The notes beneath the pieces are model-generated. The model had not been told where the DNA came from. It was given only the letters and a program-made list of their open reading frames with translations, and ran no database searches. Below are positions 1 to 64,000 of a stretch of 64,000 bases of DNA, piece after piece (position 1 is the stretch's first letter; the number at the start of each line of letters is the position of its first letter). The stretch covers positions 32,465-96,464 of the forward strand of contig JBDNFW010000039.1 in NCBI GenBank assembly GCA_041689615.1, in the 5' to 3' direction. Source of the DNA: Gammaproteobacteria bacterium (GTDB lineage Bacteria; Pseudomonadota; Gammaproteobacteria; Eutrophobiales; Eutrophobiaceae). The position numbers were made by a program, and so were the translations under genes.

Positions 1-384
1 TTCTTCCATACTGCCTTCGGCCGAAGTTAATACTATCTCTGCACCAAAAGCTTTCATTACTGCACGACGTTCAACACTCATGCTTTCCGGCATAATTAAT
101 ATCATTTTATAACCGCGTATTGCTGCCGCCATTGCCAAAGCAATACCGGTATTACCACTGGTTGCTTCAATTAAAGTATCACCGGGTTTTATATCGCCAC
201 GTTCTTCAGCATGTTTGATCATACTTAACGCTGGACGATCTTTTACTGAACCGGCTGGATTATTTCCTTCAAGCTTGGCGAGAATGACATTACTCGTATT
301 ACCCGGTAAGCGTTGTAGTCTTACTAATGGTGTATTACCAACAAATGATTCCAGTGTCGGAAAGTCAGGTAAAGTATTACTCAT
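1..384 (-). CDS. cysM: Cysteine synthase (O-acetylserine sulfhydrylase), N-terminal part; C-terminus lies beyond the window start
   Basis: Reverse translation gives MSNTLPDFP...GNTPLVRLQRLP...KLEGNNPAGSVKDRPALSMI...LIEATSGNTGIALAMAAAIRGYK, the PLP-fold CysM/CysK signature. ATG at 382-384. Confidence 0.75.
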   Translation of the reverse strand, partial: MSNTLPDFPTLESFVGNTPLVRLQRLPGNTSNVILAKLEGNNPAGSVKDRPALSMIKHAEERGDIKPGDTLIEATSGNTGIALAMAAAIRGYKMILIMPESMSVERRAVMKAFGAEIVLTSAEGSMEE

Positions 385-865
385 TAAAGTCTTCTTCTCT
401 TAATGTTGTTTTCGCAAAGATCAACGCATCTTCACGCCCCATCTTTGCCGGATAATAATTACGTCGTGAACCTATCTCATCAAAACCTATATCAAGATAA
501 AGTTTGATAGCAGAAAAGTTAGTAGGTCTTACTTCAAGAAAGGTCATGTTGACATCTCGATCCAGTGCTAACTCTAACAAATGCGTTAATAACATTCGTC
601 CCAAGCCTATTCCTTGAAATTCAGGATGAACAGATAAATTTAAAATATGCGATTCACCTGCAGCTACTGTCATCACACCGTGTCCAACGATGATTCCTTC
701 GCGCTCAATTACCCAACAACAATAACCGACATGCAAACAATCCGAAAAAATCGTTTTACTCCAGGGAAAGTCATAAGCACTATTTTCATTATCCAAAACA
801 AGCTCAAGGTCTTCTTCCCTCATTGGTCTGATATGCACATCGTCTAGTTTGATTACTGCACTCAT
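377..865 (-). CDS. rimI: Ribosomal-protein-alanine N-acetyltransferase (GNAT)
   Basis: 162 aa GNAT with IVGHGV...QGIGLGRMLL acetyl-CoA motif. 4-bp overlap with the upstream UDG gene. Confidence 0.8.
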   Translation of the reverse strand: MSAVIKLDDVHIRPMREEDLELVLDNENSAYDFPWSKTIFSDCLHVGYCCWVIEREGIIVGHGVMTVAAGESHILNLSVHPEFQGIGLGRMLLTHLLELALDRDVNMTFLEVRPTNFSAIKLYLDIGFDEIGSRRNYYPAKMGREDALIFAKTTLREEDFNE

Positions 866-1560
866 AATTCTCTATATATCTTCATGGCAATTTTTAAATC
901 TTCCCACACTTTACGTTTCTCTCTTGGCGAACGTAAAAGATAGGCAGGATGATAAGTCACAATCACAGGTAATTCACTATCAGGATATTGATATTGATTA
1001 CCGCGCATTTTTCCTATTGGTGTATCGACCTTTAAAAGATTTTGTGCCGCGATACGTCCAACAGCTAAAATAATTTTTGGTTTAATTAAACTAATTTGTT
1101 GTCTTAGATATGATTCACAAGCAACAACTTCTTCGGGTTCTGGATCGCGGTTATTAGGTGGTCGACATTTTAATATATTCGCAATGAACACTTTTTCTCT
1201 TTGCAAACCCATCGCCAGCAACATTGAATTTAATAATTGTCCGGCGCGACCAACAAACGGTTCGCCTTGTTTATCTTCATCTGCACCCGGTGCTTCACCA
1301 ATGATTAACCAATCTGCATCTGCATTACCGACACCAAATACCGTTTGTGTTCTTGTTTTATGTAATTCACATTTTTGACAAACAGAAACTTCTTGTTTTA
1401 ATGCAGTGAGTGCTTCAGGAAAAGCTTGAGCCGGTTTGTTAACCGGCTCAGCAATCTTCGTTACACTATTTTCTTCAACAACATTCGAGACTTCTGTATC
1501 ACGATCGATCCAGACATCAATGCCCATCTCCTTTAGATATTGTTGCTGGTACGATTGCAT
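862..1560 (-). CDS. Uracil-DNA glycosylase family 4 protein with ~60-aa N-terminal extension
   Basis: [23 protein letters not shown] motif of family-4 UDG (SPO1 DNA polymerase-related domain). HPAYLLR near C-terminus. Confidence 0.8.
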
Positions 1561-1570
1561 ACGTTAGCGT

Positions 1571-3106
1571 CTATAGTTGTGGATGTGCTCTTTCAGCAGG
1601 TTCCAAAAGTTTATTCAATGCATTGATATAAGCCTTGGCAGAAGCAACAACGATGTCGGTATCTGAACCCAAACCATTGACTATCCTGCCGCCCTTATCC
1701 ATACGCACTGTCACTTCACCTTGAGAGTCCGTGCCATCAGTGATGTTGTTGACCGAATACAATTGTAAGTTACAACCGCTACCGATCATACTTTCGATCG
1801 CCTTGAATGTTGCATCAACCGGCCCACCACCTTCAGCGTTTGCACGTTTTTCTTCACCATCAATAGATAATGTTATTTCTGCTTTCGGTGTTTCACCTGT
1901 TTCAATAGTTGCCTTGAGTGAGATAAATTTTATCTTCTCATCTGCACTATCCTGAATCGCATCACTGACTAAAGCCTGTAAGTCGTCATCAAACACTTCA
2001 TGCTTTTTATCAGCCAATGTTTTAAAACGGGAAAAAGCATCATTCAAGTCTTCTTCTTTTTCAAAGGCAATACCTAACTCTTCCAAACGTGTGCGAAATG
2101 CATTACGACCGGAATGTTTTCCCAAGACCATACGGTTGGCATTCCAACCCACATCTTCAGCGCGCATGATTTCGTAAGTCTCGCGGCTCTTTAATACGCC
2201 ATCCTGATGAATGCCAGATTCATGCGCAAATGCATTTGCGCCAACAATAGCTTTATTTGGTTGCACTGGAAAACCGGTAATAGTTGAAACCAGGCGTGAA
2301 CAATGCACAATTTGTGTTGTATCAAGTTCAGTGTCACAAGTAAAAACATCTCGTCGCGTACGTACTGCCATGACGACTTCTTCAAGCGCGGCATTACCGG
2401 CACGTTCACCTAAACCGTTTATGGTACATTCGACTTGTCTTGCGCCATTCAAAACTGCAGCTAGTGAATTGCCCACAGCTAAACCCAAATCGTTATGACA
2501 ATGTACCGAGAATACTGCCTTGTCAGAGTTGGGAATATTCTCAATTAAATTTTTAATCAACTCACCAAAAAACTGTGGCAAGTTATAACCGACTGTATCA
2601 GGAATATTGATTGTTGTAGCGCCAGCATCAATCGTTGCTTCGATAACTCGACAAAGAAAATCAAACTCTGAACGTCCAGCATCTTCAGGTGAAAACTCAA
2701 CGTTGTCGGTATAGTTTCTTGCCCGTTTAACCGCATGCACAGCATGTTCAACTACCTGATCCGGTTCCATACGTAATTTTTCACGCATGTGGATTGGTGA
2801 TGTTGCAAGAAAGGTATGAATACGTGATGACTTGGCCGGCTTTAATGCTTCAGCAGCACGATCGATATCTTTATCCAATGCGCGCGCCAAACCACAAACG
2901 GTACTGTCAGTAATTAATTCGGCAACCGCTTTAACCGATTCAAAATCGCCCTGACTGGCGATAGGAAAACCCGCTTCTATAATGTCGACACGCATTTTCT
3001 CCAAGGCCTTAGCAATACGAAGTTTTTCATCCTTCGTCATCGAGGCGCCGGGACTTTGCTCACCATCACGCAAAGTTGTGTCAAATATGATTAATTTATC
3101 CTGCAT
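1571..3106 (-). CDS. leuA: 2-isopropylmalate synthase
   Basis: 511 aa. [24 protein letters not shown] motifs. C-terminal LeuA dimerisation/regulatory domain. Confidence 0.93.
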
Positions 3107-3351
3107 TTTTTTCTACTCCGAAACTCGCGCTCAGTCTAAGTTGATAGCCTGAGCAATACAAATAAGAAACTACGTTTTTAAAAAACGCGAAACCAAATAC
3201 TAGTTGTGTAAAACGATTATTAGCCCCTTAGGGCAGGAGAAGTAGCAGGCGAGCAACTACAGACTGGCTTAACTGAGAACCAGTGCAGATAGAATCGATA
3301 GATGTGTTTCTTGAAGCCATGCTCAGGAATATAACGCTTTTTAAAGATAAT

Positions 3352-4098
3352 TCAAGTATTTGGTGGTTCAGTAGTTTTTCTGGCTTCTCTATGTTTGCGT
3401 AAAGTTAGCAACGTCAAAATGGGGCCTGAAACAGTATAGCCAACAGCCAATACAAATAAGACTAGTGGTGGTTTAATCGCAACCAAAACAAAAACCAGAA
3501 CAACAATCAGAACCGCCATGAATGGCACACGACCTTTCAGATCAAATTCTTTGAAACTGTGATAACGAACATTACTGACCATCAAAATGCCAACGATGAC
3601 CGTCACTGGAAGACAGAACACTAAGGAAGTAGTTTCACCAATCAATTCATAGACTTCGCCACACCAGATCATACCAGCCAAAACTGCTGCTGCTGCTGGA
3701 CTCGGTAAACCCTGAAAATATCGTTTATCCTGACTGGTCGCCTGAGTATTAAATCGGGATAATCTCAACGCGGCACAAGCTGTATAAACAAATGCAGCTA
3801 ACCAACCTAATTTCCCCATTCCAAACAAGGCCCATTGGTACATCACTAATGCAGGTGCCAAACCAAAGGAAACCATGTCCGACAAACTATCGTACTGCAT
3901 ACCAAAATCACTTTGCGTATTCGTCATTCGCGCAATACGGCCATCCATTCCATCCAGAACCATAGCAACAAAGATGGCAATAGCAGCCAATTCAAACTTA
4001 TGATTAATTGAGGCGACAATAGAATAAAAACCCGCAAACAACGCTCCGGTTGTAAACAGATTAGGTAGTAAATAAATGCCTCGTCTGCGATCAGACAC
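3352..4098 (-). CDS. pssA: CDP-diacylglycerol--serine O-phosphatidyltransferase (CDP-alcohol phosphatidyltransferase type)
   Basis: 248 aa polytopic protein with the DGMDGRIAR CDP-alcohol phosphatidyltransferase motif. Confidence 0.85.
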   Translation of the reverse strand: MSDRRRGIYLLPNLFTTGALFAGFYSIVASINHKFELAAIAIFVAMVLDGMDGRIARMTNTQSDFGMQYDSLSDMVSFGLAPALVMYQWALFGMGKLGWLAAFVYTACAALRLSRFNTQATSQDKRYFQGLPSPAAAAVLAGMIWCGEVYELIGETTSLVFCLPVTVIVGILMVSNVRYHSFKEFDLKGRVPFMAVLIVVLVFVLVAIKPPLVLFVLAVGYTVSGPILTLLTLRKHREARKTTEPPNT

Positions 4099-4200
4099 GT
4101 TTTAATTCCTTTATGGCTTTATTAGAAACAGTAAACATCCTGTGGAGTTTACCTTTGAAAGAGGATTACTGAAAGAAATGAAACTAAATGTAGTGCGACT

Positions 4201-4863
4201 TTAGTCTTCTTTCTTTTGAATTACGCTGGCTGCTTCGGAATGAATCAAATGCGCTATTACTGAACTACCTGACTTCACATATTGCCCGACTTCGACATTG
4301 ATTTTTGATTCAAGCGGTAAAAACACATCGACAACACCACCAAAATAAATATAACCACATCGTTGCCCTTGTCCTACACGTCCACCGGAATGCATATAGA
4401 CATGGAATTTACGAATAATGTCTCTTAAACGAATAGCAGTAACCATATTGTCACCTTCATCAGACTTTATATAAAAATCAAAATGTCGGCGTGATTCATT
4501 TTTATCCGGAGAAGAATACCATTGCTCCATCACCTTGCCTTCAATCGGAGCACGTAATGAATAAATGTCATAAAGTCGCATTGTGATTTGGACGCGCTTT
4601 GCTCTGGAGTGCAAACGAATTTCTTCAGCTTCTTCAATTAAAGTAACAACACCATGTACTGGGCTGAGTACGGCTAATGGATCTGAAGGAATATTTCGAT
4701 CGGGATCACGAAATAGATAAACGAAAATAGCAAAAATAATAAGTAAAAGTATAAATGCCATTGATCCTAATAAAAATTGCGCAAGCACAGCCAGACCAAG
4801 AAAAATAAACAGGAATGGCCATGCTTCACTAGCAATTAAAGGATACCGATTACTTGGCATCAT
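4201..4863 (-). CDS. psd: Phosphatidylserine decarboxylase, short (archaeal/rhizobial-type) proenzyme
   Basis: 220 aa. N-terminal TM segment. C-terminal KSGSSVIAHL resembling the LGST self-cleavage site. Immediately upstream of pssA. Confidence 0.7.
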   Translation of the reverse strand: MMPSNRYPLIASEAWPFLFIFLGLAVLAQFLLGSMAFILLLIIFAIFVYLFRDPDRNIPSDPLAVLSPVHGVVTLIEEAEEIRLHSRAKRVQITMRLYDIYSLRAPIEGKVMEQWYSSPDKNESRRHFDFYIKSDEGDNMVTAIRLRDIIRKFHVYMHSGGRVGQGQRCGYIYFGGVVDVFLPLESKINVEVGQYVKSGSSVIAHLIHSEAASVIQKKED

Positions 4864-4916
4864 ATTAACTCAGTCAAAATGTAACGAATGTGTTGCTTAA
4901 ACTAAATAACAATTAA

Positions 4917-5972
<1,056 letters not shown>

Positions 5973-5996
5973 TCACCCACTCGTGTTACATGCGGG

Positions 5997-6488
5997 CTAA
6001 GAATGGATAGCTTTATCACCACGAGCAATACCGGAAACACCGGAACGTACAACTTCAAGAATCAAGCTTTCGTCTAATGCTTCAATAAAGGCATCCAGCT
6101 TTTCACCGGTACCGGTCATTTCGATAGTGAAAGAATTCTCGGTAACGTCGATAATGCGGCCACGAAAAACATCTACCATTCGCTTGATTTCAGCACGATC
6201 GGTTTTTTTCGCAGCGACTTTAATCAACATTAATTCACGTTCGATATGACGTGATTCATTCAAATCAACAACTTTAACTACATCAACTAATTTATTCACC
6301 TGCTTCATTATCTGCTCAATAATCGCATCTGAACCACTGGTAACCAGTGTCATTCTTGAAACTTTAGGATCTTCAGTCGGTGCAACAGTTAACGATTCAA
6401 TATTAAATGCGCGCGCAGAAAACAAACCGGCAACTCGTGACAAAGCACCTGCTTCGTTTTCCATAAGCAATGAAAGTATGTGACGCAT
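5997..6488 (-). CDS. ilvH: Acetolactate synthase small (regulatory) subunit
   Basis: 163 aa ACT-domain protein, MRHILSLLMENEAGALSRVAGLFSARAFNIESLTV. Confidence 0.92.
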   Translation of the reverse strand: MRHILSLLMENEAGALSRVAGLFSARAFNIESLTVAPTEDPKVSRMTLVTSGSDAIIEQIMKQVNKLVDVVKVVDLNESRHIERELMLIKVAAKKTDRAEIKRMVDVFRGRIIDVTENSFTIEMTGTGEKLDAFIEALDESLILEVVRSGVSGIARGDKAIHS

Positions 6489-6489
6489 G

Positions 6490-8226
6490 TTAAGCTAGCT
6501 CTCTGTCTTTATCTGTTGATAAATGCATTTCATGATGCCCTTTTCCAGAAGCAATCATAGGATATACATTTTCAGTTTGGTCAGTAACGAAATCCATTAA
6601 CACTGTACGATCTTTTAGCGCCAATGCTTCTTTTATTGCGCCTTCTACGTCACTGGTTTTTTCGATACACATACCAACATGACCATAGCTTTCTGCCATT
6701 TTGACAAAGTCAGGCAAGGCTTCCATATATGAATGCGAATAACGACTGGAATAAAAAAATTCCTGCCATTGACGAACCATACCCATATAACGATTATTCA
6801 AACTCAATATTTTTATGCCGGTGTTGTACTGCAAACAAGTAGATAATTCCTGAATACACATCACCAGACTAGCTTCACCAGAGATACAGGCAACGGTCTC
6901 ATCCGGAAATGCCATTTTAACGCCCATCGCAGCAGGCACACCAAAGCCCATAGTTCCCAGACCGCCTGAGTTAATCCAACGACGTGGTTTATCAAATTTA
7001 TAAAATTGAGCAGCCCACATTTGATGTTGTCCTACGTCAGAAGTGACATAAGCATCACCTTTGGTCAGCTCATATAACTTTTCGACAACATACTGCGGTT
7101 TGATGACGTCAGTCGTTCGATCAAACTTCAAACAATCAATAGCACGCCATTCATTAACTTGCTTCCACCATGCTTTGAGTGCTTTCGCATCTGGCTTCTT
7201 GGCATTATCACTTTTTAAGATCGTTAATAAATCTTTCAATACATGCTTAACATCACCAACGATAGGAATATCAACCGGAACGTTCTTGGCTATGGATGAA
7301 GGATCTACATCAATCTGAATAATCTTTGCGTAAGGACAAAACTTCTCCAAATCGCCAGTAACACGATCATCAAAACGAGCACCAATAGCAATCAATACAT
7401 CACAGTGATGCATACCCATATTTGCTTCATAAGTGCCGTGCATACCTAACATACCGACAAATTGTTTGTCGGTAGCAGGATAAGCACCGAGTCCCATCAA
7501 AGTATTGGTGATGGGATAACCCAATAATTTAGTAAATTGCGTTAATTCTTTACTGGCTTCACCCAAAACAACGCCACCACCGGAATAAATCATCGGTTTT
7601 TTAGCCGACAGAATTAAATCTGCCGCTCTTTTAATCTGTCCAGGATGTCCTTTAACGACAGGCTTGTAAGAAGGCATATCTATAAAAGTTGGGTATTCAT
7701 ATTCACATGAATCCGCCGTGACATCCTTAGGTATATCGACAACAACCGGTCCAGGTCGACCACTAGTGGCAATATAGAACGCCTTTTTCATAGTTACAGC
7801 CAGATCTTTAACATCCTTAACCAGGAAATTATGTTTGACGCAGGGACGCGTAATACCAATCGAATCAACTTCCTGAAAGGCATCATTACCAATCATATGA
7901 GTTGGAACCTGGCCGGTAAAAACCACTAACGGGATTGAGTCCATATAAGCGGTAGCTATACCGGTTACGGCATTAGTCGCGCCTGGACCTGAGGTAACTA
8001 ATACGACTCCCGGTTTGCCCGTAGCACGCGCATAACCATCGGCAGCATGAGTTGCCCCTTGTTCATGGCGCACAAGAATGTGCTCTACAGCATCTTGCTT
8101 ATAGAGTTCATCATAAATATGCAAAACAGCGCCGCCGGGGTAACCAAACAGATGTTTGATCCCTTCATCTTTCAATGCGCGGCAGAAAATTTCTGCGCCT
8201 CGTAATATTTCTTTCTTTTTAGCCAC
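6490..8226 (-). CDS. ilvI: Acetolactate synthase large subunit (ThDP-dependent)
   Basis: 578 aa. GYPGGAVL, GPGATN, ThDP-binding GDG...N motif region. Confidence 0.93.
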   Translation of the reverse strand: MAKKKEILRGAEIFCRALKDEGIKHLFGYPGGAVLHIYDELYKQDAVEHILVRHEQGATHAADGYARATGKPGVVLVTSGPGATNAVTGIATAYMDSIPLVVFTGQVPTHMIGNDAFQEVDSIGITRPCVKHNFLVKDVKDLAVTMKKAFYIATSGRPGPVVVDIPKDVTADSCEYEYPTFIDMPSYKPVVKGHPGQIKRAADLILSAKKPMIYSGGGVVLGEASKELTQFTKLLGYPITNTLMGLGAYPATDKQFVGMLGMHGTYEANMGMHHCDVLIAIGARFDDRVTGDLEKFCPYAKIIQIDVDPSSIAKNVPVDIPIVGDVKHVLKDLLTILKSDNAKKPDAKALKAWWKQVNEWRAIDCLKFDRTTDVIKPQYVVEKLYELTKGDAYVTSDVGQHQMWAAQFYKFDKPRRWINSGGLGTMGFGVPAAMGVKMAFPDETVACISGEASLVMCIQELSTCLQYNTGIKILSLNNRYMGMVRQWQEFFYSSRYSHSYMEALPDFVKMAESYGHVGMCIEKTSDVEGAIKEALALKDRTVLMDFVTDQTENVYPMIASGKGHHEMHLSTDKDRELA

Positions 8227-8468
8227 TACTTTCCTTACCAGATTTGTATAAAATGCGTCGAAACGCGCGAAGTTACTGAGATTCTTGAGTCAGGTCAAGC
8301 AATGTCTGCGATATTACCAAGATTAGCCAAAATAAATGCGATAAGCTCAAAATTTTCACTCTGCTAACGAAACAATTCACGATCTACTCTGTAGATTAAT
8401 TCCGTTTATAGTACTGCGCCTGTTAAGATTCACTATAAATTAATCTCAAGTTTTAATTAAACCTGCAT

Positions 8469-10187
8469 ATGAAAACATCACAAATACTCATCTCGACTTT
8501 ACGAGAAGCGCCGGCTGATGCCGAGATAGCCAGCCATCAACTGATGTTACGTGCGGGTATGGTACGACAATTAGCTTCCGGCATTTATACCTGGTTGCCG
8601 TTAGGACTCCGCGTCCTGCGGAAGGTAGAGGCGATTGTTAGAGAAGAAATGGATCGCGCCGGCGCACAGGAAATCATGATGCCGGCGATTCAGCCAGCCG
8701 AACTTTGGCAGGAGTCCGGGCGTTGGGAGCATTATGGTCCTGAGTTACTAAGAATCAATGACCGCCACAATCGTGAATTTTGTTTTGGCCCAACACACGA
8801 AGAAATAATTACTGATCTGGTAAGACGTGAAATACGCAGTTACAAACAACTACCGGTTAATTTTTACCAGATTCAAACTAAATTCAGAGACGAAGTACGC
8901 CCACGTTTTGGCATCATGCGTGCGCGTGAGTTTTTAATGAAAGACGCTTATTCCTTTCATCTTAACGACGAGTCATTACGAGAAACGTATGACCAGATGT
9001 ACCAAACCTATTCAAATATATTTACCCGTGTCGGTTTGAATTTCCGCGCCGTAATTGCGGATTCAGGCAATATCGGTGGCAATAAGTCACATGAATTTCA
9101 TGTCTTGGCTGATTCGGGTGAAGATCTCATCGTCTTTTCTGACAAGGGCGACTATGCCGCGAATATGGAACAGGCTGTCGCCGTAAAACCGAAGGAGCCT
9201 CGTCCTGAAGCTACAAAGACAATGGAAACGGTAGCGACACCTGATCAACATAGTATTGAAGAAGTCAGTCAATTTTTAAATGTCGGCACCGATCAATGCT
9301 TAAAAACACTGATTGTTAAATCTGAAGAAGACGGATTAGTTGCCTTAGTTTTGAGAGGCGACCACGAGTTAAATGAGATTAAGGCGGAAAAACTCGATGG
9401 TGTTATGAGCCCACTAACCTTTGCTGATAATAAAGACATTGAATCAGCACTCGGTTGTGGTGTTGGCTCTATCGGGCCTCTAAACATTTCCAAGAATCTT
9501 TCTATTCCAGTTTATGTTGATCATAGTGCAGGCAATGTTAGTGATTTTGTTTGTGGCACCAATAGCGATGGTAAACATTTAACCGGTGTTAATTGGGAGC
9601 GTGATTTACCACTGCCAACAACAGTCGATATTCGTAATGTCTGTGCTGGTGATATGGCAGAAGATGGTTCAGGAAAACTGGTATTCGCCAGAGGCATTGA
9701 AGTTGGCCATATTTTTCAACTCGGAACAAAATACAGCACCAGCATGAAAGCAACTTGTTTAGATGAACAAGGAAAAGCAACAACGCTAACCATGGGCTGT
9801 TACGGCATTGGCGTCTCACGTATCATCGCCGCTGCCATCGAACAAAATAATGATGACAAAGGTATTATCTGGCCAGCAGCAATCGCGCCTTTCCAACTAG
9901 CCTTAGTTCCTATCAACATGCATAAGTCGGTTCGTTTACGCGAAGCGGTGACGAAGTTTTATGAAGAACTACAAGAAGCCAGTATTGAAGTCATTCTCGA
10001 TGATAGACGTGAACGTCCTGGTGTTATGTTTGCTGATATGGAATTGATAGGTATTCCACATCGTTTTGTCTTCAGCGAGAAAGGTCTTGATTCAGGTGAG
10101 ATAGAATATAAAGCTCGAACTGATACCGATAATCAGAATATCTCTCTGGAAACCGCGATTGAATTTATAAAAGAAAGATTAGTGTAA
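8469..10187 (+). CDS. proS: Prolyl-tRNA synthetase (bacterial type with INS editing domain)
   Basis: 572 aa. Class II aaRS motifs (FRDE, GIGVSR). Start [15 protein letters not shown] typical of ProS. Confidence 0.95.
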
Positions 10188-10233
10188 TTTTAATGAGCTA
10201 AATTGCAACAGTGAGTCGTTTCTAATTCAAGAT

Positions 10234-10512
10234 TCAACGAATCGAGAAATCAGGAAACTCCTGATAATCGACAGCCACACTCTCGACATTAAGCACTTTT
10301 GCCATTTTTGGCCCATGTGACAACCACTGTTGAAGTTCTTCTATTAATGGCACTTCACCAGAGGCCATTACCTCGACTCGACCATCGTCCAGATTTCTTA
10401 CCCAACCGGTTAAACCCAGTAATTTGGCCTGTTGACTGGTCGACATGCGAAAACAAACGCCTTGGACTTTACCGCCAACATAACAGTTAATTGTTTTTTT
10501 CATAATAATCAA
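10234..10512 (-). CDS. acyP: Acylphosphatase
   Basis: 92 aa. VQGVCFR and GWVRNLDDGRVEV motifs. Confidence 0.85.
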   Translation of the reverse strand: MIIMKKTINCYVGGKVQGVCFRMSTSQQAKLLGLTGWVRNLDDGRVEVMASGEVPLIEELQQWLSHGPKMAKVLNVESVAVDYQEFPDFSIR

Positions 10513-10715
10513 TAGTTTAAAAACATTTGCCAGTGTCTCCTTATTGAGACATAATCCTTCTCACGTATCGCTATTTAGTAAACTCAGGATGACAAAAATA
10601 GCCGTATTATTTCAATATATCACCTATCTTATTGATATATATCTTGTTATTCAAGGTTAGGGGGGAACTCATTCAAATAATTCAACCTTCCCTAAACCTT
10701 CATTATTGAAAGCGA

Positions 10716-10733
10716 TGTGATGAGTTCATCACA
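10716..10733. promoter_or_regulatory. Perfect 18-bp palindrome TGTGATGAGTTCATCACA (8-bp arms), candidate CRP/FNR-family-like operator ~118 bp upstream of the 533-aa ORF
   Basis: Read directly. Arms TGTGATGA/TCATCACA are exact reverse complements with a GT spacer. Confidence 0.35.
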
Positions 10734-10850
10734 GTATTTCTGAAATATGAATATCATTTTGGAACGGATATTGCCGATAGATATAAAGAAACAAAGCGGC
10801 ATTTTGGCAAAACAATAAATACAGACTATAAATAATAAAGAAGAAATATT

Positions 10851-12452
10851 ATGGATCAATTACCACTAAAAAAATCCTCTCAAGGAAACGAAATAGAAAC
10901 GCGTCCACTCTACATTGAAGAATGGCTCGATTCGCTGCCTTATATCGATTTCAAGAAAACCAGTTCATTACTGAATGAAGCATTGATTGCGACTAATAAA
11001 GCAGATATCAAACCATCAACCCGACTTGAATTAATCGAACTTTATAACCGCCCTTATCAATATTATATCGCTTCACAAATTAACGCCGGTGCACAACATA
11101 CTTTACAAACGATTGATGCGATGGGAAGTCAGGTCAGTCAAATGAAGCAAATCGCGGTTTCGCTTAGCTACAATTGTAAACTCGCATTTGATTCGTCACT
11201 CAAAAAGAAGACCCTCTGGAAACAATCCAAGCCACCTGTTGAAGCCATGCTGATGTCGATGAACTACTTGTCGCACGCTTTGATATTTAGTTTTCTGGAA
11301 TACGCTCCAATCCCGAAAAATGTTTGGCAGCAACTTAACTTCATTTACGATTTTGCTGAATCAATCGAGTGTCATAAAAAAATCTATTCTATTCCTGGCG
11401 CGAACAATAAAGAAATTAGTACCACCATCGATCACACTTATAAAAAGATCATGATGGCTTCTTTGGTTGATCCACATCATTTACCCTTTGGAGCAATATG
11501 GGAAATTTATGAACAACTTGATAACTGGGCAGAATACACTCAGATACACCCCATGCAGTCAGTTTCAAATCCATCAGGCTATTTCATTTTTGATCTTAAT
11601 ACCGATAACAAGGCTATCGCCTATGCAAAGTTTAATCAGGAAAACATTAATAACAAAACGCGCTTGCTAGATTCAACGCCGCTTGAAAACCTAATACAAA
11701 AACAAATTGATTTAATTCAAATGGGACAACCCATAGATAAATCTATCGTGCTATCTCCATTCTATGCAAAATCGTTATTAACTCACATGTTGAAAGCATG
11801 GGGACTGCCTCCCAAGCGTTACTTTCCCAGGAAAGCAAAAACTGGCAAGTTAAAAATTGTTTCCGGCATCAGAGCAATTTATTATTTTCTAAATGATGGC
11901 AATACTTTTCAAAGTGTTACTACTATAGAAAATGAAAGTGACGAGATTGATATTACAGAAAATATATCAGAGGATTCGAACGTCTCTCTTTCTGGAAAAC
12001 ATTATGTTGCAGAAGACTGGCGAATTGTTGATCAGGGTTCGGGTGGTTACGCTGTTATTAGAGATGATAAGCCCAAAAAGACAATGCGTGTTGGTGATCT
12101 TGTCGGCATCAATATTGGTGAAGATGATAACAAGTGGAGTATTGGTGTTACTCGATGGTTAATGGTTAGCAAAGCTGTACATAAAGTTGGCTTGCAAATC
12201 ATTGCTGATACTGCCAAACCTCTTTCACTACGCGCATGCGAAGGCAGCAAAGCGGACAGAGAGTACAGGCCTGCTTTTCTAGTAAGCCATAATAATAATC
12301 CAAATGAATTGTCTATTATTGCAGAGAAAGGGCTTTATATTGCTGACAGAGAAATGGAAATAAAAATCGGTGATAAAACAGAATCAATCACAGCAAAAAC
12401 ATTGATTGAATCGAGCATGACTTATGAAGTGTTTAGTTATAAGACCAGATAG
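10851..12452 (+). CDS. Hypothetical 533-aa protein with a possible degenerate PilZ-like C-terminal beta-barrel
   Basis: No recognised N-terminal domain. C-terminal WRIVDQGSGGYAVI loosely resembles PilZ motif II, but no clear RxxxR is seen. Confidence 0.4.
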   Translation: MDQLPLKKSSQGNEIETRPLYIEEWLDSLPYIDFKKTSSLLNEALIATNKADIKPSTRLELIELYNRPYQYYIASQINAGAQHTLQTIDAMGSQVSQMKQIAVSLSYNCKLAFDSSLKKKTLWKQSKPPVEAMLMSMNYLSHALIFSFLEYAPIPKNVWQQLNFIYDFAESIECHKKIYSIPGANNKEISTTIDHTYKKIMMASLVDPHHLPFGAIWEIYEQLDNWAEYTQIHPMQSVSNPSGYFIFDLNTDNKAIAYAKFNQENINNKTRLLDSTPLENLIQKQIDLIQMGQPIDKSIVLSPFYAKSLLTHMLKAWGLPPKRYFPRKAKTGKLKIVSGIRAIYYFLNDGNTFQSVTTIENESDEIDITENISEDSNVSLSGKHYVAEDWRIVDQGSGGYAVIRDDKPKKTMRVGDLVGINIGEDDNKWSIGVTRWLMVSKAVHKVGLQIIADTAKPLSLRACEGSKADREYRPAFLVSHNNNPNELSIIAEKGLYIADREMEIKIGDKTESITAKTLIESSMTYEVFSYKTR

Positions 12453-12454
12453 TG

Positions 12455-13711
12455 CTACGCACTTTTTTCTTTAAAGAAATCGTGAATCGATAGCGACAAG
12501 TGTTGCGCGACTTCCTTTTGATGATTTGCAAGATGAACTTTCAATTTATTTGAAAGTTTATCCTGTCCTAACTCATAATCCGATATAGGCAAGCGAACAG
12601 GTAATACAGAGTGTAAATCATAAAGACTGGTTTCTTTCATATCTTTAGATAACAGCCATTCTCCATTTGAACTCTGATTGACCCATTTTATTCTTTGTAA
12701 ATGTTCTAGCAGTTCATTCATTTGATAATGCGGTAATGAAATAGAACTCTTTCTCAATTCAGTAACAGAAATCGTCTGCCCTTTTCTTTGCGCCTCATAC
12801 AATAAATCGAGAACTCGTAATACATCAAGAAAAGTCCAGCCGCCTTTACTACGGTGTTTAATTTCATCCTCCAAGCGAAAGGAAGAAAGACAAAAGGTAA
12901 TATGCGCACCGAATAAAACAATCATCCACGATACATAAATCCAGATAAGAAAAAGAGGAATAATCGCAATTGCACCGTAAATATTTTCATAACTTGGCAT
13001 TTCCCGTACATAGATTCCAAAACCATATTTGGCAAATTCAAAAAGTATTGCGCAAATGAAACCCCCAATAAACGCATGCTTTTTAGATACAAAGCAGTTT
13101 GGAATCAAAATATAAAGCAAAGAGAATGCTATCGATGTTGTTACAAAAGGAAGCCAACTAAGAAGTCGGGCTTTTAGGTTCCACGTTGTATCAACATCTG
13201 CAACAGCGGGCAAAGAAAGCAAGTATGATGTCGAAGCTAAACCCACACCTATTAACAAAGGTCCCATCGTCAACACAGACCAATAGACCAGCAAACGTGC
13301 AACCGGGTTACGCCTTTTCTTTACGATCCAAATCCGATTAAAGGTATTATCAATTGTCGCCATTAACATAATGGCAATCAATACTAAAACCATACTACCG
13401 GTAATCGTTAGTTTTGACGCTTTATCAGAAAAGTCAGAAAGATAGCCTTGTATCGTCCAACCAAATTCTGGAACAAAATTAGAAAAAACAAAAGTTTGTA
13501 TAGCTTCAGAAAAGTCGCTGAAAACTGAAATACTGCCAAATAAACCAAACATGACAGTAATTAGCGGAACAATTGAGAGCAGCGTTGTATAGGCAAGAGA
13601 AGATGCAGTTTGCATACCACGCAAAGCATAAAAATGACGCAGAAAAAAACGAGAAAAATAAAAAACCTTTATTACGCTCGTTTTTATAATATTAATAATG
13701 TTTTCCGACAT
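12455..13711 (-). CDS. yihY: YihY/BrkB (ribonuclease BN-like) family inner-membrane protein with C-terminal extension
   Basis: 418 aa with six or more TM helices. SSLAYTTLLSIVPL motif typical of YihY. Confidence 0.75.
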   Translation of the reverse strand: MSENIINIIKTSVIKVFYFSRFFLRHFYALRGMQTASSLAYTTLLSIVPLITVMFGLFGSISVFSDFSEAIQTFVFSNFVPEFGWTIQGYLSDFSDKASKLTITGSMVLVLIAIMLMATIDNTFNRIWIVKKRRNPVARLLVYWSVLTMGPLLIGVGLASTSYLLSLPAVADVDTTWNLKARLLSWLPFVTTSIAFSLLYILIPNCFVSKKHAFIGGFICAILFEFAKYGFGIYVREMPSYENIYGAIAIIPLFLIWIYVSWMIVLFGAHITFCLSSFRLEDEIKHRSKGGWTFLDVLRVLDLLYEAQRKGQTISVTELRKSSISLPHYQMNELLEHLQRIKWVNQSSNGEWLLSKDMKETSLYDLHSVLPVRLPISDYELGQDKLSNKLKVHLANHQKEVAQHLSLSIHDFFKEKSA

Positions 13712-13790
13712 TTCAGCTCGTCATACGGTTTTATTTTAATTATTATAATTTGATACTTAATATCACTAATATTACAGAAGGATGAAGTAA

Positions 13791-14138
13791 ATGAAAGCGA
13801 CTATCTACCACAATCCGCGTTGTTCCAAGTCCAGACAAACTCTCGCTATTCTGGAAGAGAAAGGCGTTGATATCGATATTATTGAATATTTACAGACTTC
13901 GCCTGACAAAAAAACGCTGGCAAAAATTTTAAAACAGCTAGGCATAGCCCCGTCGGCATTACTCCGAAAAGGTGAATCTGTATACAAAGAACTTAATCTC
14001 GCAGATAAATTGGATGACGATGATGCTATTCTGGATGCCATGGTTGAGAATCCAATCTTAATTGAACGACCTATCGTGCTGGCAAACGATAAAGCATGTA
14101 TTGGTCGACCACCAGAATCTGTACTCGATATTCTTTAA
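13791..14138 (+). CDS. arsC: Arsenate reductase (glutaredoxin-coupled ArsC family)
   Basis: 115 aa. IYHNPRCSKSR catalytic Cys motif, ALLRKG, PILIERPIV, RPPESVLDIL. Collinear with E. coli ArsC. Confidence 0.8.
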   Translation: MKATIYHNPRCSKSRQTLAILEEKGVDIDIIEYLQTSPDKKTLAKILKQLGIAPSALLRKGESVYKELNLADKLDDDDAILDAMVENPILIERPIVLANDKACIGRPPESVLDIL

Positions 14139-14750
<612 letters not shown>

Positions 14751-14804
14751 TAAGTCATGTGACTGCTTTCGGCTGTGACCTCAACTGATTGACGCAACAC
14801 TTTA

Positions 14805-15524
14805 TCATGACTTAATCAATTCTTTAACGAACGGAATCGTTATCTTTCTTTTTGCTGCCAGTGACGCGTGATCTATTTTATCAAGTACATCTATTAATGA
14901 ACCCAGATCGCGATCAACTCGGCGAATTAAAAACTCTATAACCTCATCGCTAAGTTCAAATGATCGTGCGTTTGCTTTTTGTTTTAGTATTTTTATTTTT
15001 AATTCATCATCCGGAGACTTAATTTGAGCAACTTGATCCCAGGCTAATCTGGATTTTAAATCTTCGACTTCGAGATCAATATTTGTTGGCGATTTATTTC
15101 CACTAATAATCATCGCATGTTTGTTATCGCGTAATTCGTTATATAACCAGGTTAATCCCTGTTGCCATTCTATCTGTCCTGCGACACATTCAAGATCATC
15201 AATACAAACTAAATCCAGTTCGCCCAAGTCGTGCAACATTTCAGCACTTAATTCAGAGAGTTGTTTTAGTGGAATGTAGGCGACATGTAGATCGTTATCT
15301 GCCGCCTGTTTACAAGCGGCTTGTAGCAGATGGGTTTTACCTGTTCCTGATTCTGCCCAAAGATAAAGACTATGTATCCCTTCTTTATTAGTAATCAGAT
15401 TGATTAACTTTAAAAGATCCTGATTTTCGCCCGGCAAGAATGACTCGAGATCATTTTTTTGAAAATCACCAAACTGAAAAGGGATCTGCGCTGAGGAAGA
15501 ATTTGGAGAAAAATCACTTGGCAT
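14805..15524 (-). CDS. hda: DnaA regulatory inactivator Hda
   Basis: 239 aa AAA+ protein. GTGKTHLLQAAC Walker A. Conserved position next to the AI-2E transporter gene and purM. Confidence 0.85.
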   Translation of the reverse strand: MPSDFSPNSSSAQIPFQFGDFQKNDLESFLPGENQDLLKLINLITNKEGIHSLYLWAESGTGKTHLLQAACKQAADNDLHVAYIPLKQLSELSAEMLHDLGELDLVCIDDLECVAGQIEWQQGLTWLYNELRDNKHAMIISGNKSPTNIDLEVEDLKSRLAWDQVAQIKSPDDELKIKILKQKANARSFELSDEVIEFLIRRVDRDLGSLIDVLDKIDHASLAAKRKITIPFVKELIKS

Positions 15525-16588
15525 CAGGGCGTGTAAAAATTACTGTCTAAATATTGTTCATGAAAATATCGAAGCAAGACAACAATTACTGCTGCTACCG
15601 GCAAAGCAATCAACATTCCAAAAAAGCCGAATAATTGTGCGCCAGCCATGACCGCAAAAATAACAGCAACCGGATGCAAACCAATTCGGTCGCCGATAAG
15701 CAAAGGCGATAACACAACGCCTTCCAGAGTTTGGCCGAAACCAAATACAATTAAGACATAAACAATATGAGCTATGTCATGAAACTGCATAAACGCGGCG
15801 ATACTGGCGATGACTATTCCAACAATAGCACCAAGATACGGTACAAAACTGACCAGACCTGCTGCCATACCAATCAATAATGAAAATTCCAGACCGACTA
15901 TCCATAAGCCAATGCTATAGATAACACCCTGAGCAAACATAACTAATAATTGTCCTCTGAAAAATTCAGACAGTACCGCATCACATTCTTTTATTAATTT
16001 AACTGAAACAGATTCATATTTTCTTGGGATCAATGTTCTAATTTTTGCAACGATAATGTCCCAGTCTCTTAACAGATAAAACGTCACTACCGGGACTAAT
16101 AAAATATAACTAGCCCAAAGTAGGATTAGTTGTCCTGATGCAGAAACTTTCGTTAAAAATTGTCCGGCAATATTTCCTACTGTCTGCCAATGTCCGGTTA
16201 AGGATTGTTTAATACCGTCCAGATTAATACTGTCAGGTTGTAAACCGAATCGTTGCGTTACCCAGGGAATAAATTCTGCCTGAACCCAGTCGATCATTTC
16301 CGGCAGACGCATTAGCAAACGTCTTATTTGTTCTTCGATTAAAGGAAATACAACCAAGATAAAAGACAGGATAATAATTAACATTAAAAAGAAAACAAAA
16401 ACGACCGATAGTGTTCTTGAAAACTTAATAGTTTCTAATCGATCTGCAGCAGGATCTCCGATGTATGCGAGAAAAGCGCTTATTATAAAAGGTGTTAATA
16501 TCGGCGCTAACAGATAAAGCAGATACCCTGTCGCAATTACGGCTACCAGAATTAACCATTTCTGAGCATCTGTTATTCGAACGCTCAT
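15524..16588 (-). CDS. AI-2E family transporter (PerM-like)
   Basis: 354 aa, eight TM helices, typical AI-2E layout. 1-bp overlap with hda. Confidence 0.8.
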   Translation of the reverse strand: MSVRITDAQKWLILVAVIATGYLLYLLAPILTPFIISAFLAYIGDPAADRLETIKFSRTLSVVFVFFLMLIIILSFILVVFPLIEEQIRRLLMRLPEMIDWVQAEFIPWVTQRFGLQPDSINLDGIKQSLTGHWQTVGNIAGQFLTKVSASGQLILLWASYILLVPVVTFYLLRDWDIIVAKIRTLIPRKYESVSVKLIKECDAVLSEFFRGQLLVMFAQGVIYSIGLWIVGLEFSLLIGMAAGLVSFVPYLGAIVGIVIASIAAFMQFHDIAHIVYVLIVFGFGQTLEGVVLSPLLIGDRIGLHPVAVIFAVMAGAQLFGFFGMLIALPVAAVIVVLLRYFHEQYLDSNFYTP

Positions 16589-17628
16589 CTTCCTAATAAA
16601 CGATAATTCAGTTGTTCGCTATTACTGACAAGTTCGAGTGTTTTACCCAGCTCAATCGTCTGGCTAAACGCCGATAAACCTCCATGACTAATAATCTCGA
16701 ACATTACTTTGCCTTCTGATACCTGCTTCACTTGCACCGAGCTAACTGCTTGCAATGACTCCAGATAAGATAAGGCTTTGGCGTATCCATCCAGGTCATT
16801 AATGTTGGAAACCATTAATTCTATTACTTCTGTACTGGTCGAACCTGTGTTGACATATTGTGACGCAAGCCTGTCAACAAGTTCATCGACACCTTCTTCT
16901 AAAACGATTTCTGCCTGTTCACCCTGAGTCGTCCAATGCATTTCCTGACCATTGAAATAGACTGACCATTGCGATTCCCATAAGGTTGGTAATGTTTGAA
17001 TTAATCTACCAGTCAAGATCACGTCTGATTGATAGCGATGGGAAGCTTTTAAAACAGGCTCTTTAAAACCACCCCAAACATCGCTGACACTCATTCTCGA
17101 GGTATCTTCAAGGTCAAGTAGGGGAAATAATAATGAAACACCTCTGGATGCAGCACGCCGGTCAAGCATAGTTATGTATTGAGGGCTTTCTTCAAAACTC
17201 ACAAGACTACGGTTCTTATTACTTTCATGTGCTAACCAAACTAAAATCGACGGACGCTCTTTTCCCCAGATGTTTAAACCATAGCTCCTGAGCGCATCAT
17301 TCAGTGCTGTTTCATCAAATTGAACCCATAATTCCTTGGACTGTGGTTGTTCATCTTTAGCCGCCTTTTCCTGATAGCGGTATTGCTGAACAAAGCGCTC
17401 AGGACTTTCAATTAACGGGCTAATTCCGCCACTACTAGCGATATTTCTATCTCCAGTCAGCTTTATTAAAGCCTGAATGAGCGCCTGTTTAATGGCTGGC
17501 TTACGTTTTGATGTTGATTCGTCACCAACTGGCGTCGTCGCCTGGTAAAGCCCTGAGACCTGAATCGCATGGACAGGTTGCGAAACAAGTAAAGTTAAAC
17601 AAATGAGTATTAATAATCTGGATTTCAT
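16585..17628 (-). CDS. Secreted DUF2066-type protein
   Basis: 347 aa. Signal peptide MKSRLLILICLTLLVSQPVHA. Conserved neighbour of hda and purM in gammaproteobacteria. Confidence 0.6.
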   Translation of the reverse strand: MKSRLLILICLTLLVSQPVHAIQVSGLYQATTPVGDESTSKRKPAIKQALIQALIKLTGDRNIASSGGISPLIESPERFVQQYRYQEKAAKDEQPQSKELWVQFDETALNDALRSYGLNIWGKERPSILVWLAHESNKNRSLVSFEESPQYITMLDRRAASRGVSLLFPLLDLEDTSRMSVSDVWGGFKEPVLKASHRYQSDVILTGRLIQTLPTLWESQWSVYFNGQEMHWTTQGEQAEIVLEEGVDELVDRLASQYVNTGSTSTEVIELMVSNINDLDGYAKALSYLESLQAVSSVQVKQVSEGKVMFEIISHGGLSAFSQTIELGKTLELVSNSEQLNYRLLGR

Positions 17629-17743
17629 AAGTACGCACGCTATTCAAGACTCGTCTTTAAGTCAAGGATTGCGGTAAAGTGGCGACACCGATACCATACA
17701 CCAAATTCTTGAAACTGCATTTGACCGACCGAAAACCAAAATA

Positions 17744-18790
17744 ATGAATAAGCCCACAGATAAAAAATTCAGCTACAAAGACGCTGGTGTTGATATTGAA
17801 CAAGGTAATGAACTGGTTCAACGACTAAAAAAGACCGCGGGCAATACTCATCGAGCCGGGGTTATGGGTGGACTTGGTGGTTTTGGCGCTTTGTTTGATC
17901 TGGGTTCATTGAATTATAAACACCCAGTACTGGTTTCAGGTACTGATGGCGTGGGCACCAAAATAAAACTTGCTATCGAACATAATATGCACGACTCGAT
18001 TGGAATCGATCTGGTTGGCATGTGTGTTAACGACTTGATAGTACAAGGCGCAGATCCTTTGTTCTTTCTGGATTACTTTGCTTGTTCCAGTCTTGATGTT
18101 GATGTTGCCGAAAAGGTTATTAATGGTATCGCTCAAGGTTGTTCATTGTCAGGCTGTAGCCTCATTGGTGGTGAAACTGCCGAGATGCCGGGGATGTATC
18201 AGGCTGGCGATTATGACTTAGCAGGATTTTGTGTTGGTGTTGTTGAAAAAGATGAATTAATAACCGGTGAAAATGTAGCTGAAGGCGATGCTATTATTGC
18301 GCTTGCTTCCAGTGGTTGTCATTCCAATGGTTATTCTCTTGTCAGAAAAATAATTGATGATACAAATCAGGATTTATCTGAAAAACTGGATGGCAAAACA
18401 CTACTCGAACTTTTTATCGAACCAACACGAATTTATGTAAAACAGATTTTAGCACTTATTAATAAAGTTCCGGTTAAAGCCATTGCGCATATTACCGGTG
18501 GTGGACTAGTCGAAAACATTCCTCGCGTTATTCCTGATAATTTATCTGTAGAAATTGACGCAAGTAGTTGGGAACTTCCACCCATTTTTAAATGGCTTCA
18601 AACAACAGGAAATATTGAAGCACATGAGATGTATAAAACATTTAATTGTGGTGTCGGTATGGTTGTTTGTGTGTCTCAAGAAAATAAGGATGAAGCAATT
18701 AGTCTTTTGAATAATATGGGTGAAACTGTTTGGGAGATTGGTAAAATAAGTTCCATTAATGGTAAGAATGCTAGCGTAACTTTTAAATAA
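17744..18790 (+). CDS. purM: Phosphoribosylformylglycinamidine cyclo-ligase (AIR synthetase)
   Basis: 348 aa. [22 protein letters not shown] motifs. Confidence 0.95.
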
Positions 18791-18851
18791 TCACCTGTCC
18801 TATAACTTATTTAATAGATACAGAATTATTACATTAGAATATAATAGTGTA

Positions 18852-20408
18852 TTAATCAGACTTATCAGTAAATTGATAAATATAAATACTATTTCCTGCA
18901 TAACCAACGGGCTCATAAAGTTTAAGCCAATCAAGATCAGCCTTGTTCCAATAAGCAAGTTTTCGGGTATATATTAAATAATGTGTACTTATTGCGTAGA
19001 TGCCATTTCCAGGATTAATTAGTTCATTTTCCGATATTTGTCGAAAAGACAAACCATATAGCCGGGGATTTATTGCACCAAAATACATTAAATTAATCGG
19101 CACCTCATCGGGAAGATTATTCTTTTGCCATTCAACAAGAGCAGGAAGGTCCTGACCCCAATCTAAATTACTATCTTCTAGTAAATTAGGACCGTTACTC
19201 GGACCACCAACAATACTATTAAAGTATGAAAGATAATGTGGGTAAGTTATAAATGTAGTAACTATGTTCCATACTAAAAATAGACTAAAGATAGTTTTTT
19301 TAAATTTGTCAGGCTTAAGATAATTATATGAGCAGGCTATAAATGAAAACAAAAATGGATAAATTGGAAGAACCCGGCGTATTCCTAAATTATGTGTATC
19401 AAAACTACAAACAAACATTATTACTCCAACTGGAACAAGTAAATAAATAATAATATCTCTTTCCGGCCTGTATCGTATGCTTACATAGGCAGAAATTACC
19501 AATAGTAATAATGTAGATAGCGGTGTCTTAGCAAGTAATGCAGCAAAGTAGTAATACCAAACCGCCCCATCCAAAACATTCCCGAAAAGATAGTAATAAG
19601 AATCTGGATTATTTCTGACATATATTTGAGATATCCCACTAACATATAACCATGGTGTAAATTTGTATCCAAAACACAATATTAACAATATAGAAAAAAT
19701 TAAAAGAATAAGCCCACGAAATAAAACATTCTTGCATCTCTTATTAAAAATAATTTCGTACAAAGTAAAAATAATAAAAATTGGGACTAAAAGTAAAGCC
19801 GTATATTTACTTAAAAATGCTAATCCAGTAACTATTCCACAAATTACCCAACGCTTATTATTTTCTGCATGTATAGCAAGGTAAAATGTATAAACAGAAA
19901 TAAACATGAATACGGTGCATCCAAGATCAGTTGTTGCTAATTGACCATGAGCAATTAAATTTGGAGAAAAACCAACCAGAATAGAGGCGATAATAGCGGG
20001 AATTGATCCTGCAATATTTTTTACAAATAAACCGGTCATAATCACTAACAATGCAAAGAGCAACTGCACAGGCAACCTTGATAAAATAGTCATCACATCA
20101 AATTTATTTACATTTTTCTCAAAAAATAGATTTGCAAATTGAACTCTATTATTTGAGTTATAGTATTCATGTGAATAATCTGGCGATTGCAAGTCCAAAA
20201 ACATCAATGGGAGTGCTGTTAGAACTTGTGTTAAGGGTGGTGTATCTGGGCTTAGTTTGAATTCTTTATTATCAAGATAACTATATCCCGATACGATAAA
20301 TGTAGGTTCATCCCACGTCAGTGATTTTGTTCTTGCTGCTGAATTAACTAAAAAAAAACTGACCGCAGTAATACCAAAAATAATAAAATATATTGTTTTT
20401 GATCGCAT
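18852..20408 (-). CDS. GT-C fold membrane glycosyltransferase, ArnT/PMT (GT83/GT39)-like, paralog A
   Basis: 518 aa, 11 or more TM. First-loop WDEPTFIVSGYSY acidic motif. C-terminal periplasmic domain LLEDSNLDWGQDLPALVEWQKNN. About 65% identical to the adjacent paralog. Confidence 0.75.
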   Translation of the reverse strand: MRSKTIYFIIFGITAVSFFLVNSAARTKSLTWDEPTFIVSGYSYLDNKEFKLSPDTPPLTQVLTALPLMFLDLQSPDYSHEYYNSNNRVQFANLFFEKNVNKFDVMTILSRLPVQLLFALLVIMTGLFVKNIAGSIPAIIASILVGFSPNLIAHGQLATTDLGCTVFMFISVYTFYLAIHAENNKRWVICGIVTGLAFLSKYTALLLVPIFIIFTLYEIIFNKRCKNVLFRGLILLIFSILLILCFGYKFTPWLYVSGISQIYVRNNPDSYYYLFGNVLDGAVWYYYFAALLAKTPLSTLLLLVISAYVSIRYRPERDIIIYLLVPVGVIMFVCSFDTHNLGIRRVLPIYPFLFSFIACSYNYLKPDKFKKTIFSLFLVWNIVTTFITYPHYLSYFNSIVGGPSNGPNLLEDSNLDWGQDLPALVEWQKNNLPDEVPINLMYFGAINPRLYGLSFRQISENELINPGNGIYAISTHYLIYTRKLAYWNKADLDWLKLYEPVGYAGNSIYIYQFTDKSD

Positions 20409-20470
20409 CCTAATATTCTAAATCAAAAAACTAGATGGTTGAATTCATACAAACAAGTTACAGAGAAAGC

Positions 20471-22027
20471 CTAATGACCAGGCTTATCAGTAAACTGATA
20501 AATGTAAATACTGTTTCCAGCATATCCAATAGGTTCATAAAACTTGAGCCAATCAAGATTGGCTTTATTCCAGTAAGCAAGTTTTCGTGTATATATCAAG
20601 TAATGTACACTAATAGCATATATGCCATTTCTTGGGTTAATTAATTCATTTCTTGGTATTAATCGATAAGATAAACCATAAAGGCTTGGATTCATCGAAC
20701 CAAAATACATTAGATTTATTGTCTCTTCAGGATAATTATTTTTTTGCCATTCAACGAGAGCAGGTAAATCCTGACCCCAATCAATATTACTGTCCTCTAA
20801 TAAATTGGGACCATTGCTCGCTCCACCAGCCAGAATATTGAAATAAGAAATATAATCTGGATAGGCAATAAGCGTGGTTATGATATTCCATACTAATAAT
20901 GTGTTAAATAGTATTACTTTTAACTTGTTAGGATTTATATAAAAATAAGCAACAGATACATAGGAAAGTAAAAAAGGATAAATAGGCAATATTCTGCGTA
21001 AACCTAAATTTGTCAGATCAAAACAACAAACAAACATAATAATTCCAACAGGAATTAGAAAATAAACAATTGCATCTTTATCGAGACGGTAACGCAGCGT
21101 TATATATACAGATATTAGTAATAATAATAATGTCGATACAGGAGTCTTAACAAGGAATGCAGCAAAATAGTAATACCAGATTGGCTTGGAAAAAACATTT
21201 CCAAAAAGGTACTGTTGATAATCTATCTTACCAACATCATAAATTTTCGATACTCCATATAGATAAAGCCAAGGCTTAAAGCCATACCCAATACAGATTA
21301 CTAATAATATAAAAAATACTAAAAGAATTAATCCACGAAGTAATATTCTTTTATTTCGACCATTGAGAAGAATTTCATACAAGACAAAAATAAAGAAAAT
21401 AGGAACTAAAAGTAAGGCTGTAAATTTACTTAATAATGCAAGTCCTGTCACTAGTCCACAAATAACCCAACATTTATAATCTTCAGAGCGTATTGCTAAA
21501 TAAAAAGTATATACCGAAATAAACATGAGTACGGTACAACCAAGATCAGTTGTTGCTAATTGACTATGTGCGATAAGATTTGGAGACAACCCTACTAAAA
21601 CGGAAGCAGCAATTGCGGGCAACGGACCTGAGAGTGTTTTTACAAATAAACCTGCCATAACCACCAGTAATGCAAAAAGCAACTGTACTGGCAATCTGGA
21701 TAAAAAGGTTATATCACTCAACTTATCTCCATTGCTTTCAAAAAACATTTGTGCAAAAGCTATTTGTCTCTCAGCGGCATAATTTGGATGCGAATAATCT
21801 GGCGATTTTAAATTCAAAAACTTTAATGGAAATGCTACTAATACTTGTAAAAAAGGCGGGGCTTCTGGATTAAGTTTTATTTCTTTGTTATCAATATAAC
21901 TATATCCAGATACAATATATGTAGGTTCATCATATGTTAGTGACTTTGTTCTTGCTGCTGAAACAACCAATAAGAAACTGAATATAGCAATGCCAATAAT
22001 AATAAAATTTATTTTATTTGACTGCAT
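20471..22027 (-). CDS. GT-C fold membrane glycosyltransferase, ArnT/PMT-like, paralog B (tandem duplicate)
   Basis: 518 aa. YDEPTYIVSGYSY. Collinear with paralog A over the full length. Confidence 0.75.
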   Translation of the reverse strand: MQSNKINFIIIGIAIFSFLLVVSAARTKSLTYDEPTYIVSGYSYIDNKEIKLNPEAPPFLQVLVAFPLKFLNLKSPDYSHPNYAAERQIAFAQMFFESNGDKLSDITFLSRLPVQLLFALLVVMAGLFVKTLSGPLPAIAASVLVGLSPNLIAHSQLATTDLGCTVLMFISVYTFYLAIRSEDYKCWVICGLVTGLALLSKFTALLLVPIFFIFVLYEILLNGRNKRILLRGLILLVFFILLVICIGYGFKPWLYLYGVSKIYDVGKIDYQQYLFGNVFSKPIWYYYFAAFLVKTPVSTLLLLLISVYITLRYRLDKDAIVYFLIPVGIIMFVCCFDLTNLGLRRILPIYPFLLSYVSVAYFYINPNKLKVILFNTLLVWNIITTLIAYPDYISYFNILAGGASNGPNLLEDSNIDWGQDLPALVEWQKNNYPEETINLMYFGSMNPSLYGLSYRLIPRNELINPRNGIYAISVHYLIYTRKLAYWNKANLDWLKFYEPIGYAGNSIYIYQFTDKPGH

Positions 22028-22096
22028 CTAAATTCCAAATAATTAAACTCAGTGATTAATTTTAGTCTGCACAATACTCTACGTTTAATAATTAAT

Positions 22097-23059
22097 TCAC
22101 TTTCGGTATTTTGATGATTTTATATCTTTTACTAAATAGAGCGGCCTGTTTTTCGTTTCGTTAAAAACTCTTCCAAGATATTCGCCAATAATACCTAAAG
22201 CTAATAATTGAATACCGCCAATAAATGCAATTAACACAACTAATGAAGGATATCCTGCGACAGGATCACCAAACATAATTTTCTTTAAAATTATAATTAC
22301 GGCGAAAATTAACCCGGCAAAAGCAGTTAAAACTCCAAGTAATGATGCTAATCTTAGTGGCAATACAGAAAATGATGTTAGTCCTTCAAAGGCTAAATCT
22401 AGTAAACTCCAAAAATGCCATTTTGTTTCCCCAGCGTAACGTTCATCACGCTCGTAAGTAATCTCGGTTTGCGAATATCCTACCCAAGCAAATAAACCTT
22501 TCATATAACGATGCTTTTCTCGCAACTCTAATAAAGCGTCTAATGCATTTCGGCTTAGTAATCTGAAGTCACCTGTATCTTTTGGAATTTTTATATCACT
22601 TAACTGATATAGAAAACGATAATAAACAAATGACGACATTTTTTTGAATGCAGTTTCACCTTTCCTTTTGATTCTCTTAGCATTAACGACATCGTATCCA
22701 TCGTTCCATTTAACAACTAAATCAGGAATCAATTCGGGAGGATCCTGTAAGTCCGTATCAATAACAACTACAGCATCACCTGATGCATAATCTAATCCAG
22801 CAGTTAGTGCGATTTCCTTGCCAAAATTTCTGCTTAAATCAATGATGGTAATACGTGAATCGTTGTTGTGCTGCTTACTCATTATTTCTAATGTGTCATC
22901 CTGACTACCATCGTTCACGTAAATGATTTCCAGATTAACATCTAGATCATTAACTGCATCGACTAATCTTTTGTAAAACTCATCCAACCCAGCTTTTTCA
23001 TTATAAGCAGGCGCAACCACAGACAAGAGTTTTTTATTTTCTGTTTTTTTACTTTCCAT
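22097..23059 (-). CDS. GT2 polyprenyl-phosphate sugar synthase, ArnC/GtrB-like (undecaprenyl-phosphate glycosyltransferase)
   Basis: 320 aa. VVAPAYNE...YVNDGSQDDT, DTDLQDPPELIP. Two C-terminal TM helices. GEYLGRVFNETKNRPLY tail closely parallels E. coli ArnC. Confidence 0.85.
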   Translation of the reverse strand: MESKKTENKKLLSVVAPAYNEKAGLDEFYKRLVDAVNDLDVNLEIIYVNDGSQDDTLEIMSKQHNNDSRITIIDLSRNFGKEIALTAGLDYASGDAVVVIDTDLQDPPELIPDLVVKWNDGYDVVNAKRIKRKGETAFKKMSSFVYYRFLYQLSDIKIPKDTGDFRLLSRNALDALLELREKHRYMKGLFAWVGYSQTEITYERDERYAGETKWHFWSLLDLAFEGLTSFSVLPLRLASLLGVLTAFAGLIFAVIIILKKIMFGDPVAGYPSLVVLIAFIGGIQLLALGIIGEYLGRVFNETKNRPLYLVKDIKSSKYRK

Positions 23060-23061
23060 TT

Positions 23062-23793
23062 TTATATTTTCTTTGCTACAACTATTATTGAAAGACCAAA
23101 AGGAAATGTTATATTACCAATAAACCTAGATTCAAAACTGAATATTTTTTCAAAAAAAACGTTAATAAGGTTAGGCGGCATTTTTAAATCACTATCTTCC
23201 TCTGACATAATTATTTTTTGTTTCAATCTTTCGACAAGTGCTAAAGGAAATAAAAACGTATTAAAGTACGAGATATAATCAACTTTCCAACCATTATTTT
23301 CAATCAACTCTTTTAATCGCTTAACGGTATATCTTCTTTTATGATGATGTTGATCATCACGTTGAGTCCATAAAAATTGATATGCTGGCACTGTTAGAAC
23401 CAGATTTCCACTCTCCTTTACACAATCTCTCAATGCATTCAAGCTTCCAGCGTCGTCGTCAATATGTTCCAAAACATCCAATAACACCAACAAATCATTA
23501 TCTCTTCTTATATCTGCATGAATATTATCTGGCAACTCACCTTTTAATACTTGACCTACGTCTCTTACTTTCGCTTTCTCTAAAGCATTACCATCTCTTT
23601 CCATCGCGACTACATCACCATATTTCGACAAAAATGCAAGGTTATCTCCGTTACCACATCCTGCGTCCATAATATGTGAGCCTTTATCAATATCCAGCTT
23701 TTTAATAACACTTTCAATTATTTTCCGCCTTGCAACAAACCACCAATGCTGAGTTTCAACTTTATACATCTCATCAAATAATTCATTTTCCAT
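23062..23793 (-). CDS. Class I SAM-dependent methyltransferase
   Basis: 243 aa. IMDAGCGNGDN motif I. First gene of a four-gene minus-strand operon with the ArnC-like and ArnT-like genes. Confidence 0.75.
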   Translation of the reverse strand: MENELFDEMYKVETQHWWFVARRKIIESVIKKLDIDKGSHIMDAGCGNGDNLAFLSKYGDVVAMERDGNALEKAKVRDVGQVLKGELPDNIHADIRRDNDLLVLLDVLEHIDDDAGSLNALRDCVKESGNLVLTVPAYQFLWTQRDDQHHHKRRYTVKRLKELIENNGWKVDYISYFNTFLFPLALVERLKQKIIMSEEDSDLKMPPNLINVFFEKIFSFESRFIGNITFPFGLSIIVVAKKI

Positions 23794-23827
23794 AATAAAT
23801 ACTCTACGTTACTCTTATAGCGATCAT

Positions 23828-24586
23828 TTATTTAATTTTTCCCTGAACCTTGGCCAAAATACCGCGCAATATATTGCATTCATTTTCTTCTAATTGTGTA
23901 CGATTAAATAATCGTCGCATTCTATGCATTAATAGACGCGGGTTATCAACATCATGAAATCCTATTTCGGTTAGGCATTGTTCCAGATGTTGGTAAAACA
24001 TTTCCATTTTATCCTGCTTCACCAGTGCTGTATTAGTTTCAACTATCTCCTTATTTTCTTCAAAGCCACCTAATAGATATATTTCATAACAAATAATTTG
24101 TACTGCGGAGGCCAAGTTAAGTGAACTATATTCCGCATTCGTGGGTATTTGTAAAACAAGGTTACAGAGTTCCAGTTCTTCATTACTTAAACCTGAATTT
24201 TCTCGACCAAATACAACCGCTACAGAAGAATATTTATTTTCGGAAATTGTATTCGCGCATTCTCTTGGCGTAACCATAGGCCAGGGTATGCTTCTCGTAC
24301 GAGCACTAGTACCAATCACCAGATCACAATCTGATATAGCTTCTTTTAGACTTGAAAATATTTTGGCATTAGCAAGTATATCATCAGCGCCCGTAGCTCT
24401 GGCTGTCGCTTCTGCTGAAGGAAATATTTTAGGGCTAACAAGATATAGCTTATCCTGTGACATTGTCTTCATTGCGCGGGCTGCTGCACCAATATTACCG
24501 GGATGTGTTGTCCCGACCAGCACGATCCTCGTTTTATCAAAAATATTTTTCATACTTGTTATTGCTTCACTCATGACTACTGACAA
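23828..24586 (-). CDS. trmJ: tRNA (cytidine/uridine-2'-O)-methyltransferase TrmJ (SpoU family)
   Basis: 252 aa SPOUT fold. VLVGTTHPGNIGAAARAM. Divergent from suhB as in E. coli. Confidence 0.85.
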   Translation of the reverse strand: MSVVMSEAITSMKNIFDKTRIVLVGTTHPGNIGAAARAMKTMSQDKLYLVSPKIFPSAEATARATGADDILANAKIFSSLKEAISDCDLVIGTSARTRSIPWPMVTPRECANTISENKYSSVAVVFGRENSGLSNEELELCNLVLQIPTNAEYSSLNLASAVQIICYEIYLLGGFEENKEIVETNTALVKQDKMEMFYQHLEQCLTEIGFHDVDNPRLLMHRMRRLFNRTQLEENECNILRGILAKVQGKIK

Positions 24587-24608
24587 CGTAGAATAACTCG
24601 TTAACTAT

Positions 24609-25403
24609 TTGGAGAACACTATGCACCCCATGCTCAATATCGCTATACGCGCAGCCAGAGCTGCTGGCGATTCCATTGTACGTGAAATGGATCGCGTCAG
24701 TGATATTTCAATTGATATAAAAGGAAAAAACGACTTTGTCACCGAGGTTGATAGACAAGCTGAACATATTATTATCGAAACAATTAAAAAGGCTTACCCT
24801 GATCATGCCTTTCTAGGTGAGGAAACAGGAAAATCGGGCGATAGTGAGTATCTTTGGATTATCGATCCACTTGATGGTACGACAAATTTTTTACATGGAA
24901 TACCCCATTTTGCCATCTCTATTGCTTTGCAATACAAAGAACGTCTGGATCAAGCTGTCATTTACGATCCTGTGAAACAGGAATTATTTACTGCATCGCA
25001 AGGTAAGGGAGCTCAGCTTAATAACAAAAAAATACGTGTTAGTTCCCAAAAAACTCTGGACGGCGCATTACTGGCTACCGGTTTTCCATTTCGGGAAGAC
25101 CAGGAAGTCGATAAATTTATAAAAAGCTTCAAAGCCTTATTTCCGAAAATTGCGGGCATAAGAAGAGCAGGAGTAGCATCTCTTGACTTGGCCTATGTTG
25201 CATGCGGACGATTTGATGGCTTTTGGGAATATAGCTTAAAACCCTGGGACATCGCTGCTGGTGCTTTAATCGTTCAAGAGGCAGGGGGCATTAGTAGTGA
25301 ATTTACAGGTGGAACAGATTACTTAGAAACAGGCGATATTATTTCCAGCAACCCAAAATTATTAAAGATTATATTAAAAACTATCATGGACTCGACTCGC
25401 TAG
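24609..25403 (+). CDS. suhB: Inositol-1-monophosphatase
   Basis: 264 aa. DPLDGTTNF, WDIAAG motifs. Confidence 0.92.
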   Translation: MENTMHPMLNIAIRAARAAGDSIVREMDRVSDISIDIKGKNDFVTEVDRQAEHIIIETIKKAYPDHAFLGEETGKSGDSEYLWIIDPLDGTTNFLHGIPHFAISIALQYKERLDQAVIYDPVKQELFTASQGKGAQLNNKKIRVSSQKTLDGALLATGFPFREDQEVDKFIKSFKALFPKIAGIRRAGVASLDLAYVACGRFDGFWEYSLKPWDIAAGALIVQEAGGISSEFTGGTDYLETGDIISSNPKLLKIILKTIMDSTR

Positions 25404-25671
25404 TAATTTGTTTATATCAGTAATCTTTTTGCATAACTGGTTTCCTAACATATAGGATCCTTCAGTTACATTATAGAAGAATTTGTAAAGCCTTATATAA
25501 ATGGCAAGATATCACTAAAGCATGATAATGTTGCAAAATATAAGGAATATGCGTAAATATACGGAAATTTTAAAAGAAAAATACCTTTCTCTAAGGATGA
25601 AATAAATAAATCTTATGAGAAGTATTATTCATAGAGAGTATTTCAAAAAATGTACGTTTATACTAAATTTA

Positions 25672-27426
25672 TCAATTGAGTTTATATAGTCTGGCCAAAA
25701 TAACCTCCCGACCACTGACCAAAGTAATTTTTTTCTCAAATACGATAGAAACATTCGATGGTAATTTTTCCTTTGATTGCAATAGATTTTGAAATTCTTT
25801 TTCCATGCCCTCATAGCCAGAATCATTATGAACATAAACATATTTAATCCAGGAATAATCTTCCTGAATCTTAGTCAATGGAAGAGAAAGCAAACGTAAC
25901 GCCAACTTAACTTTTTCTTCATGTTGATGAGAAATAAGAAAATTGTTTGCAATTACCGAGCAGGACGTATGAAAGCGGATATAGTGACCATCATTAGGTA
26001 GCGCTAAAACGACACCAGGGTCTTCATTGCATTGTCGTTTAAAAAGAGGGTATATATCGCGTGTTGCTTGATAATCACGTTCCAAACCGAGCGGATATAA
26101 TTTAAACAATTGTGTAAATACAGGTTGATATACAAGTAGAGACAAAAAAACGGTAACTAATAAAATTAACCTTGAGCTACTGGAATGCTTCTTACTTAAA
26201 ATATCGCTTACTAATAGTAAGGGAAGATATAGAGCAAAGGACCCATAGTAATGCAGCCTAAATTGTTGCCACAGCAGAAAAATACCAAATAGTGAAAAAG
26301 ATAAAAAATAAATATTTTTTAATCGTTTATCATTAATGTATAAGTAATATATAGCAATAAGAGATAACGGAATAAGAAAAAATAAATAGGAATAAAAAGC
26401 TGCTGTACTTCGCCAGCCAAAATCACGCACAAAACTAAATCCCCCTTTAATTTCACCAAATTGTTTTAATATACCTATATCGCCTTGAAAGAATCGGAAA
26501 CCCTGATGAATCTGCGAGAAAACAATAAGACTCATACATACCAAAATACAAATTAACAAAAAGAGACTGCGCTTTGAGTATTTAAAATAATTTACATACA
26601 GAATTATCAAAGATGTGCAAATCGAAATAAATAGATGAAACCAAGAAAGCGTATAAAAAGAAAACTGGCCTGCAAGGAAAGGTTCTGATGGCAAGACAAC
26701 CAGTAAGGTAAACAACAACAAACTTATGGAAAAAAATACGATTGACCTTTGGCTGGCTATTCCTTCACGGTACCAAATAATTAATATCGACACCAATAAA
26801 GGTATTTGTAAAATAAAAAGACTATTATGAAAGGCTGGAGCAATTCCAAGAACCATAGCGAATAAAATTGCCCTTCTCTTATTTTCTAAACTGTCAAACC
26901 AATACAAGCCGCAACACAAACTAGCAAGAACAAAAGTATATTCAATATAATGATGATCTAATACACCAAAACCATGTAAGCCCTGTGTTAAGGGAGAAAA
27001 AGCAAAGCAGAACATTGCGATAGTCAAACGAGAATTTGAGAGATTTAACTTTTTACATACACATATAAACAAGACTGCATTGACGAAAACAAATGCTGGA
27101 GGTGTACGCCATAAGATAAAAAGAGGATCAACATCAAAAAGGGATGATAAAAATAATGTCAAATATCCTATAACAACCGTATAGGCCCAAGGCCAAGTTA
27201 ACCAACTTCCCTCTGGTGCATGTATTTTTGAATCAAATTGATAAAAATTTTGTGGATTTGCTATGAAATCCACAAATCGCCTGGCATGATAAAATGAATC
27301 ATGGCCAACTGGTATATATTCCTCCTCCAAAAGACCGGAGAAAGTCCACAACATTGCAAAATAATACGCAATGCAAGCACCCGTAAACACAATCAATATT
27401 GGAATAATATTTTTACGAATACTCAT
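25672..27426 (-). CDS. Polytopic GT-C-like membrane protein (putative lipid-linked-sugar glycosyltransferase)
   Basis: 584 aa, about 13 TM. First-loop HDSFYHARRF motif analogous to GT-C D-x-x-Y acceptor-loop motifs. No WWDYG oligosaccharyltransferase motif. Confidence 0.5.
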   Translation of the reverse strand: MSIRKNIIPILIVFTGACIAYYFAMLWTFSGLLEEEYIPVGHDSFYHARRFVDFIANPQNFYQFDSKIHAPEGSWLTWPWAYTVVIGYLTLFLSSLFDVDPLFILWRTPPAFVFVNAVLFICVCKKLNLSNSRLTIAMFCFAFSPLTQGLHGFGVLDHHYIEYTFVLASLCCGLYWFDSLENKRRAILFAMVLGIAPAFHNSLFILQIPLLVSILIIWYREGIASQRSIVFFSISLLLFTLLVVLPSEPFLAGQFSFYTLSWFHLFISICTSLIILYVNYFKYSKRSLFLLICILVCMSLIVFSQIHQGFRFFQGDIGILKQFGEIKGGFSFVRDFGWRSTAAFYSYLFFLIPLSLIAIYYLYINDKRLKNIYFLSFSLFGIFLLWQQFRLHYYGSFALYLPLLLVSDILSKKHSSSSRLILLVTVFLSLLVYQPVFTQLFKLYPLGLERDYQATRDIYPLFKRQCNEDPGVVLALPNDGHYIRFHTSCSVIANNFLISHQHEEKVKLALRLLSLPLTKIQEDYSWIKYVYVHNDSGYEGMEKEFQNLLQSKEKLPSNVSIVFEKKITLVSGREVILARLYKLN

Positions 27427-27548
27427 AGAATTAGATTTATCACCCTTTGATTGATATTAACAAAAAGAAAAAACATACTTTCATATCCTGACACAATAAT
27501 ATTTCAATGATGCATACTAAATTTCTATTGGTGCTTCTATTTTAATGT

Positions 27549-29129
27549 TTATTTATCAATTTCTAGTAATACTGAAATAATTTCTCCGCCATATTCAGGC
27601 GGGTAAAAAGTTTGTCGTAATATCCACGAAATATTTTTTACTCTATCAACTGGATACAAAGGCTCATGTTCTCTAAGTGCAGATGCCACAATAAACATAT
27701 AATGGCACTGCGTTAATTCATTTATAAAATCTTCTTGACCGACGTTTTGCAATGGTGGAATAATAACTTTACGCTTACTGTATAACATGACAAATTCTTG
27801 ATGGATTGAATAAATGCATTTATCCTGAGGAACAACTTCTTTTATATCAATGGTTGATTCTATCAACCTCTTTTTAAAAATTAGATGCTTAACCATTTTT
27901 TCAGTATCCATACCAGTAAGCCAGTTCCTATCATTAGTAAGAGACTGTATATTTTCCCCCGGGTTAGTTAACAATCGATTTGTCATAAACATTAAACATG
28001 GAAAAATTGTAATTACAATCAGAAATGGAATGGACAGATTAAAGAAAATACTTATATTTTTATTATTCTGCTTAAATAAAGTTGAAGTAGTAACTTGTAT
28101 ATAAAACAATACAAATGGAATTATGACATAGATAAAACGAACATTTTGATCTGAAAAATTCCAGATAAAAATCAATCCTAGATAAATTACAACATAGAGC
28201 GCATCTAATGATAAAATAATAATGCGCCGGTATAAAGCAAAACACGTTGTTAATATTACAAGACCTGCTAAAACAGCTGTTCCAATGTTAATTACCGTAT
28301 TAAATTGTAACTGTAAACCCAACCAGAACGTTTTTAATTGAAACTGTATTATTGTACTGATTCCAGCCCAAACTCCTCCATACGCATCAATAAAACTTTT
28401 ATATCGTTCCAGAAATGCATTATTAAAATAGGACTGTTCATAATCTATACCATTACTTACTAAAGACCATATCAACCAGGGTATTAATATGATTATTGCA
28501 GTAAAGACAATTTTTGTTTTATCCCGACGATAAACAGCAATAAGTAAAGCAATAACGAGTGATATCCCAACGCTTCTGGTTATTAATGCAAGTCCACATG
28601 TAAATGCGGAAAGATATAGCCAATTATCCGTGCTATTTTTAGTCTTGGAAAAGCACCACAATGTCAACAATACAAATAGTAAGTATAAATTTTCACTCCA
28701 TAACTCAGTGGAAAATAATAGAGTAGATGGAAGAAGTAAAAATAATATCGCATTTATCAGAGCATTAGCTTTAGCTAGACCCTCTTTAACCTGCCAATCA
28801 ATATAAAATAAACATACAGGCAACAGAATTATGGAGGTGGCAACACTTGCCAGAATTATATTGTCACTCCCTGCGCCAAAAATACTTAAGTAAAATGGGT
28901 ACATTGGAGGAAAGCTTCTGTATGCCATCGCTTGTTCCAAGACAGGCAAATTCTCAGCGTTCCAATTTGAAAAATAGTCTGCTTGTAGTAAGTATATAAA
29001 GCTGTCAGTCCAAAAGCCGGGGTTATCATTAAATGAAATAAAAAAATGAATAATCAACGAAAATAATAATAAACCCCATAAACAGTAATACCAATTAAAG
29101 GACAAGTAACCTTTAGTTCGCTTTATCAT
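27549..29129 (-). CDS. Polytopic GT-C-like membrane protein with C-terminal soluble domain (paralog of 30526-32082)
   Basis: 526 aa. WTDSFIYLLQADYF...PMYPFYLSIFG aligns with HDS...SANYMLMALYL...PLFPFVLALTG of the 518-aa protein at 30526. Confidence 0.5.
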   Translation of the reverse strand: MIKRTKGYLSFNWYYCLWGLLLFSLIIHFFISFNDNPGFWTDSFIYLLQADYFSNWNAENLPVLEQAMAYRSFPPMYPFYLSIFGAGSDNIILASVATSIILLPVCLFYIDWQVKEGLAKANALINAILFLLLPSTLLFSTELWSENLYLLFVLLTLWCFSKTKNSTDNWLYLSAFTCGLALITRSVGISLVIALLIAVYRRDKTKIVFTAIIILIPWLIWSLVSNGIDYEQSYFNNAFLERYKSFIDAYGGVWAGISTIIQFQLKTFWLGLQLQFNTVINIGTAVLAGLVILTTCFALYRRIIILSLDALYVVIYLGLIFIWNFSDQNVRFIYVIIPFVLFYIQVTTSTLFKQNNKNISIFFNLSIPFLIVITIFPCLMFMTNRLLTNPGENIQSLTNDRNWLTGMDTEKMVKHLIFKKRLIESTIDIKEVVPQDKCIYSIHQEFVMLYSKRKVIIPPLQNVGQEDFINELTQCHYMFIVASALREHEPLYPVDRVKNISWILRQTFYPPEYGGEIISVLLEIDK

Positions 29130-29350
29130 AATTTTATATTAATTTATTTATGTATATAAACATGGGATTTAATTATAATAACATCTAAAAATTAGCCTTA
29201 TGGTACTGTTTGTTTTTCATTTTAATAGTATTAGTGTGACATATTTCTAAAAATACACTTTTTCTAAGACTACACTCTTAAATATCTTGTTTAATGAGAT
29301 CATCATAATTATTATTGATCACACATCCTATAACCCATAATCTACAGATA

Positions 29351-30286
29351 ATGAATAAACGAATATTAGTTACAGGCGGAGCCGGCTTTCTAGGTTCTCA
29401 CCTATGTAAAAAACTACTTGATGAAGGGAATGAGGTCATATGCCTTGACAATTTTTATACTGGCTCAAAGAAAAATATTATTTCCCTATTGGGGAATCCA
29501 TATTTTGAAGTTGTTCGTCATGACATCACTTTCCCAATATATCTTGAGGTTGATCAAATTTACAATCTAGCTTGTCCCGCTAGTCCAGTTTATTACCAAA
29601 AGTTTCCTATACAAACTACAAAAACTAGCGTATCTGGTGCAATTAATATGCTTGGCTTGGCAAAACGTTTAAATATTCCAATTTTACAAGCCTCTACAAG
29701 TGAAATTTATGGAGATCCAATTGTGCACCCTCAGACGGAGGATTATTGGGGAAATGTAAATTGCACAGGTATTCGCTCTTGCTACGATGAGGGGAAACGT
29801 TGCGCTGAAACACTATTTTTCGATTATCATCGAGAATTAAAATTAGATATTAGAGTGGCAAGAATATTTAACACTTATGGCCCTAACATGGCTGTCAATG
29901 ACGGAAGGGTAATTAGCAACTTTGTTATGCAGGCTTTAAATAATGAAGACATAACAATTTATGGTGACGGAAGTCAAACACGCTCACTTTGCTATGTGGA
30001 TGATCTAATTAACGGTTTAATCAAATTAATGAATAAACCAAATCATCATGAGCCTACTAACTTGGGTAATCCTAATGAACTATCAATCAAGGAAATCGCG
30101 GATAAAATATTGGAATTGACCGGTAGTAAATCGAAACTCGTTTTAAAACCATTGCCTGAAGATGACCCAAAACAACGATGTCCGGATATAACAAGAGCTA
30201 AACAGGATTTAAATTGGGAACCGATTATAGACTTGGATACAGGCTTAACAAATACCATAAATTACTTTAAGAACATTCCTATATAG
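29351..30286 (+). CDS. uxs: UDP-glucuronate decarboxylase (UDP-xylose synthase, SDR family; ArnA-decarboxylase-domain-like)
   Basis: Near-collinear with eukaryotic UXS1: [66 protein letters not shown] at 29351 preferred over the TTG at 29315 used by the ORF track. Confidence 0.85.
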
Positions 30287-30525
30287 AAGAAATATATTTC
30301 TTATTAGGCAGGCATATTTTTTATGATTATTGCCGCATACAGCTTACTGCTAAATTTAATTAAACTTATAACAAGTTGATAACATCATTTATATGGCTCC
30401 AAAAAGATAATAAATATTTCGGCCATATTATTTTTATTCCTTAATAGGAATTACGATAACAATTCTTTCATTTACTTAAAATTTCTAATCAACAATATTT
30501 ATAACTACATAGAATTAATAATATT

Positions 30526-32082
30526 TTGATAAACCATAGTTTTACAAACTCCGGCATTAGAAAGTATACTTTTTGTTTCATATCGATAATTGCTCTCATA
30601 ACATATACAACCATAGCAATTAAATTTGTTTGGCACGATAGTCTCACAACTTTTGCCAGCGATAGCGCAAATTATATGCTAATGGCGCTTTACCTTTCTC
30701 CATGGGAAGAAGCAAGCTTGCCAATACAGTCGCTATGGCCATATCAAGAATACCCGCCACTTTTCCCATTTGTACTGGCACTTACCGGTGTTGTACACAA
30801 CATGACTGCAGCACATGTATTTACATTATTTATACTAATCGCTGCATTGCCACTCATTTACTTGTTCGCAAAACAATGCTTTGCAACAAAATGGCAAGCT
30901 ATGTTTATAACTTCAATATTTATCATTAGTCCATCAACATGGATGAATATACTAGGAATTTTAAGTGAAAATTTATATATATTCTTAAGTTTTTTAATTT
31001 TAATATTGTTTAATAAACAGAAATTTCAAACTATTAGAATGGCTGTAATTTTTGGAATTCTTTTATCAGCCCTTATGTTAACCCGCACCATTGGCGTTGC
31101 AATGTTTGCAGCATACTTTTTCTCTGGACTTTTACTCTACAAAAGAAAAGAGATAAATAAAATTATTTATTTGATGCCCATATTTATTACAATATTTATC
31201 AATGGCATAGCAAAATTACTTCACCAATCCAGCATACCTTCTCAATACATAAGACAATTAAAAGATCTCGAATTTGGAAATCAATTTATTGCCATAATTG
31301 ACGCATGGTTTTCATCTTGGCAATTTTATTGGACTGATAATTTAATGCTTCCTTATGCAATCGTTCTTGTGACAGGCTTACTTGCATGTTTTGGTCTGCT
31401 ATATCGTTTAACCACACTGAAATTTGATGCTATTTACGTTACAGTATATTTACTAATACTTTTATTGTGGCCTCACCCTGGACAAGCATTACGGTTCATA
31501 TATCCAATCCAAGCAATTCTACTGATATATGCTTTTTACTTTTTAGATTATTTATGTAAAACATTTTCAAGCACATCATCTTATAAACCTATTACTATAT
31601 TACTTTTGTTAATGTTCTCCGTTGTTTTACCACCATTATCCTTTGCGTATAATAGATATAATGTTGGTTCTGACAATGAGTATAATCATATAAAAGAATT
31701 TTATAGGTTCCCAGATATAAAAAATGCACAAATAAATGCTGGCATACAAACCGCTATGTTTAATGACATGGTAGACATCAAAAATGACACTAATGAAAAT
31801 GACTTAATATTATATTTTAATTCTTCCTATATCGCTTTATTAGCTAATAGAAAAAGCAAAGATATTAAATTTAATTATATAGATGATAATTTATACACTG
31901 TTGATGATGTTAGTGACGCCGACTATATCTATCTAAGTAGATTACATCCTAGAAAAACCAGAGAAAATATTAATGGTTTGGCAACATTGAAATATTTTGC
32001 TGAAAAAACAGAAATAATATGGACGCACTATTCTGATGAAAATAATGAGCCCGTATCTATTTTTTTAAAAGTTGTAAAATAA
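30526..32082 (+). CDS. Polytopic GT-C-like membrane protein with C-terminal soluble domain
   Basis: 518 aa. Paralogous to the 526-aa protein on the opposite side of uxs. Confidence 0.5.
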   Translation: MINHSFTNSGIRKYTFCFISIIALITYTTIAIKFVWHDSLTTFASDSANYMLMALYLSPWEEASLPIQSLWPYQEYPPLFPFVLALTGVVHNMTAAHVFTLFILIAALPLIYLFAKQCFATKWQAMFITSIFIISPSTWMNILGILSENLYIFLSFLILILFNKQKFQTIRMAVIFGILLSALMLTRTIGVAMFAAYFFSGLLLYKRKEINKIIYLMPIFITIFINGIAKLLHQSSIPSQYIRQLKDLEFGNQFIAIIDAWFSSWQFYWTDNLMLPYAIVLVTGLLACFGLLYRLTTLKFDAIYVTVYLLILLLWPHPGQALRFIYPIQAILLIYAFYFLDYLCKTFSSTSSYKPITILLLLMFSVVLPPLSFAYNRYNVGSDNEYNHIKEFYRFPDIKNAQINAGIQTAMFNDMVDIKNDTNENDLILYFNSSYIALLANRKSKDIKFNYIDDNLYTVDDVSDADYIYLSRLHPRKTRENINGLATLKYFAEKTEIIWTHYSDENNEPVSIFLKVVK

Positions 32083-32098
32083 TACATACTATAAAGCT

Positions 32099-33091
32099 TT
32101 AAGATATGGTTTCTTCAAATAAATTTTTATATTCTTCTATCATTTTTTTTAATGTGAAATTTTTTTCTATTTTCTCTCTATTGTAGGCTCCCATTTCTTT
32201 TCGTAACTGAACTGATTCTGCTAATGTATCTATACATTCTGCAAATAATTCTGCCTTGTTAATAGGACATAAAAAACCGCCTTTTTTATCATCCACAAGT
32301 TCTGGTAATGATGAGCAATCTGTCACAACCACTGGCAAACCGCATGCCATTGCTTCTGCAACTGCGAGTCCAAATCCTTCTCTCACAGTCGGAGACACCA
32401 GAATATCTACTTCATTATACAAAGATGGCATAGCACTATGATCAACACTACCAACACATATTGCTTTCGGATGTTTTATCTGCCTTTTATTTGAACGCAG
32501 CCCTGATGTGTAAAGAAGTTCTATATTTGATTCAGTTCGATCAAGTATTTTGGGGATTAAATCTACACCTTTTTTTCTACTAAGATCTCCACTAAATAGG
32601 ATTTTTATCTTGTTGTCACTTTTTCTTTTTGTCCTTTTAGGAATAAATATATTTTCATCAACACCATTATGAATAACTCTTATTTCTTTTGTATAATTTA
32701 ATTCTGACTTTACTAAACTAGCCAAATACTGACTACCACATGTAATAACTTTTGATTTTTTTAATGCTTGTTCAATGAAAAACTTTAAATCAGTTCGATA
32801 ATGAATTCTCTGTGCAATAGATGAATACGGTTCTATATATCGGTCAAGAACGAAACTGTGAAATGTTGAGACCAAAGGCTTACTGGGTAATTTCGAAAAA
32901 ATAGCATAATCAATTGGAGCATGGATTAAATCTGCTGTCTTATCACCAAAATAGCGTATTGCAGGTGGGAAATATGACCAATTAGGATGGTAAGGTATTA
33001 CCTTGTAATTACTAATATTTGATTCCAACGATTTATGCGCAATATATGCACCACTTCCATAAGCAACGGGGCTACTAATTTTCATAATCAC
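32099..33091 (-). CDS. GT4 (GT-B fold) glycosyltransferase
   Basis: 330 aa. EX7E motif region REGFGLAVAEAMACGLPVV. Confidence 0.8.
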   Translation of the reverse strand: MIMKISSPVAYGSGAYIAHKSLESNISNYKVIPYHPNWSYFPPAIRYFGDKTADLIHAPIDYAIFSKLPSKPLVSTFHSFVLDRYIEPYSSIAQRIHYRTDLKFFIEQALKKSKVITCGSQYLASLVKSELNYTKEIRVIHNGVDENIFIPKRTKRKSDNKIKILFSGDLSRKKGVDLIPKILDRTESNIELLYTSGLRSNKRQIKHPKAICVGSVDHSAMPSLYNEVDILVSPTVREGFGLAVAEAMACGLPVVVTDCSSLPELVDDKKGGFLCPINKAELFAECIDTLAESVQLRKEMGAYNREKIEKNFTLKKMIEEYKNLFEETIS

Positions 33092-33122
33092 AGAAAAGCA
33101 CCTAGCTAAAACATCCTTTTAA

Positions 33123-33911
33123 CTAATCATCTTTTTTAAAAAAAGTATTATAGGGCAAGGTTCTTAAAAGAAATCTTGTTTTAAATGGGTAATATAAAAT
33201 CCAGAATATAATTTGCATTAAACGCCATACAATATTTTTTTCATTTTTTGCCTGCAAACTGATTTCTTCATGCAACCTTGTCGATAAATATTTATCAGTA
33301 CTACAAGGTCCGTCTCCTCCCATGAAAGCTACGGGTATTTTTTCAAAACTGACACTGCTTCGTATATTTATAGCACGATAGAGGAAATCATAATCCTCGG
33401 TGATCGTATATTTAAGATCGTAATCTCCAATTTCATCAAATAATTTCCGATTAACGAAGATGCCCTGATGCGGAAATATATTCCTGAATCTAATCCACCA
33501 TAAATGCTGAATAGGGTTAATTTGTTCGACGTTATCGGGAGATAACTCCTTTATAATCGGAAAACTATAGATATCAAGTTTTTTAGCAGAGATAATTTCA
33601 TGTACTTTTTTCAGTACATTCTCATTTAATAAATAATCGTCTGCCTGGATCGCGATAATATATTCACCCGTTGATAAGTTTACCGCTTTATTAAAGGCAT
33701 CCGGCACGCCCTGATCAACTTCGGATATCCACTTCAAATTATAGGTATTTTTATAAGAAGCAAGAATCTCCAGCGTATTGTCAGAAGAAGCACCATCAAT
33801 CACAATATGCTCATAATCCTGATAAATTTGATTTTTGATGGATTCAATCGTTCTCTTTATGGATCCCCCTTTATTCAAAGATGCTGTAATAACAGTAAAA
33901 TAAGGAGCCAT
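33123..33911 (-). CDS. GT2 (GT-A fold) glycosyltransferase, soluble type
   Basis: 262 aa. FTVITASLNKGGSIKRTIESIKNQIY...IVIDGASSDNT. DxD in AIQADDY. No C-terminal TM. Confidence 0.78.
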   Translation of the reverse strand: MAPYFTVITASLNKGGSIKRTIESIKNQIYQDYEHIVIDGASSDNTLEILASYKNTYNLKWISEVDQGVPDAFNKAVNLSTGEYIIAIQADDYLLNENVLKKVHEIISAKKLDIYSFPIIKELSPDNVEQINPIQHLWWIRFRNIFPHQGIFVNRKLFDEIGDYDLKYTITEDYDFLYRAINIRSSVSFEKIPVAFMGGDGPCSTDKYLSTRLHEEISLQAKNEKNIVWRLMQIIFWILYYPFKTRFLLRTLPYNTFFKKDD

Positions 33912-33949
33912 TAATTTTCAATCATACTGTGTGTTATTTTTTGCATTAT

Positions 33950-34849
33950 TTATAACGCAGGATTTATCCATGTTTGAATTCCATCTCCAAACTCAATCTT
34001 TCCAAATGGCGTATCATTTATTTTATTACGCTTATAATCTCGTAAACAACTCCAATTATTATTTAACATCAATTCACGAATATTTTCTTCTATTTTTACA
34101 GAATGTGTTCCAATATGTAATCGCTTAACTTTTTTATTTATTATATCGGCAGATGATTTTAACACATCAAACTCTTTACCCTGTATATCCATATGGATCA
34201 TATCAACATAATCAATGTCTGATAAAATTGAATTTAACGTATAAGTTTTAACATTTAAAACATCAAGATTATATTGTCCTGTCTTGAATTTTTTCTGACG
34301 CCAGCACCTTATCTTCCTATAAAGCATATTTACTAAATTATCATTTACAATTGATTGCCCATAACATTTACTAGGATCTCCTATTTCAAATTGTACTATT
34401 TTTTCAGTATCATCAATTGCACCTTGATATATCTCATGATTTTCCACATTTATATTATTCATCTCTAGATTATCAATAACCCAGCCAAAGTGAGTAGGCT
34501 CTGCCTCGACTATTACAAGTTTAGTAAAAAGCGGCCTGAGTATTGAAGCTATATAATAAGCAATAACTGACCATCTTGCATATCCCGCACCTAATTCAAC
34601 AAAAGTATAATTATCCGTAGCGCACTCGATACTTTCACAAATATCTAGCCATTCAAATACAGCGTCATTATTCGTTGAAATTTCTTTTTTGCAGTAAAAA
34701 TCAAAACATTTTTTATCAGTGAAATTTATTTCTCTATTTAATTCCACATCATACTTCTTTAGTTGAACAGAGCCACAGCGAGTATGAATAATATCTGAAT
34801 CAAGATGTCCTTCTTTAAAGTTAAATCTATTAAATATCTCTGGATACAT
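33950..34849 (-). CDS. FkbM-family methyltransferase domain protein
   Basis: 299 aa. FVELGAGYARW...LVIVEAEPTHFGWVIDNL pattern typical of the FkbM MTase domain. Confidence 0.5.
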   Translation of the reverse strand: MYPEIFNRFNFKEGHLDSDIIHTRCGSVQLKKYDVELNREINFTDKKCFDFYCKKEISTNNDAVFEWLDICESIECATDNYTFVELGAGYARWSVIAYYIASILRPLFTKLVIVEAEPTHFGWVIDNLEMNNINVENHEIYQGAIDDTEKIVQFEIGDPSKCYGQSIVNDNLVNMLYRKIRCWRQKKFKTGQYNLDVLNVKTYTLNSILSDIDYVDMIHMDIQGKEFDVLKSSADIINKKVKRLHIGTHSVKIEENIRELMLNNNWSCLRDYKRNKINDTPFGKIEFGDGIQTWINPAL

Positions 34850-34955
34850 TTGTGGCTCACCTAATTATTTTTAATCAATAATATCTATATGCTAAATGAA
34901 CCGTCGGTATATTTGCATATGCTTATAGATTAACTCTGTCACTAAAATTATTTTA

Positions 34956-36035
34956 TTACAAAATTATTTCTTGCAACTCTATTTTATTCAAACCCCAATC
35001 GTCATCATTATGAATAATCGGTGCTTTTGATTTATACATTTTCGATACCCAGTCATCAAGTTCTTTAATAGACATAACCGGAACTTTATTCTTTTCAAGA
35101 CGTTTGTATAAACTTCTATCTTTTTCTGATTTTGGCGACCAACCACTATCATGTTCAATATGATAAATAGGAGCTTCAATCATTATTTCTTTAATACCTG
35201 CAAAAAAAGCAATATAACAAACCAAAGAATCTAGATGCAGGGAAAACAATTCCAACTCAGGAGCACCTTTTATATCAAACCAATCATCTCTCGACATTAA
35301 ATGAAAATCACCACAAGCATTAGTATGCAGTTTCATCCATTGTCTATGTTTTTTTGTTAACTTATAAAAATACATAACAATGCGACTATCGCGATATTTT
35401 TCTAGCAACTCAATCCCGGGAATATATTTGCGTCTCTTTCCGACAAAAGGAATCGTAGGAAATGGTGGGATAAAGGGTAATGCATTTGAGTTCTCACAAT
35501 CAATTATTCCCCTTTTTTCATTAATTCGAATCGTATGATCCTTACAAACATTAAGTAGATCGTTAAACTTGTTATATTTGAAGATATCTCTTGAGACATC
35601 ATGCCTGTCCACACGATAGTAATTACCTTTTTCCAATTTTGTCGAAGACAAGTATTCCATTAATTCATTTGAAAAAATGATGTCGACATTTGTTGACAAT
35701 ATAAATTCGCCTTTAGCACGAACAATTCCAACGTTTTTTGCAATCATCTGAAATAGAGGAAGACCGTCAGAATATTTATATTGATTATGCAATTCTGAAG
35801 GCACATGGATTATTCTGACATTACAAAATGAATTTTTTTTATCCCAATTTAACACGTCTACTAAACGCGGTTCATTTTCAGGAGGATTCCATTCAACCAG
35901 AATCAATTCCGTTGATAATTTATATTTTTCACACTGAATAAAAAGGCCATCAATGAATATTTGCATCCGCTTAATTAAATCACCGCCATGATTATCATTA
36001 CGAGATGTTGCTATTATAGATATTCTTGGATTCAT
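34956..36035 (-). CDS. Hypothetical protein, possible GT-A-like glycosyltransferase
   Basis: 359 aa. N-terminal ISIIATSRNDNHGG resembles the GT2 start. Possible DxD in TNVDIIF. No TM. Confidence 0.3.
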   Translation of the reverse strand: MNPRISIIATSRNDNHGGDLIKRMQIFIDGLFIQCEKYKLSTELILVEWNPPENEPRLVDVLNWDKKNSFCNVRIIHVPSELHNQYKYSDGLPLFQMIAKNVGIVRAKGEFILSTNVDIIFSNELMEYLSSTKLEKGNYYRVDRHDVSRDIFKYNKFNDLLNVCKDHTIRINEKRGIIDCENSNALPFIPPFPTIPFVGKRRKYIPGIELLEKYRDSRIVMYFYKLTKKHRQWMKLHTNACGDFHLMSRDDWFDIKGAPELELFSLHLDSLVCYIAFFAGIKEIMIEAPIYHIEHDSGWSPKSEKDRSLYKRLEKNKVPVMSIKELDDWVSKMYKSKAPIIHNDDDWGLNKIELQEIIL

Positions 36036-36137
36036 AAATATTATATTGCTAATATATAAGATAATTTTTTATACTGCATCGAGACTTGTAAACTCCCATG
36101 TCTTCTAAGCGACATTAAAATGCAATCTGTATCGAAC

Positions 36138-36917
36138 TCATGATAGTTTACAAGTTATTAAAGTATGCCAACCTAATTCCCTGCATAAAGCACCAAACAT
36201 TTTTTCAGACATAACTTCAAACCAAGGTTCAAGCTGATACTCATAATTTATATATTTCCCTACTATAAATGGAAATATATGATCCTGATGCATGTCAATA
36301 ATCTCAAAATCCGCTAATAATTCACGCAACTCATCCTGAGAATACGTATATGCAACAGGACATCCAGATTGTGCTTCTGGTTGGTCAAAGCCACTTTCTA
36401 TCATAATATTCTTCCATGAGTTTTTCGCATACATCATTAACCGAAATTCAGATTCATTACCCATATACTGCTTAACACTCTCTATCACTTCTCCTGGGTT
36501 TGGCGTGTGATGTATAACGCCAAAAGAATATACTAAATCATAATTTTCTATTGGAACGATTGATAATAAATCTTCTGCATTTCCTTGATAAAATTTTCCA
36601 TCTAAGTTAAAAACATCAAATCTTTTTTTAGTAAGCTCTAGACTTTTATCTGAGAGCTCAATAGCTGAATATTTTGCCCCTGCCCTTGCAAAATTTATTG
36701 CATCAGTACCCAACCCACATCCTATCTCAAGCACTTTCTTGCCTTTCCACTTTTCAAAATCGGCAAAGTGAGGAATGTGAGGCTCAACAAAATATTTTCT
36801 TTCTTCAACCTCATCGAAATATTTTTTTGTTCCTATCTCTGATAGTGAATGTCTTATATTACAAGGTCGCTTATTCCAGTAATCACGGACATTATTAATA
36901 TTATCGTTACCATTCAT
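36138..36917 (-). CDS. Class I SAM-dependent methyltransferase
   Basis: 259 aa. KKVLEIGCGLGTDAINFARAGA. Confidence 0.78.
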   Translation of the reverse strand: MNGNDNINNVRDYWNKRPCNIRHSLSEIGTKKYFDEVEERKYFVEPHIPHFADFEKWKGKKVLEIGCGLGTDAINFARAGAKYSAIELSDKSLELTKKRFDVFNLDGKFYQGNAEDLLSIVPIENYDLVYSFGVIHHTPNPGEVIESVKQYMGNESEFRLMMYAKNSWKNIMIESGFDQPEAQSGCPVAYTYSQDELRELLADFEIIDMHQDHIFPFIVGKYINYEYQLEPWFEVMSEKMFGALCRELGWHTLITCKLS

Positions 36918-36973
36918 ATCTTATTTTCACCTATCAATTTTCAAAATAAAAAATATTTTAATACTAACTTACA

Positions 36974-37852
36974 TTACTTTTTTGATGCTATTAACCAATC
37001 TGAACACATCCATTTCGGCAACCATGCTGCTATTTTCCCATTCAAACTTAACAAGGCATCACTTTCTCTCATAAGTATGTTTATAATATTTCCTGCTAAA
37101 AATGTACGGCTTTTAAACTCTATAATTTTATAACCACTACTTCTTAATAACTGTTTTATATTGCGAGATGTAAACTTATTACAGTGAATTGTTTCTTCAT
37201 CTAATGAAGAACATGATGCATTACAATATTCTGGGGAACGTTCAATTTTATGACGCTTTAACAAACTCTTTGAACCATATCGTTCTACTACTGCTTGCTG
37301 ACATAGATCAATGTAACTAACAAATTTCGGATAACGCTCATAAAAAATACTTTCAAATTCGAAATAACCATATCCATTAGGTACCGTTATTAACAAAAGT
37401 CCACCATCCACTAATACATCTTTCATTTCCTTTAATAATTCATCAGGTTTTTCCAAATGTTCCAAGACCTCCGAACAAATTACAATATGGAATTGTTCAG
37501 TATCAGTCAAAGTAGCTAACGATTGACAATAGAAGGATACATTAGAATAATTTTTCGTCATGCTAATTGCTTTATTAATGGATGCTTCGTTTACATCAAC
37601 ACCCTTAACATTGTACCCAATATCTGCAAGCGGAATAGTCACAGCAACACCAGTGCCACAACCAACATCTAGAATTTTAATGTCTTCAACACTAAAACCT
37701 AGACTACTTCTAATAGCTTCGATATGTTTTAAAAAAAATCGGAGGCGTTTAATAATGCCAAAGGCATCTTCTCTAAAACTATAACCGGAAAAATCAATCG
37801 TAGATGGAAATACATCAACACACTCTTGATTCAAGATTGGTGATGTATTCAT
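36974..37852 (-). CDS. Class I SAM-dependent methyltransferase
   Basis: 292 aa. KILDVGCGTGVAV. Confidence 0.78.
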   Translation of the reverse strand: MNTSPILNQECVDVFPSTIDFSGYSFREDAFGIIKRLRFFLKHIEAIRSSLGFSVEDIKILDVGCGTGVAVTIPLADIGYNVKGVDVNEASINKAISMTKNYSNVSFYCQSLATLTDTEQFHIVICSEVLEHLEKPDELLKEMKDVLVDGGLLLITVPNGYGYFEFESIFYERYPKFVSYIDLCQQAVVERYGSKSLLKRHKIERSPEYCNASCSSLDEETIHCNKFTSRNIKQLLRSSGYKIIEFKSRTFLAGNIINILMRESDALLSLNGKIAAWLPKWMCSDWLIASKK

Positions 37853-38577
37853 TCGGTCCTTATAAGATCAAACCAGTTAAAATCATTATTGTGAAAATTA
37901 AAACTGAGAATCACATTAAAATTAGCGGGACTAAGTCTTTCTTGTAGTTTATGGAGATCATACCATTCCATCCAAGGTGCTCCTCCATCTGTTTTCGCTC
38001 CCCATTTATCTAATGGCATTTCACCTTCCTGCACCCAGCGTTCTCTTGGATAAGCTAATTCAATCCATCGACCTCCGACCGGCAAATGCTCTAATAATAA
38101 CTGTGCTTCCTCACCTGCAATATCAAAAGGAAGATTAATCATAGAACCTTGACACCAAATTACATCAAAATTGCTTGGTAATTTTTTTAACGACTCAAAT
38201 TCTTCTAAGTAAAGAAATTCAACATTTGTTAGCCCTAGTAAGCAACAAATTCTTTTCAGAAGTTCAAGGTTCGATTGTACGATATCTACAAATGTCACAT
38301 TCGCTCCATTTTGGGCAAATGTAATTCCATCTATGCCAAAACCACTACCCACATCCATAATCTTCTTATTCTTAAAGACCTCCATATACAGACTGTGATA
38401 CCAGCCTCTAACTTCAAAATATTTTCCTGTGGTAGCATCTATCTTTGTTTTATTCCACAATTCTATCAATTCTTTATCCGAAATATTTTTCAATTCAGAT
38501 GTAGTAATTCGGCTATGTCCCGCAGGCACTTCACACCATTTATCTCGCAACTTTTCCAATGGTTTATTCCAGTTCAA
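37849..38577 (-). CDS. Class I SAM-dependent methyltransferase
   Basis: 242 aa. KIMDVGSGFGIDGITFAQNGANVTFVDI. 4-bp overlap with the next methyltransferase gene. Confidence 0.78.
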   Translation of the reverse strand: MNWNKPLEKLRDKWCEVPAGHSRITTSELKNISDKELIELWNKTKIDATTGKYFEVRGWYHSLYMEVFKNKKIMDVGSGFGIDGITFAQNGANVTFVDIVQSNLELLKRICCLLGLTNVEFLYLEEFESLKKLPSNFDVIWCQGSMINLPFDIAGEEAQLLLEHLPVGGRWIELAYPRERWVQEGEMPLDKWGAKTDGGAPWMEWYDLHKLQERLSPANFNVILSFNFHNNDFNWFDLIRTE

Positions 38578-38642
38578 TTAATATTCTCCACATTCAATTT
38601 TAAGTAAATACTGAAATCATCATCCATATATATATATCAGAA

Positions 38643-39758
38643 CTAGGTTAGTCTATACATGTCTAAAAACTGCGTGCTATTTCCATAAAAAAACGGAATG
38701 CTCTTAATGTATTTTTTTAAGAAACTGTCATGTTTTGTTAACTTGTTCGGAAACGTTATAAATTTTTTTTTATAATGAATCTTATTTGACTTAATATCAA
38801 CGATCCTTAATTCATTTTTATCCGCAATTGAAAATGCATATATGTCACCATCAATTTGTATAGAATCATGTAGCCATTTTGATTCTATACTGAACATATT
38901 TTTGACATTTCTATTTTTATCTATAACCAGTAATTTCCCTTCCGTACTATCAGTAAAGTATATTAAATCTTTGTCACTGACTCTTGCTCCATGGCATCCA
39001 ACATGTCCTGATATAAGCTCAACATATTTTCCAGTATCCAGATTAAAACACCCTACAGCTCCAGGTATTAATGCTGATACCACTATATTATTTTTCTTTT
39101 TATCCGGATACGCAGAATTAATATGAGCTATCTGCAAATCATTTTTTATATAATGATTTCGAAGATCCATTTCTTCAGTAATCTCATAATTCTCTCCATA
39201 TATCTCTTTAGGCATTCTAATATTTTTCTTTACTTCACCCGAATCCAAATCAAGAATCATAATAGCATCAGAAGCCGAAGCCGAAATAACGGCAAGTTTT
39301 TCTGTTACCATAGAAACCGTATGTAAGCCGGCAAAATGCGGATGGCTATATGTCTTATAAAGATAACAATCTGTTTTATTTAAATTATTATATTTTGTTA
39401 TAGATTTATGAAGTTTCCATAATTCAATTGATGCTACATAAACTACTATTATAGTTTTTTCATCTACTAATACAGCATGTTGTATTTTTCTATTTGAACA
39501 TACAGAACCGAGCATTTTAAAAAAATAATTATTATTTAAATCTTTTAATGCCAAATAAAAACTAATACCACCTGTATACAAGATGGATTCTTTTATTGGC
39601 AACAACTGTTCAAATGGAATTAAATTTTGCAACCGATCAGGGGACGCATATCTTTGTTCCAATGATTTTCTAGCACACTCGGAAAAATCCGTTTTTCTAC
39701 TTGAATGGGTTAAAGAAATAACACCAAATTTTATTTTTTCAGACACAGATTTAATCAT
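38643..39758 (-). CDS. Hypothetical protein, probable beta-propeller (SGL/NHL-like)
   Basis: Repeated blade-like segments, e.g. GHVGCHGARVSDKDLIYFTDSTEGKLLVID. Start moved to the second Met (MIKSVSEK), giving an 8-bp overlap with the wzt stop instead of the 68 bp in the ORF track. Confidence 0.4.
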   Translation of the reverse strand: MIKSVSEKIKFGVISLTHSSRKTDFSECARKSLEQRYASPDRLQNLIPFEQLLPIKESILYTGGISFYLALKDLNNNYFFKMLGSVCSNRKIQHAVLVDEKTIIVVYVASIELWKLHKSITKYNNLNKTDCYLYKTYSHPHFAGLHTVSMVTEKLAVISASASDAIMILDLDSGEVKKNIRMPKEIYGENYEITEEMDLRNHYIKNDLQIAHINSAYPDKKKNNIVVSALIPGAVGCFNLDTGKYVELISGHVGCHGARVSDKDLIYFTDSTEGKLLVIDKNRNVKNMFSIESKWLHDSIQIDGDIYAFSIADKNELRIVDIKSNKIHYKKKFITFPNKLTKHDSFLKKYIKSIPFFYGNSTQFLDMYRLT

Positions 39759-41028
39759 GTGTTTTTGAGCTATTATTAAGCTTCCATTTTTGCTGCATAG
39801 AATAATATCCACCACCAAATTTTTTGGAACCTTGAATTATAAAATTTTTTATACTGAAATTACTGATTGATGCGGCAATCGAAGAAAAATTATTCGGTAA
39901 AACAAAAAGAACGACAGAATAGTTACCAGGAACTAACCATAATCCATTAATATATATACTCAATTGATATTTCTCATTAGCGTTAATAGATATTTTATCT
40001 ATCATGTTTTCGCTGTTATTGCCTGATATGACCATTTTTTCCTTATGAAACTGTAAACATACAATAATATTATCTAACTTCTGAGAAGAATTAATTGAAC
40101 AAGTTAAATTGACCCCAATATTAGGCTCAAAATATTCAACCTCCTCATTATTTTCATTAGTAAATTTAAATTCACTAATTGTAATAATCGGGTCTTTAAT
40201 ATTTACATCAAACTCTGGCGAAACTTCTGAAGCACTCATTGTTGATAATGCATCTTTTTGAAATTGTTTTATTACTTGTGTTGTTTCACCTATACTGCTG
40301 ATAATGCCATCTTTCAAATAAATACATCGGCTAGCAAGTGTTTCTACAACACGTAAATTATGTGACACAACTAATACTGTACGACCATGGCTTGATGCTT
40401 CACTAATTTTTTTTATACATTTTTTTTGAAACCCAATATCTCCAACGGCAAGCACTTCATCTATTAATAATATTTCTGTTTCCAGTTGCGCCGCTACCGC
40501 AAAAGCTAAACGCATATACATCCCACTCGAATAATGCTTCACTGGTGTATCGATAAATTTTTCTATTTCAGAAAAACTAACTATTTCATCAAATTTTGAA
40601 TTAATTTCTGTGCGTTTCATACCTAGAATCACACCGTTTAAGAAAATATTCTCACGACCTGTTAATTCAGGATGAAAGCCGGCTCCAACTTCCAAAAGAG
40701 AACCAACACGACCTAGAATTTTTGCACTACCTGAAGTTGGCTCAGTAATACTTGTAAGAATTTTTAATAAAGTACTTTTCCCTGCTCCATTCCTGCCGAT
40801 AATCCCAATTACTTCACCTTTTTTTATATCAAACGATACATCTTTTAATGCCCAGATTGTTTCACCTAGCTCTACAGCTGAATGACCACCCAGGTATGAT
40901 TTCAATCTTCGAAACGGAGAGGTGACTTTTTCTTCTATAGACTCGCGCAAAGTATTATATCTGGCCTGCTTTCGGCCTATCCTGTAGGACTTACTTAAGT
41001 CCTCTACGTGAATTGCAATTTCGTTCAT
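39751..41028 (-). CDS. wzt: ABC transporter ATP-binding protein Wzt/KpsT/TagH type with ~170-aa C-terminal extension (putative glycan-terminus binding module)
   Basis: Walker A GRNGAGKST, signature YSSGMYMRLAFA, Walker B LLIDEVLAVGD. Residues after ~250 are non-NBD and beta-rich. Confidence 0.85.
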   Translation of the reverse strand: MNEIAIHVEDLSKSYRIGRKQARYNTLRESIEEKVTSPFRRLKSYLGGHSAVELGETIWALKDVSFDIKKGEVIGIIGRNGAGKSTLLKILTSITEPTSGSAKILGRVGSLLEVGAGFHPELTGRENIFLNGVILGMKRTEINSKFDEIVSFSEIEKFIDTPVKHYSSGMYMRLAFAVAAQLETEILLIDEVLAVGDIGFQKKCIKKISEASSHGRTVLVVSHNLRVVETLASRCIYLKDGIISSIGETTQVIKQFQKDALSTMSASEVSPEFDVNIKDPIITISEFKFTNENNEEVEYFEPNIGVNLTCSINSSQKLDNIIVCLQFHKEKMVISGNNSENMIDKISINANEKYQLSIYINGLWLVPGNYSVVLFVLPNNFSSIAASISNFSIKNFIIQGSKKFGGGYYSMQQKWKLNNSSKTHD

Positions 41029-41039
41029 GCTAGGTATTT

Positions 41040-42404
41040 TTAACTATCTTGCCATAAGGCCGAAAGTTTTCTGCCATTTTCGTCATCATCGATACTTCGA
41101 CCAGCTGGATAATATTTAATATTAGCTTTATTACCCAGCTCTTCATCCAGTATTCTCCAGAAGTCAAATACGATTACTTCTTTGTTATTAAAAGACGCTG
41201 CCGTTATCTTTTTAAATTCTGGATCTGCAGTTGTAATAAGAAATACTTTTGCTTGTTCCAGACACTCTTCAAGGCTATCCAAAACAACGATACGATTCTT
41301 AAATTCACTATTTATAGCTTCTGAAGCTAATGGGTCGAATGCAACAACTCTTGTTCCAGATTTGACTAGTGATTCAGCAAGATATGTCCCTTGTGATTCT
41401 TCAATAACATGTGAAAAAGGTTTATAGGCCATCCCCAACACTGCAACTGTGTCTGATTGAGATATTATACTTTTAATCTGAGATACAATTTTTGGAACGA
41501 TAGCTTTGTTTGCTTTATCCGTTGTTTCTGCTATTCCCGCATCTACACCAAGTTCTCTTGAAAAATACCCAAGAGCAACATTATCACGAGGAAAACATGG
41601 GCCGCCATAACCGAGAGCTCCGGTAAGGTACTTCTTCCCAATTCTAGAATCACTACCAATAGCATTAGTAACTATATCAACATCCCCTCCAGGAATTTTT
41701 TCACAGAGCTCGCGTAGCATATTTGCATACGTTATCTTTGTTGTTACAAATGTATTCAAGGCGACCTTTGTCAACTCAGCATTTTCTAGACTCATACGTC
41801 GACAAGGTGGTGCATTTGACATTATCTCTGAATACGACTTCTCCAGAATATCTCCAGATTTTTTATCAAATTCACCTACCAGAGTAAAATCTGGATTTAA
41901 AAAATCCCTGATTATGCTACCAAGTGCAATAAACTCTGGGCTGTAACATAGACCAAAATCAATTCCACACTTTTTACCCGACTCCTCTTCTAAAACAGAA
42001 AGAAGTCCATATCGTGTAGAACCAGGTAAAACTGTACTTGTAAGAACAACTAGATGATAGGTTTGCTTTTCTGCAAGCGCACGCCCTATTTCGCGAAAAG
42101 CCCATTTTGCATATTGCAACGAAAATGCACCTTTATCATCACTTGGTGTTGGAACAATCACAAATGAAACATTAGAATTTACTATTGCTTCTGTATGACT
42201 TAATGTCGCTTTTAATCTCGTTTTATTTGCCTTAATCGTTTTCTCAAGATCAGTCTCAGGCACAGGAGCTAAACCTTGATTAACCAAATCCACAGTGTGT
42301 TTACTAATATCCACACCAATAACATCGAACCCTTTACTTGCAATAGCAGCTGCCATACTGCATCCAAGCTTACCAAGACCTATAACTGAATATTCTATGC
42401 CCAT
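41040..42404 (-). CDS. Nucleotide-sugar 6-dehydrogenase (UDP-glucose/GDP-mannose dehydrogenase family; best resemblance to AlgD-type GDP-mannose dehydrogenase)
   Basis: 454 aa. GLGKLGCSMAA Rossmann motif. VIGVDISKHTVDLVNQG, LTSTVLPGST, SGKKCGIDFGLCYSPEF, GYGGPCFPRD catalytic Cys motif. Confidence 0.8.
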   Translation of the reverse strand: MGIEYSVIGLGKLGCSMAAAIASKGFDVIGVDISKHTVDLVNQGLAPVPETDLEKTIKANKTRLKATLSHTEAIVNSNVSFVIVPTPSDDKGAFSLQYAKWAFREIGRALAEKQTYHLVVLTSTVLPGSTRYGLLSVLEEESGKKCGIDFGLCYSPEFIALGSIIRDFLNPDFTLVGEFDKKSGDILEKSYSEIMSNAPPCRRMSLENAELTKVALNTFVTTKITYANMLRELCEKIPGGDVDIVTNAIGSDSRIGKKYLTGALGYGGPCFPRDNVALGYFSRELGVDAGIAETTDKANKAIVPKIVSQIKSIISQSDTVAVLGMAYKPFSHVIEESQGTYLAESLVKSGTRVVAFDPLASEAINSEFKNRIVVLDSLEECLEQAKVFLITTADPEFKKITAASFNNKEVIVFDFWRILDEELGNKANIKYYPAGRSIDDDENGRKLSALWQDS

Positions 42405-42455
42405 AATTTTCCCATCTTTCTTTTTGTTGACTTAATAATTCGAATTAAACATCTT

Positions 42456-43439
42456 TTACGAGCAGTGACTTTTATTCACTTTATCTTCAATCCATTCATA
42501 TGTTTTTTCCATTCCAATTTTAAGTGACTGTGTAGGCTTCCAATTTAATTTATCTTTTATTAAGTTATTATCAGAATTTCTACCCCTGACACCTAATGGG
42601 CCTTCAATGTGATTAATCGTCAATTTTTTACCTGCTATATCCATAGCCATTTCTGCCAATTGATTAATCGTAACCATTTCATCTGAACCAATATTTACCG
42701 GACCTGTCCAGTCAGAACGCGTTAATATATTTGTTCCTTCTATACATTCGTCTATATATAAAAATGATCGCGTTTGTTTTCCATCACCCCATATTTCAAT
42801 TTCACCATTATTTTTTGCTTCCACAACTTTTCTACATATCGCTGCAGGCGCCTTCTCCCGACCGCCACACCATGTTCCTTGCGGGCCAAAAATATTATGA
42901 TAACGAGCTATTCTTACTTCTATGCCGTGATTTCTCTGGTATGACAAATACAGTCGTTCACTAAATAATTTTTCCCACCCATATTCACTATCAGGCTCTG
43001 CCGGATAAGCACTCTCTTCGGAACATTTTGGATTATCTGGATCCAGCTGATTGTATTCTGGGTATATACAAGCAGATGAAGAGTAAAATATTCTTTTTAT
43101 ATTTCTTTTATGACAAGCATCGATTAGATTTAAATTAATGAGTGCTGAATTTTGCATAATATGTGCATCATTCTCCCCCGTAAATATAAAGCCGGCACCA
43201 CCCATGTCCGCAGCAAATTGATAAACCTCATCGAATCGACAATCGATAATGGAACGACAAATAGACTGTTCTCGTAAATCACCAATAACAAAATCATCTG
43301 CATGTGTCTCATCAAACTCTGGATATTTAAGATCAACACCACGCACCCAATACCCTTCTTTCTTTAATCGTTTAACCATATGGCTTCCTATGAAACCACC
43401 CGCTCCACATACCAATACTTTTTTCATGTTATCCTCCAA
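42456..43439 (-). CDS. SDR epimerase homologous to GDP-mannose 3,5-epimerase (GME)
   Basis: 327 aa, collinear with plant GME: ADMGGAGFI, SSSACIYPE, YPAEPDSEYGWEKL, GTWCGGREKAPAAICRK, IWGDGKQTRSF, PVNIGSDEMVTINQLAEMA, GPLGVRGRNSDNNLIKDKLNW. Confidence 0.8.
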   Translation of the reverse strand: MEDNMKKVLVCGAGGFIGSHMVKRLKKEGYWVRGVDLKYPEFDETHADDFVIGDLREQSICRSIIDCRFDEVYQFAADMGGAGFIFTGENDAHIMQNSALINLNLIDACHKRNIKRIFYSSSACIYPEYNQLDPDNPKCSEESAYPAEPDSEYGWEKLFSERLYLSYQRNHGIEVRIARYHNIFGPQGTWCGGREKAPAAICRKVVEAKNNGEIEIWGDGKQTRSFLYIDECIEGTNILTRSDWTGPVNIGSDEMVTINQLAEMAMDIAGKKLTINHIEGPLGVRGRNSDNNLIKDKLNWKPTQSLKIGMEKTYEWIEDKVNKSHCS

Positions 43440-43442
43440 ATA

Positions 43443-44279
43443 TTAAATAACATCTGCAATTTTTTTCTCTGTTCTACAGAAAAAGAGCAGGCCCGTTAAT
43501 AAAATAAATAACGAAACAAATGCCGATACTATCAACATAAGTCCAGGCGCATTTTCTTCTGTCCCAAATAACGACCACCTAACCCCTTCAATCACTCCAA
43601 CCATCGGATTAATTCCATAAACTGAACGCCATGGTTCGGGTAACATACTGCTGGGATACACTACTGGTGATGCAAATAACCATAGCTGAATTAAGAAAGG
43701 CACCACATGACGGACATCTCGAAAAAGCACATTCATTGTTGCAAACCATAATCCAACACCTAAAGATGTAACACATGCTAATAAAATAAAGAATGGGATC
43801 CATAATATATTCATGCTTGGCAACATCCCGAAGAAAGGCATCATTAATAAAAGAACGATAAACGCCAGTATAAAATCAACAAAACCAGATAAGACAGATG
43901 CAATTGGAATAATTATTCTTGGAAAATACACTTTCTTTATTAAATTTGAATTACTAACAAGACTTTCTGAGCATTGCGTTAAACCATTTGCAAAAAATAT
44001 CCATGGAACCAAGGCTGCAAAACTAAAAATTGTGTAAGGAATATTATCAGATGGAATTTTAGCGATATAACCAAAGAAGATAGTGAATATGATCATTGCT
44101 AGTACTGGCTGAATTATCGCCCATGATGCACCTATTATGGTTTGTTTATAACGAACTTTTATATCACGCCAAATAAAAAAATATAATAACTCACGATATT
44201 TCCATATTTCAACGAGTTTGTTAAACGAGCAACCTTTACTCGATTTAATGACAGTTATGTGACAAGGCGCTTCATTCAT
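43443..44279 (-). CDS. wzm: ABC-2 type transporter permease Wzm
   Basis: 278 aa, six TM. N-terminal IWKYRELLYFFIWRDIKVRYKQT typical of Wzm/KpsM. Confidence 0.85.
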   Translation of the reverse strand: MNEAPCHITVIKSSKGCSFNKLVEIWKYRELLYFFIWRDIKVRYKQTIIGASWAIIQPVLAMIIFTIFFGYIAKIPSDNIPYTIFSFAALVPWIFFANGLTQCSESLVSNSNLIKKVYFPRIIIPIASVLSGFVDFILAFIVLLLMMPFFGMLPSMNILWIPFFILLACVTSLGVGLWFATMNVLFRDVRHVVPFLIQLWLFASPVVYPSSMLPEPWRSVYGINPMVGVIEGVRWSLFGTEENAPGLMLIVSAFVSLFILLTGLLFFCRTEKKIADVI

Positions 44280-44826
44280 GATCAGGTGTAATTTCTTCCC
44301 ATAATATAAGCTGGGGTCTGCCTTTTAATTTAGGTATAAGTTCCTCATATTCTTCTTTCTTTAGAACTAATGTTCTAATTTTTCTACTAATATATTTTTC
44401 TGTTTTTTTAACTACATCATCTAGATTAGATTGATCAATATCTCCAACCAAAACTAAATCTATTAACCCAGTGTCTTTCCCTTGTGCATAGTCATCAATC
44501 AAAAAAGCTAAGTCTAAATTTCCTAATCTTTCAAGAATACTTTCAAGAATCTGATCCATGCCCAAAGCTTTTTTCACCATTGATTGAAGCTCAGGAAATA
44601 AAGGGTGCTCAGTATTAGCCCGATAATTAATCTGCCGACCTGATTTAGTACTTTTTAATAAACCGGCATCGCTTAATTGCTGTAGTTCTCCAGAAACTTG
44701 GCTAGGCGATATAGTAAATTCATTAGCTAATTCACGTAAATAAGCCTGCTGTTGCGGATTTAGAAATAAACGCATCAAGATACTGATGCGTGTTTTAGAA
44801 GAAATTAGTGAAGATAGTATCGACAT
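44272..44826 (-). CDS. Winged-helix (ArsR-like) transcriptional regulator with C-terminal nucleotidyltransferase-like domain
   Basis: 184 aa. TRISILMRLF...QAYLRELANEFTISPSQVSGELQQLSDAGLL HTH. C-terminal DDYAQGKDTGLIDLVLVGD. 8-bp overlap with wzm. Confidence 0.6.
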   Translation of the reverse strand: MSILSSLISSKTRISILMRLFLNPQQQAYLRELANEFTISPSQVSGELQQLSDAGLLKSTKSGRQINYRANTEHPLFPELQSMVKKALGMDQILESILERLGNLDLAFLIDDYAQGKDTGLIDLVLVGDIDQSNLDDVVKKTEKYISRKIRTLVLKKEEYEELIPKLKGRPQLILWEEITPDHE

Positions 44827-44828
44827 TT

Positions 44829-54410: not shown

Positions 54411-55282
54411 TGGCTATTTTAATTAACAAGGATACAAAAGTTATTGTTCAGGGTTTTACCGGCCGGCAAGGTACATTCCATGCTGAACAAGCCATTGAAT
54501 ATGGAACACTAATCGTTGGTGGCGTCACACCCGGCAGAGGTGGAGAAAAACATCTGGATCGCCCAGTATTCGACACTGTCAGAGATGCTGTTGAAAAAGC
54601 CGGTGCAAATGCAAGCATGATTATGGTTCCCGCTGCTTATGCTGCTGAAGCGATCACGGAAGCAGCAGATGCGGGCATTAGTATCATTGTCTGTATTACA
54701 GAAGGTATACCTGTATTAGATATGGTTAAAGTCAGAGCTTATTTGGAACAATTTCCTGACATACGTTTAATCGGACCAAACTGCCCGGGGCTTATAACAC
54801 CGGAACAATGCAAAATAGGAATCATGCCCGGAAGCATTCATAAGGCAGGCGGCATTGGAATTGTTTCTCGCTCAGGTACTCTCACTTATGAAGCAGTTCA
54901 TCAAACTACACAAAATGGACTCGGACAAAGCACTTGCGTTGGTATTGGAGGCGATCCTATACATGGAATGAACTTTATTGATTGTCTTGGTTTGTTTGAA
55001 GAAGATCCCGACACCAAAGGCATTATCATGGTAGGTGAAATTGGCGGCACAGCGGAAGAAGAAGCAGCTCAATTTATTAAGGAAAATGTGACTAAACCTG
55101 TCGTAGGTTATATTGCTGGAGTTACCGCACCACCAGGAAAGCGCATGGGTCATGCCGGCGCTATTATTTCAGGTGGTAAAGGAACCGCAGATGATAAATT
55201 CGCGGCACTTGAAGCGGCTGATGTAAAAACCGTTCGCTCACCAGGAGATTTAGGCAGCGCTATTGCTGAACGACTATCGTAA
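54410..55282 (+). CDS. sucD: Succinyl-CoA synthetase alpha subunit
   Basis: 290 aa. [12 protein letters not shown], active-site His region GHAGAII. Confidence 0.95.
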
Positions 55283-55308
55283 ATATCGATATCTAAATAT
55301 TAATAATT

Positions 55309-55333
55309 ACCTGATATTGTTTCATTATCAGGT
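55309..55333 (+). terminator. Weak hairpin after sucD (ACCTGATA-N9-TATCAGGT)
   Basis: 8-bp AT-rich stem with no clean U tract. Confidence 0.25.
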
Positions 55334-55409
55334 TCAATATTAGTATCTACTTGGTAAACTCCTGGCTTATGGGTATAGTCACCTCGTTTTCCTGTCGTTC
55401 ATTAAAACT

Positions 55410-57041
55410 ATGTCAGACACTTCATTACATATTCTGCTTGCTCAGTTAAATCTCACAGTTGGAGATATTGAAGGCAATACACAAAAGATCATTAAGTCTA
55501 TTAATGACGCTGAATTAGATCATCATACTGATGTCATAATCTTTCCAGAACTTAGCATCAGTTCTTACCCACCTGAAGATTTATTACTGCGTCCCGCTTT
55601 TAATGAATATGTTATAGCTGCATTAGATAAAATCGTTGCCGCAAGTAAAAACATCCACGTCATTATTGGTTATCCCATAAAACAAAATAACAAACTTTAT
55701 AATACCTGCTGCCTTATTCACGATGGGAAAATTGTAAAAACGTATTACAAGCAACATTTACCAAATTACGGTGTGTTTGATGAAAAAAGATATTTCACTC
55801 CGGGCAACGAATCATGTTTATTTGAAATCAATGGAATTACTGCAGCATTAAGTATTTGTGAAGACATATGGGTTCCTGAACCCATACAGGACGCGGCCAA
55901 AGCTGGAGCAAAGATTATGTTTAACATTAATGCTTCTCCTTATCATAAAAATAAACTTGTAGAACGCGAAAAAATGATAGCTGAACGCGCGCAAGATTCA
56001 AATATGTACATTGTCTATACCAACCTTGTCGGCGGACAAGATGAACTTGTCTTTGATGGTAATTCTATGGTCGTTAATAATCAGGGGGAAATTATTTTTC
56101 ATGCCCCACAATTTGAAGAAGGTCTATTTAATGTTCATCTGAACATTGACCAACCAAAAGATAATACAAAAGGAATTGCATCTAACTCTGTTTCTACTGA
56201 AGAAGAAAATATTTATAACGCGCTTGTTCTAGGAGTAAAAGATTACATAAGAAAGAATAATTTTAACGGCGCTATCATCGGGTTATCTGGCGGCATAGAC
56301 TCTGCTTTGACATTAAGTATCGCTGTCGATGCTTTAGGTGCTGAAAATGTTGAAGTGTTAATAATGCCTTCGCGTTTTACTGCGGACATGAGCAATGAAG
56401 ATGCTTGCCTACAAGCAAAAATACTAGGCGTAAATTATGAAATAATATCTATTGAACAACCTTTTGAGTCATTTCTAAAAGCGCTTGAACCTCGGTTTAA
56501 AGATTTAACTCCTGACACTACTGAGGAAAACATACAGGCGCGCTGCCGAGGCATTCTATTAATGGCCGCATCAAACAAAAGCGGCAAACTGGTTTTAACC
56601 ACCGGCAACAAAAGCGAAATGGCAGTCGGCTATGCGACACTCTATGGTGATATGGCCGGTGGCTATGCACCTCTTAAAGATATATGGAAAACACTAGCTT
56701 ACAAACTTGCCAAATGGCGCAACACTCAACAGCAAGTCATTCCCGAAAGAGTCATAAGCAGACCACCAAGCGCAGAATTGCGTCACGAACAATTAGATCA
56801 GGACTCTTTACCTGATTATGAAATTCTGGACACTATTCTTGAACAATACATAGAACTCGATAAGCACCCGGAACAAATTATTGAAAATGGTTACGATGCT
56901 GACACAGTATATAAGGTAATAAAATTAGTAGATAAAAACGAGTACAAACGACGACAGGCCGCACCGGGAGTTCGAATCACTGAAAGAGCTTTTGGTAGAG
57001 ATCGGCGCTATCCGATCACGTCAGGTTATATAGAGAAATAA
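55410..57041 (+). CDS. nadE: Glutamine-dependent NAD+ synthetase
   Basis: 543 aa. N-terminal nitrilase domain. C-terminal NAD synthetase SGGIDSA P-loop. Confidence 0.92.
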   Translation: MSDTSLHILLAQLNLTVGDIEGNTQKIIKSINDAELDHHTDVIIFPELSISSYPPEDLLLRPAFNEYVIAALDKIVAASKNIHVIIGYPIKQNNKLYNTCCLIHDGKIVKTYYKQHLPNYGVFDEKRYFTPGNESCLFEINGITAALSICEDIWVPEPIQDAAKAGAKIMFNINASPYHKNKLVEREKMIAERAQDSNMYIVYTNLVGGQDELVFDGNSMVVNNQGEIIFHAPQFEEGLFNVHLNIDQPKDNTKGIASNSVSTEEENIYNALVLGVKDYIRKNNFNGAIIGLSGGIDSALTLSIAVDALGAENVEVLIMPSRFTADMSNEDACLQAKILGVNYEIISIEQPFESFLKALEPRFKDLTPDTTEENIQARCRGILLMAASNKSGKLVLTTGNKSEMAVGYATLYGDMAGGYAPLKDIWKTLAYKLAKWRNTQQQVIPERVISRPPSAELRHEQLDQDSLPDYEILDTILEQYIELDKHPEQIIENGYDADTVYKVIKLVDKNEYKRRQAAPGVRITERAFGRDRRYPITSGYIEK

Positions 57042-57049
57042 AAGAGAAT

Positions 57050-57823
57050 CTATTTAACCTTTACGTTTTTTGCGTCATAAGCCCCAGGATGATTCGGGTA
57101 ATTCAATTCCAATACTCGTAAAGCATCATCAGAAAGATCATTCATTTCCAATACACGATAAGCTTTGGCTAAAACAACTAATGCATCTGGCACAGATGGC
57201 GTACGTGGGTAATTTTCTACTACGTATCTTGCTCTGTTGACGGCCGCAACAAATGCACCTCGACGCATATAATAATTCGCTACATGCACTTCATTCTTTG
57301 CCAGAATGTTTCGTAAATAACGCATGCGTTGTTCTGAATCAGGCACATACTCGCTATCAGGGAAACGCTTCACTAACTCTGAAAAAGATTCAAAAGCATT
57401 AAGAGCAGCACCCGGATCTCGTTGAGATTCATCCGTAGGCAAATAACGCTGTGTAAATCCCATACCTTTATTAAAGTTAGATAAGCCTTTCAAATAGTAC
57501 GCATAATCGACATGAAGGTTTTGAGGGTATAGCTTGATGAATCGATCACATGCCGCAATAGCCGCTTCAGGCTCTTCATCTTTATAATATGCATAAGATA
57601 AATCAAGTAACGCCTGCTGTGCGTGAACGCCAAATGGATATCTCGTTTCCAGTTTCTGATAGAGTTCAACTGCCTCAGAATAATCGCCAGATTCCAACGC
57701 ACCTTTCGCTTCTGCATAAAAATGATCCGCATCCCAGTTTTTTGTCTTATCTTCTTTTTCACCACCAAAATAAGAACAACCTGAAATGACAAAAATCAAT
57801 AATAAAATGTTTAAATGTCGCAT
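57050..57823 (-). CDS. bamD: Outer membrane protein assembly factor BamD (lipoprotein, TPR)
   Basis: 257 aa. Lipobox LIFVISGC. TPR repeats. Divergent from rluD as in E. coli. Confidence 0.88.
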   Translation of the reverse strand: MRHLNILLLIFVISGCSYFGGEKEDKTKNWDADHFYAEAKGALESGDYSEAVELYQKLETRYPFGVHAQQALLDLSYAYYKDEEPEAAIAACDRFIKLYPQNLHVDYAYYLKGLSNFNKGMGFTQRYLPTDESQRDPGAALNAFESFSELVKRFPDSEYVPDSEQRMRYLRNILAKNEVHVANYYMRRGAFVAAVNRARYVVENYPRTPSVPDALVVLAKAYRVLEMNDLSDDALRVLELNYPNHPGAYDAKNVKVK

Positions 57824-57874
57824 AGTATATAGATTAGCCTAATCCTATCTTGAGGGCAAAGCACTTCGAAACAC

Positions 57875-58831
57875 ATGAGTAAATTTCAATTACAAGTTAC
57901 CGTACCAAATGAGCTGGCAGGAAAACGTCTTGATCAGGCGCTTTCCAAGCTATGCCCTGAACATTCACGGTCAAGAATTCAATCATGGATTAAGTCTGAT
58001 AAGGTCAGTGTCAATAATTTAAATTACAAACAAAAAGATGAAGTTGATGTTGGTGATGTAATAAAAATCGATGCCGAAATTAACAGTGATGATAAACATC
58101 TGGCTGAAACAATCGATCTCGATATTATTCACGAAGATGACGCCATAATAATTATCAACAAACCAGCGGGGCTTGTGGTTCATCCGGGTGCAGGAAATCC
58201 AAATCATACTTTGGTCAATGCACTACTGAGCTTTGATAAAAATCTAGACATAATACCTCGTGCTGGCATCGTCCACCGACTGGATAAAGAAACGACGGGT
58301 ATCATGGTCGTCGCGAGAACTCTCGAATCTCACACCTTTCTCGTGAATAGACTACAAGAGAGAAATATTAAACGTGAATATCAGGCTGTGATTTGTGGGC
58401 AACTTGTTGCTGGTGGTTCAATTGAAAATAAAATGGGACGGCACCCTGTTCACCGAACCAAGATGGCAGTCACAAATTCGGGGAAAACTGCAACAACACA
58501 TTACAGGGTAATGAAAAAATTCCAGCATTACACTCACCTACATGTTCAATTGGAAACGGGTAGAACACATCAAATACGAGTGCATATGTCTCACATCAAA
58601 CATCCCATCGTCGGCGACCCTGTTTACGGAAACAATAATTCCATCAAAAAAGGAGTTGATCCTGCGTTACGTGACATTATTAAAAATTTTAAACGTCAGG
58701 CTCTACACGCCTTTTCTCTGGAACTTCCCCATCCTGTTACAGGGGAAAAAATGAAATTTACTGCTGAATTACCCGAGGATATTAATTTATTAATCGAGGC
58801 ATTAAATAAGTATGACTCAGCGGAGCAATAA
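57875..58831 (+). CDS. rluD: 23S rRNA pseudouridine synthase D
   Basis: 318 aa. S4 domain plus HRLDKETTGIMVVAR catalytic Asp motif. Confidence 0.9.
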   Translation: MSKFQLQVTVPNELAGKRLDQALSKLCPEHSRSRIQSWIKSDKVSVNNLNYKQKDEVDVGDVIKIDAEINSDDKHLAETIDLDIIHEDDAIIIINKPAGLVVHPGAGNPNHTLVNALLSFDKNLDIIPRAGIVHRLDKETTGIMVVARTLESHTFLVNRLQERNIKREYQAVICGQLVAGGSIENKMGRHPVHRTKMAVTNSGKTATTHYRVMKKFQHYTHLHVQLETGRTHQIRVHMSHIKHPIVGDPVYGNNNSIKKGVDPALRDIIKNFKRQALHAFSLELPHPVTGEKMKFTAELPEDINLLIEALNKYDSAEQ

Positions 58832-59555
58832 ATTATGGCTTGATGCCGACTGGCCGGCACCGAAAAATATTCATGCTGGGACAACTACCAGGATTAATGG
58901 ATATAGCAAAACACCCTACAACAGTCTGAACCTCGCGCAGCACGTTGGTGATGACTCAAACAATGTAAAAAGAAATCGCAAAATTTTAAGTGACCATCTT
59001 AAATTACAATCAGAACCCTTCTGGCTAAACCAGACACACAGCTCAAGTATTATCTCTATTGATAATACGCTTGAAGATCGGGAAGCTGACGGTAGTTTCA
59101 CATCCAGAAAAAATAAAGTTTGCACAATTATGACTGCTGATTGTGTTCCTGTTTTATTTTGTAATAAAAACGGAACAAAAGTCGCCGCTATTCATGCTGG
59201 CTGGAAGGGTATCTGCGCTGGAATTATTGAAAATGCTGTTAAAACATTCTCTGACCCCGAATCAATACTTGTCTGGATTGGCCCCTGTATCAGCAACAAG
59301 CATTATGAGATAGGCAAAGATGTTTATGAAGGCGGTTTAAATCATTCAAATACAGTCGCAAGCGCATTCGAACAAATCAATGTTAACCATTGGTATGCTG
59401 ATTTAGTCAAAATTGTCAGAATTCTTCTAGAAAATACGGGAGTTGGCGCAATTTATGAATGCAATTTATGCACATATGAAATGGAAGACATGTTCTTTTC
59501 ATATCGGCGTGATGGCAATACCGGACGTACTGCGTCAATGATCTGGATGGAATAG
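58812..59555 (+). CDS. pgeF: Purine nucleoside phosphorylase/laccase-domain protein YfiH (PgeF)
   Basis: 247 aa. DUF152 motifs HAGWKG, CTY. Downstream of rluD. Confidence 0.85.
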   Translation: MTQRSNKLWLDADWPAPKNIHAGTTTRINGYSKTPYNSLNLAQHVGDDSNNVKRNRKILSDHLKLQSEPFWLNQTHSSSIISIDNTLEDREADGSFTSRKNKVCTIMTADCVPVLFCNKNGTKVAAIHAGWKGICAGIIENAVKTFSDPESILVWIGPCISNKHYEIGKDVYEGGLNHSNTVASAFEQINVNHWYADLVKIVRILLENTGVGAIYECNLCTYEMEDMFFSYRRDGNTGRTASMIWME

Positions 59556-59616
59556 TCAGAATATTAGTCTAAGCTTTAGTGTAAAAGCGGTTTAATAATA
59601 ATCAGGGAGAATCGGA

Positions 59617-61041
59617 ATGGGGCAAAATAATAATAAATCACTAAGCTTTAGTGAAAGCGTCAATTTTATGGTCGATCGTGCATTGACCGTTCTCGACATT
59701 GATCAAGGTATCGCTGCAGCAATTAAAGCTTGTAACTCCACTATCAAAGTCAGTTTCCCGGTTGAGATCAATGGCAAGATTGAAGTTTTCACCGGTTGGC
59801 GTTCAGTTCATAGTGATCATCGATTACCTTCTAAAGGCGGTATTCGTTATGCACCGATAGTAAATGAAGATGAAGTTGAAGCTCTCGCTTCATTGATGAC
59901 GTATAAATGCGCCATAGTTGACGTTCCTTTCGGTGGCTCAAAAGGTGGTTTGTTAATCGACCCTGCGAAATATACGCGTGATGATATGCAAAGAATAACG
60001 CGTCGCTTTGCACGAGAACTTATCCGAAAGGGTTTTCTAAGTCCTGCCACCAATGTGCCAGCACCGGATATGGGCACGGGTGAACGAGAGATGGCTTGGA
60101 TAACGGATACTTATAAGCAACTTCATCCGGAAGATATTAATTACCTTGGTTGTGTGACAGGCAAACCTGTTGCTCATGGTGGTATACGAGGAAGAACTGA
60201 AGCTACTGGCAGAGGCGTTGTTTATGCAATACGTGAATTCTTTCGCCATGCTGATGATGTTGAGGCTGCCGGACTTAAACCTGGACTTGGAGGAAAACGC
60301 ATTGTCGTTCAGGGCTTGGGTAATGTAGGTTATTACGCAGCAAAACTCTTAGATGAAGAAGACGAATGTAAAATTATCGCAATCATCGAACGTGATGGCG
60401 TTTTAACGAATGACAATGGACTATGTGTTGAAGATGTACGTATGCATATCAATGAGCATAAAACCATCAAAGGTTTTCCTGATGGAAAGTTTTCTGAAGA
60501 GGGTGCGTCGGGCTTGGAAATTGAGTGTGACATTCTAATACCTGCTGCGATGGAAGCTCAGATTACAAAGGCAAATGCTGAAAACATAAAAACTAAAGTG
60601 ATTTTTGAAGCAGCAAATGGCCCAATAACATTTGAAGCCGACGATATTTTACGAAATCGTGGAGTTATTATTTTACCGGATGCTTATGTTAATGCCGGTG
60701 GTGTAACTGTTTCCTATTTTGAATGGGTGCGCAATCTGGCTCATATACGTTTTGGTCGTATGGAAAGACGTCATGATGAAATGCGTGGCGCGAAGATGGT
60801 TCAAGCACTTGAAACCATGACTGGAAAAGCATCGGAAGAGTGGATGCAAAAAGAATTGATCTATGGAGCTGACGAACTTGATCTGGTTCGCTCCGGCCTC
60901 GACGATACAATGCGCAACAGCTATCAACAATTGAAAGAAGCTTTCAATTCCAGTGACAAAATAACTGACTTTAGAACAGCGGCTTATGTTGTCGCCATTA
61001 AAAAAATTGTGCGTTCTTATATTGATATTGGTGTTTATTAA
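59617..61041 (+). CDS. gdh: Glu/Leu/Phe/Val-family dehydrogenase (glutamate dehydrogenase)
   Basis: 474 aa. KGGIRY, VDVPFGGSKGG, GLGNVGYYAA Rossmann. Confidence 0.8.
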   Translation: MGQNNNKSLSFSESVNFMVDRALTVLDIDQGIAAAIKACNSTIKVSFPVEINGKIEVFTGWRSVHSDHRLPSKGGIRYAPIVNEDEVEALASLMTYKCAIVDVPFGGSKGGLLIDPAKYTRDDMQRITRRFARELIRKGFLSPATNVPAPDMGTGEREMAWITDTYKQLHPEDINYLGCVTGKPVAHGGIRGRTEATGRGVVYAIREFFRHADDVEAAGLKPGLGGKRIVVQGLGNVGYYAAKLLDEEDECKIIAIIERDGVLTNDNGLCVEDVRMHINEHKTIKGFPDGKFSEEGASGLEIECDILIPAAMEAQITKANAENIKTKVIFEAANGPITFEADDILRNRGVIILPDAYVNAGGVTVSYFEWVRNLAHIRFGRMERRHDEMRGAKMVQALETMTGKASEEWMQKELIYGADELDLVRSGLDDTMRNSYQQLKEAFNSSDKITDFRTAAYVVAIKKIVRSYIDIGVY

Positions 61042-61134
61042 TTTCAATATTTAAATCATTCCATAATTTGTCATATTGAAATTACCCTTGATCCATATCA
61101 ATGTAGCTACGTCTTTTTTAAATATCCTGAAACC

Positions 61135-61162
61135 TTGAAGTATGAATTTTCGCCCCAAAATT
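61135..61162 (+). promoter_or_regulatory. Candidate sigma-32 heat-shock promoter of clpB (CTTGAA-N13-CCCCAAAAT)
   Basis: Matches the CTTGAAA/CCCCATnT consensus and spacing. ~40 bp upstream of clpB. Confidence 0.5.
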
Positions 61163-61199
61163 AGGGAGAACATATTTAAATTGAAACAGGATAAACGTT

Positions 61200-63791
61200 A
61201 TGCGACCCGATAAATTAACCACAAAATTGCAAATGGCACTGGCCGATGCACAGAGTCTGGCGATTGGTCGTGAACATCAATACATAGAACCGGTTCATCT
61301 GGCACAGTCCTTACTAAATCAAGATGGTAGTACGCTTCCACACATACTGACTAGTTCAGGTATAAACCTGAATAAATTAGGTTCAGATATAGTAAAACTA
61401 CTTGATTCGTTACCTACAGTCAGTGGCGCGGGTGGCGACGTTCATATTAGTCGCGATTTGGATCGTGTCTTAAATATTATGGATAAAGCGGCGCAGGATC
61501 GAAAAGACGATTTTATCGCCAGCGAACTTTTTGCTCTCGCTGTATTAGAAGACAAAGGAAAATTAGGTTCGATTTTTATACAAAATGGCGCTAATAAAAA
61601 TAAACTTAATGCCGCGATAGATACTTTACGTGGTGGAGAAAAAGTCAGTGATTCAAATGCTGAAGAAAATCGACAAGCATTGGAAAAATATACTACTGAT
61701 GTAACAGCCCGTGCCGAAAGTGGAAAATTAGATCCGGTAATCGGTCGCGATGAAGAAATCCGACGAACCATTCAGGTGTTACAACGACGCACAAAAAATA
61801 ACCCCGTTTTAATTGGTGAACCCGGTGTCGGTAAAACCGCTATTGTAGAAGGATTGGCTCAACGAATTATTAATGGTGAAGTTCCTGAATCGTTAAAAAA
61901 CAAAAGATTATTATCACTTGATATGGCTTCTTTAATTGCCGGCGCTAAGTTTCGTGGTGAATTCGAAGAACGTTTAAAAGCAGTGCTGAATGATCTTTCA
62001 AAACAGGAAGGACAAATCATTTTGTTTATAGATGAAGTTCACACCGTAGTTGGTGCAGGCAAAGCCGAAGGAGCAATGGACGCAGGCAATATGCTTAAAC
62101 CAGCTTTGGCAAGAGGTGAACTTCATTGTATTGGAGCGACGACTCTAAATGAATACCGTGACAATATTGAAAAGGATGCGGCTCTGGAACGCCGCTTTCA
62201 AAAGGTACTCGTCAATGAACCCACCGTTGAAGACACCATTGCAATACTTCGCGGCCTGAAAGAACGCTATGAAGTACACCATAATGTACAAATTACTGAT
62301 CCAGCAATCGTTGCCGCAGCTACTTTATCTAATCGATACATCACTGACCGACAATTACCTGATAAGGCTATCGATCTCATTGATGAATCAGCAAGCCGCA
62401 TCAGTATAGAAATGGATTCTAAGCCGGAATCAATGGATCGACTTGAACGCCGCTTGATTCAGATGAAAATCGAGCGTGAAGCATTAAAGAAAGAAAAAGA
62501 CGATGCATCAAAAAAGCGATTGAATATTCTTGAATCTGATATTGAAGAAATACAGCGTGAATTCAATGATCTGGATGAGATATGGATATCGGAAAAAGCA
62601 GCCTTACAAGGTTCGCACCACATTAAAGAAAAACTTGAGCAAGCCAGAATCAATTTTGATGCGGCTAAACGCTCCGGTGATTTGAACAAAATGTCAGAAT
62701 TACAATACGGTGTTATTCCGGAACTTGAAAAGCAGCTGGATATGGCAGGACAGGCTGAAATGCAGGAGATGAAATTACTGCGTAATAAAGTAACGGAGAA
62801 AGAGATAGCCGAAGTCGTTGCAAACTGGACTGGTATTCCAGTCAGTAAAATGCTGCAAGGCGAACGTGAAAAGTTATTATCTATGGAAGGCATTTTACAC
62901 AATCGTGTTGTTGGACAGGAACAGGCCATTACCGCTGTTTCAAACGCAATAAGAAGATCACGTGCCGGGCTTTCTGACCCTGATAAACCTAATGGAAGTT
63001 TTCTTTTTCTGGGGCCTACTGGCGTCGGTAAGACCGAATTATGTAAAAGCCTGACTGAATTTTTGTTCGATAGTGAAGATGCCATGGTTCGGATTGATAT
63101 GTCCGAATTTATGGAAAAACATTCCGTGGCAAGACTTATTGGCGCTCCGCCAGGATATGTCGGTTACGAACAGGGTGGTTATTTGACCGAAGCCGTCAGA
63201 CGCCGTCCTTATAGCTTGATATTGCTAGACGAAATTGAAAAGGCTCATGCAGATGTGTTTAACATTTTATTGCAGGTGCTGGATGATGGACGTTTGACTG
63301 ATGGACACGGTCGTACTGTGGATTTTCGTAATACTGTTATCGTCATGACATCCAATCTCGGTTCTAACCTGATACAGGAAATGTCTGCTGATTCAGAATA
63401 TGGCAATATGAAAGAAATTGTCATGCATGAAGTTAGTAATCACTTTCGCCCTGAATTTTTAAATCGCATCGATGAAGTGGTTGTTTTTCATGCTTTACAA
63501 CAAAACCAAATTCAGGCAATCGCAGAAATTCAGGTTGATCGATTACGTAATAGACTGCTGGATCAGGATATAATTCTGGAATTAAGTAGTGAAGCCATTA
63601 AGAATCTTGGAGATGCTGGATTTGACCCCGTATATGGGGCAAGACCGTTAAAACGCGCCATTCAGGATAAGCTTGAAACACCTATAGCTGAAAAGATTCT
63701 TGCCGGAAAATATGGGCCAGATTCACTTATAAAAGTTGATGTAGTCGATGGAAAATTGCAATTTTCTGAACTAGAAATAAATGTAGCATGA
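61200..63791 (+). CDS. clpB: Chaperone ClpB (Hsp100 disaggregase)
   Basis: 863 aa. [21 protein letters not shown]. Two AAA+ modules ([18 protein letters not shown]) and a coiled-coil M domain. Confidence 0.96.
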
Positions 63792-63925
63792 TATTTCATT
63801 CGCCATTTTGAACAAGACCCCTATAATTTAGACCTATTTATTAATTAAAACAGTTGGTTATTTGCTTCATATACTCTAATATCTAACTTAAAACACTTGA
63901 TAAAATAGGTCAAGAAACATCGAAA

Positions 63926-64000
63926 ATGTCAGCTCCAGCAAAAAAAATTAATCTTAGTGGTCTAGCGCGTAAACTCGTGCTTGATGGCTTGCTTGATGAA
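63926..64000 (+). CDS. pilB: Type IV pilus assembly ATPase PilB, first 25 codons (truncated by window end)
   Basis: MSAPAKKINLSGLARKLVLDGLLDE matches the PilB N-terminus (…LSGLSRQLV…LL.E). Confidence 0.5.
   Translation, partial: MSAPAKKINLSGLARKLVLDGLLDE

Follow-up and report, generated by a model that had tools for sequence, protein, structure and literature searches.

What kind of system is encoded by a four-gene operon that sits between two housekeeping genes of an uncultured marine gammaproteobacterium and looks, at first sight, like a lipid A modification unit? The operon, which occupies positions 18852–23793 of the 64,000-nucleotide stretch of DNA analysed here (the window), consists of four minus-strand genes – for a methyltransferase, a GT2 enzyme and two GT-C paralogues, A and B – and is flanked by purM (TIGR00878, 473 bits) on one side and trmJ, with suhB beyond it, on the other. 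The initial annotation read the GT2 enzyme as ArnC-like and the GT-Cs as ArnT-like, and regarded this pairing as diagnostic of periplasmic sugar transfer onto lipid A/core or another envelope acceptor. We conclude that the module does not belong to the Arn type; it is most likely a Gtr-type system whose extracytoplasmic target is a surface glycan.

The layout described initially was confirmed, both in the coordinates of the four ORFs and in their flanks (Table 1), as was a GC content (0.32–0.35) below that of the flanking genes (0.38–0.42). Intergenic gaps within the module measure 2–69 nt; trmJ lies upstream on the same strand, separated from the methyltransferase start by 34 nt (2–35 nt from trmJ to the module in all relatives), and no terminator-like site was found between the genes. 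Judging from this arrangement, trmJ and the module are probably co-transcribed.

Table 1. Positions of the module genes and of associated features in the window.
Feature	Position	Strand	Supporting match
GT-C paralogue A, 518 aa, purM-proximal	18852..20408	-	Pfam PMT_2, E 2e-14
T9 homopolymer, codons 17-20 of GT-C A	20350..20358	-	homopolymer run
GT-C paralogue B, 518 aa	20471..22027	-	Pfam PMT_2, E 1.5e-12
GT2, GtrB family, 320 aa	22097..23059	-	Glycos_transf_2, E 8e-34
Methyltransferase, class I SAM-dependent, 243 aa	23062..23793	-	Pfam Methyltransf_23/11/12
trmJ, tRNA 2'-O-methyltransferase	23828..24586	-	NCBIfam TrmJ, 266 bits; TIGR00050, 256 bits
Two polytopic GT-C-like proteins beyond suhB	25672..29129	-	weak STT3 / PMT_2 similarity
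DPM1/AglJ-like GT2 near pilA	46513..47385		
Large membrane protein near pilA	47417..49285		

The GT2 enzyme aligns without gaps over 307 residues to the Synechocystis GtrB (5EKP; 348 bits, 50% identity), whereas ArnC reaches 183 bits among solved structures in the PDB, and the identity to E. coli ArnC is 34%. It combines a GT-A domain with two C-terminal TM helices, evolves with a dN/dS of 0.055, and retains all ten GtrB functional residues examined (D94, D96, Q98, D99, R122, R125, K132, D157, R197 and W207; roles taken from PMC12698845). As a candidate ArnC equivalog it was rejected (NCBIfam PRK10714, 204 bits where 529 are required), and so it was as an equivalog of PgfS, the streptococcal protein-glycosylation enzyme that is its top NCBIfam model (NF047588, 290 bits where 500 are required). 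On sequence grounds, the enzyme is a GtrB-family polyprenyl-phosphate hexose synthase, the predicted maker of a lipid-linked sugar donor, and its likeness to ArnC holds at the superfamily level only. The hexose would most likely be glucose because the Synechocystis GtrB uses UDP-Glc; 50% identity does not reveal which sugar (Glc, GlcNAc, Gal or another) a GtrB-family enzyme prefers.

The ArnT label of the GT-Cs fared no better. With an AF2 model of paralogue A (pLDDT 94, pTM 0.93) as the query, the top Foldseek matches were ArnT, ALG9, Pmt4 and STT3, with TM-scores of about 0.5, identities of 11–14% and a probability of 1.0; ArnT was the best structural match (5F15/5EZM, E 2e-6, 11–12% identity), Pmt4 had the highest TM-score among these top matches (0.57–0.60), and hhalign related the GT-C to E. 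coli ArnT with 76% probability over 178/518 core columns. Pfam detected only PMT_2 in either paralogue at E≤0.01 – no PMT (PF02366), Arnt_C (PF18583) or MIR domain – while ArnT-type NCBIfam models gave no match and a PDB search returned no ArnT sequence match at E≤1. By contrast, a true ArnT, encoded next to a distant homologue of the methyltransferase (locus L173), carries PMT, PMT_2 and Arnt_C together. Paralogues A and B are thus GT-C-fold PMT_2 enzymes that resemble ArnT at the fold level only.

Two elements of the GT-Cs are unvarying in 62 homologues: D33-E34 in loop 1, a pair resembling the 'DE' motif that has a role in PMT enzymes, and a C-terminal DWGQ motif. PMT_2 proteins with a DWGQD motif also occur in Patescibacteria, Chloroflexota and archaea, all of them LPS-less lineages, so that membership of the family is uninformative about an LPS acceptor and lipid A is not the default target.

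Might the GT-C pair nonetheless work as ArnT or the Rhizobium Rgt enzymes do, attaching a sugar, neutral or acidic, to the phosphates of lipid A or to Kdo/core residues? LPS genes are present in the diderm host; close to the module are ugd and a gene for an SDR epimerase; a methyltransferase–GtrB–GT-C trio adjoins lptF/lptG in a Thiotrichaceae MAG; and the structural match to ArnT and the true ArnT at L173 point in the same direction. However, the synthase is GtrB-type, the likeness to ArnT is comparable to that to ALG9, Pmt4 and STT3, the family extends to phyla without LPS, and close relatives carry the transferase in zero to two copies drawn from non-orthologous families, which fits strain-variable surface antigens better. 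The Arn pathway is also missing: Pfam scans of 43 window proteins revealed no Arn aminotransferase, formyltransferase or deformylase and none of ArnA/B/D/E/F, in line with the initial view that the aminoarabinose genes are absent and the sugar is something else, and a nearby decarboxylase, considered as ArnA, proved to be a genuine UXS, scoring 386 bits against human UXS1. All told, we regard this reading as quite improbable; if it were true, charge and cationic-peptide resistance would be altered.

What the module does share with E. coli arnBCADTEF is the two-step logic in which a GT2 enzyme loads undecaprenyl phosphate and a GT-C enzyme transfers the sugar in the periplasm, and this general mechanism, as proposed initially, is supported. 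Whereas Arn is a stand-alone inducible operon, the layout of the module suggests constitutive, housekeeping-linked expression. A further comparison is with Rhizobium, in which RgtE and RgtA-D – an ArnC/GtrB-like synthase and several paralogous PMT_2-type GT-Cs, including an adjacent pair – carry out galacturonosyl transfer to the LPS core and lipid A, with different paralogues serving different LPS positions. Set beside this system by description only, the module likewise has a UDP-glucose dehydrogenase gene nearby, but its neighbouring SDR epimerase cannot be recognised as a UDP-GlcA 4-epimerase.

The three-component Gtr systems (GtrA/GtrB/GtrC), known from O-antigen glucosylation in Shigella and Salmonella and from O2 galactosylation in Klebsiella, also combine a GtrB synthase with a GT-C transferase, and in the module two GT-Cs lie directly downstream of the GT2 gene. 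Like the Klebsiella example – a periplasmic Gtr-type modification of an ABC-transporter-made O-antigen, cited as precedent in PMC11127046 – the module adjoins an ABC-transporter-type O-polysaccharide cluster: the region from 25.6 to 49.3 kb encodes Wzm/Wzt, ugd, the UXS, GT4/GT2 enzymes and several methyltransferases, and its suhB–pilA part varies among relatives. The module differs from Gtr systems in several respects. It has no GtrA flippase, one of their defining components, in its vicinity (the 64 kb contain no GtrA/PF04138-like small membrane ORF, the only ORF of ≤200 aa with ≥3 hydrophobic segments being an antisense one inside trmJ); it is not phage-borne, has no associated integrase, tRNA or phage match, and occupies a core-genome slot, where it probably shares a transcript with trmJ; its transferases are an ancient tandem pair of the PMT_2 family; and a SAM methyltransferase is translationally coupled to its gtrB.

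We lean, with somewhat better than even confidence, towards a Gtr-type system for extracytoplasmic glycosylation that is chromosomal and vertically maintained, lacks a local GtrA, and has two predicted acceptor sites on a surface glycan. The GtrB-family enzyme would load a hexose from a UDP-sugar onto undecaprenyl phosphate at the cytoplasmic face, and a flippase would flip the lipid-linked sugar, no GtrA being encoded in the window. In the periplasm, paralogues B and A would then each move the sugar to a different position or linkage on an envelope acceptor; the likeliest candidates are the O-polysaccharide/LPS outer region and any other surface glycan made by the adjacent hypervariable Wzm/Wzt cluster. 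The methyltransferase is a probable accessory that would O-methylate the sugar while it is bound to nucleotide or lipid, acting in the cytoplasm as the only compartment with SAM. Possible extra users of the same donor are two proteins beyond suhB, conserved in L001 and L177 and each containing 8–9 hydrophobic segments: one of 584 aa (archaeal STT3 model TIGR04154, E 1e-12, below cutoff) and one of 526 aa (PMT_2, E 4e-8).

A different acceptor would be involved if the GT-Cs behaved like PMT/GT39 enzymes or the streptococcal GtrB/PgfS-dependent GT-Cs and O-glycosylated Ser/Thr-rich periplasmic or surface proteins, such as pilin or lipoproteins. With these systems the module has in common the PMT_2 family, the loop-1 Asp-Glu and a GtrB/PgfS-like donor synthase, to which the TM-scores with Pmt4 and the presence of the GT-C family in monoderms, CPR bacteria and archaea may be added. 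Streptococci are known to glycosylate proteins by GtrB-dependent GT-C enzymes (PMC12041528), and protein glycosylation in Caldicellulosiruptor requires a GT39 enzyme (PMC6151902). There is even a type IV pilin gene, pilA, on the side of the glycan region remote from the module, and in L094 the pilin gene neighbours suhB; pilA has, however, its own large membrane protein and DPM1/AglJ-like GT2 adjoining it, which are better placed for pilin glycosylation. The MIR and PF02366 domains are lacking, the PgfS score falls far short of the threshold, and the module, carried by a diderm, adjoins a polysaccharide cluster and no Ser/Thr-rich substrate candidate. We consider protein glycosylation possible but doubtful.

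The preference for a variable surface glycan draws on the trmJ–purM slot, which holds the module in every relative examined, across the whole marine clade. Its content is MT-GtrB-B-A in the window and L177 (MT standing for the methyltransferase), GtrB-B-A in L001, GT2'-MT-GtrB-B in L003-7, MT-GtrB followed by a GT22-type GT-C in L093-95, MT-GtrB only in L087 and L096, and MT only in L091. The methyltransferase–GtrB pair is thus the stable core of the slot, and the GT-C is swappable: a PMT_2 enzyme in one or two copies, a GT22 enzyme resembling Alg9 (24% identity to paralogue A), or none. Salmonella presents the same pattern, with conserved GtrA/B and highly divergent GtrC families at one locus (PMC3688519); here, too, the donor gene is constant and the transferases at one locus belong to non-orthologous families. 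The lower dS values of the GT-C genes (0.50 and 0.66, versus 1.0–1.8 for flanking core genes, a comparison that the strong AT bias of third positions makes less reliable) suggest that cassettes may be exchanged between lineages.

Such exchange, the GC content below that of the flanks, the tandem direct repeat and a T9 tract in the 5' end of paralogue A are the features that speak for a recently acquired island whose recombination-prone duplicate drives phase or antigenic variation. Yet the clade-wide position and a GC offset common to L001, L003 and L094 refute, by the criterion set initially, the recent acquisition put forward there, and no mobile-element match accompanies the module. The paralogues are also too diverged to serve well as the recombination or phase-variation substrate envisaged for them: an alignment of 1551 nt gives a DNA identity of 73% (57% at third codon positions), and no perfect match exceeds 25 nt, which makes them a poor recombination substrate. 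An independent repeat finder describes them as a direct repeat 71–79% identical with a spacing of 1619–1622 nt. The T9 tract, which shares the 64 kb with just one other A/T run of ≥9, is present in the A orthologues of L001/L002 and interrupted in B and the single-copy genes; no length variation was seen in the three assemblies compared, leaving it a possible slipped-strand site and a weak lead. The island reading is very improbable, and the module is a long-resident variant of a well-known type of system.

The tandem duplication noted initially is real, with a protein identity of 70% (346/497) in place of the estimated ~65%, and it is old. Paralogue B is 80% identical to P0007, a single-copy protein from TARA relatives, and groups with the TARA sequences in 182/200 bootstraps, the A clade being recovered in 200/200; by this phylogeny, B is the orthologue of the single-copy gene and the duplication predates the divergence of the three genomes. 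All four module genes are under purifying selection, and both GT-C copies are kept in the three genomes with dN/dS near 0.2 (0.22 for A, 0.17–0.19 for B). Substitutions diagnostic of the A and B clades are 4.4-fold enriched in predicted extramembrane loops (p = 3e-4). That the duplicate has been kept points to two specificities, an earlier proposal that the joint retention and the loop enrichment support.

This leaves the methyltransferase. Its AF2 model (pLDDT 87) has a generic class I fold, and the fold search was non-discriminating. Translationally coupled to gtrB, the methyltransferase gene ends only 2 nt before the GT2 gene begins, and in relatives the reading frames of the pair overlap. 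Among 36 informative distant metagenome loci, 14 have a GtrB-like GT2 gene beside the methyltransferase homologue on the same strand, often together with GtrA (L100, L112 and L122) and with GT-Cs from at least five families. No description of this pairing or coupling in gtr operons was found in the literature searched. That the methyltransferase stands alone at L091 and is cleanly missing at L001 means that its tie to the glycosylation chemistry is not obligatory.

The recurrence of the pair in unrelated metagenomes is a hint that the lipid-linked sugar donor may be methylated. Tentatively, methyltransferase and GtrB may form a conserved two-enzyme unit that makes a methylated lipid-linked hexose, which interchangeable GT-Cs would transfer outside the cytoplasm. 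If this is true, the system would represent a 'four-component' variant of periplasmic glycosylation.

The four minus-strand open reading frames that the initial annotation placed between purM and trmJ are present exactly where it put them, and their GC content is indeed lower than that of the surrounding genes (0.32–0.35 versus 0.38–0.42, with GC3 of 0.22–0.26 versus 0.27–0.37). Arn pathway genes were also correctly described as missing, with none among the 43 window proteins scanned against Pfam. The operon is thus real and correctly located, but it was mislabelled: its glycosyltransferases – a GT2 enzyme and the tandem GT-C paralogues A (purM-proximal) and B – do not constitute an ArnC/ArnT pair. 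Scans of 18.6–25.7 kb for promoter-like sites (32, against 33.8 by shuffling) and terminator-like sites (9 of 9 within coding regions) have no bearing on operon structure, and an Rfam scan of the window gave no matches.

Features of the operon and the neighbouring glycan region (suhB lies past trmJ, in divergent orientation)
Feature	Position	Strand	Remarks
purM	17744-18790	plus	convergent with module; Pfam and NCBIfam scans
GT-C paralogue A	18852-20408	minus	518 aa, PMT_2-family membrane protein; Pfam and NCBIfam scans
T9 homopolymer	20350-20358		codons 17-20 of A
GT-C paralogue B	20471-22027	minus	518 aa, PMT_2-family membrane protein; Pfam and NCBIfam scans
GT2	22097-23059	minus	320 aa; Pfam and NCBIfam scans
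Class I SAM methyltransferase	23062-23793	minus	243 aa; Pfam and NCBIfam scans
trmJ	23828-24586	minus	same strand as module; Pfam and NCBIfam scans
Variable glycan region	25600-49300		about 24 kb
Two further GT-C-like proteins	25672-27426, 27549-29129		beyond suhB; one weak STT3 similarity, one PMT_2
UDP-xylose synthase (UXS)	29315-30286		true UXS, 386 bits to human UXS1
Polytopic protein	30526-32082		518 aa, no family match
FkbM-type methyltransferase	33950-34849		within Wzm/Wzt cluster
Three consecutive class I methyltransferases	36138-38577		within Wzm/Wzt cluster
Wzt	39751-41028		C-terminal carbohydrate-binding domain; adjoins cluster methyltransferases
GT4	45269-46474		follows AglJ/DPM1-like GT2
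AglJ/DPM1-like GT2	46513-47385		follows 622-aa protein
Polytopic protein	47417-49285		622 aa, at least 8 TM segments, no Pfam match; 108 bp downstream of pilA
pilA	49393-49938

The GT2 enzyme, initially read as ArnC-like, is instead a member of the GtrB family. Among solved structures, it scores 348 bits against the polyisoprenyl-phosphate glucosyltransferase GtrB of Synechocystis (5EKP and newer entries) and 183 bits against ArnC; it aligns with the former over 307 residues at 50% identity and without gaps, and with E. coli ArnC at 34% identity with 14 gaps. It also keeps all ten GtrB residues (D94, D96, Q98, D99, R122, R125, K132, D157, R197 and W207) to which the handling of the metal, UDP-Glc or undecaprenyl phosphate has been assigned by time-resolved cryo-EM (PMC12698845). 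The equivalog models for ArnC (204 bits; cutoff 529) and PgfS (290 bits; cutoff 500) both scored below their thresholds. Given the similarity to GtrB and the retention of all ten functional residues, sequence comparison indicates that the product is almost certainly a polyprenyl-phosphate hexose; glucose is our best guess, in a family whose sequence does not reveal sugar specificity.

The description of the GT-C proteins as ArnT-type fares no better. PMT (PF02366), MIR and Arnt_C were not detected in them by Pfam scanning, and searching solved structures by sequence with the GT-C protein returned no match; by contrast, the genuine ArnT of another locus, L173, combines PMT, PMT_2 and Arnt_C domains. 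Profile alignment (hhalign) of the GT-C family with E. coli ArnT covered 178 core columns only, at 76% probability, and alignment with single sequences of the other large membrane proteins (unk518, an STT3-like protein, PMT2_C and unk622) stayed below 1%, a value that carries no information when the template is one sequence. An AlphaFold model of A built from 62 homologues (pLDDT 94, pTM 0.93) matches GT-C enzymes broadly – ArnT (E 2e-6), ALG9, Pmt4, ALG12, STT3/PglB, AftD and Emb – with TM scores of about 0.4–0.6 and identities of 9–14% throughout. None of the three defining features of the Arn system that were tested was found, and the module is not a member of that system. The GT-C family itself is large, with at least 592 matching stretches in species-representative genomes; those listed include Geobacter, Myxococcota, Planctomycetota, Omnitrophota and Elusimicrobiota as well as Patescibacteria, Chloroflexota and archaea. 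Because lineages that lack LPS also have this family, modification of lipid A cannot be its inherent role. Outside the clade of the window, no GtrB-like genes were found beside these GT-Cs: neighbouring GT2 matches reach at most 59 bits, and some of the GT-Cs are adjoined by short GT2s of about 240 aa.

In the mechanism that we propose, a lipid-linked hexose would be made by the GtrB-type GT2, flipped and then transferred by a GT-C enzyme, as in the three-component Gtr systems, where the last step falls to a serotype-specific GT-C (PMC11127046). Protein glycosylation by the GT-C pair is a real alternative as to the acceptor: it is favoured by the PMT_2 family membership of A and B, by their DE motif – D33-E34 in the first loop, invariant along with H154, D161, R344 and a C-terminal D416-W-G-Q419 motif, among other residues – and by streptococcal precedents of GtrB/PgfS-dependent GT-C enzymes (PMC12041528, PMC6151902).

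A and B share 70% of their protein and 73% of their DNA sequence, and an independent repeat finder recovers the duplication with a spacing of 1619–1622 nt and 71–79% identity. A neighbour-joining tree with outgroups and 200 bootstraps unites the A genes from three genomes in a single clade (200/200) and places the B genes alongside the single-copy gene found in relatives from TARA contigs (182/200); A and B of the window never pair together. The duplication therefore took place before these genomes diverged. Purifying selection acts on both copies (dN/dS 0.17–0.22). With their third positions 57% identical and a longest identical run of 25 nt, they make a poor substrate for homologous recombination, contrary to what was first proposed. 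The two clades are fixed for different residues at 29 positions. Three predicted extramembrane loops, delimited post hoc from the secondary structure of the model, make up 137 of the 518 residues and hold 17 of these positions (odds ratio 4.4, p = 3e-4); one such position, W32Y, directly precedes the invariant D33-E34. This enrichment fits, without proving, two acceptor sites or linkages. Separately, A contains a T9 homopolymer, one of two A/T runs of at least 9 in the 64 kb, which is kept in the A orthologues of L001 and L002 and interrupted in B and the single-copy orthologues; the tract may be a slipped-strand site, and the reading frame is intact in all three assemblies.

Every relative that could be retrieved has genes in the trmJ–purM interval, though its contents vary. 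From trmJ, the window and L177 carry methyltransferase–GtrB–B–A; L001 and L002 carry GtrB–B–A, the methyltransferase being cleanly absent; the TARA relatives L003–L007 have an extra GT2 followed by methyltransferase–GtrB and one GT-C; L087, L088 and L096 have methyltransferase–GtrB only, and L091 the methyltransferase only. In L093–L095, the pair is followed instead by a 491-aa Alg9-like GT-C of GT22 type, only 24% identical to A. Contig ends cut the interval in L092 (readable to trmJ–methyltransferase) and L097 (to trmJ–methyltransferase–GtrB). The initial annotation had suggested recent acquisition, naming conservation at this position as what would argue against it; such conservation is what we find, and comparative sequence evidence identifies the module as an ancestral feature of the clade rather than a recent arrival. 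Its GC depression recurs in L001, L003 and L094. A tRNA scan of the window found none, which speaks against a tRNA-linked island; no integrase domain was present among the window proteins scanned, and searching a phage collection with the GT-C protein gave no matches.

The GT-C genes nevertheless appear to have moved on their own account. Between the window and L001, dS is 0.50 for A, and between the window and L003 it is 0.66 for B; for purM, trmJ and GT2, these two comparisons give 1.0–1.8. B, moreover, is 80% identical to the TARA gene and only 69–72% identical to its counterparts in otherwise nearer genomes. Together, these values suggest that GT-C cassettes have been exchanged between lineages through recombination in the conserved flanks, with the proviso that AT-biased third positions compress dS. 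One TARA-type locus, L007 (BQJP01000118.1), is a 4-kb contig labelled 'Thermodesulfobacteriota bacterium'. Its trmJ–methyltransferase–GtrB–GT-C array is 63% identical to that of the window and shares the synteny of the TARA contigs from marine gammaproteobacteria; the contig has probably been mis-binned.

Beyond suhB lies a glycan region with a Wzm/Wzt ABC-transporter polysaccharide cluster (ugd, GT4 and GT2 enzymes and several methyltransferases) that reaches about 49 kb and is bounded at its far end by pilA-pilR-pilS. As pilA directly adjoins suhB in L094, and gene content between the two differs in L003, L087 and L092, the region is a variable insert; in relatives other than L094 its gene sets include radical SAM enzymes, a DegT aminotransferase, LPG_synthase_TM and a TylF methyltransferase. 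The methyltransferases tabulated within the cluster, beside a Wzt with a carbohydrate-binding domain, are consistent with a methyl-capped, chain-terminated O-polysaccharide. The layout downstream of pilA, with the 622-aa protein, the AglJ/DPM1-like GT2 and the GT4, recalls the pilin-glycosylation genes TfpO/TfpW, which follow pilA in Pseudomonas. There are six GT-C-like candidates in the window (three polytopic proteins near UXS, A, B and the pilA-adjacent protein), and several GT-C enzymes may be served by one GtrB-type synthase in this genome. Xylose made by UXS may be the transferred sugar, but UXS also adjoins suhB in relatives without the GT2 (L091/L092) and so has no exclusive link with the module.

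The most interesting thread of the analysis is the pairing of the methyltransferase with GtrB. The two genes are separated by 2 nt in the window and overlap in relatives, an arrangement that marks them as translationally coupled, and in a Thiotrichaceae MAG they have moved together, methyltransferase–GtrB–GT22 lying elsewhere in the genome beside lptF/lptG. A profile scan of metagenome contigs yielded 80 methyltransferase loci (29–74% identity). Of the distant loci, 36 extend for 1 kb or more on each side, and in 14 of these a GtrB-like GT2 (at least 150 bits) lies immediately next to the methyltransferase on the same strand; for closer homologues, this is so in 7 of 12. GtrA-family flippases occur near the methyltransferase in L100 and L112 and fused in L122, and its polytopic GT-C-type neighbours include DUF2079, GT87, YfhO/PTPS-related and DUF6044 proteins and one true ArnT. 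These adjacency counts and diverse neighbours make methyltransferase–GtrB a recurrent unit with variable transferases. The link is not constant, the methyltransferase being absent in L001 and alone in L091. Putative methyltransferase–GT2 fusions in the long ORFs L145, L168 and L172 were rejected, only a C-terminal methyltransferase domain being present. Fold searches with the methyltransferase model gave generic class I matches with indistinguishable E-values – phosphoethanolamine N-methyltransferases, the sugar O-methyltransferases RebM/AtmM and prenyl-diphosphate methyltransferases among them – and a sequence search of the PDB gave equally weak ones; no substrate stands out from these matches. 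Because SAM is confined to the cytoplasm, methylation would have to precede flipping; from the association, we infer that the sugar is O-methylated at the nucleotide- or lipid-linked stage. No published methyltransferase + GtrB + GT-C system was found in the literature searched, and the recurrence of the pairing across phyla points to methylated lipid-linked sugars as a class of donor that may not have been described before.

In Gtr systems, too, a single locus brings together conserved donor genes and transferases from families that have diverged strongly (PMC3688519). The module differs from these phage-borne systems in being chromosomal and housekeeping-linked, in lacking any GtrA-like ORF in the 64-kb window, in having transferases of PMT_2 type that form an ancient tandem pair, and in carrying a coupled methyltransferase. 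The case also cautions that a GT2 paired with a GT-C is not automatically ArnC/ArnT, and hence not automatically a sign of polymyxin resistance. If our reading is correct, an abundant group of marine gammaproteobacteria would retain a core-genome donor unit (methyltransferase and GtrB) and swap the GT-C behind it – the same diversification logic as in the phage-borne gtr operons of enteric pathogens, built into the chromosome beside housekeeping genes – and the resulting diversity of surface glycans would be relevant to resistance to phages and grazers in the ocean.

Follow-up and report, generated by a model that had tools for sequence, protein, structure and literature searches.

The UXS locus and its flanking GT-C genes

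The window analyzed here is a stretch of 64,000 nucleotides from contig JBDNFW010000039.1 of a Gammaproteobacteria bacterium. It contains a gene for a UDP-xylose synthase (UXS; UDP-glucuronate decarboxylase of the UXS1 type) at positions 29351-30286 of the forward strand. The ORF spans 29315-30286, with its mechanical start at a TTG at 29315, but translation probably begins at the ATG at 29351, yielding a predicted protein of 311 residues, the length of the called orthologue in the related locus L001 (loci of relatives are given L numbers). Comparison with the human UDP-glucuronate decarboxylase (2b69/4gll) reports a strong hit (E = 1.5e-114, 386 bits, residues 13-319 aligned), and the GxxGxxG, T-S-E and Y-x3-K motifs and the DDPxxR arginine are all kept, with the catalytic T/E/Y/K/R retained. 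The first-pass annotation of this DNA had described UXS as a clean homologue of both UXS1 and the decarboxylase half of ArnA. The likeness to UXS1 stands, whereas that to ArnA is superfamily-level, because the ArnA decarboxylase domains match at the general SDR level only (E ~1e-16 to 1e-17, about 64 bits). The 4-keto-pentose that it had envisaged as a possible product is disfavored: such a product appears unlikely, since the protein is of the UXS1 type, keeps all catalytic residues and scores 93.5 bits on the bifunctional 4-keto-pentose synthase model, far under its 294-bit cut-off.

UXS is flanked by two genes encoding GT-C-fold membrane glycosyltransferases, termed here GT-C L (526 residues; 27549-29129, reverse strand) and GT-C R (518 residues, TTG start; 30526-32082, forward strand). 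It is divergent from GT-C L, across a 221-nt spacer (29130-29350), and co-directional with GT-C R, after a gap of about 240 nt (30287-30525). The two GT-Cs, members of an uncharacterized glycosyltransferase family, are diverged paralogues (BLASTP, 26% identity over 435 residues, E = 4e-24) with about 11 hydrophobic segments each. The layout first described for this trio is confirmed, all three genes lying at the stated coordinates. Promoters pointing both ways are presumed to lie in the spacer; a promoter scan of 29130-29350 returned consensus sites no more commonly than in shuffled sequence, and no specific promoter is therefore claimed.

The AlphaFold (AF2) model of GT-C R (pLDDT 90.7, pTM 0.92) shows 11 transmembrane (TM) helices; its first periplasmic loop is helical, and residues ~385-518 form an α/β domain at the C terminus. 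A profile search found no relative of this protein in the PDB by sequence. Foldseek analysis of the model against the PDB reports 22 matches at E <= 0.001, all of them GT-C enzymes, as are the next 17 (to rank 39); the matches include STT3, AglB, PglB, DPY19, ALG9, AftA and ArnT. The GT-C R family numbers 798 clusters at E <= 1e-30, and D46, Y50, E148, T186-R187 and R323 are invariant over 70 homologues. GT-C L passes the Pfam PMT_2 model (34.1 bits vs a cut-off of 26.1, E = 3.8e-8) and has D42, Y46, E146 and T184-R185 as family-invariant residues. The aspartate after TM1 (D42 in GT-C L, D46 in GT-C R) is likely the GT-C catalytic base. The AF2 model of GT-C L is of low confidence (pLDDT 66), its alignment being shallow, and has the same helix order as that of GT-C R. 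Only 12 homologues of GT-C L were found, of which seven or more with flanking DNA (among them the window and L001-L005) adjoin UXS, L006 being the exception. Compared with L001, all three genes of the trio are under purifying selection, with dN/dS values of 0.05 for UXS, 0.15 for GT-C R and 0.18 for GT-C L.

Recurrence of the UXS/GT-C pairing

A UXS orthologue (counted at 55% identity or more; 62-93% observed) lies within 1.6 kb in 18 of the 65 GT-C family loci fetched, and the fraction is about half among loci whose flanking sequence reaches 2.5 kb or more on each side. The association covers three GT-C subfamilies (the L, R and L007 types) sharing only 22-30% mutual identity, and takes at least four distinct architectures. 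The first is that of the suhB-linked loci (L001-L005, L009, L010, L017 and L024-L030); UXS and GT-C are 11-43 nt apart in L010 and L025-L029, and in L009 a suhB-UXS-GT2 segment is followed by six tandem GT-C paralogues. The second, in L007, is a series of overlapping or abutting ORFs encoding UXS (304-1248), GtrA (1245-1652; PF04138, E = 1.9e-19), a GT2 (1659-2363) and a GT-C (2341-3906), whose neighbors are sigma-factor and transposase genes, not LPS genes. The third, in L054, consists of UXS (351-1289), a GT2 (1282-2013), a SAM methyltransferase (2010-2741) and a GT-C (2745-4295), while the fourth (L022/L023) is an isolated GT-C/UXS/GT2 trio amid hydrogenase, CLC-channel and glucokinase genes.

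A DPM1-like GT2 is found between or beside UXS and GT-C in L007, L054, L009, L030 and L022. The position of the UXS/GT-C R gap is occupied by a 234-residue DPM1-like GT2 in L030/L024 and L009, and by a methyltransferase in L002 and L017; the fullest gene order is UXS, (GtrA flippase), DPM1-like GT2, (SAM methyltransferase), GT-C. The 234-residue GT2 is closest to the polyprenyl-phosphate glycosyltransferases AglJ, PpgS, ArnC and the Pyrococcus DPMS (5mlz), and the UXS-linked GT2s fall in three subclades within one tight clade. This GT2 (59-69% identical) also accompanies family GT-Cs with no UXS within about 5-8 kb in L016, L021, L033/L068, L042 and L047, and GtrA joins the GT2 and GT-C, again with no UXS nearby, in L042 and L059; in such loci, either UXS is encoded elsewhere in the genome or the GT2 and GT-C need no xylose.

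A putative pathway and the source of its donor

We lean towards reading the region as a reduced copy of a recurring module whose role would be extracytoplasmic xylosylation. UXS would convert UDP-glucuronate into UDP-xylose, and a GT2 of the polyprenyl-phosphate glycosyltransferase type would put the xylose on undecaprenyl phosphate at the cytoplasmic face, where, in methyltransferase-carrying relatives only, the sugar may be O-methylated. The lipid-linked xylose would then cross the membrane by flipping, and GT-C L and GT-C R would pass it, on the periplasmic side, to two different positions or acceptors. Such a module would be a variation on the three-component systems of periplasmic glycosylation. 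Its core, a UXS-derived pentose carried by polyprenyl phosphate and transferred by GT-Cs outside the cytoplasm, had been put forward by the first-pass annotation and gains support from the 18 loci with UXS beside GT-C, several of which include GT2, GtrA or methyltransferase genes. We found no description in the literature of a UXS-fed lipid-linked xylose pathway, and literature searches returned none of undecaprenyl-phosphate xylopyranose; the donor is hypothetical.

The UDP-glucuronate would be supplied by a ugd gene outside the window. The sole NDP-sugar dehydrogenase of the window, which is AlgD-like (41040-42404), adjoins an orthologue of GDP-mannose 3,5-epimerase (E = 1.4e-104), and no second NDP-sugar dehydrogenase or ugd was found within the window; UDP-glucuronate must therefore originate beyond it, as had been anticipated. 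The dedicated 234-residue GT2, methyltransferase and GtrA of the relatives are absent from the window and left no pseudogene remnant there; tblastn and blastn detected no GT2 remnant in the 30287-30525 gap, and the window holds no GtrA/SMR-type flippase. The window sequence does not by itself complete the pathway, and the donor must be made by a GT2 whose gene does not adjoin UXS. L001 is likewise devoid of a GT2 adjoining UXS.

Two synthases resembling ArnC and DPM1 had been noted elsewhere in the window. Both are present, but one is a GtrB orthologue and the other belongs with a pilin/TfpW-like pair. The latter is a DPM1/AglJ-like GT2 of 290 residues with one C-terminal TM helix (46513-47385, reverse strand), with genes for a pilin and a TfpW/TMTC-like GT-C immediately upstream. 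NCBIfam analysis reports AglJ (E = 5.9e-35) as well as Dol-P-hexose transferase, PpgS and ArnC, all below cut-off. In a neighbor-joining tree it is sister to the clade of UXS-linked 234-residue GT2s, and its orthologues (54-62% identity) adjoin family GT-Cs in L008, L063, L041, L047 and L069. Although there is no clear sign that it is reserved for the UXS-linked GT-Cs, it is our tentative choice for the donor-making enzyme; a gene outside the window is possible, with somewhat less confidence. The other enzyme (22097-23059, reverse strand; 320 residues, two C-terminal TM helices), although the closer of the two to UXS, is a doubtful candidate. It had been called ArnC-like, an assignment that we reject: it matches the Synechocystis GtrB (sll0501, 5ekp) with E = 4.8e-103 vs 5e-53 for ArnC, and scores 290 bits on the PgfS model. 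Because it is a GtrB orthologue and its neighbors are a second, different GT-C gene pair, it is probably an Und-P-glucose synthase. It is paired with a SAM methyltransferase gene (23062-23793, reverse strand; 243 residues, Pfam Methyltransf_23/11/12), a distant homologue of the 243-residue methyltransferase of the L054 operon (26% identity, E = 6e-19), and both genes are kept next to trmJ in L001-L005 and L030.

These assignments bear on the analogy with Ara4N transfer, according to which the locus would encode a trimmed ArnC/ArnT-like modification of lipid A or core with xylose or a 4-keto-pentose. The general logic, in which a decarboxylase works together with a polyprenyl-phosphate GT2 and with a GT-C, is indeed shared, and ArnT and ArnC figure among the fold matches of GT-C R and the sequence matches of the GT2s, respectively. 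However, UXS is of the UXS1 and not the ArnA type (386 vs about 64 bits) and falls well short of the 4-keto-pentose synthase model, the supposed ArnC is the GtrB orthologue, and no lipid A or core genes adjoin the module. ArnT itself matches the fold only remotely (E = 5e-3 to 7.5e-3, TM score about 0.5), ranks below oligosaccharyltransferases, DPY19 and ALG9, and is not recovered by the sequence profile of GT-C R. Pfam and NCBIfam scans of the window ORFs of at least 150 residues, except seven (six at 12455-18790 assigned by L002 synteny only, and one spurious antisense ORF), found no formyltransferase, aminotransferase or deformylase domains, in line with the earlier statement that ArnA-formyltransferase, ArnB and ArnD are absent. 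The analogy thus receives no specific support, and we regard it as highly improbable.

The acceptor and the alternative fates of xylose

The surroundings of the trio are those of an O-polysaccharide locus. Downstream, genes for a Leloir-type GT4 (32099-33091, Pfam Glycos_transf_1) and GT2 (33123-33911, Glycos_transf_2) on the reverse strand converge on GT-C R, and homologues occupy the same position in L001, L010, L017 and L025-L029. Further on lies the O-polysaccharide ABC exporter, Wzt (39751-41028, ABC_tran and Wzt_C) and Wzm (43443-44279, ABC2_membrane), also on the reverse strand, whose genes bracket the NDP-sugar dehydrogenase and the GDP-mannose 3,5-epimerase, both with PDB matches. By analogy with the periplasmic GT-C side-chain addition established for ABC-exported O antigens (PMC11127046), the acceptor of the proposed xylosylation would most likely be the O-polysaccharide exported by the Wzm/Wzt of the same locus.

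The GT4 and GT2 may use UDP-xylose in the cytoplasm, and may build the acceptor glycan. Taken further, UXS could feed these and other Leloir enzymes, a xylose-containing O-polysaccharide being assembled on Und-PP and exported by Wzm/Wzt, while the GT-Cs use another lipid-linked sugar, such as Und-P-glucose from the GtrB-like enzyme, and adjoin UXS only because all belong to one surface-polysaccharide locus. To our knowledge, UDP-xylose is consumed in the cytoplasm in characterized bacterial systems. The conserved position of the Leloir genes abutting the trio, the lack of a dedicated GT2 or flippase beside UXS, the likely Und-P-glucose specificity of the sole nearby GtrB-type enzyme and the GT2/GT-C loci with no UXS nearby agree with such an arrangement. 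However, UXS-GT-C adjacency is kept outside polysaccharide loci in the compact operons of L007, L054 and L022, and since their other genes are only GtrA, DPM1-like GT2 and methyltransferase, coincidence within a shared locus is an insufficient explanation; moreover, in five loci the gap between UXS and GT-C is 11-43 nt, and the Leloir genes lie on the other strand. Purely cytoplasmic use of xylose is thus an unlikely, though not negligible, outcome.

If the lipid-linked xylose pathway does operate, its acceptor might instead be a protein, either the type IV pilin or some other protein of the periplasm or cell surface, the GT-C paralogues then acting like the TfpW/PMT-type protein O-glycosyltransferases. 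In L060, a pilin gene is separated by 139 nt from a family GT-C downstream of it, after which comes GtrA, and pilin or pilBCD genes occur in the vicinity of family GT-Cs in L008, L015 and L069. The top Foldseek matches, oligosaccharyltransferases and DPY19, act on proteins, GT-C L matches PMT_2, and the L007 and L022 modules lie outside LPS loci. Nevertheless, only the L060 adjacency is clear, the pilin proximity in L033/L068 reflecting conserved sucCD-pilSR-pilA synteny and not direct adjacency. The pilin gene of the window already comes with a TfpW-like GT-C and a GT2 of its own, at a distance of about 15-22 kb from GT-C L and GT-C R, which themselves are within the O-polysaccharide locus. 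We therefore judge a protein acceptor improbable and retain the O-polysaccharide. The UXS/GT-C pairing, which recurs in many uncultured bacteria and is not a one-off, points to an undescribed, extracytoplasmic addition of xylose to cell-surface molecules.

A UDP-xylose synthase gene flanked by two membrane glycosyltransferase genes

The first-pass annotation had placed a UDP-xylose synthase (UXS, a UDP-glucuronate decarboxylase) between two paralogous GT-C-like genes, and all three genes are present with these identities borne out. The middle gene (29315/29351-30286, forward strand) has two alternative starts, and encodes a 311-residue protein composed of an SDR domain only, or a 323-residue ORF from the longer start. 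Comparison with known structures reports an end-to-end alignment with human UDP-glucuronate decarboxylase (2b69, 4gll and 4m55; E 1.5e-114 to 1.8e-113 over residues 13-319), the second-best family scoring E 6e-35. Like eukaryotic UXS1, to which it aligns over its full length, the protein retains all the catalytic residues: the alignment to the human structures shows the GxxGxxG NAD motif, T-S-E, Y-x3-K and the DDPxxR arginine, with 26 residues and the DDPKQR motif of the window protein facing the human catalytic residues. These positions are T128, E130, Y157, K161 and R288 in the 323-residue ORF, matching T118, E120, Y147, K151 and R277 of the human UXS1 construct. Judged by its sequence, the middle gene product is thus a UXS1-type UDP-xylose synthase of the extended SDR kind. 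It lacks the fused formyltransferase domain that marks ArnA, scores 84.7 bits against the ArnA model NF005998 (cut-off 777), and matches ArnA structures with an E-value of only about 1e-16. A 4-keto-pentose had also been considered as its product; this does not fit a UXS1-type enzyme with its catalytic residues kept and a score of 93.5 bits, far below the cut-off of 294, against the bifunctional 4-keto-pentose/xylose synthase model NF008872. The predicted enzyme should instead reduce the 4-keto intermediate to xylose.

The flanking genes encode proteins of 526 residues on the left (27549-29129, reverse strand) and 518 residues on the right (30526-32082, forward strand), which are paralogues sharing 26% identity (E 4e-24). 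Pfam matches are weak or absent in this UXS-linked family: the left protein passes PMT_2 and the right one returns no Pfam hit. An AF2 model of the right protein, built with 70 homologues (pLDDT 90.7), exhibits 11 transmembrane helices and a first periplasmic loop that is helical, and ends in an α/β domain of about 130 residues. Foldseek analysis of this model against the PDB reports GT-C enzymes at all of ranks 1-39, 22 of them at E<=0.001, with a best E-value of 2.4e-5 and TM scores of about 0.5-0.58, and the right-hand gene product is accordingly modelled as a GT-C fold glycosyltransferase. The AF2 model of the left protein is poor (pLDDT 66), and its fold assignment rests on the PMT_2 match and on paralogy. 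An invariant Asp stands 10-11 residues past the first transmembrane helix in both proteins (D46 in the right one, among 70 homologues, and D42 in the left one, among 12), and is the predicted catalytic base, as expected for the GT-C fold; further conserved positions of the family are Y, E, T-R and R. With the N-terminus inside, an odd number of transmembrane helices and the C-terminal domain outside, the modelled active site would be periplasmic. The fold, together with the DPM1-like GT2 and GtrA genes adjoining family members in relatives, points to a polyprenyl-phosphate-linked sugar as donor.

Membership of ArnT/GT83 was considered and rejected for both proteins. The family sequence profile found neither ArnT nor any other GT-C chain in the PDB, NCBIfam reports no ArnT match, and ArnT appears only as a remote fold match of the right protein (ranks 25-27, E 5e-3 to 7.5e-3). 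Detectable homologues number 12 for the left protein and more than 115 for the right one, and a joint profile of both retrieves 798 clusters (E<=1e-30) among 1.84 billion representatives, with no solved structure reached by sequence. No match of the window GT-C was found in the phage sequence collection. A scan of 27300-32300 returned consensus-like promoter sites no more often than in shuffled sequence, and no convincing terminator between UXS and the right GT-C.

Recurrence of the association in other loci

Seventy loci from other genomes and metagenomes (L handles) were fetched and scored by tblastn with the window proteins, and 65 of them contain members of the GT-C family. A UXS orthologue (62-93% identical) lies within 1.6 kb of a GT-C in 18 of these 65, many of which are related suhB-linked loci and so not independent. 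Of the loci that extend 2.5 kb or more in both directions from the GT-C, about half carry a nearby UXS. Within the suhB-linked group, the gap between UXS and GT-C is just 11-43 nt in five loci. In the marine relative L030, suhB, UXS, GT2 and GT-C follow in succession. In L009, a complete MAG chromosome, suhB, UXS and a 234-residue DPM1-like GT2 are followed by six tandem GT-C paralogues (9902-20057), each 38-40% identical to the window right copy, a striking multiplication of one transferase alongside only one donor pathway.

Three further architectures are independent of the suhB-linked group. In L007, an Acidiferrobacterales MAG, the ORFs of UXS, GtrA (PF04138, E 1.9e-19), the 234-residue GT2 and the GT-C overlap or abut, next to ECF sigma factor and transposase genes. 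In L054, UXS, GT2, a 243-residue SAM methyltransferase and GT-C have overlapping stops and starts, and a gene for an LPG_synthase_TM protein converges on them. In L022/L023, GT-C, UXS and GT2 stand by themselves as a trio, with hydrogenase, chloride-channel and glucokinase genes around them. Overall, the association with UXS spans three GT-C subfamilies with a mutual identity of only 22-30%, and a GT2 adjoins the family GT-C in L004, L007, L009, L022, L024, L030 and L054. The 234-residue GT2 also accompanies family GT-Cs with no UXS within about 5-8 kb in L016, L021, L033/L068, L042 and L047; these GT2s are 59-69% identical and, in the tree, are scattered among the UXS-linked ones. Either those genomes encode UXS at another site or there is no fixed specificity. 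Lastly, since in L008, L011 and L063 the family GT-Cs are accompanied by a different SDR, which is only 35-37% identical to UXS, and by a GT2 that is more distant, the family appears to handle more than one sugar. The module of L008 (6320-14201) and L063 comprises a 353-residue SDR, 37% identical to UXS and equally like dTDP-glucose dehydratase and ArnA-type models, a Gfo/Idh/MocA oxidoreductase, two family GT-Cs, the distant GT2, a methyltransferase and, in addition, an orthologue of the window DPM1-like GT2; it probably handles a different modified sugar.

Putative donor-making partners

The 234-residue GT2 of the relatives is closest to polyprenyl-phosphate glycosyltransferases (AglJ, PpgS, ArnC and Pyrococcus DPMS), and a hydropathy scan reports no transmembrane segments. 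A second recurrent component of the UXS/GT2/GT-C module is a SAM methyltransferase of 239-243 residues (L054 2010-2741; L002 7959-8651; L003 2567-3256; L004 7745-8431; L017 9245-9964), often directly beside UXS, as in L002, L003, L004 and L017; this may mean that the sugar to be transferred receives an O-methyl group at the cytoplasmic face. Among the relatives, L007, L042, L057, L059 and L060 have GtrA (PF04138).

In the window, the module consists of UXS and the two GT-Cs only, so the donor synthase must act in trans. Nothing above noise resembles a GT2 or methyltransferase remnant in the 240-nt gap between UXS and GT-C, a position filled by the GT2 or the methyltransferase in relatives, or in the 620-nt gap of L001, and the only relative of the module methyltransferase is a distant one at 23062-23793 (26% identity). 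A comparison with L001, whose module is reduced in the same way, gives dN/dS values of 0.05 (UXS) and 0.15-0.18 (the two GT-C genes); decay was rejected on these values, by which the reduced set is still maintained. As to flippases, no GtrA was found in the window by tblastn, no LPG_synthase_TM-type protein, and no small multi-transmembrane ORF except a spurious antisense one. The latter (24141-24596, forward strand) is a 151-residue ORF with hydrophobic stretches, located wholly antisense within trmJ and almost certainly spurious.

Two GT2 candidates lie about 4.5 kb (22097-23059) and 14.4 kb (46513-47385) from the nearest UXS-linked GT-C, and both likely have other partners. The former, with two C-terminal transmembrane helices, had been called ArnC-like. 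It is instead a GtrB orthologue, its match with Synechocystis sll0501 (GtrB) reaching E 4.8e-103 versus 5e-53 with ArnC, and a pentose-specific ArnC relative is thereby ruled out at this position; it is the less likely donor synthase. The gene at 46513-47385 is the better candidate within the window, because a neighbor-joining tree places it as sister of the UXS-linked GT2 clade and because, in L008, L063, L041, L047 and L069, family GT-Cs directly adjoin its orthologues. It is also quite possible that the donor synthase is encoded outside the window.

The surrounding surface-glycan region

The window has a low GC content (30-43%), and the genomes most closely related to it are metagenome-assembled ones that bear the labels Gammaproteobacteria or Thiotrichaceae. 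The trio sits within a surface-glycan region of ~31 kb, which is inserted around two housekeeping genes, trmJ and suhB, and has further housekeeping genes on both outer flanks; Rfam returned no match for the window. A gene between the left GT-C and suhB (25672-27426, reverse strand) encodes an STT3-like membrane protein of 584 residues with ~11 transmembrane segments. It matches the archaeal STT3 model TIGR04154 weakly (E 1.4e-12, far under the cut-off), returns no Pfam match or sequence relative in the PDB, is kept beside the left GT-C in L001 (78%) and is present in L004 (34%). Counting this protein, the window contains six GT-C-like membrane proteins of four lineages.

Upstream of the trio, the segment 18852-23793 (reverse strand) forms a second, separate Gtr-like module. 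Two tandem PMT_2-type GT-C genes (18852-20408 and 20471-22027), which belong to a different lineage and share about 70% identity, lie downstream of the GtrB-type GT2 gene (22097-23059) and its paired gene for a 243-residue SAM methyltransferase (23062-23793), all on the reverse strand. The GtrB and methyltransferase pair adjoins trmJ in L001-L005 and L030, even in the absence of the two GT-Cs.

Downstream of the trio lie genes for two Leloir enzymes (GT4 and GT2) and several methyltransferases, then those for Wzt, which has a Wzt_C domain, for an NDP-sugar dehydrogenase and an SDR, and for Wzm. The methyltransferase run (within 33950-39818, reverse strand) comprises four genes, one of the FkbM type and three of the class I SAM type, accompanied by those of two conserved proteins, of which one (34956-36035) has no match and the other (38643-39818) returns only weak sub-threshold repeat matches. 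Together with the C-terminal carbohydrate-binding domain of Wzt, this run is consistent with an O-polysaccharide whose residues are methylated or terminally capped. An ArsR/SmtB-type regulator gene (44272-44826, reverse strand), also inside the polysaccharide locus, lies immediately upstream of wzm and overlaps its start by 8 nt.

The dehydrogenase and the SDR, encoded between wzt and wzm (41040-43439, reverse strand), bear on the supply of UDP-glucuronate. The best PDB match of the dehydrogenase is the AlgD GDP-mannose dehydrogenase (E 1.6e-60), with UDP-glucose dehydrogenases scoring almost equally. Since the adjoining SDR is an orthologue of GDP-mannose 3,5-epimerase (Arabidopsis GME, E 1.4e-104), the dehydrogenase is probably GDP-linked, and it is unlikely to serve as ugd for UXS. 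No second dehydrogenase of the AlgD/Ugd kind is found in the window; UDP-glucuronate must therefore come from outside it, as the first-pass annotation had anticipated. The pair, unusual in bacteria, suggests that a GDP-L-sugar or GDP-uronic acid precursor is made for the O-polysaccharide.

Beyond Wzm, a GT4 gene and the DPM1/AglJ-like GT2 gene (46513-47385) are followed by genes for a 622-residue membrane protein (47417-49285, reverse strand, ~10 transmembrane segments) and a pilin (49393-49938, reverse strand), with pilR/pilS upstream of the latter. Read along the coding strand, the order is pilin, 622-residue protein and GT2, and the layout of 46513-49938 resembles that of pilA-tfpW pilin glycosylation, which would use a lipid-linked sugar. 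The family of the 622-residue protein has over 2,800 matches and bears the JGI name protein O-mannosyltransferase/TPR protein, and the pilin gene is paired with a homologue in L008 and L015. The DPM1-like GT2, which follows the gene of this TfpW-like protein, is its natural partner.

A putative lipid-linked xylose pathway

Bacterial UDP-xylose synthases are known from Sinorhizobium meliloti and Bacteroides fragilis. To our knowledge, UDP-xylose is consumed by cytoplasmic enzymes in the described bacterial cases, and the two Leloir glycosyltransferases adjoining the trio could likewise consume it in the cytoplasm. In contrast to the described cases, the UXS gene of L007 resides in an operon with GtrA, GT2 and GT-C. 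The simplest reading of such an operon is a three-component periplasmic glycosylation system with xylose as its sugar. UXS would convert UDP-glucuronate into UDP-xylose, an inverting GT2 would put xylose onto polyprenyl phosphate, the lipid-linked sugar would be flipped across the membrane, and the GT-C would pass xylose to the acceptor; all steps after the first are inferred. We propose, tentatively and with slightly less than even confidence, that UXS and the 234-residue GT2, in many cases joined by a SAM methyltransferase and GtrA, work with the GT-C family in an undescribed pathway. Its product would be undecaprenyl-phosphate-xylopyranose, which may carry an O-methyl group; this lipid-linked donor, so far unreported for bacteria, would serve to xylosylate surface glycans or proteins in the periplasm. 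The GT-Cs would found a new glycosyltransferase family of about 800 clusters at 50% identity, mostly from uncultured Gammaproteobacteria. The literature searched, which omits most papers of subscription journals, describes neither a UXS-fed lipid-linked xylose donor or pathway in bacteria nor UXS inside a GtrA/GT2/GT-C operon, and an earlier description may exist elsewhere. The core of the first-pass annotation, a UXS-derived pentose carried by a lipid and transferred by a GT-C, gains substantial comparative support, as opposed to its ArnC, lipid A and 4-keto-pentose specifics.

A parallel for the acceptor is found in Citrobacter youngae O1/O2, whose pentofuranose systems comprise a PPPRS, a MATE flippase and a GT136 GT-C that adds pentose side chains post-export to an ABC-transporter-dependent O-polysaccharide (Kelly et al. 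2024, PMC11127046). In line with this side-chain glycosylation (PMC11127046), the most economical guess is that the acceptor is the Wzm/Wzt O-polysaccharide encoded alongside. A protein may alternatively be the acceptor of family GT-Cs, as one member lies directly downstream of a pilin gene in L060. The family GT-C also resembles GT136 in its architecture: 11 transmembrane helices, a helical domain after the first of them and an extra C-terminal periplasmic domain, with the catalytic Asp followed four residues on by a Tyr (D-x3-Y; D31/Y35 there, D46/Y50 in the window right GT-C). However, the window GT-Cs are shorter (518-526 residues, with a C-terminal domain of about 130) than ORF12 of C. 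youngae, a 652-residue GT136 protein with a carbohydrate-binding module at 503-652 (PMC11127046). The donors differ as well. The C. youngae pathway starts from PRPP and, through a polyprenyl-phosphoribose synthase and an epimerase, yields the furanoses Und-P-Ribf/Xylf, hence also a lipid-linked xylose, Und-P-Xylf (PMC11127046), whereas UXS gives UDP-xylopyranose and stands here in place of the donor-precursor gene. UXS is mentioned neither in PMC11127046 nor in its supplement, and no PRPP-type synthase or MATE/SMR flippase gene was found among the scanned window ORFs.

The Gtr systems for O-antigen glucosylation of Shigella/Salmonella phages and chromosomes, composed of the GtrA flippase, the GtrB Und-P-glucose synthase and the serotype-specific GT-C GtrC, follow the logic proposed for the module, from nucleotide sugar to GT2-made polyprenyl-phosphate sugar, GtrA flipping and periplasmic GT-C transfer. 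GtrA occurs in the relatives, and the window also contains a genuine GtrB orthologue. The module differs in that its sugar would be a pentopyranose needing its own synthase in the operon, its GT2 is the DPM1-like protein devoid of transmembrane segments instead of GtrB, it frequently includes a SAM methyltransferase as well, and the GT-C family is distinct. In the Arn system (ArnA/ArnB/ArnC/ArnD/ArnT), too, an SDR first decarboxylates UDP-glucuronate oxidatively, and a GT-C moves a pentopyranose from undecaprenyl phosphate. The module is nevertheless not an Arn system: formyltransferase, aminotransferase and deformylase are lacking, the decarboxylase is of the UXS1 type, and the GT-Cs are only remotely similar to ArnT and not its orthologues. 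The link to lipid A drawn in the first-pass annotation does not hold up either, nothing tying the module to lipid A. Finally, TfpW of Pseudomonas aeruginosa Pa5196, a GT-C with a TPR domain encoded downstream of pilA and using a lipid-linked D-Araf donor, shares with the family the putative use of a polyprenyl-phosphate pentose and, in L060, the position after a pilin gene. The window has its separate TfpW-like gene in that position, whereas its UXS-linked GT-Cs do not adjoin a pilin gene, are devoid of a TPR domain and show no detectable similarity to the TfpW-like protein. By analogy, the module would be a variant of three-component periplasmic glycosylation, working like the Gtr, Arn and pentofuranose systems. 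Among the components of such a system, the window provides the GT-C, by its modelled fold, and no dedicated small flippase (GtrA, SMR or MATE) was found in it.

Implications

The value of the window alone is lower because its copy is devoid of donor-making genes. The compact operons of L007 and L054 are better experimental entry points than this incomplete copy, and offer ready four-gene test systems that take in one nucleotide sugar and have a single lipid as predicted product. The extracytoplasmic polyprenyl-phosphate donors known to date carry glucose, GlcNAc, mannose, Ara4N, GalN, GalA, arabinofuranose, ribofuranose or xylofuranose. Part of this list is drawn from PMC11127046. If the proposed pathway is correct, a UXS-fed xylopyranose donor would extend this list by a lipid-linked sugar and a GT-C family, both of them new, and would bear on the prediction of O-antigen and glycoprotein structures from genomes and on glycoengineering. 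Bacterial UDP-xylose would then not be confined to cytoplasmic Leloir enzymes, and roughly 800 sequence clusters now labelled hypothetical would gain a function.

Follow-up and report, generated by a model that had tools for sequence, protein, structure and literature searches.

An ABC-transporter-dependent surface-glycan locus with a Wzt carbohydrate-binding domain and four divergent methyltransferases in an uncultured gammaproteobacterium

In characterised systems, a Wzt protein bearing a carbohydrate-binding domain (CBD) accompanies a cap at the non-reducing end of the glycan, often a methyl group (PMC9445017, PMC3482155, PMC3560663). The Escherichia coli O8/O9a polymannans (WbdA-D, Wzm/Wzt-CBD) are ABC-transporter-dependent, fed by GDP-mannose, and made by GT4 enzymes; a methyl or methyl-phosphate cap is read by the Wzt CBD, and the terminator sets chain length (PMC3482155). 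Aquifex aeolicus Wzt (7K2T, 8DKU, 8DKY, and 6O14) joins a nucleotide-binding domain (NBD) to a C-terminal beta-sandwich CBD, and its cap is a 3-O-methyl sugar from a GDP-mannose-derived pathway. The CBD was crystallised with a 3-O-methyl-mannose cap (8DKY) and does not bind unmethylated mannose; in this sole methyl-cap-bound CBD structure, Trp362 stacks on the methyl group (PMC9445017). [quoted passage not shown] In P. aeruginosa, polymer production depends on two of these together, neither of which has the extra domains of WbdD (PMC3560663). CPA methyltransferases are partly redundant, and the locus varies between strains (PMC3560663, PMC7820976). Sugar caps are an established alternative, with terminal beta-Kdo in Klebsiella O12 and Raoultella terrigena, and cap-independent systems are defined by their non-reliance on a terminal modification (PMC9445017).

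The window analysed here is 64,000 nucleotides (64 kb) from an uncultured gammaproteobacterium represented solely by assemblies. The cluster is ordinary in kind and itself uncharacterised: an export pump whose tail reads sugars, followed by four methyltransferases. It is a single minus-strand operon, running from 44826 to 32099, for an ABC-transporter-dependent surface glycan that is most likely a lipopolysaccharide O-antigen. The range 33950-41028 is its downstream half, where every gene is on the minus strand and gaps or overlaps between neighbours are small. The genes of the operon are as follows:

44272..44826, minus strand: HTH_184, ArsR/MarR-like winged-helix regulator, gene 1 of the operon (Pfam HTH_20/HTH_5, weak)
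43443..44279, minus strand: Wzm, ABC-2 permease (Pfam ABC2_membrane, 69.9 bits)
42456..43439, minus strand: GDP-mannose 3,5-epimerase (GME) orthologue (phmmer, conserved motifs)
41040..42404, minus strand: nucleotide-sugar 6-dehydrogenase (NCBIfam NDP-sugDHase, 314.9 bits)
39751..41028, minus strand: Wzt, 425 aa, NBD at residues 1-~258 and C-terminal CBD at ~262-425
38643..39758, minus strand: orphan protein, putative beta-propeller, 371 aa, variable accessory gene
37849..38577, minus strand: MT1, class-I SAM methyltransferase, 242 aa (Pfam Methyltransf_31/25/23; motif I IMDVGSGFG)
36974..37852, minus strand: MT2, class-I SAM methyltransferase, 292 aa (Pfam Methyltransf_23, 76.5 bits; motif I ILDVGCGTG)
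36138..36917, minus strand: MT3, class-I SAM methyltransferase, 259 aa (Pfam Methyltransf_31, 53.4 bits; motif I VLEIGCGLG)
34956..36035, minus strand: unk_359, GT-A-fold glycosyltransferase, 359 aa (AlphaFold2 and Foldseek)
33950..34849, minus strand: FkbM-family methyltransferase, 299 aa (Pfam Methyltransf_21, 27.2 bits, cutoff 22.7)
33123..33911, minus strand: GT2_262, GT2 glycosyltransferase, 262 aa, conserved core (Pfam Glycos_transf_2, 68.7 bits)
32099..33091, minus strand: GT4_330, GT4 glycosyltransferase, 328-330 aa, final operon gene, part of the conserved core (Pfam Glycos_transf_1, 92.2 bits)

The GME orthologue matches Arabidopsis GME (2C59) over its full length (phmmer E 1.4e-104) and keeps the SSACIYPE, YGxEKL, and GGREKAPAA motifs in the alignment; its predicted product is GDP-L-galactose or GDP-L-gulose. 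The top PDB match of the dehydrogenase is the GDP-mannose dehydrogenase AlgD (1.6e-60), with UDP-glucose dehydrogenases only marginally behind, and its substrate may be either a GDP-sugar or a UDP-sugar. Together with Wzm, these genes suggest GDP-mannose-derived L-sugars or uronic acids as the building blocks of the glycan. The 3,5-epimerase (L-sugar) route differs from the D-rhamnose or D-mannose route of A. aeolicus, and the epimerase and dehydrogenase stand in place of the GMD/RMD pair of CPA.

Syntenic orthologues with 52-91% amino-acid identity recur in six independent metagenomic loci, which shows that these are genuine genes rather than chance open reading frames. Transporter, sugar-precursor, and glycosyltransferase genes are kept in six of the six related locus types, with identities of 59-74% for Wzm, 66-85% for GT2_262, and 56-74% for GT4_330. 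HTH_184 is 67-89% identical across all related loci and is also the first gene of different Wzm/Wzt loci in L011, L016, and L019. The block from wzt to unk_359 is variable, and the methyltransferase set of a locus ranges from one to five or more; one locus, L091, has the same gene order as the window. Different Wzm/Wzt-CBD loci occupy the equivalent chromosomal site in other gammaproteobacteria, and GC content is 0.30-0.37 at the locus and 0.39-0.44 in its flanks. The varied content and low GC fit a hypervariable O-antigen-type site, and the methyltransferase variation among relatives suggests serotype-like differences.

We propose, with a probability of roughly 0.55, that the glycan is cap-dependent, ABC-transporter-exported, and O-methylated, with serotype-like variation in methylation, and that terminal methylation licenses its export through Wzm/Wzt. 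The 3,5-epimerase, perhaps together with the dehydrogenase, would turn GDP-mannose into sugars of the L-galactose/L-gulose type and/or uronic-acid donors. GT4_330, GT2_262, and unk_359 would assemble a polyprenol-linked chain at the cytoplasmic membrane face, and the four unrelated SAM methyltransferases would O-methylate it. At least one methyl group on the non-reducing terminal sugar would block extension and create an epitope for the Wzt CBD, whose binding to the methylated end would license export; the other methyl groups could either share that sugar, making the cap multiply methylated, or decorate internal residues. In this way the four methyltransferases would probably tag completed chains for export, and their differing sets among relatives would produce serotype-like variants. 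The analysis establishes which genes are present, the fold and homology of the CBD, the GT-A fold of unk_359, the orthology of GME, and which genes are conserved and which vary; the parts of the model that we infer are a methyl cap, the position of each methyl group, a link between capping and chain length, and the acceptor that finally receives the glycan.

The first-pass annotation had read about 170 non-ATPase residues behind the NBD as a carbohydrate-binding module, and ~167 were found. Pfam ABC_tran matches Wzt residues 61-192, and Wzt_C matches residues 282-378, barely over threshold (31.0 bits, cutoff 30.4). The AlphaFold2 model (pLDDT 83.7) has a confident nine-strand beta-sandwich at residues 282-419. 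A. aeolicus Wzt, which shares this architecture, is the best match by sequence and by structure: the phmmer alignment (E 1.5e-59) reaches into the CBD, the best Foldseek matches are to the full-length protein (7K2T/8DKU, E 1e-37; NBD-only chains, ~1e-25), and a profile built from the CBD alone matches the A. aeolicus CBD crystal structures (8DKY/6O14, E 1e-13). By homology and modelled fold, the C-terminus (~262-425) is a true Wzt CBD, as first proposed. Other, unrelated Wzt CBDs of the alignment share on average only ~14% identity with it.

Whether this domain acts as a gatekeeper is a separate matter. Export may be uncoupled from terminal modification, for which K. pneumoniae O2a-type systems are a model, and the methyltransferases would then decorate internal residues or precursors. 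No part of the locus diverges faster than the CBD, with 37-52% identity to relatives vs 68-79% for the NBD (83% for the NBD and 46% for the CBD between P0007 and P0009), a pattern that could reflect relaxed constraint. The marginal Wzt_C score, the freely varying methyltransferase set, and the absence of a terminator or ruler protein are also consistent with uncoupled export. However, all 14 members of the subfamily, together with most of the 120 Wzt homologues listed, retain a full-length CBD with a confident fold, and G368, Y370, and W415 are near-invariant even across very distant CBDs. Cap-dependent systems, moreover, do not export without a functional CBD (PMC9445017), and we consider the uncoupled alternative unlikely. 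Two observations count against a methyl group as the epitope in the preferred, cap-dependent reading. The methyl-stacking Trp362 of A. aeolicus appears, in an uncertain alignment, to correspond to Ala386 and so not to be conserved. In addition, differences between CBDs do not follow differences in methyltransferase content: the CBD of the window is 52% identical to that of L091, which has the same set, and also 52% identical to that of L002, which is without MT1.

SAM-binding motif I is intact in MT1, MT2, and MT3, and all three pass Pfam thresholds, which bears out the earlier description of three class-I enzymes after Wzt, as does the 4-bp overlap of MT1 and MT2 (37849-37852). The FkbM-type assignment is likewise retained, with Methyltransf_21 above its cutoff and NCBIfam fkbM_fam slightly below (36.7, cutoff 37.7). 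An excess of methyltransferases directly downstream of wzt, beside an ABC-dependent glycan transporter, had been recognised correctly, but the figure of five was a miscount: the range 33950-41028 contains four, and a fifth class-I methyltransferase (23062-23793) lies ~10 kb outside it, past suhB/trmJ. The four, each with an intact SAM motif, are not recent duplicates, since no pair is more alike than MT1 and MT3 (24% identity); their divergence would fit different regiospecificities. Extensive O-methylation, as previously suggested, is plausible because the four lineages are unrelated, but it is indistinguishable from a multiply methylated cap, and the proposed likeness to mycobacterial methylated polysaccharides found no support in sequence. 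A separate methyltransferase for each hydroxyl of one terminal sugar has precedents in the ABC-exported O-antigen of Rhizobium etli CE3, which has a 2,3,4-tri-O-methylfucose cap, and in the regiospecific methyltransferase trios that make tri-O-methylrhamnose in spinosyn (SpnH/I/K) and mycobacterial glycopeptidolipids.

WbdD was absent from the matches of MT2 and MT3 in PDB sequence searches, and MT1 and the FkbM-type enzyme match generic methyltransferase families in Pfam and NCBIfam profiles. Pfam scans gave no kinase domain in any gene examined, and no coiled-coil ruler was evident in the window from domain content or protein size. The term "chain-length-controlled" in the first-pass annotation is therefore an argument from analogy; with no dedicated molecular ruler evident among the encoded proteins, any such control would depend on how terminator and polymerase are balanced. 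In contrast to E. coli O8/O9a, the locus has no WbdD-like kinase domain, coiled-coil ruler, or membrane-anchoring extension; its methyltransferases are small and stand-alone (242-299 aa), with no specific similarity to WbdD for MT2 and MT3, and its glycosyltransferases are single-domain. Any chain-length control would more closely resemble that of the stand-alone methyltransferases of P. aeruginosa CPA than that of WbdD. Four methyltransferases set the locus apart from A. aeolicus, and their four lineages, together with an unannotated GT-A family and the orphan 371-aa protein, set it apart from CPA.

Orthologues of MT1 occur in L003/L004 (72%) and L091 and are absent from L002 and L006. Those of MT2 occur in L002 (75%), L003 (52%), and L091 and are absent from L006, and those of MT3 occur in L002 (78%), L006 (74%), and L091 and are absent from L003. 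The FkbM-type enzyme has orthologues in L002 and L003 and no homologue in L006, where MT3 is the sole one of the four; L091 has a 303-aa gene at its position. No methyltransferase is common to all relatives with the same CBD subfamily, so a single dedicated methyl terminator is not evident.

This pattern also bears on a second alternative, in which the CBD reads a terminal sugar residue rather than a methyl group. A dedicated glycosyltransferase would add this residue, with unk_359 the most plausible candidate, and the methyltransferases would only decorate capping or internal residues, giving antigenic variants. Each methyltransferase is missing from at least one related locus type, and, of the block after wzt, only unk_359 is found in all related locus types with enough downstream sequence (64-83% identity in L002, L003, and L006). 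Its AlphaFold2 model has a confident GT-A fold (pLDDT 88.9, pTM 0.89), in agreement with its earlier description as glycosyltransferase-like, with Foldseek matches to K4CP (2Z86, E 1.7e-9), heparosan synthase (8VH8), WrtF (9OML, 2.8e-6), and SpsA. It has no Pfam or NCBIfam match, 1783 homologues lack Pfam annotation, and on the modelled fold it is a GT-A glycosyltransferase of a family without a Pfam entry. WrtF of Rhizobium tropici (9OMH-9OMN) is a GT-A enzyme with a GDP-beta-L-sugar donor, encoded in a Wzm/Wzt-CBD O-antigen operon for which the authors of the WrtF study also raise the possibility of a sugar cap (PMC12595478). The two proteins share only ~10% identity with a TM-score of ~0.4, and the best fold matches of unk_359 are K4CP and heparosan synthase rather than WrtF. 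GT2_262 and GT4_330, however, are as universal as unk_359, which could simply be a polymerising enzyme; the locus has few glycosyltransferases, and perhaps none is spare for capping. At least one methyltransferase is also found near wzt in every locus type examined. We regard a terminal-sugar cap as possible but doubtful and retain terminal methylation as the preferred signal.

No WaaL ligase or initiating phosphoglycosyltransferase was found within the 64-kb window, which counts against the methyl-cap model. The lack of WaaL would suit a different acceptor, type IV pilin: after export through Wzm/Wzt, a TfpW-like GT-C/TPR protein would attach the glycan to PilA, not to lipid A-core. Genes for PilA, the GT-C/TPR protein, a GT2, and a GT4 are directly upstream of the operon (45269-49938), and two clades (L005-L007) with only 56-57% identity between their Wzt proteins both keep the pilin module next to Wzm/Wzt. 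Against this, most of 80 loci from gamma- and betaproteobacteria have the pilA/GT-C/GT2 trio with no such Wzm/Wzt cluster, and the trio is thus a self-contained module; a pilin gene is upstream in 73 of the 76 loci with room, and the GT2 is downstream in 60 of 73. A terminator-like hairpin at pilA, a 442-bp gap on the upstream side of HTH_184, and the regulator gene itself separate the two units, and TfpW has been described with monosaccharide lipid donors (bioRxiv 10.1101/2020.04.19.049825). We therefore treat the trio as a separate pilin-glycosylation module, in which the GT2 presumably supplies a polyprenol-phosphate sugar donor, and consider pilin a very improbable destination for the glycan.

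The orphan gene probably starts at 39758, as in the gene call, giving a protein of 371 aa and an 8-bp overlap with wzt. Its propeller-type Pfam matches are below threshold (E 0.0035 and 0.0086), and one homologue carries the JGI name "WD40 repeat protein." The family is rare, with only 81 homologues in 5.8 billion proteins and a Pfam domain in none. The gene is present in L002 and L091, and other genes take its place in L003, L092, and L006. Outside this phylum, the gene of this family comes after a GT4 gene.

The region 33950–41028 is part of a co-directional gene run, all on the minus strand, that apparently starts with a winged-helix regulator gene and ends with a GT4 glycosyltransferase gene.

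Genes of the operon, from its apparent start to its final gene
44272–44826, minus strand, winged-helix regulator; apparent operon start, preceded by a 442-bp gap
43443–44279, minus strand, Wzm; Pfam ABC2_membrane, 69.9 bits
41040–43439, minus strand, SDR enzyme (327 aa; assigned by sequence as a GDP-mannose 3,5-epimerase orthologue) and nucleotide-sugar dehydrogenase (454 aa), between wzm and wzt
39751–41028, minus strand, Wzt, 425 aa; Pfam ABC ATPase and Wzt_C
38643–39758, minus strand, hypothetical protein, 371 aa with the start taken from the gene call of the source contig, a Logan assembly
37849–38577, minus strand, MT1, 242 aa; Pfam class-I methyltransferase
36974–37852, minus strand, MT2, 292 aa; Pfam class-I methyltransferase
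36138–36917, minus strand, MT3, 259 aa; Pfam class-I methyltransferase
34956–36035, minus strand, unk_359, 359 aa
33950–34849, minus strand, FkbM-type methyltransferase, 299 aa; Pfam Methyltransf_21
33123–33911, minus strand, GT2 glycosyltransferase; penultimate gene
32099–33091, minus strand, GT4 glycosyltransferase; final gene

The 4-bp overlap between MT1 and MT2 reported by the first-pass annotation agrees with the gene coordinates. Its description of an extended Wzt followed by clustered methyltransferases is largely correct, but its count of five is not: four lie in 33950–41028, and the fifth, a class-I enzyme at 23062–23793, is outside this range. The "beta-propeller" label given to the 371-aa protein has sub-threshold Pfam matches as its sole basis. 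Ahead of the regulator gene, at 44829–44875, two 21-nt arms separated by 5 nt form a perfect inverted repeat that stops 3 nt short of the ATG. An operator or a hairpin acting on translation would be possible roles for this repeat, which is not conserved at the same position in three related loci (L002, L003, and L006).

The nucleotide-binding domain (NBD) of Wzt is of the Wzt/TagH type (Pfam ABC_tran, 83.1 bits; phmmer E value of 1.5e-59 to A. aeolicus Wzt), and its Walker A motif, GRNGAGKST, is kept in the homologue alignment. The C-terminal region matched Pfam Wzt_C at 31.0 bits (cutoff, 30.4). An AlphaFold2 model of Wzt built with 70 homologues (mean pLDDT, 83.7) has a nine-strand beta-sandwich at residues 282–419, where pLDDT is mostly 88–97. 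The top Foldseek matches were 7K2T and 8DKU, which are full-length structures of A. aeolicus WzmWzt (~408 columns, E value of 1e-37), and NBD-only structures reached ~1e-25 at best. A profile of the carbohydrate-binding domain (CBD) alone matched isolated A. aeolicus CBD crystals in the PDB (8DKY and 6O14, E value of 1e-13) and, marginally, the Raoultella terrigena CBD 5HNO (E value of 0.035). Only the profile succeeded; a single-sequence phmmer search of the CBD against the PDB returned zero matches. Profile and model evidence together show that Wzt ends in a genuine carbohydrate-binding domain, with predicted sugar binding. The first-pass annotation had named this fold as a test of its own reading, and the CBD fold was found by AlphaFold2, Foldseek, and the CBD profile alike. 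In A. aeolicus, the CBD binds 3-O-methyl-mannose and not mannose (PMC9445017). Its methyl-stacking residue is Trp362, whereas the window Wzt seems to have Ala386 at this position in an uncertain profile alignment; the pocket and its methyl recognition are therefore not transferable by homology. The Wzm partner is encoded in the same operon with two sugar-precursor genes between wzm and wzt, an order kept in all related loci.

All three class-I methyltransferases scored above Pfam gathering thresholds, with motif I sequences of IMDVGSGFG (MT1), ILDVGCGTG (MT2), and VLEIGCGLG (MT3). The FkbM-type protein passed the cutoff for Pfam Methyltransf_21 (27.2 versus 22.7 bits) and was borderline for the NCBIfam model fkbM_fam/TIGR01444 (36.7 versus 37.7); otherwise NCBIfam was in line with Pfam. 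The four enzymes are not recent duplicates of each other. We compared this set to WbdD, the chain terminator of E. coli O8/O9a, which has a kinase domain (in the O9a type), a methyltransferase domain, and an extended coiled-coil followed by a C-terminal region that binds the membrane and the polymerase. No protein-kinase or APH-type Pfam domain was found in the operon or in the other scanned parts of the window. When MT2 and MT3 were searched against all PDB sequences (phmmer, E ≤ 1e-3), matches were to generic class-I enzymes with no WbdD entry among them, and a WbdD-like terminator was rejected on this search of the two; MT1 and the FkbM-type protein matched generic Pfam and NCBIfam families alone. 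Judged by size, the methyltransferases (242–299 aa) are too small for a long coiled-coil, and the model of unk_359 has no long helix. Because no WbdD-like kinase was found, MT2 and MT3 have no specific similarity to WbdD, and a long coiled-coil is improbable, the nearest functional parallel, by analogy, is the common polysaccharide antigen (CPA) locus of P. aeruginosa. Its small, partly redundant methyltransferases are required for polymer production and are not rulers (PMC3560663).

A search with Wzt identified a subfamily of homologues (P0002–P0015) that have the CBD of the window at 29%–52% identity; unrelated Wzt CBDs average 14%. The surrounding loci consist of a constant core and a variable block. 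The regulator, Wzm, GDP-mannose 3,5-epimerase, dehydrogenase, Wzt, unk_359, GT2 (GT2_262), and GT4 (GT4_330) are kept in all loci that are long enough. Two others (L005 and L007) match in their upstream part, and their sequences stop just beyond wzt.

Variable block downstream of wzt, in the window and in related metagenomic loci
Window and L091: 371-aa protein, MT1, MT2, MT3, and FkbM-type gene
L002: lacks MT1
L003/L004: lack the 371-aa protein and MT3; add a B12-radical-SAM enzyme, two more FkbM-like genes, and a 296-aa protein
L003, upstream: carbamoyltransferase and GDSL esterase
L092: sulfotransferase-like gene, B12-radical-SAM enzyme, and MT1-like gene
L006: 278-aa protein and MT3, nothing else

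No segment of the locus evolves faster than the CBD; P0007 and P0009, for instance, share 83% identity in the NBD and 46% in the CBD. Identity comparison of related loci found no covariation between the CBD and the methyltransferase set. The idea that the CBD tracks methyltransferase content was dropped, as the window CBD has equal identity (52%) to the CBDs of a same-set locus and of the locus lacking MT1. The L003 variant (positions 1–21269; JGI 3300082588) is far more heavily decorated, with its transporter core ringed by the carbamoyltransferase, a GDSL esterase/acyltransferase, a B12-binding radical-SAM enzyme that is possibly a C-methyltransferase, two class-I methyltransferases, and three FkbM-like methyltransferases.

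None of the methyltransferases is universal among the related locus types, and unk_359 belongs to the constant core. This protein has ~1800 homologues spread over many phyla, and all lack a Pfam domain. Its AlphaFold2 model (pLDDT, 88.9) has a GT-A alpha/beta fold, and the top 50 Foldseek matches are all GT-A enzymes, including K4CP (the best, with an E value of 1.7e-9), heparosan synthase, WrtF (2.8e-6), and SpsA. Invariant N116 and D118 (NVD) occupy the expected position of a DxD motif, and the sequence is not a canonical DxD; WrtF is a GT-A enzyme that works without metal (PMC12595478). By its model, unk_359 is a predicted GT-A glycosyltransferase. The main rival explanation for the locus has this universally conserved enzyme adding a sugar as the cap, with methylation serving as decoration. 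The methyl cap and its coupling to chain length are inferred by analogy with characterized systems (PMC9445017, PMC3482155, and PMC3560663). The evidence best supports a glycan that is O-methylated, cap-dependent, and ABC-exported, with a methylation pattern that differs between relatives. The interpretation made by the first-pass annotation is supported in part.

The second unannotated protein of the operon, of 371 aa, has 81 homologues among 5.8 billion proteins, none annotated. Homologues in Acidobacteriota-type and other contigs (L088–L090) always sit after a GT4 gene in polysaccharide loci. A tie of this protein to Wzt or to the methyltransferases was rejected, as loci of other phyla have no such tie, and it is a putative glycan-associated accessory protein.

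The sugar precursors can be narrowed from two enzymes. The 327-aa SDR enzyme aligned over its full length (residues 4–324) with Arabidopsis GDP-mannose 3,5-epimerase (2C59; E value of 1.4e-104). The motifs SSACIYPE, YGxEKL, and GGREKAPAA, which we take to hold the catalytic Cys, Tyr, and Lys, are identical in this alignment. By sequence, it is clearly an orthologue of GDP-mannose 3,5-epimerase. The 454-aa dehydrogenase is closest, by a narrow margin, to the GDP-mannose dehydrogenase AlgD. Because the operon encodes both, L-galactose or L-gulose derived from GDP-mannose and/or a uronic acid are the probable building blocks of the glycan. With the two genes lying between wzm and wzt, the locus implies a bacterial surface glycan that contains L-galactose, L-gulose, or an L-uronic acid. 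L-Galactose, L-gulose, and their uronic acids are rare in bacteria. Few bacterial GDP-mannose 3,5-epimerases have been characterized (PMC6678494), and this locus places one in a defined glycan pathway.

A more specific version, which we consider unlikely, would have an L-sugar polymer (GDP-mannose-derived L-galactose, L-gulose, or their uronic acids) whose terminal residue is multiply methylated by three to four regiospecific methyltransferases. The fast-evolving CBD would read the permethylated cap, unk_359 would be the L-sugar transferase, and swapping of methyltransferases and CBD would produce new exportable serotypes. Current concepts are unchanged by these results, as methyl-capped, ABC-exported O-antigens are already well established. 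If the methylated-cap reading holds, the related loci form a natural series with one transporter, one glycosyltransferase set, one to at least five methyltransferases, and a fast-diverging cap-reading domain. This series, in uncultured gammaproteobacteria, could be used to ask how CBD specificity coevolves with capping chemistry. Most useful are the methyltransferase-variant series, the epimerase-based precursor route, and the two unannotated families pointed to in glycan assembly, the 359-aa GT-A proteins and the 371-aa orphan.

Directly upstream of the operon are pilS, pilR, and pilA, followed by genes for a 622-aa polytopic protein, a GT2 whose C-terminus has membrane segments, and a GT4.

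Pilin module
45269–49938, minus strand, pilA, 622-aa GT-C-like protein, GT2, and GT4

The pilA gene has its own terminator-like hairpin and probably begins at M42 (about 49815). Adjacency to pilA suggested that the glycan could be made for the pilin. We scanned 185,579 species-representative genomes for the 622-aa family, which yielded 80 loci in gamma- and betaproteobacteria. Of the 76 with room upstream, 73 have a pilin gene immediately before the 622-aa family member; of the 73 with room downstream, 60 have a GT2 immediately after it. The Wzm/Wzt cluster type of the window is present in almost none of the 80. Because this cluster is nearly always absent beside the trio of pilA, GT-C, and GT2 genes, the trio is a separate module. 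With the trio standing alone in most loci, a glycan made for the pilin was rejected as the main reading and is unlikely. The best relative of the window GT-C protein is 58% identical and from an uncultured gammaproteobacterial MAG. TfpW is a polytopic GT-C pilin glycosyltransferase of ~650 aa; it has a C-terminal TPR domain and, in its first loop, a DDx motif, and its gene directly follows pilA (bioRxiv 10.1101/2020.04.19.049825). The 622-aa protein agrees with this published description, the basis of the comparison, in size, position, and its invariant DD motif (D28-D29); Pfam detected no TPR repeats in it. We read the trio as a probable, widespread TfpW-like module that glycosylates pilin from a polyprenol-phosphate hexose. 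Two loci (L019, 9959–13870; L011, 9929–13706) have two tandem GT-C-like genes (~630 aa each) after the pilin gene instead of one, and of these, Pfam confirmed TPR only in the second L019 gene.

GC content is 0.30–0.37 over 18000–52000 versus 0.39–0.44 in the housekeeping flanks (ilv/leu, proS, sucCD, nadE, bamD, and clpB). The same two loci carry different Wzm/Wzt-CBD clusters in the corresponding position, following the pilin module and regulator; one (L019) includes a radical-SAM/pyruvyltransferase fusion and the other heptose-pathway genes. These different clusters and the low GC content indicate a hypervariable, O-antigen-type site, and the glycan and pilin region as a whole is consistent with a hypervariable island of surface-structure genes exchanged horizontally. 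The L019 fusion (19018–21186; Thiotrichaceae bacterium UBA973) joins radical-SAM and polysaccharide pyruvyl transferase domains in 722 aa directly after a CBD-bearing wzt and is a candidate non-methyl terminal modification enzyme. Elsewhere in the window, a 533-aa ORF flanked by proS and a BrkB-family gene (10851–12452, plus strand) had no Pfam match even at E ≤ 5. Further glycan-modification genes surround the housekeeping genes suhB and trmJ and suggest extra periplasmic glycosylation from polyprenol-phosphate sugars.

Glycan-modification genes within 18852–23793 and 25672–32082
Three PMT_2-type (ArnT-like) membrane proteins, 518, 518, and 526 aa
Membrane protein, 518 aa, with 25% identity to a PMT_2 protein
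Protein of 584 aa, Pfam negative
GT2, 320 aa, and an SDR epimerase or dehydratase
23062–23793, fifth class-I methyltransferase, 243 aa

Follow-up and report, generated by a model that had tools for sequence, protein, structure and literature searches.

A GDP-mannose 3,5-epimerase paired with a distinct nucleotide-sugar 6-dehydrogenase in a Wzm/Wzt operon suggests a route to activated L-uronic acids

Activated uronic acids can be diversified by means of paired enzymes: Ugd is paired with a UDP-GlcA 4-epimerase, UXS or ArnA, and the Haloferax dehydrogenase AglM with the hexuronate methyltransferase AglP. In these pairs the opening step, on a UDP-D-sugar, falls to the dehydrogenase. L-Guluronate arises by a different and well-known route, through the mannuronan C5-epimerases AlgG and AlgE, which work on the finished polymer. 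A third point of reference is provided by the GDP-mannose 3,5-epimerases (GME or GM35E), of which one bacterial representative has been characterised (PMC6678494), and for which GDP-altrose has been reported as an additional product (PMC8787198). The locus described here brings elements of these systems together. Within a 64,000-nucleotide stretch of a gammaproteobacterial contig (the window), an SDR homologous to GME lies beside a 6-dehydrogenase. The logic is that of the Ugd and AglM pairs – a 6-dehydrogenase with an SDR, often with a methyltransferase – but the evidence favours an order in which GME acts first, on a GDP-sugar, with L-products. The setting, bacterial glycan synthesis, is like that proposed for the GME of Methylacidiphilum fumariolicum, MfGM35E (PMC6678494); however, the placement of a GME inside a wzm/wzt operon beside a dedicated dehydrogenase is a context that neither of these GME papers takes up. 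If L-gulose is the sugar oxidised, the residue type would be the same L-GulA that AlgG and AlgE generate, but the module would work at the nucleotide level, before polymerisation.

The two genes are co-directional, sited between wzm and wzt on the minus strand (Table 1), just where the first-pass annotation had placed them within the Wzm/Wzt operon. The gaps wzm/SDR/dehydrogenase/wzt measure about 15, 51 and 11 nt, all on one strand, and a search for a minus-strand terminator-like site between wzm and wzt found none. A permease and a Wzt_C-bearing ATPase stand in one operon with glycosyltransferases – the hallmarks of the ABC-transporter-dependent glycan pathway – and GT2, GT4 and GT-A-like genes follow downstream. 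Wzm matches the NCBIfam models of KpsM and galactan Wzm below their cut-offs, and the Wzt_C domain (PF14524), at 31.0 bits, clears its cut-off of 30.4. The ArsR-like gene, whose stop overlaps the start of wzm, probably opens the operon, and a homologue precedes wzm in a second locus (L002). Upstream of this gene the inverted repeat and the promoter-like site that it overlaps form a candidate operator/promoter of the operon. Neither manB nor manC (the latter sought by motif) was found in the window or in neighbouring loci.

Table 1. Features of the operon, with coordinates in the window
Feature	Coordinates	Strand	Details
GT4	32099..33091	-	Pfam; distal operon
GT2	33123..33911	-	Pfam; distal operon (distal genes span 32099..34849)
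FkbM-type methyltransferase	33950..34849	-	Pfam; distal operon
359-aa uncharacterised protein, predicted GT-A glycosyltransferase fold	34956..36035	-	AF2 and Foldseek
Class I SAM methyltransferase MT259	36138..36917	-	Pfam methyltransferase matches
MT292, third class I methyltransferase	36974..37852	-	Pfam/NCBIfam matches, UbiG-like, below cut-off
MT242, second methyltransferase, same neighbour family as MT259	37849..38577	-	
Wzt, exporter ATPase with C-terminal Wzt_C glycan-cap-binding domain	39751..41028	-	ABC_tran (PF00005) E=3.6e-23
Nucleotide-sugar 6-dehydrogenase, GME-associated family; proposed GDP-L-hexose 6-dehydrogenase	41040..42404	-	454 aa
GDP-mannose 3,5-epimerase (GME/GM35E) homolog	42456..43427	-	323 aa from ATG at 43427
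Wzm, ABC-2 permease of glycan exporter	43443..44279	-	PF01061 E=2.9e-19
ArsR-like HTH protein	44272..44826	-	HTH_20 and HTH_5 matches; NF033788 48.6 bits, cut-off of 55 not reached
20-bp perfect inverted repeat	44829..44875	.	Overlaps promoter-like site 44888-44861 (minus strand)

By every comparison of its sequence the SDR is a true GME-family enzyme. The maximal reading frame (42456..43439, 327 aa) opens with TTG; given a GGAGG Shine-Dalgarno sequence 6 nt before the ATG at 43427, and the same start in the public record, that ATG is almost certainly the true start, and we revise the protein to 323 aa. A phmmer comparison aligns residues 4-324 with Arabidopsis GME (AtGME, 2C59) at 53% identity (E=1.4e-104, 353 bits), far beyond chance, and so bears out the full-length collinearity with plant GME that had been proposed; the window SDR is shorter than its plant counterpart (323 vs 377 aa), which is extended at both termini. 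The next-best SDR class reaches only about 1e-27, every other PDB SDR class scores at most 99 bits, and the NCBIfam models of GDP-fucose synthase, GalE and others are missed by a wide margin. The motifs quoted by the first-pass annotation – SSSACIYPE, GTWCGGREKAPAAICRK and GPLGVRGRNSDNNLIKDKLNW – are all present. In the alignment to AtGME, GAGGFIG corresponds to the GxxGxxG NAD motif, SSSAC and YGWEK hold the Ser-Tyr-Lys triad (S143/Y174/K178), and the Cys145/Lys217 acid-base pair is found within SSSACIYPE and GGREKAPAA, respectively. This pair sets GM35E apart, GalE having neither residue and GMER having Cys/His; Arg306 acidifies the Cys in GM35E (Lys in GMER), and Arg243 contacts the diphosphate (PMC8787198). 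Arg306, Arg243 and Asn203 are likewise kept, with the conserved stretches GVRGRNSDN, QTRSF and YHNIFGP. The full set of eight GME-defining residues taken from that paper (S143, C145, Y174, K178, N203, K217, R243 and R306, AtGME numbering) is therefore intact, and none of the 90 aligned homologs, the window SDR among them, departs from it. The expectation that GME would be very rare in bacteria has to be abandoned: more than 8,000 homologs were found, the best 120 of them, at 77-100% identity, coming from many phyla, and the window GME is unremarkable within a known, abundant family.

The dehydrogenase belongs to a distinct monophyletic family in which, to judge from aligned residues, the contacts to sugar, diphosphate and cofactor have been remodelled. 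All three Pfam domains (PF03721, PF00984, PF03720) are present, TIGR03026 is matched at 314.9 bits (cut-off 189.8), and the catalytic set T124, E157, K210, N214, C268, D272 and K324 is retained, but no NCBIfam equivalog model is passed (AglM 275.8 bits vs a cut-off of 670, TuaD 212.5 vs 700, Ugd 77.7 vs 757). In a neighbour-joining tree the family lies outside both AlgD and the UDP-Glc dehydrogenases; AlgD groups with the dehydrogenases of loci L048 and L037, apart from the window enzyme. Nine signature residues (K10, T122, I159, L161, V217, P267, R271, Y323 and E331, AlgD numbering) mark the family, as do four motifs – GLGKLG, (S/N)PEFIALG, GGPCFPRD and YKPx(S/T)xVxEES – all of which occur in the window enzyme and in 110 of its 120 top homologs. 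Clustering at 50% identity divides the family, which spans bacteria and archaea, into at least 150 clusters. Every one of the 150 top representatives scores above 405 bits against the family profile, compared to about 250 for solved AlgD and UDP-Glc dehydrogenases (254, 250 and 246 bits), and the canonical motifs TDDxRE and GxGYVG are both missing from all 150. Automatic annotations label the family 'UDP-glucose 6-dehydrogenase'.

The window enzyme had been described as AlgD-like. With AlgD (1MV8/1MFZ) it shares superfamily, three-domain layout, the residues Cys268, Lys210, Asn214, Asp272, Thr124, Glu157 and Leu126, and presumably a GDP-linked substrate. AlgD is also, by a narrow margin, the best of its solved relatives, at 208.6 bits where a UDP-Glc dehydrogenase reaches 198.9. 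However, at the five positions with residues specific to GDP-mannose dehydrogenases – His217, Arg122, Ala263, Leu126 and Cys213 (PMC4794789) – the residues here are Val, Thr, Gly, Leu and Leu, a match at one in five; the AlgD-type LNLS insertion is missing, and there is no alginate operon. An AlgD-type identity is thus rejected by both the residue test and the tree.

Neither does the enzyme conform to the UDP-glucose 6-dehydrogenases (BceC 2Y0C, P. gingivalis 3GG2, P. islandicum 3VTF, AglM and TuaD), to which it is about 27-30% identical. Gly263, a hydrophobic residue at 217, the DxRIG arginine and the KYL loop are kept; changed are Tyr10→Lys, Lys122→Thr, Glu161→Leu, Ser267→Pro, Lys271→Arg and TDDxRES→SHVxEES. 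Residues with roles assigned in PMC4794789 – Tyr10, Lys at index 215, Pro at index 219, the Glu145/Asp325 pair and Arg327, S. pyogenes numbering – read Lys, Thr, Leu, Leu/Val and Glu. In all there are 16 family-specific substitutions (15 from one comparison plus Tyr10→Lys). Two of them fall at positions that are otherwise near-invariant: Tyr10→Lys (98% elsewhere), at a residue implicated in thioester hydrolysis, and Arg331→Glu (99% elsewhere), at one that salt-bridges the NAD+ pyrophosphate (PMC4794789). Glu161→Leu, paired with Asp329→Val, is also among the 16. Where AlgD has the loop PEFLRE, a binder of sugar O3'' and O4'', the sequence here is PEFIAL. GME, for its part, alters configuration at C3 and C5, next to the O3''/O4'' contacts of the AlgD loop. 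An AF2 model of the dehydrogenase has a pLDDT of 76, with values under 50 at precisely the signature loops, and we draw no structural argument from it; since AlgD is domain-swapped, the Foldseek ranking of the model (3vtf, a UDP-Glc dehydrogenase, ahead of AlgD and then BceC) carries no information.

Evidence that the two enzymes belong together came from the distribution of the family across genomes. Of 20 loci with a dehydrogenase that shares 56% identity or more with the window enzyme, 17 have a GME within 3 kb of it, as against none of 20 loci with canonical dehydrogenases (Fisher p=2.6e-8). The 20 close-relative loci span Chromatiales, Anaerolineales, Acidobacteriota, Desulfobacterota, Latescibacterota and Methanomicrobiales; the fetched flanks of the other three (L012, L018, L136), and those of three CPR members of the family (L015, L034, L036), held no GME. 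GME also adjoins dehydrogenases of a second clade (39-48% identity), in a sample biased by having been collected through GME loci. Most GMEs stand without a family dehydrogenase (21-22 unlinked vs 10 linked, counting loci with sufficient flanking sequence), and linked GMEs do not form a clade; the divergences of the two proteins are discordant, which indicates that the pairing has been kept up and not handed down as a single cassette. Fusions add to the picture. One protein (P0429, assembly GCA_905331495.1) is a natural fusion of dehydrogenase and GME; in other proteins it is a family dehydrogenase, and not GME, that is joined to GT2, to GT26 or to the c7 family, and GME-GT4 fusions occur only where the dehydrogenase is absent. 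No active-site column discriminates linked from stand-alone GMEs, the best discriminating columns being peripheral. One cluster (L128) holds both a canonical and a family dehydrogenase, which argues that the latter is not redundant, and NadE-like amidation genes beside family dehydrogenases, along with a family member fused to a CN-hydrolase, argue for a carboxylate product. We consider it very likely that GME and dehydrogenase act in one pathway. The functional link proposed by the first-pass annotation is supported by adjacency and fusion, and a GDP-L-hexuronic acid is its most plausible product.

Further neighbours recur with the pair. Homologs of MT259 adjoin the dehydrogenase in loci L004, L007, L009, L010, L015, L034, L127, L130, L132 and L136, a homolog of MT242 (46% identity) does so in L135, and 10 loci have GT2 homologs close to the pair. 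The 359-aa protein found no match in sequence searches of Pfam, NCBIfam and PDB; its AF2 model (pLDDT 89.9) is closest by Foldseek to K4CP chondroitin polymerase (E=3e-9), GalNAc-T2, GlfT2 and heparosan synthase. Homologues accompany the dehydrogenase, GME and MT259 in L002, L009 and L132, and on the strength of the predicted fold it is a candidate transferase for the new sugar.

We propose that the two genes probably constitute a conserved two-enzyme module making an activated L-hexuronic acid for the glycan exported by Wzm/Wzt, and that a GDP-L-hexuronate – as regards both nucleotide and sugar – is the likely product. GME would turn GDP-Man into GDP-L-Gal or GDP-L-Gul (in characterised GMEs the ratio is about 80:15:5), and the dehydrogenase would then oxidise C6 of the L-hexose with 2 NAD+ to give GDP-L-galacturonate or GDP-L-guluronate. 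Being irreversible, this oxidation would pull the unfavourable epimerase equilibrium forward. A glycosyltransferase – the 359-aa protein, GT2 and GT4 are candidates – could add the sugar to a lipid-linked glycan, where it would probably be methylated by a co-conserved methyltransferase before export of the chain by Wzm/Wzt, whose Wzt bears the cap-binding domain. Granted a GDP-L-hexuronate product, we are reasonably confident that GME precedes the dehydrogenase, because linked GMEs are unspecialised, because the dehydrogenase depends on GME and not the reverse, and because it is the dehydrogenase that is fused to transferases. Counting against the module are the lack of manB and manC in the window and neighbouring loci, the three close relatives and three CPR members whose fetched flanks held no GME, and, for a GDP-linked substrate, the traits shared with UDP-Glc dehydrogenases (the DxRIG arginine, the KYL loop and the missing LNLS insertion).

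The opposite order nonetheless deserves consideration. A GDP-Man dehydrogenase of a non-AlgD type could make GDP-mannuronate, from which GME, by epimerising C5 or C3 and C5, would derive GDP-L-guluronate or GDP-L-galacturonate. The product class is the same and both the adjacency data and the dehydrogenase-GME fusion fit equally well; moreover, AlgD is nominally the best solved relative, and Leu126 is common to both enzymes. We regard this order as unlikely all the same. The mannose O2'' binder His217 is missing together with Arg122, Ala263 and Cys213, all of which are present in the AlgD-type enzymes of L037 and L048, and it is unexpected, if linked GMEs had to accept a C6 carboxylate, that no active-site column sets them apart from stand-alone ones. 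General chemistry also tells against it: the 4-keto-hexuronate intermediate would be a beta-keto acid, prone to decarboxylation. Together with the one-sided reliance on GME and the transferase fusions, these points make the order of steps in the example given by the first-pass annotation – GDP-ManA to GDP-L-GulA, with the dehydrogenase first – the less probable one.

It is similarly improbable that the genes supply two independent precursors to a glycan that needs both, with a divergent dehydrogenase for UDP-Glc (or another UDP-sugar) producing a D-uronic acid and GME separately producing L-Gal or L-Gul. The retained DxRIG arginine and KYL loop are typical of UDP-Glc dehydrogenases, the best equivalogs (AglM and TuaD, though far under cut-off) and the top Foldseek match are enzymes of that kind, and databases name the family accordingly. 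Yet Tyr10 and Arg331, 98-99% conserved in characterised members, have been replaced in concert with the sugar/diphosphate loop; canonical dehydrogenases adjoin GME in none of the 20 sampled loci, L128 has one on top of the GME/family-dehydrogenase pair, a fused protein exists, and adjacency survives replacement of the partners across phyla. More doubtful again is a different GDP-sugar chemistry, be it action on GDP-D-altrose (the third GME product, whose formation is reported in PMC8787198), a reaction that stops at the aldehyde, or decarboxylation to a GDP-pentose. The Lys in place of Tyr10, the residue of thioester hydrolysis, and the Glu in place of the Arg at the NAD+ pyrophosphate would be in keeping with such chemistry, but the catalytic Cys, Lys210, Asn214, Asp272, Thr124 and Glu157 are all kept and fit the standard four-electron mechanism, the amidation genes point to a carboxylate, and no decarboxylase-type SDR is consistently linked.

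Returning to the GDP-L-hexuronate module, its pairing of enzymes suggests a hitherto undescribed route to activated L-uronic acid sugars; open-access papers yielded nothing relevant on the dehydrogenase family, GDP-L-galacturonate, GDP-L-guluronate or a GDP-L-hexose dehydrogenase. For the family as a whole it is an even call whether its members are a large and widespread group of GDP-L-hexose 6-dehydrogenases that, with GME, make GDP-L-galacturonate or GDP-L-guluronate, often methylated or amidated further. Should this be true, the enzymes now mislabelled in databases would represent a new specificity class in a well-studied superfamily and may serve as biocatalysts for rare L-sugar acids. They would furnish a nucleotide-level route to L-guluronate or L-galacturonate that is independent of polymer-level C5-epimerases, and would explain how bacteria drive the unfavourable GME equilibrium forward. 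Many environmental bacteria and archaea would then build their surface glycans from an undescribed activated L-hexuronic acid.

The SDR encoded beside the dehydrogenase is, judging by its residues, a real GDP-mannose 3,5-epimerase (GME), an unexceptional one within an abundant family. A phmmer comparison with PDB sequences aligned its residues 4-324 with Arabidopsis GME (AtGME, 53% identity) at 353 bits (E=1.4e-104), the next-best SDR class reaching about 99 bits. All the family-defining residues of GME – Ser143, Tyr174 and Lys178, the Cys145/Lys217 acid-base pair, Arg306, Arg243 and Asn203 (2022 review, PMC8787198) – are kept, without variation across 90 of 90 aligned homologs. The first-pass annotation was thus right in seeing a plant-type GME homolog; its view that the precursors made by GME are very rare in bacteria fails at the level of the gene, given at least 8,000 homologs at E<1e-30 in a protein search. 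The best 120 of these match at 77-100% identity, and their sources include Nitrospirae, Bacteroidales, Desulfobacter and candidate division WS5.

The dehydrogenase had been called AlgD-like. Among solved structures AlgD is nominally its nearest relative by a narrow margin: it scores 208.6 bits where two UDP-Glc dehydrogenases reach 198.9 and 190.0, and 254 against 250 and 246 with a family profile. In the sense that matters the label is wrong. Freas et al. (PMC4794789) single out five residues as peculiar to GDP-mannose dehydrogenases: His217 (a ligand of mannose O2''), Arg122, Ala263, Leu126 and Cys213. At these positions an alignment of 48 dehydrogenases from the fetched loci and four PDB sequences shows Val, Thr, Gly, Leu and Leu in the window enzyme, and the AlgD residues in two genuine AlgD-type enzymes (loci L037 and L048). 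With Leu126 alone shared, and with membership of a separate monophyletic group, the window enzyme is not of AlgD type. A canonical UDP-Glc dehydrogenase is the other candidate, and the window enzyme does keep the DxRIG arginine and KYL loop of that class; the canonical signature residues are nonetheless replaced, and of the NCBIfam models generic TIGR03026 alone passes, every equivalog falling far under its cut-off.

The replacements form a signature common to one monophyletic group.

Canonical residues and their replacements in the dehydrogenase family (AlgD numbering)
Position	Canonical	Family
10	Tyr (GxGYVG)	Lys (GLGKLG)
122	Lys/Arg	Thr
159	Leu	Ile
161	Glu (NPEFLxEG)	Leu (PEFIALG)
211	Tyr	Ile
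267	Ser	Pro
271	Lys (GGSCxPKD)	Arg (GGPCFPRD)
323	Phe	Tyr
328/329	Asp/Asp	His or Pro / Val
331	Arg (TDDxRES)	Glu (SHVxEES or TPVIEES)

Tyr10, 98% conserved in canonical enzymes, has been implicated in thioester hydrolysis, the 99% conserved Arg of TDDxRES forms a salt bridge to the NAD+ pyrophosphate, and a Glu/Asp pair lies beside the diphosphate (PMC4794789); the PEFLRE loop of AlgD hydrogen-bonds to sugar O3'' and O4'' (PMC12381709). None of the catalytic residues (Cys, Lys, Asn, Asp, Thr and Glu) is lost in the window enzyme. At the level of sequence, the four-electron catalytic machinery is preserved, but the site that takes substrate and cofactor is remodelled; at the critical loops the AlphaFold model is unreliable. 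All four signature motifs (GLGKLG, (S/N)PEFIALG, GGPCFPRD and YKPx(S/T)xVxEES) occur in 110 of the 120 top homologs. The best 150 representatives of a library clustered at 50% identity all exceed 405 bits, and canonical TDDxRE or GxGYVG is absent from every one. Six members (P0384, P0444, P0451, P0466, P0503 and P0520) carry an intein within catalytic GGPC|FPRD, right after the catalytic Cys.

Evidence that this family belongs with GME came from a genome scan with the dehydrogenase as query, which yielded 50 loci. Of the 16 relatives that are at least 56% identical, 14 have a true GME, 49-82% identical to that of the window, as the immediate neighbour of the dehydrogenase; these 14 are from Chromatiales, Anaerolineales, Pyrinomonadaceae, Chloracidobacterium, Blastocatellia, Desulfosudaceae and a Methanomicrobiales archaeon. 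Four added contexts – three positive (Thermodesulfobacteriota, Anaerolineae, Latescibacterota) and one negative – bring the total to 17 of 20 family loci, against 0 of 20 for canonical-signature dehydrogenases (Fisher p=2.6e-8); the fetched flanks held no GME in the other three close relatives, nor in three CPR members. The reverse does not hold: 80 metagenomic GME loci were examined, and of those flanked by 2.5 kb or more on either side, 21-22 lacked a dehydrogenase and ten had one. The ten fall in a second clade within the family (39-48% identity), a linkage sample biased by having been gathered via GME loci. By these counts the link runs one way: the dehydrogenase family goes with GME, and GME does not go with the family. 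No clade unites the linked GMEs, and none of the active-site columns tells them apart from unlinked ones.

The two partners have diverged discordantly. Loci whose GME is 71-76% identical to that of the window have dehydrogenases at only 38-47%, and in others the GME stands at 53-57% and the dehydrogenase at 62-65%, so that the genes must have stayed, or been brought back, side by side as partners were replaced, a pattern indicative of selection for the pairing. Locus L128 holds both a canonical-type dehydrogenase with a non-GME SDR and a GME with a family dehydrogenase, which argues that the family enzyme is not a redundant UDP-Glc dehydrogenase. Sequence and comparative data bear out that the two genes are functionally coupled.

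A number of the 150 representatives are long proteins, whose domain make-up was examined. P0429 (845 aa; locus L137 1716-4253, GCA_905331495.1, contig CAJNYV010001619.1) is a natural fusion of a signature-bearing family dehydrogenase, 44% identical to that of the window, to a GME domain that resembles AtGME (57% identity) more than it does the window GME (45%); a Methyltransf_22 gene lies nearby. Other members are fused to GT2 (P0389, P0397), GT26 (WecG/TagA-like; P0385, P0495), an FkbM methyltransferase (P0474), a CN-hydrolase (P0413) or an unnamed family, 'c7' (P0392, P0394). The last, of about 310 aa and starting MITLFSCPKPFRGH..., also neighbours the dehydrogenase in L003, L007, L009, L012, L081 and L127; it has no Pfam match, is absent from the window, and may be a transferase. 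GME itself appears fused in frame to GT4 in two metagenomic loci: L094 (one GT4 domain, 748 aa), with no dehydrogenase in a downstream sequence extending only about 0.5 kb past GME, and L111 (two, 1127 aa), with none within 6 kb either side.

We favour an order in which GME acts before the dehydrogenase, given the asymmetric dependence, the lack of specialisation among linked GMEs, the missing mannose-binding His, and the occurrence of transferase fusions on the dehydrogenase side of the pair. The dehydrogenase would irreversibly oxidise C6 of one L-hexose product of GME to GDP-L-GalA or GDP-L-GulA – GDP being suggested as the nucleotide by the link to GME – and would thereby pull the GME equilibrium of 80:15:5 forward. 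We found no GDP-L-hexose dehydrogenase, GDP-L-galacturonate or GDP-L-guluronate in the open-access and bioRxiv literature. A transferase would take up the product, for which the 359-aa protein of the operon is a candidate: it travels with the dehydrogenase, GME and the methyltransferase MT259 in L002, L009 and L132, and its confident model (pLDDT 89.9) predicts a GT-A fold, with K4CP chondroitin polymerase as top Foldseek match (E=3e-9). Conserved methyltransferases (MT259 and MT242 in the window), homologs of which adjoin the dehydrogenase in at least 13 loci, would modify the product, and Wzm/Wzt would export the finished glycan. In several loci of Chloroflexi and CPR a NadE-like PP-loop gene (PF02540) adjoins the dehydrogenase (L003, L011, L012, L069, L015, L034), which, with the CN-hydrolase fusion, suggests that these lineages convert the uronic acid into a uronamide by amidation.

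Both ORFs lie where first annotated, adjacent on the minus strand. The 327-aa SDR stands as a maximal reading, but not as a length: its TTG falls within the ribosome-binding site, and tatttGGAGGataacATG indicates the ATG at 43427 as true start, giving 323 aa; the public record calls the same gene from that ATG. No terminator-like sites were seen on the minus strand from wzm to wzt, and the ArsR-like HTH gene appears to be first in the operon. Immediately 5' of it a perfect 20-bp inverted repeat, CATGTACGCTATTATGTTCTA...TAGAACATAATAGCGTACATG (44829-44875), a candidate autoregulatory operator, overlaps a promoter-like site at 44861-44888 (TTGAAA, 16 nt, TATTAT). Past wzt follow, in order, the 391-aa ORF (371 aa in the public record; no Pfam or NCBIfam match), three class I methyltransferases, the 359-aa protein, an FkbM-type methyltransferase, a GT2 and a GT4.

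Features of the glycan and pilus regions, in window coordinates
Feature	Position	Strand	Remarks
GME (SDR) ORF, maximal reading	42456..43439	-	327 aa from TTG
Nucleotide-sugar dehydrogenase ORF	41040..42404	-	454 aa
Wzm	43443..44279		PF01061; upstream of SDR, gap about 15 nt
Wzt	39751..41028		ABC_tran and Wzt_C, 31.0 bits against cut-off 30.4; 11 nt past dehydrogenase stop
ArsR-like HTH gene	44272..44826		stop overlaps wzm start
391-aa ORF	38643-39818		directly after wzt, overlapping its end
Type IV pilin gene	49393..49938		clean terminator 49359-49345
622-aa multi-TM/TPR protein	within 45269-49938		after pilin gene; no Pfam match
AglJ/Dpm1-like GT2	46513..47385		C-terminal TM segments; after pilin gene
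GT4	within 45269-49938		third gene after pilin
PilS and PilR	50123..53046		just upstream of pilin region
Three paralogous PMT_2/ArnT-like GT-C proteins	18852..20408, 20471..22027, 27549..29129		
Two further large membrane proteins	25672..27426, 30526..32082		no Pfam matches
SDR of the 18852-32082 region	29315..30286		nearest NCBIfam, below cut-off: dTDP-glucose 4,6-dehydratase, LegB, UDP-xylose synthase/ArnA-type

The glycan island (30000-50000) has a G+C content of 30-36% against about 40% in its flanks and a strongly negative GC skew, both compatible with horizontal acquisition. The flanks carry housekeeping genes (leuA, ilvC, ilvB, proS, sucCD, nadE), and SucC falls in a 90%-identity cluster with Thiotrichaceae MAG proteins. 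The contig derives from Logan run SRR9199117. A module for pilin or protein glycosylation may occupy 45269-49938, and a second glycan-modification region, which also holds a GT2 and a methyltransferase, lies at 18852-32082.

The dehydrogenase is a member of a large, distinct and GME-dependent family, probably with a new substrate specificity, the members of which are at present annotated generically or as UDP-glucose dehydrogenase.
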